A stretch of 26,266 bases of DNA from Anaeromyxobacter dehalogenans (lineage in GTDB: Bacteria; Myxococcota_A; UBA9042; DTJE01): the NCBI GenBank assembly GCA_020722625.1, contig DYKK01000002.1:1-26266 (forward strand), in the 5' to 3' direction. How positions within the stretch are numbered: position 1 is the stretch's first letter; each line of letters opens with the position of its first letter. Of the stretch, positions 1 through 26,266 are shown piece after piece. A program made the position numbers and the translations under genes. The notes below the pieces were generated by a model, which had not been told where the DNA came from, ran no database searches, and saw only the letters and a list, made by a program, of their open reading frames with translations.

Positions 1-1
1 C

Positions 2-838
2 ATCGGAGACCCCGAGTGCTACTACTACCATCCGGAGATGGCGTGGTTCACGCTCTACAACGACACCCTCCTGTACCTGCCGGTGGACGAGTCGCAGGGG
101 GAAACGCTCGCGAACTACCCCTACATGTTCCTGAAGTGGAATCGTTTCGACCGCCTGGTGGTGGCCCTGATGGACCCGATCACGGACGGGGCCGTCACGG
201 CGGCGGTCAATGCGCTCGCGTTCCTGAGCCAGAGCCTGCGCAGCCCCGCGACCGCGGACATCCGGATGACCCCGGCGAAGTCCCTGTCCGAGGCCGACCG
301 CCGGGAGGCGAACCTCCTGCTCGTCGGGGCCCTCGGGGCGGTCATGGGGGATTCCGCGTGGCTTCCGGTGCTCCCGAAGGAACTCGTCGAGAGGTCCGAC
401 ATCCCGGGCAGGGCCGACCTCCTGAACACCGCGGGTTTCCTCGCCCTGTCGCCGAGTCCGTTCGAGCCCGCCCGTCGCGTCCTCGCCGTGGTGGGTCGCT
501 CGGACCGCGAGATCGGGTACGCGGCCCCGTACCTGTATGCCCCGGGAAAGGTCGAGTGGGTCCGGGGCACGCTCGCCATGGTCGGCGGGGACCACGAACT
601 GCGGGTCCTGCTGCCGCCCGGTCCCGCGGACGCGGTCGCCCGCTTCGACCCGACCAAGGTTCGGTTCGAGGAGAAGGACGGACGGCTCGTCCCGGTCGTC
701 GAGGTCCCGAAGCCCGTCCAGCCTCCCGCCCGGTACAACGTGGCGTACCTGGTGTTCTTCATCCTGACGCCCGTCCTGGTGCTCCTGGTCATCCTGCGCC
801 TTCGGGCCTTGTCGCGCGAGGGCCGGGGCGGAGGATAG
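2..838 (+). CDS. BcsB-like (cellulose synthase co-polymerase-like) periplasmic protein with C-terminal membrane anchor; 5'-truncated by the window edge
   Basis: Frame is open from nt 2 (IGDPECYYYHPE precedes the ORF-track Met at 38), so the true start is probably upstream. Segment AGFLALSPSPFEPARRVLAVVGRSD...VRGTLAMV resembles the BcsB C-terminal pattern (SP-x4-R-x-V/L...G-x-V/L-A-x-I/V). It ends in one hydrophobic helix (VAYLVFFILTPVLVLLVIL) followed by basic residues, as BcsB does. Confidence 0.6.
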   Translation: MGDPECYYYHPEMAWFTLYNDTLLYLPVDESQGETLANYPYMFLKWNRFDRLVVALMDPITDGAVTAAVNALAFLSQSLRSPATADIRMTPAKSLSEADRREANLLLVGALGAVMGDSAWLPVLPKELVERSDIPGRADLLNTAGFLALSPSPFEPARRVLAVVGRSDREIGYAAPYLYAPGKVEWVRGTLAMVGGDHELRVLLPPGPADAVARFDPTKVRFEEKDGRLVPVVEVPKPVQPPARYNVAYLVFFILTPVLVLLVILRLRALSREGRGGG

Positions 839-842
839 AGGG

Positions 843-3437
843 TTGGTCGAGAGGACGGGAACAACGCGAGCCGGAGTCGGCGTCGCCGGCGCTTCGCGTT
901 CGCGTCCCGGGGTGGCATGGCCGGGGCCGGGTCGCGACCTCCGGTCGAGACTCTGGGTTCCTCTCGTTGTGGTCGCCGTGGAGGTGTTCTGCAAGGCCGG
1001 CGAGGCGTTCGCCGCGCCCCTGCCGCGCACCCGGCCGATCCCCGACCTCTCGCCGGGGGACCGGGTCCTGTGCCTGGTGGACTCCTCCGAGGGCGTGACG
1101 GTCGAGCGCAACCCCCTGGCCGCCGTGATCGCCCCCGCGATCGCGCGCCTGGGGCTCCAGGTCCGCTGCCACGACATCACGCAAGGGGGCCTGCCCTCGC
1201 CGCAGGCGCTCGCGGGCGTCCGGGCCGTGGTCACGGGCTTCCTGGACGGGTCCATGGCCGGGGCCGGCCGCTACCCGGAGTTCGTGCGGGCCGTGGTCGC
1301 CCGCGGGGTCCGTTTCGTCATCGTCGGGAACTACGGGGCGTGGCAGGAAGGGGGTCCGGACGGTCCGTTCGTGGCCCCGGAGACCGTCAACCGCGCCTTC
1401 GAGGCCCTGGGCGTGCGCTACCGTGCCCGGTGGACCTCGGACCCGTCGCTCTTCACGGTCGAGGTCGCCGACCCCGCCATCGCGCCGGCGCGGGACCTCC
1501 GGCCGGACGCCATCCGGCACTTCTACCAGTTCGATGCGGTCCGGGACGACGTCCGGGTCCTGGTGGCGGCCCGCCGGACCGACGACCCCTCGGGACCCCC
1601 CTCCGCCCCGGTCTTCACGAGCGCGACCGGGGCCATGGTCCTCCAGCGCTACCTGTCGCCGTCGGACCTCCTCGAGGACCCCGGGGCCTTCCGGTTCGAT
1701 GCCGGGGCGTTCCTCGGGCTCGCGCTCGCCTACACCCCGCGCGACCCCGGGACGCTTCTCGTGTTGCACGACCCGGACAGCGATGCCTCCCGCGAGGCGA
1801 TGGCGACGCTTCGAGCGGCCTCTTCCTACACCGGACTCCCGATGGTCGGGGTCCCCCTCGCGTCCGCGTCGCGATTGCGTCCGATGGACCTCGCCGCCCA
1901 CACGGGGGTCGTCCTGGCCCTCGACCAGGTCCGCGCCCCCGCGGGCCGATACCTCGCGGACCTGCTCGGGGCCTTCGTGCGCCTGGGAGGCCGGGTCGCC
2001 TCGATCCTGCCGGTCTCGGACCCCGACCTGGCCCGGGTCCTGGGGCGCGAGGGACCCGCGACCGGGGCCGCGAACGCGACGGGACTGGCCTTGCGGGACG
2101 GCGTGTTTCCAGGGGCGTCCGGGCTGAGCGCGGGGCCGGGGAGCGTGCGGTGGACGGCCGCCCCGGGTCGGCCGGGTCGGGGCTGCCGCGTCCTGGCGGA
2201 ATCCGAGGACCCCTCCGGGGCCGTGCCCCTGTGGTGGCGCTGCCGGGTGGGCCGGGGCGAGGTCAGCGCCCTCAATGCGTTCGAGTTCAGCGACCGTGCC
2301 TTCCTGGGCTTCGTGATCCAGGCCGCTCTGGACGCGGCCGGGACGTGGGCCATGCCGGTCCTGGCGTCGGCGGTCGAGTTCGTGGACGACTGCCCCCTGC
2401 CCATGGCCGAGCGGGTCATCCCCGGCCTCGGGCGCCCGGACGTCGAGTTTTATTCAAACGATTTCTACGGAATGATCCTCGAGGCCCGGGATCGGCTCGG
2501 GATGCACCCGACCTTCTTCGCCGTCTTCTCGTACGGCGACGAGGTCCGGGGTCCGTTCGGGCCGCCCTTTGCCGGGACCACGGCCGCGAGGGCCCTGGAC
2601 CTGGCCCGCCGGGTCGTGAGCGACGACTTCCCCGTGGGTCTGCACGGAATGAACCACCTGTCCCCGGCCCTGTCCGGGGGAGTGTCCCGGCCCTTTCCGG
2701 ACGCCGCCGCGCTCGATGAATGGTTCGCCTCGGCGCGCGACGCCTTCCGGGAGGTCTTCGGCCCCGAGAACGGACCCGTCGTGTTCGTGCCCCCCAACAA
2801 CTTCGTGGACGCGGCCGGCAAGCGCGCCCTGGGCCGGGCCTTGCCGGACCTGCGCGTCCTGTCGTCCGTGTTCGCCGGCTCCGAGGTCGAGACCGTCCAG
2901 GACTTCGCCTTGGACCCCGACCTCCCGGGCGTGGTGGACTTCCCGCGGACCTGGGCCGGGCACGTCCTGGCCGGGGAGGCGCTCGTGCAGATGGTGAACG
3001 GCCTGCTCGCCCTGTCCGTGTCGTCCCATTTCGTCCACCCCGACGACGTCCTTGACCCGGAGCGCTCCGGGGGGCGGTCCTGGGAGGCCCTGCGGCGGGG
3101 GTTCCTGGAGGGCGCGGCCGAGGTCCGGCGCCGGTTCCCCTTCCTGCGCGACCGGACCGTCGTCCAGGCCGCCGAGGACGTGCGGCGCTCCCCGGCCCGC
3201 CGCATCCGGGTGACCCGTCGGGGGGCCGGGGACCTGCGCGTGGAGCGCGCCTCCGGACTCACCGACCCGGACGTGCTCCTGGTCCGCCTGCCGCCCGGGT
3301 GCCTCCCCCGGGTCCTCGACGGAGGCGTCCTCGTCTCGTCGGACGCGGACTCGGGCCGGCACCACGTCCGCATGGAGGCCCGGGTCCTCGACATGGAGTG
3401 TGCGCAATCGCCTTCGGAGACACGGAGGGGTCCATGA
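843..3437 (+). CDS. pelA: PelA-like polysaccharide deacetylase (DUF2194/CE4-like C-terminal domain) with an N-terminal PelA-like alpha/beta domain
   Basis: 864 aa; TTG start about 7 nt after GGAGGA; hydrophobic N-terminal segment LWVPLVVVAVEVF. DUF2194-type motifs: FVDDCPLP, GLHGMNH, VFVPPNN, SHFVHPDDVLD. The stop overlaps the pelD start (ATGA). Confidence 0.75.
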   Translation: MVERTGTTRAGVGVAGASRSRPGVAWPGPGRDLRSRLWVPLVVVAVEVFCKAGEAFAAPLPRTRPIPDLSPGDRVLCLVDSSEGVTVERNPLAAVIAPAIARLGLQVRCHDITQGGLPSPQALAGVRAVVTGFLDGSMAGAGRYPEFVRAVVARGVRFVIVGNYGAWQEGGPDGPFVAPETVNRAFEALGVRYRARWTSDPSLFTVEVADPAIAPARDLRPDAIRHFYQFDAVRDDVRVLVAARRTDDPSGPPSAPVFTSATGAMVLQRYLSPSDLLEDPGAFRFDAGAFLGLALAYTPRDPGTLLVLHDPDSDASREAMATLRAASSYTGLPMVGVPLASASRLRPMDLAAHTGVVLALDQVRAPAGRYLADLLGAFVRLGGRVASILPVSDPDLARVLGREGPATGAANATGLALRDGVFPGASGLSAGPGSVRWTAAPGRPGRGCRVLAESEDPSGAVPLWWRCRVGRGEVSALNAFEFSDRAFLGFVIQAALDAAGTWAMPVLASAVEFVDDCPLPMAERVIPGLGRPDVEFYSNDFYGMILEARDRLGMHPTFFAVFSYGDEVRGPFGPPFAGTTAARALDLARRVVSDDFPVGLHGMNHLSPALSGGVSRPFPDAAALDEWFASARDAFREVFGPENGPVVFVPPNNFVDAAGKRALGRALPDLRVLSSVFAGSEVETVQDFALDPDLPGVVDFPRTWAGHVLAGEALVQMVNGLLALSVSSHFVHPDDVLDPERSGGRSWEALRRGFLEGAAEVRRRFPFLRDRTVVQAAEDVRRSPARRIRVTRRGAGDLRVERASGLTDPDVLLVRLPPGCLPRVLDGGVLVSSDADSGRHHVRMEARVLDMECAQSPSETRRGP

Positions 3438-4861
3438 CCACGCCCGCGATCACCGCCGACCGGTACACCCGCCAGGTCGAGAGCCTGATGGAGGCCCTCC
3501 TGGGCGTCCTCTTCCTGATGGTCGTCAACGTCGCGTTCTTCGAGGACGACCCCGGGTTCCTGAAGGTTCAGCCGCATCCATTCCTCTTCTTGACGATCCT
3601 CATCGCCTCCCGGTACGGGACCTTCGACGGGTTCGTGACCGGGATGCTGTGCGCCGTGATCTACGCGTCCTACCTGTTTGCCGGCCGCGACTGGTCGCTC
3701 ATCGTCCAGACGTTCGAGTGGCACCGCATGATCCCGGCGTACCTCTTTGTCATCATGGGGGTCCTCCTGGGCGAGATCCGCGAGATGGCCGGCCGCGAGG
3801 TCCGGCGGATGCGGGACGACGTCCACCGGATGACGGAACAAGTCGAGGTCATGCGCCGCGACCTCGAGATGGTGACGCGGGTGAAGGACGAACTCCAGCA
3901 GAAGATCCTGTCGGCCGAGGACCCGCTGGCCCAGTTCTACGACTCGGCGCAGAGGCTGTCCGCCCTCCGGCCCGAGGAGGCCTACCCGGCGATCATGGAC
4001 CTGGTCGAGAAGTTCACGGGCGCGGAAAAGTTCAGCCTCTACCTGGCCCGCGATCGTGACGGGGGCGTCGTGGGACCCGCGGGACCGCCGGCCTTCGAGT
4101 TGCGGTTCAGCCGGGGGTGGGCGCAGGCGGACGAGTTCGAGGCCGTGCTGACCACCGACCACCCGGCGGTGGCGAAGGCGGTGGAGAGTCGCGGTCCGGT
4201 GACCGCGCGGGAGGCGACGTCGACCGCGTCCGACATCCTCGCCTGCGCCCCGCTGGTGGACCCCGCGGAGGACCGCGTCACGGGCCTCCTCGTGATCCAT
4301 CGGATCCCCTTCGTCCGCCTGACCCGGCTGACCGTGTCGCACCTCCAGACCATCGCGGGCTGGGCCGGCAAGACCCTCGCCGAGGCGTCGAGGTTCCACG
4401 CCGCGCTCCAGGCCCGCGTGGACGACGAGGTCACCGGGTTGTTCCACTACGGGTACGTGTCCCGCCGCCTGACCGAGGAGATGCAGCGCGTCGTGAGATA
4501 CGGGGGCGAGTGCTCGCTCCTGCTGGTCAAGGTTCTCGAGGCCGAGACCCTGTCCCCGGACGACCGGAGGCTGGTCCTGCGGGAGTTCGGCGCCACGCTC
4601 CGGCGGCTCCTGCGGACCATGGACGTGGTCGGCGCGCACCGGCTCCCGGGTGTCTATCACGTCATCCTGCCCGAGACGAGCCCCGCGCGCGCCGTGGTCG
4701 TGACCGCGAGGGTCAACGAGGCCTTCCGGCAGCAGTTCGGGGGGCTCGGGTCGCGGTTCGCGCACCTGTCGCTGAAGATGGGCGTGGCGGGCATCTCGAA
4801 GGACCACCCCCGCACGGAGGCGGAGATGGTGGCCGAGGCCGAGCGGTTCTCGCTCGCGTGA
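3434..4861 (+). CDS. pelD: PelD-like c-di-GMP receptor: N-terminal TM helices, coiled coil, GAF domain, degenerate GGDEF domain
   Basis: ATG at 3434 with RBS GGAGGGG and ATGA overlap with pelA (the ORF track starts it too early, at 3299). HPFLFLTILIASRYGTFDG matches the PelD TM signature (xRYGxxxG). RxxD I-site (RTMD, nt 4613-4624) is retained and the GGDEF motif is lost. Confidence 0.85.
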   Translation: MTTPAITADRYTRQVESLMEALLGVLFLMVVNVAFFEDDPGFLKVQPHPFLFLTILIASRYGTFDGFVTGMLCAVIYASYLFAGRDWSLIVQTFEWHRMIPAYLFVIMGVLLGEIREMAGREVRRMRDDVHRMTEQVEVMRRDLEMVTRVKDELQQKILSAEDPLAQFYDSAQRLSALRPEEAYPAIMDLVEKFTGAEKFSLYLARDRDGGVVGPAGPPAFELRFSRGWAQADEFEAVLTTDHPAVAKAVESRGPVTAREATSTASDILACAPLVDPAEDRVTGLLVIHRIPFVRLTRLTVSHLQTIAGWAGKTLAEASRFHAALQARVDDEVTGLFHYGYVSRRLTEEMQRVVRYGGECSLLLVKVLEAETLSPDDRRLVLREFGATLRRLLRTMDVVGAHRLPGVYHVILPETSPARAVVVTARVNEAFRQQFGGLGSRFAHLSLKMGVAGISKDHPRTEAEMVAEAERFSLA

Positions 4862-4881
4862 GCGTGGGGGGTCCATCCGGG

Positions 4882-5913
4882 ATGGGGAATCTCCTGGCCG
4901 TGTTCGAGGCGGTCCTCGAGGTCGAGGCGCTCGTCTTCCTGCTGCACGACTTCGATGTCGGCCCGTTCTGGCGCGTCTTCCTGCCCCTGGCCGCGCACCT
5001 GGTCGCCCTGGCCTTGCTCGCGGTGGGCTTCCTGGGTCGCTGGGATTTCGCGAGGCCCCGGGACCGGGCCTGGGCCGTGACCGGGCTGTGCATGTCCCTG
5101 CCGTTGCCGATGCTCGGGTTCCTCGGGTTCGTGGGCCTGTACGCCCTGTATGCCTCGCGGCCGCGCGGGACGGGCGACCTTCTGAGGGACTTCGAGGACT
5201 ACATCGCGTACGACCCGGCCGCGGCCGCGGCCCTGCCCAGGCCCGTGGACTCGGACCGCTTCATCCTCGACGAGGTGGACGTGGCCCCCTTGCGAGACAT
5301 CCTCGCGGGGACCGACGTGGCGCTGAAGCGGGGGGCCATCCTCTCGCTCTCCTGGCTCCCCAGGCGCGAGGCGGTGAGCCTGCTCAAGACGGCGCTCGTG
5401 GACGAGAACCGCGAGATCCGCTACTACGCGGGGAACGCCCTGTCCGACATGGAACGCGAGTTCAACGACCGGATCTTCCGCCTCGTGCGCGAGGTCGAGC
5501 GCGCGCCTACCCGTGTCGAGCACCACATCAAACTGGCGGGCCTGATCCTCGACTACGCGGACATCGGGCTCCTGGACCGGGGCATGGTCCGGTACTTTGC
5601 GGACATCGGCCTCAAGGCGCTCGACAAGGCCACCCTGGTCGGGTCGTCGGACGGGAGACTCCTCGCGCTGTCGGGCCGGCTCTACCGCCTGTGCGGACAA
5701 CTGGAGCAGGCCGAACAGGCCCTGAAGCGACACCTGGACGCGAACCCGGGGGACCTGGAGGCCGCGGTGGCCCTGGCCGAGACCGCCTACGAGCGCGGCA
5801 ACGTCGCCCTGGCCCGGCAGGTCGTGGAGGAGGCCTGCGCCCGGTTCCCCGGGGAGCCGCGCCTCGCGGACCTGAGCGAGGTCCTCGGGGGAGCGCGGGA
5901 GGAGCCGGCGTGA
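4882..5913 (+). CDS. pelE: PelE-like inner-membrane protein with HEAT/TPR-like repeats
   Basis: Real start taken as MGNLLAVFE at 4882 inside track ORF 4117..5913. N-terminal TM helices (LAAHLVALALLAVG, LPLPMLGFLG). ALVDENREIRYYAGNALSDMEREFNDRI matches the PelE repeat pattern (ALxDxxxxVRxxAxxxL...NxRI). TPR-like C-terminus. Position between pelD and pelF. Confidence 0.8.
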   Translation: MGNLLAVFEAVLEVEALVFLLHDFDVGPFWRVFLPLAAHLVALALLAVGFLGRWDFARPRDRAWAVTGLCMSLPLPMLGFLGFVGLYALYASRPRGTGDLLRDFEDYIAYDPAAAAALPRPVDSDRFILDEVDVAPLRDILAGTDVALKRGAILSLSWLPRREAVSLLKTALVDENREIRYYAGNALSDMEREFNDRIFRLVREVERAPTRVEHHIKLAGLILDYADIGLLDRGMVRYFADIGLKALDKATLVGSSDGRLLALSGRLYRLCGQLEQAEQALKRHLDANPGDLEAAVALAETAYERGNVALARQVVEEACARFPGEPRLADLSEVLGGAREEPA

Positions 5914-7466
5914 AGACCGATGTCTGCCTGATCACGGAGGGTTCGTACCCGTTCGTCGTGGGCGGGGTCTCGACCTGGGTGCACGACCTCCTCACGAGCC
6001 TGAAGGACGTCTCGTTCTCCCTGGTGCACATCGGGGTCTCGCGGGAGACGGCGGAGCGTCCCCTGTACGAACTGCCGCCAAACGTCCTGGACTTCCGGCG
6101 GGTCCACCTGATGGACACGATCCAGTGGCGGGGACCGCGGGCGGGCCGGCGCCGGGAGGCCTGGTCGGACCTCGAGCGCTTCATCCGCGACCTTTCCCGC
6201 GGGGACCACTCCCTGCTGCCCGTGATGCTGCGGCGGTTCCAGCCGGGGGTCCCGGACGCCCTCACCCCGTACGACATCTTCCACGGGCGCGAGTTCTGGG
6301 ACATCCTGGTCCGCCTGTATCGCGAACACTTCGATGGTTTTTCGTTCATTGACTACTTCTGGACATTGCGATTTATCGCCCTCCCGCTGTTCCGGGTCCT
6401 GTACGCGGACATCCCCGACGCATCGCTGTATCACGCGACCTGCACGGGGTACGCGGGCCTGCTCGGGGTGCTGGCCGGCCTGCGCACGCGCTCGCCCCTG
6501 GTCCTCACCGAGCACGGGATCTACACGAACGAGCGGATGATCGAGATCACGCAGGCGCAGTGGATCTACCGGGAGAAGTCGGACTCCCCGGTCCCGACCC
6601 GGCAACTGGGCGCCTTGCAGAACCTGTGGATGCGCAAGTTCGAGGTCCTGTCGCGGATCGCGTACGACCACGCGAGCGCCATCTTCACCCTCTACGAGGG
6701 GAACCGCCAGATGCAGGTCCTCGGCGGCGCGAATCCGGACCGCACCGCCCTGATCCCGAACGGGATCGACCTGCCCCGCTTCGATGACATCTACCGGCGG
6801 CGCCGGGAGACCCCGAGGTCCGGTCCTCCGATGGTCGCGCTGGTCGGCCGGGTCACGCCGATCAAGGACGTCAAGACCTTTATCCGGGCCGCGAGGATGG
6901 TCATCGAGGAGAGGCCGGACGTCCGGTTCTATGTCCTGGGGACGACCGACGAGGACCCGGCCTACTTCGAGGAGTGCGAGCGCCTGGTCCGCGTCCTGTC
7001 GCTCCAGAAGAAGGTCCTGTTCCCCGGGTCCGTGGACATGTCGGAGTACTATCCGAGGATCGACTGCCTGGTCCTGACGAGCATCAGCGAGGCCCAGCCG
7101 TTCGTCCTGCTGGAGGCGATGCGGGCGGGGGTCCCGGTGGTGTGCACGAACGTGGGCGCCTGCGCGGAACTGGTCCACGGGTCCGGCCCGGAGGACGAGG
7201 CCATCGGGCGCGCCGGGGTCGTGACCAACATCCGGTCGCCCCGCGAGACCGCGGATGCCATCCTCGGGGTCCTGCGCGACACGGACCGGGCGCAGGCCAT
7301 GGGCGAGGCCGGTCACGAGCGGGTGGGCCGGTACTACGTGCGTTCGCGCATGATCGAGGCGTATCGCGACGTGTATCAGCGCTACTGCGGTCGGGGGACC
7401 CTGCTCCGCGACCACCCCGCGGTCTGGCCCGACGGCGAGAACACGCCCGCGCGGGTGGACGGGTAG
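5910..7466 (+). CDS. pelF: PelF GT4 family glycosyltransferase (DUF3492 N-terminal domain)
   Basis: GTG start overlapping the pelE stop (GTGA). Motifs DVCLITEGSYPFVVGGVSTW, LTEHGIYTNER, GRVTPIKDVKTFIRA and SISEAQPFVLLE (EX7E) are characteristic of PelF. Confidence 0.93.
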   Translation: MKTDVCLITEGSYPFVVGGVSTWVHDLLTSLKDVSFSLVHIGVSRETAERPLYELPPNVLDFRRVHLMDTIQWRGPRAGRRREAWSDLERFIRDLSRGDHSLLPVMLRRFQPGVPDALTPYDIFHGREFWDILVRLYREHFDGFSFIDYFWTLRFIALPLFRVLYADIPDASLYHATCTGYAGLLGVLAGLRTRSPLVLTEHGIYTNERMIEITQAQWIYREKSDSPVPTRQLGALQNLWMRKFEVLSRIAYDHASAIFTLYEGNRQMQVLGGANPDRTALIPNGIDLPRFDDIYRRRRETPRSGPPMVALVGRVTPIKDVKTFIRAARMVIEERPDVRFYVLGTTDEDPAYFEECERLVRVLSLQKKVLFPGSVDMSEYYPRIDCLVLTSISEAQPFVLLEAMRAGVPVVCTNVGACAELVHGSGPEDEAIGRAGVVTNIRSPRETADAILGVLRDTDRAQAMGEAGHERVGRYYVRSRMIEAYRDVYQRYCGRGTLLRDHPAVWPDGENTPARVDG

Positions 7467-7486
7467 GGTTTTCTTGAGGGGGAGGC

Positions 7487-8857
7487 ATGGCGGGGATCGG
7501 ATTCCGGTTGCGGGAGATGGCGGCCCGCAAGACCTTCACGGAGTGGCTCCGGCTCTACACCTACTCGGCCGTGATCTTCTCGGGGCCGTGGCTCATCTCG
7601 ATCCTCGCGCTCGCGGCGCTGTCCACCTTCGTGCTGCCCGCGATGCTGGAGGCGGATGTCCGTGTCTTCGTCGTGACCATCGTCTATGTCTACTGTTTCT
7701 CGCTCGTGACCACGGGGTTGATCCAGCTGGTCGTGACGCGCTACGTGTCCGACCAGTTCTACAGGCGCAACCCCGATGCCGTGGTGCCGACCTTCGTGGG
7801 GTCCGTGGCCGTCACGGTCCTGTTCCAGACCGTCGCCGGGTCCCTGGCCCTGTTCTTCGCGGACCTGGACCTCTTGTACAAGATCGTGGTCCTGGGCCTG
7901 TACGTGTCCATCAGCGTGGTCTGGATCGAGATGCTCTTCCTGTCCGCGGCCAAGGACTATGCCCACGTGGTGCTCGACTTCGCCGTGGGGTACCTTGCGT
8001 CCTTCATCGGCGGACAGGTCCTCGGGACGGTCTTCGGGACGGACGGGCTGGGGATCGGGTTCCTGACCGGACAGGTCCTGCTGATGGTCCTCCTGATGTA
8101 CCGCGTCTTCTCGGAGTACCGGTTCGGCCAGGGGTTCGACTTCGCCTTCCTGCGGTACATCGGCCGGTATCCGGCCCTGATGGCGACCGGCTTCTTCTAC
8201 AACACGGCCATCTGGATTGACAAGGTCCTGTTCTGGTACTCGCCTTCGGGCCTGCACGTCCACAGTTATTTCTACACGCACTTCCCGTACGACTCCGCGA
8301 TGTTCATCGCGTACGTCACCATCCTCCCCACCCTCGCGATCTTCCTGTTGCGCATCGAGACGGACTTCTACCTCCGCTACAAGAACTACTACGGAGCCAT
8401 CCTCCAGAAGGCCCCGCTCGACCGGATCCTCGAACGCAAAGGCGAGATGCGCGACGTGCTGCTCGCCGCGACCCGGACCTCGGCGATCTACCAGGGGGTC
8501 GTCACGAGCGCGATCTTCATCTTGATGCCGTTCATCGTGGCCCTGCTCGGGATCGACCCGGACCTGGCGCCGGTCTTCCGAGTCGCCGTGATCGGGGCCT
8601 TCTTCCACGCGGCCCTGGTCGTCGTGATGATCCTGCTCCTCTACTTCGACTTCCGAGGATCGGCCCTGTTCGTGTCCGCGGTGTTCCTGCTGTCGAACGC
8701 CACCTTCACGATGGTCACGACCTTCGGTTCGGAATCGTGGATGGGGTTCGGCTACCTCGGCGCCTGCGTCCTGTCCCTCGCGACCGGCCTCGCGGTCTTC
8801 GTCAACCGCTTTCGCAACCTCGAGTACCTGACCTTCATGCGACAGCCCCTGCGGTAG
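7487..8857 (+). CDS. pelG: PelG exopolysaccharide transporter (multi-pass membrane protein)
   Basis: Signature N-terminus MAGIGFRLR, plus SGPWLISI, FFYNTAIWIDKVLFW, YDSAMFIAY and ETDFY motifs; about 12 hydrophobic segments; RBS GAGGGGGAGG upstream. Confidence 0.95.
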   Translation: MAGIGFRLREMAARKTFTEWLRLYTYSAVIFSGPWLISILALAALSTFVLPAMLEADVRVFVVTIVYVYCFSLVTTGLIQLVVTRYVSDQFYRRNPDAVVPTFVGSVAVTVLFQTVAGSLALFFADLDLLYKIVVLGLYVSISVVWIEMLFLSAAKDYAHVVLDFAVGYLASFIGGQVLGTVFGTDGLGIGFLTGQVLLMVLLMYRVFSEYRFGQGFDFAFLRYIGRYPALMATGFFYNTAIWIDKVLFWYSPSGLHVHSYFYTHFPYDSAMFIAYVTILPTLAIFLLRIETDFYLRYKNYYGAILQKAPLDRILERKGEMRDVLLAATRTSAIYQGVVTSAIFILMPFIVALLGIDPDLAPVFRVAVIGAFFHAALVVVMILLLYFDFRGSALFVSAVFLLSNATFTMVTTFGSESWMGFGYLGACVLSLATGLAVFVNRFRNLEYLTFMRQPLR

Positions 8858-8921
8858 GACGGGGCGTTTCGGTCGGGGGGTGCTCGTTCTTGGTCTTCCC
8901 GAAATATCGTCGTTCTGAAGG

Positions 8922-10052
8922 TCAAAACGACATCGTTCCGGCCGCGACCGCACCCCCGGATGTCGGCGAGATCGAGAAGAGGAAGCGGGAGGACTCGGCC
9001 GGCGGCGCGGCCCGCGCGGCCCCGTCGTCCGACGTGAACAGGAAGTACGAGGCCGCGGCCGTGGCCACTCCGACCCCGAGGAGGGCGAAACCCACGATGT
9101 TCTCGTGGTGGTCGTGGAAGACGTACCGGTTCCCGGCCGCGTCCGTCCCGGGGTCCTGGCCGCGCTTCACGTAGTACCACGTGACCAGACCCACGCCCGC
9201 CGCGGTCATGGCGGCCCCGGTCCCGAGCGTGACCCAGGCCCAGGTCCGCCGCGACGGTCCCGACACGGGGGGCTTCAGCAGGCAGACGACCTCCACGGTC
9301 CGGTCGGCCGGCACCTCGAACCGGCGCATGAACGGGGCCATCCCCTCCCGCGCGCACAGCAGGTCGTGGACCCCGGCCCGGACCTCCATCACGTCGGTCC
9401 GATTGGCCTCGCCGGCCCGTCCCTTCGGGACCATCTCGCGGTCGTCCAGCCGGATCACGACGCCATCGAAGGACGAAAGGTCCGTGGCGAACACGACGCG
9501 ACCCGTCTGCTCGCGGAGCGTGACCCGGATCGTTCGCGTCTCAGGACCGGCGATGTGCCGTTCGATCGTGACCGTCTCGTAGCCGCTCTTTCTCAGTTCG
9601 AACTGATGCCGGCCCCTCGTCAGGCGGAGGGCGCAGGGGGCCAGGACCTTCTCGACCTGGTCCACGACGACCTCCACGTCCGGGACGTTCGTCTGGACCT
9701 CGATGCTCACGGGTTCCTGGAGTTCGCGCGTGATCATCCCGACCAGGTGGCCGATCCGGACCTTCAGTTTCGCGTCCGGGTTCTCGATGGACCGGAGCAC
9801 GTCCAGGGCCTGCTCCAGGTCCCCGAGGCCGTGCAGGGCCTCGGCCTTGCGCACGAGGATGTGCGGCATCTGGAACATCTTGTAGGCCCGGTCGAGCTTG
9901 TCGAGCGCGTCGGCGTACCGGGAGGCCTCGATGTCGCCCTGGGCCTCCTTGTACAGGCGGAAGGCCTCGCGCTCCTCCGGGGTCTGTGCCCCGGAACGGC
10001 CGGACCACAGGGCCCCGACCACGAGTACGAACGCCACGACGAATCGGGACAT
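8922..10052 (-). CDS. Secreted/membrane TPR + PEGA domain protein
   Basis: Likely start MSRFVVAFVLVVGALW (signal peptide) at 10052, RBS GGGAG. TPR-like helices (YADALDKLDRAYKM...), PEGA-like repeats (IEVQTNVPDVEVVVD...LRKSGYE), then C-terminal hydrophobic helices. Start lies 4 nt from the kinase stop. Confidence 0.8.
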   Translation of the reverse strand: MSRFVVAFVLVVGALWSGRSGAQTPEEREAFRLYKEAQGDIEASRYADALDKLDRAYKMFQMPHILVRKAEALHGLGDLEQALDVLRSIENPDAKLKVRIGHLVGMITRELQEPVSIEVQTNVPDVEVVVDQVEKVLAPCALRLTRGRHQFELRKSGYETVTIERHIAGPETRTIRVTLREQTGRVVFATDLSSFDGVVIRLDDREMVPKGRAGEANRTDVMEVRAGVHDLLCAREGMAPFMRRFEVPADRTVEVVCLLKPPVSGPSRRTWAWVTLGTGAAMTAAGVGLVTWYYVKRGQDPGTDAAGNRYVFHDHHENIVGFALLGVGVATAAASYFLFTSDDGAARAAPPAESSRFLFSISPTSGGAVAAGTMSF

Positions 10053-10056
10053 GGTC

Positions 10057-12048
10057 TCACTCCCATTGCAGGGCGGGCGCCGGCTTCTTCTTCGGCGCCG
10101 TGTGGCGCGCCGGGGGCTCCGGCCGCCTGGGGGGGGGCTTGCCCGCGGCCGGGCGGGTGGCCTCGGCCGTCCGGCCCCGCCCGACACCCGACCCCGTCAC
10201 GGTGGGCGCGGTCTTCCGGTCCAGCACGAGGCGGTGCAGGGTCCGGCCCGACCGGACCGCCTCGGCCGGGTCCACGGTCAGGCGGGACTCCTCGTACCCG
10301 TCCGCCACGAATCGGAGCGTGACCGGCGCGTCCCCCTCCCGGAGGGTCAGGATGAGGGGCGTGGCCCCGACCCTCCGGTCCTCCAGGAAGACCGCGGCGC
10401 CCGCCGGAGCGGTCTCGAAGGTCAGACTGACCTGGCGCGGGGGAGGAGGCTCGGGCGGCGGGGGCGGACCGGGACCTTGCGAAGGACCGCTCGGAGCGGG
10501 TTCGGGCGGGTTCGCCTGCGGACCCGCGGCGGGTCCGGAATCCGCCGTGACGCCGCTCGCGACCACCCCGCCGCCGTCGCGGCCCTGGATCAGGGTCGCG
10601 ATCCCCATGCCCGCAGCGCCCGCGGTCACGACCACCAGCGCGACCACCAGGACCTGCGTGACGCGGCGTGGGCCGGACCGGGGCCGGCTCGGGTGCGCCC
10701 GCGCGCCCGACACGACCGAGGGGGGCTCGATGCGGGTGGAATCATCCGGGCGGGAAACCGGGATCCCCCTGGTCGAGCGAGCGGCCGGGGCCTGGGCCGG
10801 ACCCGCGACCGCCACGGGCCGGCCGGGCTCCGAGTCGGACAGCGAGACCACGACCGTCTCTGCGTCCTCCTCCACCGCGGCCGGCGGCCGGGACCCGTCG
10901 CCCATGGGACCCATGGAGGCCCGCGACAGGTAGATGGTCGGCGCATCCCGGTCCACGGCCGGCCCGCTCGGCCCGGGCCGGCTGTCCCCCGACCCGACCG
11001 GCGGGACCGGGGGCGGCGAGACCGGCAGGGCCAGCGTGGCGCCCTCCGGGACCTCCTCCCGCCCCTGGAAGCCACCGTCCGGCGCCTGGTTGCGTGGTCG
11101 GAGGGCCTCGGCGCGGGTTCGCGCGGGTTCCGCCCCCAGTGGTGTCGGCGCGGGAGCGGCCACCACCGGGCGGGCCGGGACCGGCACGCCGGCCATGACC
11201 TCGTCGATCAGGCCGATCAGGGCCTCGGCCGACGCGGGACGGTGGTCGCGGTCCTTGTCGAGCAACGAGAACACGAGGGCCCGGACCGGGTCGGGAATGC
11301 CACCGGCCGGCCCGCCCAGCGGCGGAGGGGCGTCGTGGATGTGCCTCATGACCAGGGCCACGGGCGTCTCGGCCCGAAACGGTGGGTTTCCGGCGAGCAT
11401 CTCGTACAGGATCACCCCCAGCGAATACAGGTCCGACCGGCCGTCGAGGGTCCGGCCCAGGGCCTGCTCCGGCGACAGGTACAGGGGCGTCCCGCACACC
11501 AGTCCGGCCTGGGTCAGGGCCTCGGACTCGGGATGGCCTTGCAGGAACTTGGCGATCCCGAAGTCCAGGACCTTGACGAAGTCTTCCTCGCCGTAAATCT
11601 GCGTGATGAAGATGTTGTCGGGCTTGAGGTCGCGATGCACGAGGCCGTTCATGTGGGCCTCGGCCAGGGCCTTCGCGACCTGTCGCACGATGTTCAGGGC
11701 GCGGCGGACCGGCAAGACCCCCTCGCGGCGCAGGAGTTGCGTCAGGGTCTGGCCCTCCAGGAACTCCATCGCGAGATAGAGGTGTCCCTCGTCGGACCGC
11801 CCGAAGTCGAAGACCTTGATGGTGTTCGGGTGCTTGAGGCGGCTCGAGGCCCGGGCCTCCTGGTAGAAACGCTGGACCTGGCGCTCGTCCTGGGACATCT
11901 CGCGGTGCAGGACCTTGAGGGCCACGGTCTGGTTCATCGCGACGTGGACCGCCTTGTACACGGTCCCCATGCCCCCTCGGCCCACCAGGGCGGTGATCTG
12001 GTAGCGACTATCGAAAATCCGACCGATCAGGTCCGAGGTGTCCGACAT
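10057..12048 (-). CDS. Hanks-type Ser/Thr protein kinase with Pro-rich linker, one TM helix and C-terminal PEGA domain
   Basis: Motifs GRGGMGTVY, VALK, HRDLKPDN, DFGIAK, GTPLYLSPEQ, DGRSDLYSLG. TM helix VLVVALVVVTAGAAGMGIATLI. PEGA-like FETAPAGAAVFLEDRRVGATPL. Start taken at MSDTSDLIG. Confidence 0.93.
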   Translation of the reverse strand: MSDTSDLIGRIFDSRYQITALVGRGGMGTVYKAVHVAMNQTVALKVLHREMSQDERQVQRFYQEARASSRLKHPNTIKVFDFGRSDEGHLYLAMEFLEGQTLTQLLRREGVLPVRRALNIVRQVAKALAEAHMNGLVHRDLKPDNIFITQIYGEEDFVKVLDFGIAKFLQGHPESEALTQAGLVCGTPLYLSPEQALGRTLDGRSDLYSLGVILYEMLAGNPPFRAETPVALVMRHIHDAPPPLGGPAGGIPDPVRALVFSLLDKDRDHRPASAEALIGLIDEVMAGVPVPARPVVAAPAPTPLGAEPARTRAEALRPRNQAPDGGFQGREEVPEGATLALPVSPPPVPPVGSGDSRPGPSGPAVDRDAPTIYLSRASMGPMGDGSRPPAAVEEDAETVVVSLSDSEPGRPVAVAGPAQAPAARSTRGIPVSRPDDSTRIEPPSVVSGARAHPSRPRSGPRRVTQVLVVALVVVTAGAAGMGIATLIQGRDGGGVVASGVTADSGPAAGPQANPPEPAPSGPSQGPGPPPPPEPPPPRQVSLTFETAPAGAAVFLEDRRVGATPLILTLREGDAPVTLRFVADGYEESRLTVDPAEAVRSGRTLHRLVLDRKTAPTVTGSGVGRGRTAEATRPAAGKPPPRRPEPPARHTAPKKKPAPALQWE

Positions 12049-12084
12049 CCGCCGCCCCGCGGTTCGGGACCAGGGCACGAGCGC

Positions 12085-12093
12085 AGTATATCA
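12085..12093 (-). promoter_or_regulatory. Possible extended -10 promoter (TGaTATACT) for the kinase-PEGA gene pair
   Basis: Minus strand reads TG-A-TATACT about 37 nt upstream of the kinase ATG, an AT-rich island in GC-rich DNA. No recognisable -35. Confidence 0.4.
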
Positions 12094-12128
12094 TTTCGGT
12101 CCAAGGTCCCGGATCGCTTACCCACGAT

Positions 12129-12214
12129 CCGCCGTCCCGATCTCGGAAGAAGCACGGAACACCTTGATTTCTCGCGGTCTCGTGCCAGCCGCGACTTGGA
12201 AGTCGCGGCCCCAG
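12129..12214. repeat. 86-bp dispersed intergenic element, copy A; perfect hairpin at 12188-12209
   Basis: 76/86 identical by manual alignment to 26167-26252, same orientation. Hairpin GCCGCGACTT-GG-AAGTCGCGGC. Confidence 0.92.
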
Positions 12215-12284
12215 GGTGGTGAAATGAAACGTACCAGACTTCATGTATATTCGATGACTTGCGAAAATTGATCGCGGATTTCGG

Positions 12285-12770
12285 TCAAGGCTCCGTCACC
12301 CAGCGCGTCAGGAATTCGGCCTGACGGGCGCACTCCTTCTCGGTGTCCGCCAGGCCCATCTTCTCGGCCGCGCCGCCGATCAGGGGGATCTTGACCTGGA
12401 GCTCCGTGTGATACACGACCCGGGTCTTCCCGCCCTCGGGGAGGAACTCGACCCGGCCGGACAGGAAGACCTTGTCCGCCCCCATCGTGGGCGTGATCCG
12501 CCACGTCAGGACCCGCGCGGTCGGGTCGAGCACGTTCTCGTCCACGTATTCGTCCACGTCGGACTTGCGCAGGACGGCCGGGACGCGCGAGGGCTCGGTG
12601 GCCCGCGCCTTCAGCCGCACGCGGCCGTCCGGGTACTCCTCGCGCTCGAGGATCTCGACGGTCAACATCCCGGAATTCTTCCCCTTCTTCACATAGAAAT
12701 CCGGGTCCCGGTACGCCGCGATGACGCGCTCCACCGGGGCCGGGACCACGTGTTCGAAACGGACCTTCAT
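12285..12770 (-). CDS. DUF2505 family protein (SRPBCC/START-like fold)
   Basis: 161 aa; F-EH...PVERVIAAYRDPDF N-terminus and GRVEF...TRVVY...VKIPLIGG-AEK C-terminus typical of DUF2505; RBS GGGGAGG. Confidence 0.75.
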   Translation of the reverse strand: MKVRFEHVVPAPVERVIAAYRDPDFYVKKGKNSGMLTVEILEREEYPDGRVRLKARATEPSRVPAVLRKSDVDEYVDENVLDPTARVLTWRITPTMGADKVFLSGRVEFLPEGGKTRVVYHTELQVKIPLIGGAAEKMGLADTEKECARQAEFLTRWVTEP

Positions 12771-12800
12771 CCTGGAAGACCTCCCCGAAGAGACAGGGAG

Positions 12801-12829
12801 ATAGTGCTCCGAAACGCCCCGGTTTGCAA
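12801..12829 (-). promoter_or_regulatory. Candidate sigma70-type promoter for the DUF2505 gene
   Basis: Minus strand TTGCAA - 17 nt - CACTAT, ending 30 nt upstream of the ATG. Confidence 0.45.
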
Positions 12830-12843
12830 AGCCTCCGGCGTCG

Positions 12844-12885
12844 ACCGGGATCCGGGGTCGGGGGTCAGGCGTCCGGGGTCCGGGG
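12844..12885. repeat. Degenerate 7-mer tandem array (consensus TCCGGGG, 6 units)
   Basis: ACCGGGA TCCGGGG TCGGGGG TCAGGCG TCCGGGG TCCGGGG read directly. Confidence 0.8.
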
Positions 12886-12935
12886 TCGCGGTGGACGCGA
12901 ATCTGCCGTCAACAGACCGTCCCCCGCGTCCAACG

Positions 12936-12998
12936 TGGCCCTGGCACTGACACTGACACTGATACTGTCACCTGAACCTGTCCACGGAACCTGTCCAC
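12936..12998. repeat. Degenerate 6-mer tandem array (consensus TGACAC, 6 units) followed by a duplicated 12-mer GAACCTGTCCAC
   Basis: TGGCCC TGGCAC TGACAC TGACAC TGATAC TGTCAC (12936-12971); GAACCTGTCCAC at 12974-12985 and 12987-12998. Confidence 0.8.
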
Positions 12999-13144
12999 CG
13001 CCACTGCCTCTCTGGCAAATCCCTGAATGAGGCAAGGACCCCGATGATGGGAAGCGGTGCTCGCGTCTCCAGGGGCGCGACCCCTCGCCCCTCGCGGCCC
13101 GGTTCGGGTATGATCGGGGCCGTTCGACCGGGGGCAGAGGCGAC

Positions 13145-16100
13145 GTGGCGGGAACCGAGGCCAGGAAATCGTGGCCGCGACGGGTCATCCGGTCGCTGGT
13201 CTGGGCCGCCGTCGGGGTCCTCGTGGTGGCCGTCCTCGCGGCGGGGGGCGCGCTGTGGGTCCTCCATCACCTCGACAGCCCGGCCGTGCGCGAACGGATC
13301 GTGCGCGCGGTTCGGGAGGGCTGGGGTATCGAGGTGGACTACGACGGGGTGGACCTCGCGCTGTCGCGCGGGGTGACCCTGCGGGGGCTGCGAGTCCTGA
13401 CCCCCGATCCCTTCCGGTCGCACGCCCCGGTCCTGGCCGGCGTGGACCGGGCGGAGGTGTCGTGGGACGCCGGGTCGGCCCTGTCGGGTCCCTTCCACGT
13501 GACCCGGGTGGGCGTCTCCGGGGTCCGCCTGACGCTCGTCCAGGACGAGGCGGGACGGTCGTCGCTCCAGGCCCTGCTCGACGCCATGCCGCGACCCGAA
13601 CGCGAGAAGCCGCCCGCGCGCCTGTCGAGGGGTCTGCCGCTTGGGGACCTCGGGGTCTCGGTCGAAAGCCTGGAGGTGCGCGACGTGGTCCTCACCCGCC
13701 TCGTCCTTCGCAACGGCGCGGTCATCCGGTCCGAGACGCTCGATGGGCTCGCGGTGGACGGCGCGCTGCACGCCGCGTCGGACGGGGCGACCGCGTCCCT
13801 GACCGTGGGGTCTCTGGACGGCGCCCCCTCGCGACTGGCGGTCCGGGACGTCGGATCGGAAGGCGAATCCCGGCGCGAGCTGGCACTGCGCCATCAGACC
13901 CGGGTCCGGGTGACGGACCCCCTCCACGCCCGAATGGACCTGGAACTATCGGTCGAGAAACAGGAATTCGTACACGACCTCGCCTGGCCAGGCCCGCTGC
14001 TGGAGGCCGGCCTGGCCGCGACCTTCCACCCGGAGGAGTCACGAATCGAAGTCGAGATGGATCGTCTGATCGTGGGCGACGGGGTGGCCCGCGGGACCCT
14101 GATGGCGTCGTATCTCGAGGACGCGGATCAAGACGTGGCGGCCCGCATCGAGGAAGCGGAAGTCCTCCTGGACCTGGACCGCCTTCCCGACTTCCTGCGC
14201 GCCCTCGCCCCCGCGGTGCGGTGGAAGGGTGGGGCCGCGCGCCTCTCCGCGGCGGGGATCGAGGTGCTGCGGCAGGCCCCGTGGGCCCGGGTCGGAGGGC
14301 ACGTGGACGGAAGCGTTCGCTTCGAGGAGGTTGCCGCCGAAACGGGCGCGCGCCGTGGGACCGGCCGGGCCGTCACGGCGATCCTCAAGGCCGTCGAGGC
14401 CCGTCCAGGGTCGGTTCAGGCGGAGGTCTCGCTCGCGTTCAAGCGCCTCCAGGTCCGGGAACCGGCTCGGGTCGTGACCCTGGGCGACGGCACGATGGGG
14501 ATCGAGGTCGGGCTCCAGGACCTCCCGAAGGCGATCGCGGGCGCCTTCTCCGGGACGGTCGGGCTGAAGGCCGGGGCGCGGATGGCCTCGGTGCGAACCC
14601 CCGCCGGCCGGGTCCGGTTGGGAGGGGTCGAGGTCTCGGCATCCGCCCCCATCGCCGCGGGCCCTCCGTTCGAGGCGGACGGGGAGGTCCGGGTCTTGGG
14701 GGTCACCTGGACCCCGGCGGGCGGGGAGGCGAGGGACCTGCCCGGCGGACGCCTCGCGTGGCGGATGCAGGAGGTGACGCCCGACCGGGAGGCGCCCGCC
14801 CGCTCCACGGGGAGGTTCACCCTGCAGGCCGGGGTCGCGGACGTGGCGCTCGACGCGCGCCTCACCAAGGAGGCGGACGCCCTTTCCATGGCGGGGACGG
14901 TCTCGGCGCGGTCCCTTGCGCTCCTGCAGCCGTTCGCGGACCACCCGGCCCTGCGCGACCTGCGCGTCCCGTTCGGGCGGGTCGGGCTGACCCTGACGAC
15001 CGAGGGTCGCGCCACGGGCCTGGCCGCGGAGGGCGGTCCCCACCTGGACCAGCGCCTCGCCGCGACGGTGACGGGCCTCCAGGCGGTCGCCGCGGGCCAC
15101 CGCGTCGAGGTCCAGACGCTCAACGCCGACCTCTCCGTGACGGGTCGCGTCCGCGACTTGCGGGCGCGCGGGACCCTCGAGGCCGCGGGCGCCCGCGTGG
15201 ACGGCCGGGTCCCGTTGCGGCGCGTCGCGTGGACGGCCGAGGCCCGCCTGAAGGCATCGGCCCCGCAGGCACGCATGTCGTTGGCGGTCGCGGGCCGTCG
15301 CGGCCCGATGCTCCACGCGGACCTCGACGCCCAGGTGACGGGGACGGGGCGCGCGGTGTCCTGGTCCGGGTCCCTGTCGGCCCAGGACCTGTCCGACCTG
15401 GCCCCGCTGCTCCCGCCGGACCTGCGCTCGACCGTGGACCTCGCGTCCCTGCACGCGGAGGTCGAAACCTCGGGCCGCCTGACCGGCGTGCTCGGGCGAG
15501 GCGTGGGTCTCGTGTCGAATCCGCTGGACGCGGCCCGCGGCCGGGCGTCGTTCCGGGCGCGCCTGCGCGGACTCGCGTATCGCAGCGAGCGGACCGAGAT
15601 CGAGTCCCCGGACCTCGACGCCTCGATCGAGGTCGCCCGCACCGGGTCGCCCGCCACGCTCCGGGCGAGCCTCGCGTATTCGTCGCTTCGCGTGGACCAG
15701 CGGGTGCGCCGGTTCGAGGTCACAGGCGGTTCCCACGGCCTCGTGGTCGAGGCGGACCCGGACCCCCGGACGGGCGAGGTGAAGGTCGCGCTCGATGGGA
15801 CGGTCGCGCGGCTGGACCACGAGGCGTCCTCGACATACCCCGTGGAGCGGGCCTCCCTGAAGGTCCGGGCGCGCGTCTCACGCCTGGACGCCGTCCGCGT
15901 GGACGAGTTCGTCCTCGACAATCCGGCCGGGGGCACCCGCATCGAGGCGACCGCGGCCCTGGACGACCTCGGAGGTCGGCTCCCGGCGAGCGCGGCCGCC
16001 GCGTGGGACCTGGTGGTCGGCCGCCGTTCCCTCGCGGTCACCGGCACGCTCGACCAGCGCCTCGACCCCTTGTCGCGCGAGTCGTTCCCGGCGTCGGGGA

Positions 16101-16918
16101 CCGTGAGGGTCCCGTTCCGCATCCAGTCCGGGGACCGATCGCTGTTCCGCGTCGCGGCCTCCATCGAGGCCCGCGGCGTGCGCGCGGAGGTCCCGGGGTC
16201 CCGGGTCGCGGTGCGAGGCCTGAACGGGACGATCCCGATCGAGGAGGAGGTCTCGCTCGGTCCGGACGGCCGGCCCTCGCTGATCCTCGAGACGGACCAC
16301 AACCTCTTTTCGCGCGTCCGTTTCCTGGACCAGCATCCCTTCCTGCGGGGCGGAGGGTTCGTGGCCGCGGACCGCGTCGTCCTGGGACCTCTGGAGGTCG
16401 GGCCTGTCGCGGGCAACCTCCGCGTCCTGCGGAACCTGGTGAGCCTGGACCAGGTCGAGGCGACCTGGCGGGACGGGAAGGTGTCGGGTCAGGTGATCGT
16501 GGAGTGGCGTTCCGAGGACCCCCGGGTGTCGTTCCGGGGCAAGGTGACCGGGGTCCGGCCGTCCGGGAGCGACGAGCGGCTGGACGCGAACGCGGCGATC
16601 GACGTCAGTCTGGGGCGCCGGGAGGTCTCCGGCCGGATCCACCTCGTCCGGATCGGGCGCGGGCACCTGCTGGACCTGATGGATGCGTGGGACCCGTATC
16701 ACGAGAACGTGTCCGCGAACCGCATCCGGAAGGCCCTGAAGGTCGGGTATCCGAAGTACGCCCGGCTCCGCCTGGACGGGGGATTCCTGAGCGCGAAGGT
16801 GGAACTGGGCGGGCTGGGGTCCCTCGTGCGGATTGACGAGGTCCGTGGCATCCCGACGGGGCCGCTGCTGAACCGGGCCCTGGGGCCGACCGGGAATTCG
16901 TTGGGAACAAGACCATGA
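13145..16918 (+). CDS. Large AsmA/TamB/YdbH-like intermembrane bridge protein
   Basis: 1257 aa; GTG start; N-terminal TM anchor (LVWAAVGVLVVAVLAAGGALWVL) followed by AVRERIVRAVREGWGIEVDYDGVDL, an AsmA-like start. Long beta-strand-rich repetitive body. Directly followed by a DUF1318-like lipoprotein gene, as ydbH is followed by ynbE-ydbL. Confidence 0.7.
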   Translation: MAGTEARKSWPRRVIRSLVWAAVGVLVVAVLAAGGALWVLHHLDSPAVRERIVRAVREGWGIEVDYDGVDLALSRGVTLRGLRVLTPDPFRSHAPVLAGVDRAEVSWDAGSALSGPFHVTRVGVSGVRLTLVQDEAGRSSLQALLDAMPRPEREKPPARLSRGLPLGDLGVSVESLEVRDVVLTRLVLRNGAVIRSETLDGLAVDGALHAASDGATASLTVGSLDGAPSRLAVRDVGSEGESRRELALRHQTRVRVTDPLHARMDLELSVEKQEFVHDLAWPGPLLEAGLAATFHPEESRIEVEMDRLIVGDGVARGTLMASYLEDADQDVAARIEEAEVLLDLDRLPDFLRALAPAVRWKGGAARLSAAGIEVLRQAPWARVGGHVDGSVRFEEVAAETGARRGTGRAVTAILKAVEARPGSVQAEVSLAFKRLQVREPARVVTLGDGTMGIEVGLQDLPKAIAGAFSGTVGLKAGARMASVRTPAGRVRLGGVEVSASAPIAAGPPFEADGEVRVLGVTWTPAGGEARDLPGGRLAWRMQEVTPDREAPARSTGRFTLQAGVADVALDARLTKEADALSMAGTVSARSLALLQPFADHPALRDLRVPFGRVGLTLTTEGRATGLAAEGGPHLDQRLAATVTGLQAVAAGHRVEVQTLNADLSVTGRVRDLRARGTLEAAGARVDGRVPLRRVAWTAEARLKASAPQARMSLAVAGRRGPMLHADLDAQVTGTGRAVSWSGSLSAQDLSDLAPLLPPDLRSTVDLASLHAEVETSGRLTGVLGRGVGLVSNPLDAARGRASFRARLRGLAYRSERTEIESPDLDASIEVARTGSPATLRASLAYSSLRVDQRVRRFEVTGGSHGLVVEADPDPRTGEVKVALDGTVARLDHEASSTYPVERASLKVRARVSRLDAVRVDEFVLDNPAGGTRIEATAALDDLGGRLPASAAAAWDLVVGRRSLAVTGTLDQRLDPLSRESFPASGTVRVPFRIQSGDRSLFRVAASIEARGVRAEVPGSRVAVRGLNGTIPIEEEVSLGPDGRPSLILETDHNLFSRVRFLDQHPFLRGGGFVAADRVVLGPLEVGPVAGNLRVLRNLVSLDQVEATWRDGKVSGQVIVEWRSEDPRVSFRGKVTGVRPSGSDERLDANAAIDVSLGRREVSGRIHLVRIGRGHLLDLMDAWDPYHENVSANRIRKALKVGYPKYARLRLDGGFLSAKVELGGLGSLVRIDEVRGIPTGPLLNRALGPTGNSLGTRP

Positions 16919-16938
16919 CGCGAGCAGGCGCTCGCGTC
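16917..16938. other. Perfect intergenic hairpin at the stop codon of the AsmA-like gene
   Basis: GACGCGAGC-AGGC-GCTCGCGTC: 9-bp stem, 4-nt loop, no U-tract on either strand. Confidence 0.6.
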
Positions 16939-16989
16939 CCCAGGGGGGCGCTGACGCCGGTGCGACGCGTTCCTGAAATGGAGTAGGAC

Positions 16990-17547
16990 ATGAAACGATA
17001 CGCTGGAGCAGTCTTGTGGGTGGTGGCGGTGGCCTGCGTGCGTCCGCCGGCGGTCGTCCTGGTGGACCGCAAGACCGCGCTCGAGGAGCAGGCCGCCGGC
17101 GAGTACCCCGACCAGGAGCGGGCCCTCGAGCAGGCCGGCCTGTCGCCGAGACCCCTCCTGATGACCCGGGGACAGATCGAGGCGGCCGGATCGTCGTCCT
17201 CGTTCGAGACCGTGGTCCGGACCTACCAGTCCCTGCGGACGGACCAGCCCATGGTGGACGCCCTGCTCGTCCGCCGGTGCCTCGGCGAGGGCCTCGACGG
17301 GCTGCTCGCCCAGACGCGCGAGACGTGCGCGGGCGAGGTGGACCCGTCCGTGCTGGGCCCCCTGGTCCAGCGGGTCAACCGGGACCGGCGCCAGTTGTGG
17401 GCCTTCATGATGTCCCGGTCCGGGGGGGCGACCGAGGAGGACGTCCGCCGATCCTGGCGGGAGAAGCACCTTCTGATGGTCGTGTGCGGAGGACAGGTCC
17501 AGCAGGCCGACGGGACGTGGGGGGTGAAACGATGCGACGAGAAATGA
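16990..17547 (+). CDS. Lipoprotein, YdbL/DUF1318-like with YnbE-like lipidated N-terminus
   Basis: Signal peptide with lipobox-like AVAC; VVLVDRKTALEEQ after the Cys; VQRVNRDRRQLW and C-terminal GGQVQQADGTWGVK resemble the DUF1318 N-x-DR and Q-x-x-x-G-x-W-x-x-K motifs; RBS GGAGTAGG. Confidence 0.65.
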   Translation: MKRYAGAVLWVVAVACVRPPAVVLVDRKTALEEQAAGEYPDQERALEQAGLSPRPLLMTRGQIEAAGSSSSFETVVRTYQSLRTDQPMVDALLVRRCLGEGLDGLLAQTRETCAGEVDPSVLGPLVQRVNRDRRQLWAFMMSRSGGATEEDVRRSWREKHLLMVVCGGQVQQADGTWGVKRCDEK

Positions 17548-20500
17548 GGATGTTGCATCGTGAAATGTTCTGGGTCGTGGCGGCGGTCGGGGTCCTGGGA
17601 GGGACAAACGTGGCCGCGGCGCCCGCCCGCGACGAGGTCCGGCGGCCCGTGCGCCTGACCGCCGGGGAGTCCAACCAGTTCATGGGGACCCTGGGGCCGG
17701 ACGGCCGGACCCTCTTCTTCGCGAGTGACCAGGCGGGGACCACCCAGGTCTTCGTGCAGGACGTCCGCGGTGGAGGGCCCAGGCTCCTTCACGATTTCGA
17801 CGCGGACGTGACCTGGCCGAGGCCCTCCCCGGACGGCCGGCTGCTCCTGTTCCTCTACTACCGGGATGACGCGACCGGGGACGCCTGCGTGTCGGACCTC
17901 GACGGGGAGGAGACGCGGTGCCTCACCGGACCCGGGACCGCGGACCTCCAGGCCTTCTGGTTTCCGGACGGGCGTTCGGTCGGGGTCGTGCAGCGGGAGG
18001 GGATCCACGGGGACCTGATCCTGCGGCGCATCCCCCTGTCCGGAGGCCCCGGGGACGTCGTCGTGTCGCGCAGCCTCTCCTCGCCCGCGATCTCGCCGGA
18101 CGGACGGTTCCTCGCGTACATCCCTGTGGACCGGCTGACCGAGGACGTGGGGGTGACCTTCGCCATGCGCGTGGGGTCCGGGATCGAGATCCGCCGCCTG
18201 ACCGAACCGGACGCGAAGGGTACGCTCCCCGCCCCGGTCGCGTACAAGCCCGACCTGCCGGGCGTCAGCGCGTTCCCTGCGTTTTCGGCCGACGGGAAAT
18301 GGCTATATTTCACACAATATCTGAACGATACGAATGGAGACGGGACCCTTGACGGCAACGACCACGGCATCCTGTTCCGCGCGGCCTTCGATGCGTCGGC
18401 CCCGGAGAAGTTGGCGGAGGCCACCCCCGAGCAACTGACGAGCGCCCGCTGGAACTGCCAGTACCCGGCGCCCGCCGTGGACCGGCTCGTGATGACCTGC
18501 TCGTACGAGGGCTCCCTGGACATCTATTCGCTTCCCCTGGAGGGCGCCCTGCCCCGTACTTGGGGGGTGGACCGCATCGAGGCCGAGGTCCGGGCCAGCC
18601 GGGACCACTGGGAGCGGTTGCTCCTCCTGGGACGGGCCGCGGCCCTCGACCCGGACGTCGCGCGCCGCGTCGAGTGGCTGCGCCGGATGGCCCATCTGCA
18701 CCTGGACGTGCGGGAGTTCGCGTCGGCGGTCTTCTACGCCCGGGCCGTGGCGAGGCTCGCGGGCGAGGGAAGCCCGGCGAAGGAGTGGGCGAATGTCCTC
18801 CTCGAGGTCATCCGGCACCGCGAGGCCGAGGGGAAACTGGTGCAGGGACAGCTGAGCGAGCGCTTCATCGAGGGGGAGCGCAAGCGCCTGGAACGCCTGG
18901 CCGCGATGAAGCCCGCAAGCCCTGCGGCCCGAGCCCTCGTCGCCGTCGCGCGTTCCGAGGTCCTCGACGTGCTCGGGGACGAGGCGGGGGCCGCGCAGGC
19001 GATGTCCGAGGTGGACCTCGGGCGCCTGGACGACTGGCAGGGGGTCCTGATGGCGGCGCGCCGGGTCATCGAGCGGGGGTTCTTGACCGGGGACCGCGAG
19101 GGACTGCTGGCCGCCGCCCGCACCCTGAGCGGCCATCCGGCCCTGGACCTGACGGACCGCCTGTTCTTCGCGAACGCCTATGTCGAGACGCTGCTGCGCG
19201 GGGTCGCGGACCGGGACCGGCTTGGGCTCGTCGAGGCCCACCGGACCCGCGCCGGACCCGACACGGAACTCCGCCTGCGCCTCGACCTCGAGCGGTGGCT
19301 CCTCGGGATGGGCCAGCGGGACTCCGAGGAGGTCCGCAAGGGCATCTTCGAGTTGTACCGGGGCGTGAAGGACCTGGAACGGCGCAAGGCCCTGGTCCTG
19401 ACCACGGCCCGGCGCGCTGCGTCCGCGGACGAGGAATACATCCTCTACGAATTCAGCAACTCCTTCGTGTCGTGGCTCAAGCGCGCCGAGCCGGAGCGGC
19501 GCCGCGCGGAGGACCTCTACCGCCTGGTGGTCCTCGAGCGGGCGTACGCGAAGTGGGCGAAGGGAGAGGTCCCCGATGCTCGGGGGCTCTTCTTCGGGGC
19601 CACGCTCCAGAGCGACTGCCTGGAGGCGCACATCGGGGCCGTCGAGACCCGGCTCGCGGAGGGCGGCCGGGACGTGGTCGAGCACTACCGCGAGCGGTAC
19701 GACCCCGACTCTCCCGTCCTCGCGTTCGTCCTGGCGTACCTGGCCGCACGGGACCTCCCCGCCATCCAGGATGCGGCCGCGTTCGAGGCGAAGGCGGCGG
19801 AGGCCCTGCGCTCCCTGCGCGCCGCGGCGGACATCGCACCCAACGCCTTCGAGGTCCATCACCTGTGGGGGTTCCTCGCGCACCAGCGGTTCCTGCGCAC
19901 CGGGGACCCGTCGCAGGCCCAGGAGGCGCACACGCACTATCTACTGGCCCTGGACCTCGCACGGGACAACCCGCGAGCCCTCGCGGCCCTGCACGAGGCG
20001 GAAGCCCTCTTGCAGGCCGAACTCGGCAACCACCCCGGGGCCCTGCGGCACTTCGAGCGGCGGGCGGCCTGGCCGTTTTCGGACCCGGAGGGCGAGGTGG
20101 GGTTCCTGCTGGCGCGGGCCCGGAGCCTGTTCCACGTGGACCGGGACGAGGAGGCGGCCGCGACCGCGGACCGGGCGCTCGCGGTCGTCGAGGCGCACCC
20201 CGACCTCGCGCGGATTCGGGTGGTGGCCGTGGACCGCGCTGCCCTATATCACCTGAGCGCCGGGCACTTCGGGCGGGCGGCGGCGCTGTACGACGAGCGT
20301 CTGCGCGAGACGGACGCGACGGACTCGGCCTGGAACCGGGTCAAGGCCTTCGTGGGGCTCGGGGCCTCGGCGCTCGGGGCCGGCGAGTTCGAGCGGGCGC
20401 TTCAGGCCCTGGCCGGCGCGCGCGAGGCCCTCGCGAAGGCCCCGCCGTTGTCTCCGTCCCCGGGCACGGACCGCAGGCCCCGCACGTTCGATGCCGCGGA

Positions 20501-20996
20501 CTTCGCGAGCCTCGTCGCGGCCCTGCGGGCCCAGGCGTTCGCGGGGCTCGGGCGGATGGCGGAGGCCCGGGCCGAGATGGAGACGCGCCGCCTCGCGGTC
20601 GAGGAGCGGCTGCGGCGACTCAATGTGGACGAGGACCTCCTGGACCTCGCGACCGCGCACCACCTCCTGGCCGGGTACGCCTGGCAGAGCGGGGACCGGG
20701 CCGGCGCGGCCGCGCACGTGGTCGAGGGGTTGCGGGCGGTCCGGGAGTTCGAGGAGCGCACGGGGACCGTGGTCACGGCCATCGGGAATCGGCTCCTCGT
20801 ATCGTACGGCGAGTTGAGGACCGCGGGCGCAGAGGTGGCGGCGGGATTGCCCGCGGACCTGGAAGCCCAGATGCGGCGGGTGTATGAATTCATGGCCGCG
20901 CACCCGAACCCGGCCTGGGAGGAGGACCGCTTCCTGGTCGGGTTGTACCTCGGGATCCTGGGCGCGCGGGCGGAGTCACCACGGAGGTCACCATGA
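17544..20996 (+). CDS. Secreted TolB-like (PD40/WD40-like) beta-propeller protein fused to a long TPR-like helical region
   Basis: Start placed at the ATGA overlap at 17544 (alternatives 17550, 17565); signal peptide FWVVAAVGVLGGTNVAAA. PD40-type repeats GPDGRTLFF, SPDGRLLLF, FPDGRSV, SPDGRFLAY, SADGKWLYF. The Ala/Leu/Arg/Glu-rich C-terminal two-thirds carry TPR-like patterns. Confidence 0.75.
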   Translation: MRMLHREMFWVVAAVGVLGGTNVAAAPARDEVRRPVRLTAGESNQFMGTLGPDGRTLFFASDQAGTTQVFVQDVRGGGPRLLHDFDADVTWPRPSPDGRLLLFLYYRDDATGDACVSDLDGEETRCLTGPGTADLQAFWFPDGRSVGVVQREGIHGDLILRRIPLSGGPGDVVVSRSLSSPAISPDGRFLAYIPVDRLTEDVGVTFAMRVGSGIEIRRLTEPDAKGTLPAPVAYKPDLPGVSAFPAFSADGKWLYFTQYLNDTNGDGTLDGNDHGILFRAAFDASAPEKLAEATPEQLTSARWNCQYPAPAVDRLVMTCSYEGSLDIYSLPLEGALPRTWGVDRIEAEVRASRDHWERLLLLGRAAALDPDVARRVEWLRRMAHLHLDVREFASAVFYARAVARLAGEGSPAKEWANVLLEVIRHREAEGKLVQGQLSERFIEGERKRLERLAAMKPASPAARALVAVARSEVLDVLGDEAGAAQAMSEVDLGRLDDWQGVLMAARRVIERGFLTGDREGLLAAARTLSGHPALDLTDRLFFANAYVETLLRGVADRDRLGLVEAHRTRAGPDTELRLRLDLERWLLGMGQRDSEEVRKGIFELYRGVKDLERRKALVLTTARRAASADEEYILYEFSNSFVSWLKRAEPERRRAEDLYRLVVLERAYAKWAKGEVPDARGLFFGATLQSDCLEAHIGAVETRLAEGGRDVVEHYRERYDPDSPVLAFVLAYLAARDLPAIQDAAAFEAKAAEALRSLRAAADIAPNAFEVHHLWGFLAHQRFLRTGDPSQAQEAHTHYLLALDLARDNPRALAALHEAEALLQAELGNHPGALRHFERRAAWPFSDPEGEVGFLLARARSLFHVDRDEEAAATADRALAVVEAHPDLARIRVVAVDRAALYHLSAGHFGRAAALYDERLRETDATDSAWNRVKAFVGLGASALGAGEFERALQALAGAREALAKAPPLSPSPGTDRRPRTFDAADFASLVAALRAQAFAGLGRMAEARAEMETRRLAVEERLRRLNVDEDLLDLATAHHLLAGYAWQSGDRAGAAAHVVEGLRAVREFEERTGTVVTAIGNRLLVSYGELRTAGAEVAAGLPADLEAQMRRVYEFMAAHPNPAWEEDRFLVGLYLGILGARAESPRRSP

Positions 20997-21496
20997 CGGC
21001 ACGATGGATCGTGGGGGTCGGGGTCGCGGTCGCGATGGGGGGCTGCGGGAACGAACCAGGCGCGGGAACGGATTCCGGGGGCGGGGGAGACACCGGCGGG
21101 ACCGGGGGCGCCTTCGATCCCCTGTATTCCGACTATTTTCAGACCTGTCGGTCCTGTCACATGCCGGGGGCCTGGGGCACCCACACAGGGATCGAGAGGA
21201 CGCTCGACTTCTCCACGGTCGAGACGGCCTACCAGACCCTGACCACGGGGACCGCGAGCGGGCTCGTCGGCAACGACGCGGCGTGCAACGGGGTACGGCT
21301 CGTCGGGTCGTCGTACGAGACGAGCCTCGTGGCCGCGGTCCTGGACGAGAACGTGCACGCGGCCTTCAACGATCCGGACCATCCGGGGTGCGACGCGGAT
21401 GCGATCCCGGACATGACGGTGAAGGTCGGTTTCCCGCCGTCCGGCGCGTTCCTCCAGGCCCTGCGCGACTGGATTGACGCAGGGGCCCCGAGGTGA
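20993..21496 (+). CDS. c-type cytochrome lipoprotein (single CxxCH)
   Basis: Lipobox-like AMGGC; Gly/Thr-rich linker; heme motif CRSCH; C-terminal DWIDAGAP typical of small class I-like cytochrome c domains; RBS GGAGG; ATGA overlap with the upstream gene. Confidence 0.75.
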   Translation: MTARWIVGVGVAVAMGGCGNEPGAGTDSGGGGDTGGTGGAFDPLYSDYFQTCRSCHMPGAWGTHTGIERTLDFSTVETAYQTLTTGTASGLVGNDAACNGVRLVGSSYETSLVAAVLDENVHAAFNDPDHPGCDADAIPDMTVKVGFPPSGAFLQALRDWIDAGAPR

Positions 21497-21547
21497 CCGG
21501 CCGGAAGACCCTGGAGCCGCGGACTTTGGTTCGCGGATGAGTTCCGC

Positions 21548-22864
21548 ATGGCACGAATTCGTCCTTCCCCCGCGACCGGCCCCTGGGACCGGGCGCGCGT
21601 GTGGCTTTGGGACCGGTCGAGAGAGTCCGGGCGATGGCGAGGCGCGGGGGTCCGGGCCCTGCGGGTCGCGTGGCTGTCCATCGAGAACGCCCTGAACAAC
21701 CGCCTGCCCTTCCAGGCCTCGGCCCTGACCTTCGTGACCCTCCTCGGGATGGTCCCGGCCCTGGCGCTCGTGTTCGCGCTCGCCAAGGGATTCGGGTTCG
21801 CCGAGACCCTGCGCGGCCTCCTGGTCGAGAACCTCTCGGACTACCAGCGCGAGATCCTCGAACGCGTCCTGGGATACGTCGAGAACACCCGCGTCGGGAC
21901 GCTCGGCGCGGTGGGCCTCGTCCTCCTGCTCGGGACCATCGTGACCACCATCGCGAGCGTGGAGGACACGTTCAACCACGTGTGGCACGTGCGGGAACAG
22001 CGCCCGTGGGGCCGCCGGGTCACGAACTACCTCTCGGTCCTGGTCGTGGTGCCCTTGCTGGTCGTGGCTGCGGCCGCCACGTGGGCGGGGCTGTCATCGA
22101 ACGCGCTCGTGGCGTGGCTCCAGGAGGTCGCCGTGGTCGGGGACCTGACGCGGCTCGGCCTGAGGCTCGCCCCGGTCCTGGCGCTGTGGGCGGCCTTCTC
22201 GTTCCTGATCACATTCCTGCCGAACACGCGGGTGCCAATGCGATCGGCCCTGGTCGCGGGCCTGGTCGCCGCGGTCCTGTGGTGGGCGGTCCAGACGATC
22301 TACATCCGCTTTCAGGTGGGGGTCGCGAAGTACAACGCGATCTATGGTGGGTTCGCCTCGCTGCCCCTGTTCATGGCGTGGCTCCAGGTCTCCTGGACCA
22401 TCGTCCTGTACGGGGCCGAGGTCGCGCATGCGCACCACCTGTGCGGCACGGGCTATCGCCCGGCGGTCCTGGCCCGGGTCCCGACTCCCTTCGAGACCGA
22501 GGGGCTGGCGGTCTCCCTGATGGAGGTCGTGGCCGGTCGCTTCGACCGGGGCGAGCCGGCGCCCGGGGTCGCGGACCTGGCCCCGGACCTGGGGCTGGAC
22601 CCCGGCGAGGTCGAGGCCCTCGCCGCGCCGCTCGTCGCGCGGGGGCTCCTCGCGCAGGACGGGGAGGGCGGGGGGCTCCGGCCGGGGCGGTCCCTGGACC
22701 ACATCACGCTCGGGGACGTGGTCGCCGCAGTGCACGGCGAGGGACCCGCGGCGGCAGGCGAACCCGCCCGGTCGCGGGCCCTGCTCGAGGCGGCCGAGGA
22801 CGAGCGCCTGCGCCGTCTGGGCCGCGTCACCCTCCAGGACCTGGTCCGGGGGCAGGACGCCTGA
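21548..22864 (+). CDS. YihY/virulence factor BrkB family membrane protein with a C-terminal winged-helix-like extension
   Basis: Motifs ASALTFVTLLGMVP, FNHVWHV, FLPNTRV, KYNAIYGGFASLPLFMAWLQVSWTIVLYGAE are characteristic of YihY. C-terminal part (LAPDLGLDPGEVEAL...LDHITLGDVV) resembles an Rrf2-like HTH. Confidence 0.88.
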   Translation: MARIRPSPATGPWDRARVWLWDRSRESGRWRGAGVRALRVAWLSIENALNNRLPFQASALTFVTLLGMVPALALVFALAKGFGFAETLRGLLVENLSDYQREILERVLGYVENTRVGTLGAVGLVLLLGTIVTTIASVEDTFNHVWHVREQRPWGRRVTNYLSVLVVVPLLVVAAAATWAGLSSNALVAWLQEVAVVGDLTRLGLRLAPVLALWAAFSFLITFLPNTRVPMRSALVAGLVAAVLWWAVQTIYIRFQVGVAKYNAIYGGFASLPLFMAWLQVSWTIVLYGAEVAHAHHLCGTGYRPAVLARVPTPFETEGLAVSLMEVVAGRFDRGEPAPGVADLAPDLGLDPGEVEALAAPLVARGLLAQDGEGGGLRPGRSLDHITLGDVVAAVHGEGPAAAGEPARSRALLEAAEDERLRRLGRVTLQDLVRGQDA

Positions 22865-22876
22865 CGTCCGAAGGGG

Positions 22877-24475
22877 ATGCGTCTGAGCGTGGGCGAACAC
22901 CCTCCCTCACCCGAAGCCGCGGTGACCCCGGTTTCCACGAGCCTCGACCTCGCCGTCCGGGCCGTCGCGATCGGGATCGCGGCGTCCACCCTGTGGCCGT
23001 ACCTGGCCCAGGACGCCCGCTCCCGCCCCGGCGAGACCTTCTCGTGGCTTCTGTCCGCCATCCCGGACCTGTCCAGTTACCTGATGTGGATGGACCAGCA
23101 CCGCGCAGGGGCGTTCCTCGTCGAGAACCGCATGGCCCTGGACGCCGCGGGCCTGGTCCTTCCCAACCCGGTGTGGCTCGCGCTCGGGACCCTGTCCCGG
23201 GTCACCGGCATGGACCTGGTGACCGCGTTCCACGCCGGCCGCGTCGCGCTGGCCGTCGCGTACCTGTGGACCCTGTGGGCCCTGTGCAAGGCCGTGTTGC
23301 AGCAGGCCCGTCTTGCGGTCCTGGCCTTCGGGCTCGCGGCGCTCGGGAGCGGACTCGGGTGGCTCCGCGACGCCGGGGTGCCCGTCGAGACCGCGGACTG
23401 GGTCACGGAGCTGTGGTCCTGTCCGTCCATCCTGTACTTCCCCCACTTCGCCGCGGCCCTCGCGCTCGCGTCCGGCGGGGTCCTGTGCCTGGTCCGGGCG
23501 CACCGGTCGGTCGCGCGGGCTGCGTGCGCGGGGATCGCCTTCCTGCTCCTCGTCTTCGTCCACCCCTACACGGCCGTGACCCTGGCCGTGGCCCTCGTCC
23601 TGTCCCTGGTCGTGTCCGTCCGGCCCGGCGCCCGCGCCGGGGTCCGGGCGGGCTTGATCGCCCTGTCCGGCCTCGTCCTCGGGCTCGCGGGCCTCGGCGC
23701 CTGGACCGTGATGAGCCCCGCGTCCGCGTCGTGGGCCGTGCGCAACGAGATGCCCTCCCCGCCTGCGTGGCAATATCTGCTGGGTCTCGGGGTCCCGGGG
23801 CTGGTGGGCCTGGCCGGCGTCGTCGCGGTCGCGCGCCGTCGCGAGTGGACCCCGGCCACGACCCTGTGCGCGGCGTGGGTCGTCGCGGCCGCGGTCCTGG
23901 CCCATGGGGCTCCCCTGGTCCCCTGGGAACGGCGCGCGGTCGAGGGCGTGCACATCGCCGTGGTCTTGCTCGGGGTGGCCGGGATCGGCCCCTGGCTCCT
24001 CCGAAGGACGCCCCGGACGGCCGCGGTCGTCGTCGCGGCCCTGGTCGCGGCGAGCCTCCCCACGAACGTGACCTTGCTCGTCCACGAGTCCACGGCCTGG
24101 AACCCCGGTCAGGTCCCCTCCGACTGGGGGGCGCTGGTGGACACGGTTCGCCGGCTGCCGGAGCCCCGCACGGTGTTCACCGACGCCCGCCGGGCCATGC
24201 ACCTCGCCGCGTTCGCGGGCGCCCGGGTCTTCGCGGCCCACCCGGAGTTGACCCCGCGCTTCGGCCGCAAAATGAAGGAAATCGAAGACTTCTACGACCC
24301 GGACCGGACCTGGGAGGACCGGGCCCGAGTCGTGCGCGATTCCGGGTGCCGGTACCTGGTCCTCGACCGGGCGGACGCCCGGGCCATGGGCCGTCACGGC
24401 CCGCCTCGCGCCACCCGGGTCGCGACCGGAGAGACGTGGGTCCTCCACGACCTCTCAAGACCCGGGGGGCCGTGA
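22877..24475 (+). CDS. Polytopic membrane protein, putative GT-C fold glycosyltransferase
   Basis: About 11-12 hydrophobic segments; early extracytoplasmic loop with acidic motif PDLSSYLMWMDQ; FVHPYT motif; soluble C-terminal domain. Start uncertain (ATG 22877 or GTG 22922). Confidence 0.5.
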   Translation: MRLSVGEHPPSPEAAVTPVSTSLDLAVRAVAIGIAASTLWPYLAQDARSRPGETFSWLLSAIPDLSSYLMWMDQHRAGAFLVENRMALDAAGLVLPNPVWLALGTLSRVTGMDLVTAFHAGRVALAVAYLWTLWALCKAVLQQARLAVLAFGLAALGSGLGWLRDAGVPVETADWVTELWSCPSILYFPHFAAALALASGGVLCLVRAHRSVARAACAGIAFLLLVFVHPYTAVTLAVALVLSLVVSVRPGARAGVRAGLIALSGLVLGLAGLGAWTVMSPASASWAVRNEMPSPPAWQYLLGLGVPGLVGLAGVVAVARRREWTPATTLCAAWVVAAAVLAHGAPLVPWERRAVEGVHIAVVLLGVAGIGPWLLRRTPRTAAVVVAALVAASLPTNVTLLVHESTAWNPGQVPSDWGALVDTVRRLPEPRTVFTDARRAMHLAAFAGARVFAAHPELTPRFGRKMKEIEDFYDPDRTWEDRARVVRDSGCRYLVLDRADARAMGRHGPPRATRVATGETWVLHDLSRPGGP

Positions 24476-24476
24476 G

Positions 24477-26063
24477 TCACCGCGGGAGTCCCACGAGCGC
24501 GCGCAGCGCGGAAAGGTAGGCGGGCTGGACCTTCTTCCCCGGGGACAGGCCCTGGTGGTACGACAGCTCCATGTCCTTCCACTGCTCCTCGGTCAGGAGG
24601 TAGCCGAGCCAGTCCTGGGTGATGCCCAGGATGATGGGGTTGCCGTACCCGGCCTCGACCAGGACCTCCGCGGCCGCCGCCCCGAAGGCCGGGAAGGACT
24701 CGCCCGGCATGGTCAGGAAGGTCAGGTCCCCGACGCGGGCCAGGCTGAACTCCGTGACCATGTCGGGCGGGTCGTCCGACAGGAGGGCCTCCGGGTCGCC
24801 CCAGGCGAAGGGGACCGCGGCCACCTTGGCCGCCAGCAGCAGCGTGGCGTTTGATGGATAGAATCCAAATATCTTGTGATGAAACTCAATCCCGGTCTCG
24901 GCCACCGGCTTTGCGTCCTTCATGGCTGCAATCGCGTTGTCCGCGACCTGGTAGCCCGTGCACGTGACCTTCATGAAGTCCGTGGGGGACAGGTCCGGGT
25001 CCTTCCAGCCGTCCGGATACGCCTCTTCCGAGAGCCCGCACTCCGTGGGGCGGTCCGGATACGTCCCGCCCAGGTTCCCGTTCATGAAGACCGCGACCCC
25101 GCCGAACTCTTGCTCCATCCGCAACCGGAACGGCCCGACCCAGTCGGACGACAGCCCGTTGTTCCTGGACCCGTAGGCGGTGGGGTGGCTGGACCAGCGG
25201 GTCCAGGTGAAGACCGGGGTGCCGTCGCCGGGCCGGACGCCGCGCACCACGAACAGGTCGCGGTCCTCGACCACGGGCGGGGTCCCGTCCGTGCCGTTCG
25301 GCGAGGACCCCTTGGCCCACGTCAGGACCACGTCGTCCAGGGCCCCGAAGGCCTCGGCCACGGCGTCCACGGTCCGCTCGCGCAGGAGCGCGATGTACGC
25401 CTCGTCGCGGGGCACCCCGAACATCGGCCCCCACAGCCCCGCGGTGTCCGGGGCGGCGTGGGAGTGGCTCGCGCCGACCATCAGGCGCGGGCCGTCGAAG
25501 AACACGCCGAAGTCCTGGTACAACCGCATCTGGACCGCCTCGTGCATCAGGCGCTGGTCGCACAGGAACAGCCCCACCGAGTCCACCCCCGCGAAGGCCA
25601 CGACCTCGCCGGTCTCCGTGTCCGCAAGGACGACCACGTGCACCTGAAGCGGGTCGTGCACCCCTTCGGACTTGCGGCAGAGTTTCGCGTCCCCCCCGCA
25701 GAAGCCGAAGCCCCCCATGAAGACGTCGTACGCCGGCGTGATGTCGCGCCAGGCCGCGGCGGCGGCGTAGCGCGTGGTGAACGCCTTGCCCGCGGGGAGC
25801 CTGGGCAGGGACGGCCAGTCCACGTCGGGGGGCGTGTCCGCGGCCACGTCCTCGCCCGGGGGGGCCTCGTCGGGCAACGCGCTCGCGTCGTCGGGCGATG
25901 GGGCATCCCCGACCGCCTCGACGGCGTCCGGGACCTCCGACGCGGTGTCGGCCGTCGCGTCAGACCCGGGGCCGGGGTCCTTGGCGCCCCCGTTTCCGCC
26001 ACCGCACGCGAGCCACCCGCCCGTGACCACGACCGCCCACGCGACCACCCACTGTCTCGTCAT
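24477..26063 (-). CDS. Neutral/alkaline ceramidase family lipoprotein
   Basis: Start MTRQWVVAWAVVVTGGWLAC at 26063 with RBS GGAGG and lipobox WLAC; acidic Pro/Ala/Asp linker; family motifs ASHSHAAPD, SHPT, FMNGNLGG, PGE and DWLGYLL...Y. Confidence 0.78.
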   Translation of the reverse strand: MTRQWVVAWAVVVTGGWLACGGGNGGAKDPGPGSDATADTASEVPDAVEAVGDAPSPDDASALPDEAPPGEDVAADTPPDVDWPSLPRLPAGKAFTTRYAAAAAWRDITPAYDVFMGGFGFCGGDAKLCRKSEGVHDPLQVHVVVLADTETGEVVAFAGVDSVGLFLCDQRLMHEAVQMRLYQDFGVFFDGPRLMVGASHSHAAPDTAGLWGPMFGVPRDEAYIALLRERTVDAVAEAFGALDDVVLTWAKGSSPNGTDGTPPVVEDRDLFVVRGVRPGDGTPVFTWTRWSSHPTAYGSRNNGLSSDWVGPFRLRMEQEFGGVAVFMNGNLGGTYPDRPTECGLSEEAYPDGWKDPDLSPTDFMKVTCTGYQVADNAIAAMKDAKPVAETGIEFHHKIFGFYPSNATLLLAAKVAAVPFAWGDPEALLSDDPPDMVTEFSLARVGDLTFLTMPGESFPAFGAAAAEVLVEAGYGNPIILGITQDWLGYLLTEEQWKDMELSYHQGLSPGKKVQPAYLSALRALVGLPR

Positions 26064-26166
26064 GCCTCGCCTCCACCCGGGTCCGGACCGGGTCGCCACC
26101 GCCCCGGTCGCGACAACGGTACGCGATTTCAGGTTCCCGTGTCCACGGGGTTCACCGGGCCACGGC

Positions 26167-26252
26167 CCGCCGTCCCGACCTCGGAAGAACGGCGGAACAC
26201 CTTGATTTGTTACGGTCTCGTGCCGGCCGCGAATTGGAATTCGCGGCCCCAG
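26167..26252. repeat. 86-bp dispersed intergenic element, copy B; perfect hairpin at 26225-26248
   Basis: 76/86 identical to 12129-12214. Hairpin GGCCGCGAATT-GG-AATTCGCGGCC. Confidence 0.92.
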
Positions 26253-26266
26253 CATCGTTGGGGTTG

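What the first reader, a model, noticed from the sequence alone, without database searches (positions are those of the whole stretch)
2..838. BcsB-like (cellulose co-polymerase) gene translationally linked to a Pel operon
Seen: the gene 4 nt upstream of pelA encodes a C-terminally anchored periplasmic protein with a BcsB-like SP-x4-R-x-V...G-x-L-A-x-V segment. Established: BcsB partners BcsA in cellulose synthesis, and canonical pel operons (Pseudomonas pelABCDEFG, Bacillus cereus pelDEAFG) have no BcsB. Inference: this lineage may use a BcsB-type periplasmic guide with the PelDEFG synthase, i.e. a chimeric exopolysaccharide secretion machine. The alternative is that a bcs operon lies directly upstream.
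Basis: partly seen in the sequence, partly recalled or inferred. Interest (0 to 1): 0.75.

Follow-up and report, generated by a model that had tools for sequence, protein, structure and literature searches.

The report
BcsB-type subunit heading a Pel operon
An uncultured myxobacterium starts its Pel biofilm-sugar operon with a relative of BcsB, the helper protein of cellulose synthase, although the genome has no cellulose synthase, so a part thought to belong to the cellulose machine seems to have been taken over by a different sugar-export machine.

Summary
Window 2-838 encodes the last 278 residues of a protein cut by the contig end. They comprise the tail of the second sugar-binding domain, a flavodoxin-like domain and a C-terminal membrane anchor. 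The first 415 residues lie on another contig of the same bin and match Pfam BcsB at 3e-35. A full-length orthologue folds into the E. coli BcsB structure (Foldseek E 2e-37).

The gene is the first of a tightly packed operon: bcsB-like, DUF2194 deacetylase, pelD, pelE, pelF, pelG. No bcsA lies upstream in relatives. No BcsA-family match was found in this genome, which is 92% complete.

The clade is narrow: about 34 protein clusters, all from Myxococcota or "Deltaproteobacteria" metagenome genomes. In every locus with enough flank it heads a pel operon, in one of two layouts. It evolves under purifying selection.

I read it as a membrane-anchored periplasmic subunit of the Pel machine. This would be a new variant of a known kind. 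I found no paper describing it. Physical binding is not shown.

The scan noted a BcsB-like gene in a different Pel-type cluster of another Myxococcota genome before (e1-3910863).

The parts
2..838 (+). 3' part of the bcsB-like gene: last 278 codons plus stop. It holds the end of sugar-binding domain D3, flavodoxin-like domain D4, a linker and the C-terminal membrane anchor. The 5' part (415 codons) is on contig C470 of the same genome. About 35 codons are missing between the two contigs.
   Evidence: Translation. Orthologues align over residues 1-275/278 at 52-69% identity. C470 fragment matches PF03170 at 3e-35. The 105-nt gap is inferred from the same-genus locus L027. dN/dS is 0.12-0.16 against the same-genus orthologue.
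728..817 (+). C-terminal transmembrane anchor (fragment residues 243-272), followed by a conserved basic RxR tail.
   Evidence: Hydropathy scan. F252, L259, L262, R266 and R268 are invariant across both operon layouts. The orthologue model has a helix at 687-719.
829..845 (+). Junction: GGAGGA (829-834), stop codon TAG (836-838), candidate TTG start of the next gene (843).
   Evidence: Sequence and start-codon survey. The start codon is not proven; GTG 912 is the alternative.
843..3437 (+). DUF2194 protein (PelA deacetylase-type, as in Gram-positive PelA_DA) with an N-terminal signal or anchor and an unassigned 447-residue N-terminal half.
   Evidence: PF09960 at 7e-54 over residues 448-781. 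Hydrophobic segment at residues 37-60.
3434..4861 (+). pelD: membrane region, GAF domain and a degenerate GGDEF domain that keeps an RxxD motif (RTMD). Its ATG overlaps the upstream stop (ATGA).
   Evidence: GAF match. GGDEF match in the orthologue. Start survey. Translation.
4858..5913 (+). pelE: N-terminal membrane helices plus HEAT/TPR repeats. Its GTG overlaps the pelD stop (GTGA); ATG 4882 is the alternative start.
   Evidence: TPR/HEAT matches. Start survey and hydropathy.
5910..7466 (+). pelF: DUF3492 plus GT4 glycosyltransferase. Its GTG overlaps the pelE stop.
   Evidence: PF11997 at 8.5e-78 and Glycos_transf_1 at 1.6e-25. Start survey.
7487..8857 (+). pelG: polytopic membrane exporter, last gene of the operon. 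The next gene is on the other strand.
   Evidence: PF16933 at 5e-129, full length. Downstream gene 8922-10187 (-) is a TPR/PEGA protein.

Best explanation
The gene encodes a true BcsB-fold protein. It has a signal peptide, two sugar-binding beta-sandwich domains that alternate with two flavodoxin-like domains, and one C-terminal membrane helix.

In one Myxococcota lineage this protein has become the first gene and a dedicated subunit of a Pel-type exopolysaccharide machine.

Proposed mechanism:
1. The C-terminal helix anchors the protein in the inner membrane beside the PelD/PelE/PelG membrane complex.
2. The four periplasmic domains sit over the exit of the exporter.
3. They bind the emerging GalNAc-rich chain made by PelF.
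4. They pass the chain on to the periplasmic DUF2194 deacetylase and to a TPR-plus-barrel outer-membrane exporter.

This mirrors how BcsB caps BcsA and meets the TPR arm of BcsC in cellulose secretion.

Shown: family, fold, topology features, operon membership, conservation, lack of a BcsA match.
Inferred: contact with PelDEG, sugar binding, hand-over to the deacetylase and porin.
For: Family and fold:
- PF03170 matches the N-terminal half from the same genome at 3e-35 and a full-length orthologue at 4e-44.
- The AF2 model has pLDDT 84 and pTM 0.77.
- Its best PDB matches are E. coli BcsB chains, at E 2e-37 and TM 0.65/0.73 over about 680-700 columns.

Operon membership:
- Layout 1 is bcsB-like, DUF2194, pelD-E-F-G in family f1.
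- Layout 2 is bcsB-like, TPR+barrel gene, pelD-E-F-G in other families.
- Gaps are small or are overlaps.

Co-occurrence with pelG:
- In 401 sampled Myxococcota genomes, 30 have PelG.
- Fourteen of those also have a BcsB match, and they are exactly the f1 and f10 genomes.
- The two matches lie on the same contig wherever the contigs allow.

Single origin: the two layouts form one group (SH-aLRT 99), apart from the canonical BcsB of a bcsABZC operon in the same family.

No cellulose synthase: TIGR03030 finds nothing in this genome and at most 25 bits in four f1 relatives.

Selection: dN/dS is 0.12-0.16, like pelG at 0.16.

The membrane anchor and its RxR tail are conserved between layouts.

Outer-membrane partner:
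- The layout-2 neighbour is modelled as about ten TPR repeats plus a barrel (pLDDT 88).
- It matches PelB of the PelBC structure 9h80 (TM 0.74 by target) and BcsC.
- f1 genomes carry a homologue next to a second DUF2194 gene elsewhere.
Against: - No direct evidence of binding to any Pel protein exists.
- All carriers are metagenome bins, so there is no phenotype or expression data.
- The window's own gene is split over two contigs, and about 35 codons are unseen.
- The same-genus orthologue carries a frameshift. Selection on both sides of it suggests an assembly error.
- Sixteen other PelG-carrying Myxococcota genomes in the sample have no BcsB match, so Pel machines do not need this part in general.
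- The higher identity of the membrane helix is partly a composition effect.
Confidence: 0.62

Rival explanations
1. Oligomeric periplasmic crown. The protein does not act one-to-one on the exporter. It forms a ring, like the E. coli BcsB hexamer, whose main role is to dock the TPR arm of the outer-membrane exporter and the deacetylase. It is a scaffold rather than a guide for the chain.
For: The best structural matches are the E. coli BcsB hexamer and pentamer entries 9fmt, 7l2z and 6yg8. In layout 2 the next gene is a TPR-barrel protein that resembles both BcsC and PelB. A BcsB-BcsC contact has been solved (9b8i appears in the lists).
Against: Oligomerisation was not tested here. Matching a monomer model to chains of an oligomer says nothing about assembly. 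In layout 1 the porin gene is unlinked.
Confidence: 0.2
2. It still serves a GT2 synthase encoded elsewhere, and its position next to pel reflects only shared regulation.
For: Its nearest relatives outside this clade (P0008, P0009) sit beside a GT2 synthase in ydaJKLMN-like loci. One layout-2 genome (G028) has an unlinked 125-bit GT2 match.
Against: There is no BcsA-family match in this genome, and at most 25 bits in four f1 relatives. The gene is the first cistron of the pel operon in every locus seen, with overlapping or near-touching reading frames. Its presence follows pelG exactly in families f1 and f10.
Confidence: 0.06
3. It is a decaying remnant of a lost cellulose operon with no present function.
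For: The same-genus orthologue has a frameshift. The window's copy cannot be read in one piece.
Against: dN/dS is 0.12-0.16 on both sides of that frameshift, equal to pelG. Intact 708-814-residue frames occur in more than 20 loci that have diverged to 30% identity. Signal peptide, domain motifs and anchor are all conserved.
Confidence: 0.03

Closest known systems
BcsB of the BcsA-BcsB cellulose synthase (E. coli 9fmt/7l2z/6yg8; Rhodobacter sphaeroides 4hg6)
   Same: Pfam family PF03170, a four-domain periplasmic fold, a signal peptide and a single C-terminal membrane anchor.
   Different: No BcsA match was found in these genomes. The neighbours are PelD/E/F/G, with a GT4 synthase and a separate exporter. 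Pfam scores are 90-175 bits, against 230-400 for canonical Myxococcota BcsB. It forms a separate group in the tree.
Pel systems: Pseudomonas aeruginosa pelABCDEFG and Bacillus cereus pelDEA_DAFG (PMC7112168, PMC7890745)
   Same: PelD, PelE, PelF and PelG are present in the same order. There is a DUF2194-type deacetylase as in the Gram-positive form. PelD keeps an RxxD motif.
   Different: An extra first gene of the BcsB family is present. The papers read list accessory genes (PelA hydrolase, GalE, CotH, polyphosphate polymerase, DUF4956, DUF4832) but no BcsB. The organism has two membranes, and the TPR-barrel exporter is either unlinked (layout 1) or placed right after the bcsB-like gene (layout 2).
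YdaN of the Bacillus subtilis ydaJKLMN exopolysaccharide operon and its Firmicutes relatives
   Same: It is a BcsB-family protein serving a non-cellulose polymer. The yda product binds a lectin specific for alpha-Gal/GalNAc (PMC13274460). Two relatives from ydaJKLMN-like loci (P0008, P0009) fall in the clade that branches next to the group holding the Pel-linked proteins (SH-aLRT 86).
   Different: YdaN is paired with a GT2 synthase (YdaM) and a DUF2334 protein, not with PelF/PelG. Identity is only 28-30%.

Membership tests
BcsB (Pfam PF03170) | Match to the family profile above the curated cut-off (21 bits) | tested here: met
   The same-genome N-terminal fragment scores 122 bits. Orthologues score 136-154 bits. 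The window fragment alone has no match.
BcsB (Pfam PF03170) | Four-domain periplasmic fold (two sugar-binding sandwiches alternating with two flavodoxin-like domains) with a C-terminal membrane helix | tested here: met
   AF2 model of the G016 orthologue. Foldseek against E. coli BcsB gives E 2e-37, TM 0.65/0.73. The anchor in the window is at residues 243-272.
BcsB (Pfam PF03170) | Encoded with, and working on, a BcsA-type GT2/PilZ cellulose synthase | tested here: not met
   TIGR03030 finds no match in this genome and 25 bits or less in G007, G011, G016 and G010. There is no GT2 gene in the flanks. By contrast, G002 of the same family has bcsA-bcsB-bcsZ-bcsC.
BcsB (Pfam PF03170) | Required for synthase activity and for guiding the glucan chain | not testable with these tools
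   This needs genetics or biochemistry.
Pel exopolysaccharide system | PelF (DUF3492 + GT4) and PelG present and adjacent | tested here: met
   PF11997 at 8.5e-78 and PF16933 at 5e-129.
Pel exopolysaccharide system | PelD receptor (membrane region, GAF, degenerate GGDEF with RxxD) and PelE (membrane helices + TPR) | tested here: met
   GAF and TPR/HEAT matches. GGDEF match in the orthologue. RTMD motif. Binding of c-di-GMP was not tested.
Pel exopolysaccharide system | PelA-type deacetylase | tested here: met
   DUF2194 at 7e-54 in the operon, and a second copy on contig C294. Catalytic residues were not examined here.
Pel exopolysaccharide system | PelB outer-membrane exporter (TPR + PelB barrel, PF24604) | tested here: inconclusive
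   The TPR-barrel genes do not match PF24604. The layout-2 model does match PelB of 9h80 by fold, at TM 0.74 by target. A true PF24604 PelB occurs in a BcsB-less Myxococcota Pel locus.
Pel exopolysaccharide system | PelC lipoprotein and the PelA hydrolase domain | not tested
   No profile accession or trusted query sequence was at hand.

The most novel reading that the evidence does not exclude
The BcsB module does not depend on one type of synthase. Here it would be an obligate periplasmic co-subunit of a GT4/PelG-type machine, recruited once from a YdaN-like system for a GalNAc-type polymer. It would provide the so far unknown physical bridge that carries Pel from the inner-membrane complex to the deacetylase and the outer-membrane pore.
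Probability: 0.35. Interest if true: 0.75.

Novelty: new variant of a known kind. Interest (0 to 1): 0.62.

Why it matters
BcsB is treated as the obligate partner of the cellulose synthase BcsA. How Pel leaves the PelDEFG complex and crosses the periplasm is still unclear.

A lineage in which a BcsB-type protein is built into the Pel operon suggests that this periplasmic module can be moved between synthase-dependent secretion systems. It offers a natural system for asking what the module does apart from cellulose.

It also flags an annotation trap. NCBI names these proteins [quoted passage not shown] in genomes where no cellulose synthase was found.

Tried and rejected
- **Co-folding.** PelG was co-folded with the 278-residue fragment, using my own 11-row alignments. 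The result was no answer (score 0.00, controls not run). It is no evidence either way.
- **Pfam on the fragment alone.** No match.
- **Fragment profile against the PDB.** Only BcsB chains matched, but at E 0.15.
- **Rfam.** A gathering-threshold scan of the window and four related loci found nothing, so there is no riboswitch.
- **Sequencing runs.** No RNA holder is listed. The best DNA holder is a biofilm metagenome that may be the source.
- **A 188-residue frame upstream of layout-2 genes.** It looked conserved. It overlaps the divergent poly(A) polymerase gene and is not called as a gene in independent annotations, so I dropped it.
- **Frames upstream in G007 and G016.** They are not conserved with each other, so I treated them as spurious.
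- **Literature.** Searches for BcsB together with Pel genes returned only reviews that treat the two systems separately.

Full report
**What is in the window.** The window is the first 26,266 bases of contig C128 of a 3.4-Mb, 508-contig genome bin that is 91.8% complete. It has 71% G+C. Frame 2-838 on the plus strand is open from the contig edge and ends at TAG 836-838, giving 278 residues. Residues 243-272 are hydrophobic and are followed by a basic tail.

Downstream lies a compact operon:
- a DUF2194 protein (843-3437)
- pelD (3434-4861)
- pelE (4858-5913)
- pelF (5910-7466)
- pelG (7487-8857)

The last three junctions before pelG are 4-nt ATGA or GTGA overlaps. The next gene is on the other strand.

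**Is the cut gene BcsB-like?** The fragment alone does not reach significance. It has no Pfam match. A profile of eleven such fragments finds only BcsB chains in the PDB, in the correct domain, at E 0.15. Three other lines of evidence are decisive.
- Contig C470 of the same genome holds a 415-residue frame that starts with a signal peptide, runs off the contig end and matches PF03170 at 3e-35. It is the only BcsB match in the genome.
- Against the same-genus locus, the two fragments are co-linear with a gap of 105 nt. The gene is therefore about 728 codons, split by an assembly break.
- Full-length orthologues of 708-814 residues match PF03170 at up to 4e-44. An AF2 model of one (pLDDT 84, pTM 0.77) superposes on E. 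coli BcsB over nearly its whole length (E 2e-37, TM 0.65/0.73).

The window fragment corresponds to the end of the second sugar-binding domain, the second flavodoxin-like domain, a linker and the anchor helix. It is the family-wide SPxNxxRxxLxVxG signature of the flavodoxin-like domains.

**Does it belong to a cellulose locus upstream?** No. The carriers are uncultured Myxococcota.
- In the same genus, the gene upstream is a divergently transcribed radical-SAM/SPASM gene.
- In other relatives it is HrpB, poly(A) polymerase or exonuclease VII.
- A BcsA family search finds nothing in this genome and only generic GT2 noise in four relatives.
- A genome of the same family that lacks pelG has a textbook bcsA-bcsB-bcsZ-bcsC operon. 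Its BcsB scores 319 bits and sits far away in the tree.

**Recurrence.** Two layouts exist.
- Layout 1 is bcsB-like, DUF2194, pelDEFG, in family f1, which includes this window.
- Layout 2 is bcsB-like, TPR-plus-barrel gene, pelDEFG, in other families.

Among 401 sampled Myxococcota genomes, 30 carry pelG. Fourteen of those also carry a BcsB match, and they are exactly the f1 and f10 genomes. The two genes are on one contig wherever the assembly allows. The other 16 pelG genomes have no BcsB match.

In a 5.8-billion-protein collection the clade has about 34 clusters. Scores then drop sharply from 353 to 76 bits. A search of 1.8 billion representatives with the fragment found only six clusters below 1e-10.

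The two layouts form one group (SH-aLRT 99). That group is sister to a pair of BcsB-like genes with unknown partners. The next branch out holds proteins from ydaJKLMN-like Firmicutes loci.

Against the same-genus orthologue, dN/dS is 0.12-0.16, the same as pelG.

**The rest of the machine.** The layout-2 neighbour is modelled as about ten TPR repeats plus a barrel. It matches PelB of the PelBC structure and BcsC, but not the Pfam PelB barrel profile. Family f1 genomes, this one included, carry a homologue next to a second DUF2194 gene on another contig. Layout-2 genomes carry DUF2194 genes elsewhere. Both layouts therefore have the same parts, arranged differently.

**How it most likely works.** By analogy with BcsB, the anchor helix would hold the protein against the PelD/E/G membrane complex. 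The periplasmic domains would receive the chain and pass it to the deacetylase and the TPR-barrel exporter. The anchor and its RxR tail are conserved between the layouts. The anchor segment is 40% identical between layouts, against 24% for the neighbouring domain. Composition inflates that figure. None of the contacts is shown. The one co-folding job gave no answer.

**Novelty.** The Pel papers I read list several accessory genes but never BcsB. Searches that combined BcsB with Pel genes found only reviews that treat the two systems apart. BcsB relatives outside cellulose are known (YdaN; PMC13274460), but there they partner a GT2 synthase. I did not test it.

I rate this a new variant of a known kind.

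Noticed in passing
L063 (G000 contig C294) 477-4453: The same genome has a second locus: a DUF2194 gene (211 bits, with CE4-type matches) followed by a TPR-plus-barrel gene. That gene is homologous to the one between bcsB-like and pelD in layout-2 loci. The pair is conserved in G007, G016, G010 and G011. It is probably the outer-membrane half of this Pel system.
   Followed up: partly
L027 10718-10734 (same-genus genome G001): The bcsB-like orthologue has a +1 frameshift (one extra base compared with the window). dN/dS is low on both sides, so an assembly error is more likely than decay.
   Followed up: partly
L066 1677-8967 and L067 1240-8917: The sister clade of the Pel-linked proteins is a BcsB-like gene followed by three conserved genes (about 378, 753 and 689 residues). 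These have no Pfam match and are not polytopic. The genomes have no PelG match. It may be another unstudied BcsB-linked system.
   Followed up: partly
L070 (G114) 1409-11823: A BcsB-less Myxococcota Pel locus has pelF, pelG, a GH114-type hydrolase, a true PelB barrel (PF24604) and an Agd3-type deacetylase. This shows what the phylum's other Pel systems look like.
   Followed up: partly
window 843-2180: The first 447 residues of the in-operon DUF2194 protein match no Pfam family. A separate first-stage note (e1-5330292) covers this gene.
   Followed up: no
window 21548-22864: A single frame combines a BrkB/YihY-type membrane domain (residues 51-295) with an Rrf2-type regulator domain (340-434). 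This is an unusual fusion if the frame is one gene.
   Followed up: no
window 13145-20996: Two very large plus-strand frames (1257 and 1326 residues) have only a weak DUF748 match and a PD40 repeat match.
   Followed up: no
P0056, P0065, P0004, P0068: NCBI annotation calls members of this clade 'cellulose biosynthesis cyclic di-GMP-binding regulatory protein BcsB'. That is misleading where no cellulose synthase is found.
   Followed up: yes

What the first reader, a model, noticed from the sequence alone, without database searches (positions are those of the whole stretch)
12129..12214. 86-bp repeated non-coding element with a compensatory base-pair change in its hairpin
Seen: two ungapped copies 14 kb apart differ at 10 of 86 positions. 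Two of the differences are exactly paired in a perfect inverted repeat: copy A GCCGCGA[C]TT-GG-AA[G]TCGCGGC (C12195:G12202) versus copy B GCCGCGA[A]TT-GG-AA[T]TCGCGGC (A26233:T26240). Both copies sit in the same orientation about 80 and about 103 nt upstream of a minus-strand gene (kinase; ceramidase-like lipoprotein). An invariant AT-richer core CGGAACACCTTGATTT is also shared. No U-tract, so not an intrinsic terminator. Inference: covariation indicates selection on structure or dyad symmetry. Candidates are an unannotated cis-regulatory RNA leader, a REP/MITE-like element, or a palindromic operator/recombination site.
Basis: partly seen in the sequence, partly recalled or inferred. Interest (0 to 1): 0.78.

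Follow-up and report, generated by a model that had tools for sequence, protein, structure and literature searches.

The report
Mobile mini-transposon built around a palindrome
The 86-base repeat is the left part of a roughly 165-base non-coding jumping element present in about 200 copies in this uncultured bacterium, and its hairpin is a separate, older palindromic repeat; this is an ordinary kind of element, but it moved recently.

Summary
In detail: two copies, 10 differences in 86 nt, and a paired C:G to A:T change in a perfect palindrome. The unit was under-measured. Copy A is a 163-nt miniature inverted-repeat transposable element (MITE, here 'M1', window 12122-12284). It has imperfect terminal inverted repeats and usually 4-5 bp target-site duplications. 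The 3.4-Mb metagenome-assembled genome gives 303 HMM hits, about 200 elements. Contigs of closely related populations in three other metagenomes join 12121 directly to 12289, an exact empty site, and the same-genus genome also lacks the element at this locus. Orientation relative to genes is unbiased, there is no Rfam match, and the family was not found in 40 relatives. This is not a cis-regulatory leader.

The hairpin is an independent REP-like palindrome, GCCGCGA-NNN-GG-NNN-TCGCGGC. It has 103 sites here and 26 in the same-genus genome, which lacks M1. Its inner pairs vary but stay complementary, so the covariation is real. The two window copies, however, carry two different palindrome types in different mosaic contexts: copy A is L-palindrome-R and copy B is L-palindrome-'Z'. 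Hairpin-less M1 copies still spread. The palindrome loop commonly hosts a nested 76-nt three-way-junction element ('X') that is shared by several genera. No transposase partner was found.

Verdict: a new member of a known kind.

The parts
12122..12288 (+). Inserted DNA of copy A: the MITE 'M1' (12122-12284) plus 4 nt (TCAA).
   Evidence: Contigs of runs X2, X3 and X4 join 12121 to 12289 ('skips 167'). The BLAST coverage plateau is 12121-12284.
12122..12134 (+). Left terminal inverted repeat, CCACGATCCGCCG.
   Evidence: The information profile of 41 aligned copies starts here. It pairs with the reverse complement of the right end (family consensus CCCAcgATCCGCCA versus CCCAaaATCCGCCA).
12122..12187 (+). 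L module.
   Evidence: HMM positions 3-68. It is shared by copies A and B and by about 110 copies that continue into R, X, Z or Y modules.
12188..12209 (.). REP-like palindrome, C:G type: GCCGCGACTT-GG-AAGTCGCGGC.
   Evidence: There are 103 such 22-mers in the genome, against 0 for the reversed control pattern. The stem is 93% conserved against 86% for the rest of the element. It is the only robust helix in RNAalifold.
12210..12284 (+). R module, AT-richer, ending in the right TIR TCGCGGATTTCGG (12272-12284).
   Evidence: HMM positions 92-167.
12285..12288 (+). TCAA: a degenerate copy of the target TTAC (12117-12120). It supplies the stop codon (TGA) of the minus-strand DUF2505 gene.
   Evidence: The empty allele reads ..GCTTAC|GGCTCC... 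Reading the minus strand gives CCG TAA in the empty allele and CCT TGA in the filled one.
26160..26225 (+). L module of copy B.
   Evidence: the repeat finder D2 and an nhmmer hit at 26160-26256 covering HMM positions 3-99.
26226..26247 (.). REP-like palindrome, A:T type: GCCGCGAATT-GG-AATTCGCGGC. The stem extends by G26225:C26248.
   Evidence: This type has 29 perfect sites genome-wide.
26248..26266 (+). Start of a 'Z' module (CCCAGCATCGTTGGGGTTG...), cut by the contig end. It is not the R module of copy A.
   Evidence: The same tail follows A:T palindromes on C22, C165, C225, C318, C405, C414, C467 and others.
10057..12047 (-). Ser/Thr protein kinase gene (Pkinase + PEGA domains), downstream of copy A on the minus strand.
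   Evidence: Pfam. The start position follows the gene call on the sister assembly.
12285..12770 (-). DUF2505 / Polyketide_cyc2-like gene. Its stop codon abuts the MITE.
   Evidence: Pfam. Synteny with G001.
24477..26063 (-). Putative lipoprotein with a weak neutral-ceramidase N-terminal match, downstream of copy B.
   Evidence: Pfam E = 3.4e-5, below the gathering score.

Best explanation
The repeat is a non-autonomous DNA transposon, a MITE I call 'M1', of about 165 nt with the layout TIR-L module-palindrome-R module-TIR. A transposase supplied in trans presumably recognises the shared termini (CCACGATCCGCC...GGCGGATTTGGG), makes a 4-5 bp staggered cut at the target and inserts the element; this step is inferred. 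M1 expanded recently in this lineage to roughly 200 copies. It is still polymorphic between near-identical populations. The central hairpin is not specific to M1. It is a REP-like palindromic unit that predates M1 in the genus and was incorporated into several mosaic repeat families. Its dyad symmetry is maintained: inner pairs change only in complementary fashion. Yet it is dispensable for M1 mobility. In this genome the palindrome's loop also commonly holds a second small structured element, X. The two window copies share the L module and a palindrome but are different mosaics. Any effect on the neighbouring kinase and lipoprotein genes is incidental to where the element landed.
For: Copy number and boundaries: 303 nhmmer hits, 66 of them near full length, merging to 297 elements of which 134 lie at contig edges. 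M1 covers 0.89% of the genome, and 160 of 1016 contig ends lie within 100 nt of a hit. TIRs are visible. TSDs: 26 of 41 copies have a junction duplication of at least 4 nt, against a mean of 4.1 and a maximum of 12 in 2000 shuffles. An exact empty site (12121 joined to 12289) occurs in contigs of three other metagenomes whose flanks are about 95-99% identical. The same-genus genome keeps synteny with a 26-nt gap where this genome has 193 nt. Orientation relative to flanking genes is unbiased: 9, 7, 8 and 4 in the four classes. There is no Rfam match. The family was not found by blastn in 40 relatives. Summed contig depth over the element against the flanks is 5180-8726 versus 20 in X1, 807-1169 versus 12 in X2, and about 0 versus 13 in X4. 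Palindrome independence: 26 sites in G001, which lacks M1, with inner variants AGT/ACT, ACT/AGT and AAT/ATT inside similar mosaics. Covariation: pair 8 is C:G in 76 copies, A:T in 20, T:A in 2 and G:C in 1, with 2 mismatches; pair 3 is C:G in 95 and G:C in 6, with 0 mismatches. Hairpin-less copies: five 132-134-nt copies at different loci cluster together (SH-aLRT 87) and three more fall elsewhere on the tree. X nesting: 39 of 42 X 5' ends abut a palindrome stem or another X.
Against: No autonomous element with matching TIRs was found. IS1380 gave no hit. The only DDE_Tnp_1 and rve contigs (C62, C323) lack the terminus, and no Y1/RAYT was found. The genome is a 92%-complete, 508-contig assembly that breaks at repeats. 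The window's own copy A lacks an intact TSD (TTAC versus TCAA). The gene-orientation test rests on a crude home-made GC3 gene caller with only 28 informative elements. The clade of hairpin-less copies has modest support on a short alignment, and recurrent deletion between the 7-nt direct repeats GTCGCGG could mimic spread. No RNA data exist, so an added RNA-level role such as transcript stabilisation cannot be excluded.
Confidence: 0.9

Rival explanations
1. The element is a cis-regulatory RNA leader or riboswitch-like 5' UTR structure that controls the downstream minus-strand genes. On this reading the compensatory change reflects selection on RNA structure.
For: Both window copies lie 80-105 nt upstream of minus-strand genes in the same orientation. 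The hairpin shows compensated changes.
Against: The element reads L to R on the plus strand while both genes are on the minus strand. There are about 200 copies with no orientation bias. TSDs and an exact empty site show it is an insertion. It is absent from the orthologous kinase upstream region in G001 and in X2-X4. There is no Rfam hit. Only one helix is supported in the 165-nt unit.
Confidence: 0.02
2. The palindrome is the functional part, as a host-beneficial REP-type site. In transcripts it would act as a 3'-exonuclease barrier, mRNA stabiliser or Rho-dependent attenuator between genes. In DNA it would be a binding site for gyrase, nucleoid proteins or a dimeric regulator. That function would maintain its symmetry.
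For: The stem is more conserved (93%) than the rest of the element (86%). Inner pairs change only in compensated fashion in two species. Copy A sits between two co-directional genes, directly after a stop codon. REP sequences have such roles in Proteobacteria (established knowledge; reviewed in PMC3733652).
Against: There are no expression data (one search lists no RNA runs). There is no U tract. The hairpin has been deleted repeatedly without preventing spread. G.T intermediates are rare, which fits DNA-level pairing or templated quasi-palindrome correction as well as it fits selection. The outer 7 bp are invariant in sequence, not merely in pairing, which fits protein or enzyme recognition as well as RNA.
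Confidence: 0.2
3. The palindrome is primarily a recombination or insertion target: a landing pad for element X and a junction for module exchange. The mosaic families (L-R, L-X-R, L-Z, Y) would arise by insertion into its loop or recombination at it.
For: 63 L-module hits stop in the middle of the hairpin and continue into X (either orientation), Y or Z. 28 of 42 X units abut a palindrome stem of two different host families, and 11 more abut another X. The A:T state is scattered on the L-module tree, with 9 changes against 10 in shuffles. Precedents for REPs or ISs nested in palindromes are given in PMC3733652.
Against: In other genera X occurs singly, without an obvious flanking palindrome. 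The alternative, that L-X-R is ancestral and the simple hairpin is what is left after X is deleted between its terminal G runs, is not excluded: loop variants such as ACTGGGAAGT fit both readings. The L tree is star-like, so lack of clustering is weak evidence. No recombinase or transposase is linked to the palindrome.
Confidence: 0.45

Closest known systems
Bacterial MITEs such as Correia/NEMIS elements of Neisseria, ERIC/IRU of enterobacteria, RUP of pneumococcus and Nezha of cyanobacteria
   Same: Small size (about 165 nt), non-coding, terminal inverted repeats, short target-site duplications, tens to hundreds of dispersed and mostly intergenic copies, insertion polymorphism between close strains, length variants from internal deletions or insertions, and a lineage-specific burst.
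   Different: No sequence similarity to any of them was tested or claimed. The cognate insertion sequence is unknown. A 4-5 bp TSD with 'CC' termini is compatible with several IS families, but IS1380 and IS701 searches gave no partner. The centre of the element is an independent REP-like palindrome that hosts another element.
REP sequences and BIMEs (bacterial interspersed mosaic elements); GTAG/CGTC-tagged palindromes (Di Nocera et al. 2013, PMC3733652)
   Same: The 22-nt palindrome is high-copy and extragenic, is shared by related species with stem and loop subtypes, and has a (C/T)CCA-type 3' tail. It is combined with other short motifs into mosaics. Other small repeats are nested inside palindromes, as reported for Thermomicrobium roseum and Halothiobacillus neapolitanus.
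   Different: By inspection there is no GTAG or CGTC tag in the canonical position. No RAYT/Y1 transposase was found in this genome or in G001, G005 or G011. Here the palindrome travels inside a TIR/TSD element, whereas REP and REPIN mobility is thought to be mediated by RAYT through single-stranded DNA.
   Same: A small mobile unit (X) is found almost only inside palindrome loops or next to its own kind. This gives Russian-doll stacks and tandem arrays.
   Different: X is only 60-90 nt. It folds as a three-way junction with a conserved P3 + GATAG core. It has no recognised transposase, and in other genera it also occurs outside obvious palindromes.

Membership tests
MITE (non-autonomous DNA transposon) | Short (under about 500 bp) and without coding capacity | tested here: met
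   163-167 nt. The only ORF is a 15-codon frame in R with no sign of constraint.
MITE (non-autonomous DNA transposon) | Terminal inverted repeats | tested here: met
   CCCAcgATCCGCCA versus the reverse complement of the right end, CCCAaaATCCGCCA. About 11-12 of 13-14 positions match in the consensus.
MITE (non-autonomous DNA transposon) | Target-site duplication of fixed short length | tested here: met
   26 of 41 copies have a duplication of at least 4 nt, against 4.1 expected (maximum 12 in 2000 shuffles). 11 of 41 have a 5-mer, against 1.1 expected. The TSD is not intact at the window copy (TTAC versus TCAA).
MITE (non-autonomous DNA transposon) | Many dispersed copies and presence/absence polymorphism (empty sites) | tested here: met
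   303 hits, about 200 elements. An exact empty site occurs in X2, X3 and X4, and the element is absent from the syntenic locus in G001.
MITE (non-autonomous DNA transposon) | A cognate autonomous IS with the same TIRs | tested here: inconclusive
   None was found. NF033539 gave no hit, and the PF01609, NF033540 and PF00665 hits on C62 and C323 lack the terminus. The assembly is fragmented and 92% complete.
REP / BIME | A 20-40 nt imperfect palindrome, high-copy and extragenic, combined with other motifs into mosaics | tested here: met
   103 sites against 0 for the control pattern. Mosaics with the L, R, X, Y and Z modules. 26 sites in G001.
REP / BIME | A conserved unpaired GTAG or CGTC tag at one end | tested here: not met
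   By inspection the flanks are ...GTGCC(A/G)-stem or GACG(C/T)-stem on the 5' side and (C/T)CCAG on the 3' side. There is no GTAG or CGTC in the canonical 5' position.
REP / BIME | An associated RAYT (Y1/HUH) transposase | tested here: inconclusive
   PF01797 gave no hit in G000, G001, G005 or G011. There were 2 IS200-type hits, only in G008. The genomes are incomplete.
Cis-regulatory RNA leader / riboswitch | A match to a curated RNA family, or a multi-helix fold supported by covariation | tested here: not met
   Rfam gathering mode on the window and E <= 1 mode on 8 loci gave nothing. Only the central hairpin is supported.
Cis-regulatory RNA leader / riboswitch | Fixed position and orientation in 5' UTRs, conserved at orthologous loci | tested here: not met
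   Orientation classes are 9, 7, 8 and 4. The element is absent from the orthologous locus in G001 and in X2-X4.
Intrinsic terminator | A GC-rich stem followed by a U tract | tested here: not met
   The scan of 11900-12500 found 0 terminator-like sites. The stem is followed by CCCAGGG.

The most novel reading that the evidence does not exclude
The palindrome is a dedicated landing pad for element X. X is a 60-90-nt unit that folds as a three-way junction (P1/P2/P3 with an invariant P3-GATAG core). It shows only Watson-Crick to Watson-Crick compensatory changes, forms tandem arrays, is shared by at least three genera of the family, and has no RAYT or other recognisable transposase nearby. X could represent an undescribed class of structure-dependent mini mobile element that is recognised or inserted as folded single-stranded DNA, or a self-processing RNA. 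The M1 MITE would then serve as its vehicle.
Probability: 0.2. Interest if true: 0.6.

Novelty: new member of a known kind. Interest (0 to 1): 0.35.

Why it matters
It removes a false lead: an apparent covarying 'RNA leader' is really a mobile repeat. It also explains why this genome assembles so poorly, since about one contig end in six lies at a copy. The exact filled and empty alleles in near-identical populations from different sites make M1 a usable marker of very recent transposition and strain divergence in an uncultured lineage. The layered system (a genus-level palindrome, a species-level MITE built around it, and a family-level structured element nested in its loop) is a compact natural case for studying how REP-like palindromes are maintained, how they act as insertion targets and how mosaic intergenic repeats are assembled. 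The scan has noted similar nested-palindrome systems in other phyla, which suggests the phenomenon is widespread and under-described rather than unique.

Tried and rejected
- **Rfam:** gathering mode on the window and E <= 1 mode on eight mosaic loci gave only a spurious mir-678 hit.
- **Autonomous partner:** IS1380, IS701, DDE_Tnp_1, rve and Y1 family searches in the own genome found no element carrying the MITE terminus. A search for long elements bounded by the TIR motif gave 121 pairs, mostly separate MITEs, and I did not resolve them.
- **Subfamily tree of L modules:** the tree is star-like and the A:T state is not clustered (9 changes against 10 in shuffles), so it cannot distinguish one origin from shuffling.
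- **Mini-ORF in the R module (MKRSRFHVYSKNCGN):** it is intact in 80 of 96 anchored copies, but many changes are non-synonymous. I judged it uninformative.
- **Sigma-70 promoter scan:** one weak plus-strand match inside R (ATGAAA-16-TATATT), not conserved in the family consensus.
- **GGAAC-N16-GTCT in the L module:** this is an ECF-sigma-like word pair. I noted it but could not test it.
- **Gene caller:** the first versions of my GC3 gene caller picked shadow frames and were discarded.
- **A correction to my own reading:** I first read the G001 comparison as showing that the insertion replaced the last codons of the DUF2505 gene. The exact empty allele shows the protein end (..WVTEP*) is unchanged, and the difference from G001 is species divergence.
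- **Taxonomy:** this stayed unresolved. A PelG-like protein was uninformative. Only a co-occurring MAG that carries the element is labelled Planctomycetota.
- **RNA evidence:** no RNA runs hold the locus.

Full report
**1. The observation**

The two copies exist as described. The repeat finder reports 12122-12214 versus 26160-26252, 93 nt at 87% identity. Two of them are the paired change C12195:G12202 versus A26233:T26240, inside perfect palindromes: GCCGCGACTT-GG-AAGTCGCGGC at 12188-12209 and GCCGCGAATT-GG-AATTCGCGGC at 26226-26247. There is no U tract after the stem. The whole window has no Rfam match at gathering thresholds.

**2. True extent and copy number**

A search of the window's own genome immediately gave more than 40 near-identical copies. 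The genome is a MAG of 3.40 Mb in 508 contigs, 91.8% complete and 70% G+C.

With the genome in the Python box, BLAST coverage forms a plateau of 120-157 hits from 12121 to 12284 and falls to 1 outside it. An iterated nhmmer profile of 167 positions finds 303 hits, 66 of them near full length. These merge into 297 elements:
- 73 have both ends.
- 134 are cut by contig edges.
- 45 are internal right-only pieces and 33 are internal left-only pieces.

The family covers 0.89% of the genome, and 160 of the 1016 contig ends lie within 100 nt of a copy. This repeat is therefore a main reason the assembly is fragmented. Full-length copies are on average 77% identical pairwise (range 54-97%), so old and young copies coexist.

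**3. It is a transposon-derived MITE**

Aligned full-length copies lose all conservation outside CCACGATCCGCC...GGCGGATTTGGG. The two ends are imperfect inverted repeats.

In 26 of 41 copies the junctions carry a direct duplication of at least 4 nt (tcggg/tcggg, tgcga/tgcga, cttgc/cttgc, ccagg/ccagg and others). Shuffled pairings give a mean of 4.1 and a maximum of 12 in 2000 trials. Eleven copies carry 5-mers, against 1.1 expected.

The decisive evidence comes from other assemblies and runs:
- Two independent assemblies of the same population carry the element at the same place.
- Contigs from three other metagenomes join 12121 directly to 12289, skipping exactly 167 nt. These are X2 (subsurface), X3 (hot spring) and X4. 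Their flanks differ from the window by roughly 1-5%.
- The same-genus reference genome G001 keeps the DUF2505-kinase synteny, with a 26-nt gap where this genome has 193 nt.

Summed contig depth over the element against its flanks is 5180-8726 versus 20 in the source run X1, 807-1169 versus 12 in X2, 65-75 versus 5 in X3, and about 0 versus 13 in X4. These sums are not copy numbers. They do show that the family is abundant in some close relatives and missing or diverged in another.

blastn did not find the family in 40 relatives, including G001. A scan of about 186,000 species genomes for the 21-nt R-module core found it only in one other MAG from the same cave sample. Its depositor labels that MAG Blastopirellula (Planctomycetota), and its flanks are unrelated to this genome.

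**4. Not a leader RNA**

I used a GC3-based ORF caller to place the elements relative to genes. It is crude, with about 78% coding coverage. For 28 elements with two assignable neighbours, the orientation classes in the element's frame are:
- both neighbours antiparallel to the element: 9
- both parallel: 7
- divergent: 8
- convergent: 4

The window copies read L to R on the plus strand, while both 'downstream' genes are on the minus strand. RNAalifold on 47 full copies supports only the central hairpin plus a weak long-range helix without compensatory changes. Rfam at E <= 1 on eight representative mosaic loci gives nothing.

**5. The hairpin is an independent REP-like palindrome with real covariation**

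In an unbiased HMM alignment of about 101 copies the stem is 93% conserved against 86% for the L and R modules.
- Pair 8 is C:G in 76 copies, A:T in 20, T:A in 2 and G:C in 1, with only 2 mismatches.
- Pair 3 is C:G in 95 copies and G:C in 6, with no mismatch.
- Pair 9 is looser: T:A in 68, C:G in 7, C.A in 19 and T.G in 6.

Genome-wide there are 103 sites of GCCGCGA-N3-N2-N3-TCGCGGC, against 0 for the reversed control pattern. Of these, 63 have perfectly complementary inner triplets, against a shuffle mean of 30 and a maximum of 43. They fall almost entirely into two types, CTT/AAG (33 sites) and ATT/AAT (29 sites).

G001 lacks M1 but has 26 sites (control 0). Its inner triplets are different yet again complementary: AGT/ACT, ACT/AGT and AAT/ATT. 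They sit in comparable mosaics, some followed by the same (C/T)CCAGGG tail.

So the palindrome predates M1, and its symmetry is maintained across species. Selection for a hairpin or cruciform and templated quasi-palindrome correction both remain possible causes.

**6. The two window copies are different mosaics**

The A:T palindrome is characteristic of another module, 'Z': the palindrome followed by CCCAGCATCGTTGGGGTTGGTCGT..CGCGACG, often in arrays bounded by two palindromes. Copy B is L + A:T palindrome + Z and then the contig ends. Copy A is L + C:G palindrome + R.

Of about 110 L modules:
- 38 continue through a simple hairpin into R.
- 36 continue into element X, 28 in one orientation and 8 in the other.
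- 8 continue into Z.
- 4 continue into 'Y'.
- The rest are unclassified.

On a tree of L modules the A:T state is not clustered (9 changes against 10 in shuffles). The tree is star-like, so this is only weak evidence for module shuffling.

**7. The hairpin is dispensable for M1 mobility**

Eight copies of 132-134 nt lack the palindrome. The deletion lies between two GTCGCGG direct repeats. On a tree built without the hairpin columns, five of them, at different loci, form a group (SH-aLRT 87) and three fall elsewhere. The hairpin was therefore lost more than once, and one hairpin-less lineage apparently kept spreading. This inference has moderate support.

**8. Local consequences of copy A**

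The empty allele reads ..GGATCGCTTAC|GGCTCCGTC.. . On the minus strand the DUF2505 gene ends GAG CCG TAA there. The insertion lies inside the last sense codon. The 4 nt after the MITE (TCAA, where a TSD copy TTAC is expected) rebuild the end as GAG CCT TGA, so the protein is unchanged.

Two silent differences within 4 nt, next to flanks that are about 99% identical, are unexplained.

The element's left end is 75 nt upstream of the kinase ATG (12047). It lies just beyond a block, CAGTATATCATTTCGGT, that is conserved in G001 and whose reverse complement contains TATACT, a likely -10 box. The insertion may therefore have displaced upstream promoter DNA of the kinase. This is untested.

**9. What mobilises it**

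No partner was found. IS1380 gave no hit. The DDE_Tnp_1, IS701-like and rve hits on C62 and C323 have no ATCCGCC terminus. No Y1/RAYT was found.

Several other small repeat families in the genome share the same 12-nt terminus. This points to one transposase serving a superfamily of MITEs. That transposase is either unassembled or lost.

**10. Element X (side finding)**

X is 60-90 nt long. Twenty units align to a three-way junction that RNAalifold predicts independently:
- P1: CCCCATCT / AGATGGGG
- P2: a variable hairpin
- P3: GGACGTGCC-GGT-GGCACGTCC
- a joiner, GAT(AG)

In the alignment 95.5% of cells are paired. There are 32 double changes against 9.7 in shuffles (0 of 500 as high), and no one-sided changes at all.

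A covariance model finds 38 copies in this genome, 37 in G001, 4 in G008, 6 in G011 and 1 in G005. It finds none in the other 36 relatives.

In this genome 39 of 42 X 5' ends abut a palindrome stem or another X: 24 the REP-type stem, 4 a second host family and 11 another X. In other genera X occurs singly. There is no Rfam match and no RAYT in most carriers.

Di Nocera et al. (PMC3733652) describe REPs nested in small palindromes. Earlier notes of this scan describe similar Russian-doll systems in other phyla. I did not test those notes.

**11. Verdict**

The element is a new, lineage-specific member of a known kind, with clear evidence of recent activity. The palindrome's covariation is genuine, but it belongs to a REP-like unit rather than to an RNA leader.

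Noticed in passing
Not in the window. Examples: G000:C278:14652-14725 (locus L063), G000:C141:3729-3925 (L051), G001:C79:15830-15918 (L080).: Element X is a 60-90-nt unit that folds as a three-way junction with strong compensatory variation and no G.U-type intermediates. It is nested in palindrome loops or in tandem arrays. It occurs in this genome (38 copies), the same-genus genome (37) and two other genera. It has no Rfam match and no associated Y1 transposase in most carriers.
   Followed up: partly
window 12834-13014: A second high-copy mosaic repeat lies in the DUF2505 / DUF748-gene intergenic region, with up to 261 BLAST hits in the genome. It is made of CCGGGGT heptad tracts, CACTGACACTG repeats and GAACCTGTCC motifs. 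Read depth over it is also strongly elevated in runs X1-X3.
   Followed up: no
window 12117-12120 and 12285-12288: The expected target-site duplication of copy A is degenerate (TTAC versus TCAA). The two differences are both silent for the overlapping end of the DUF2505 gene (CCG TAA becomes CCT TGA), although the flanks are about 99% identical to the empty allele.
   Followed up: partly
G000 genome-wide, e.g. C87:1045, C159:3585, C412:6853-7103, C163:8752-8998, C99:4680: At least four other small repeat families begin with the same terminus as M1 (CCACGATCCGCC or CC[AG]AATCCGCC). This suggests a superfamily of MITEs served by one transposase.
   Followed up: no
window 12156-12183 (L module); family consensus positions 37-61: The L module contains GGAAC-N16-GTCT, which resembles the -35/-10 words of ECF-sigma promoters and would read toward the hairpin and the R module. 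No expression data were available to test it.
   Followed up: no
window 12083-12099; G001 locus L047, about 1456-1477: The block CAGTATATCATTTCGGT between the MITE and the kinase start is conserved in the same-genus genome. Its reverse complement contains TATACT, a likely -10 box of the kinase promoter. The MITE sits about 25 nt beyond it.
   Followed up: no
window 12224-12271 (R module): A 15-codon ORF (family consensus MKRSRFHVYSKNCGN*) preceded by GGTGGTGA is intact in 80 of 96 anchored copies. It shows many amino-acid changes, so it is probably fortuitous.
   Followed up: partly
window 7487-8857: The gene product scores 0.99 by protein-language-model features to PelG (a Pel exopolysaccharide transporter). 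The window may therefore hold part of a pel-like locus.
   Followed up: no
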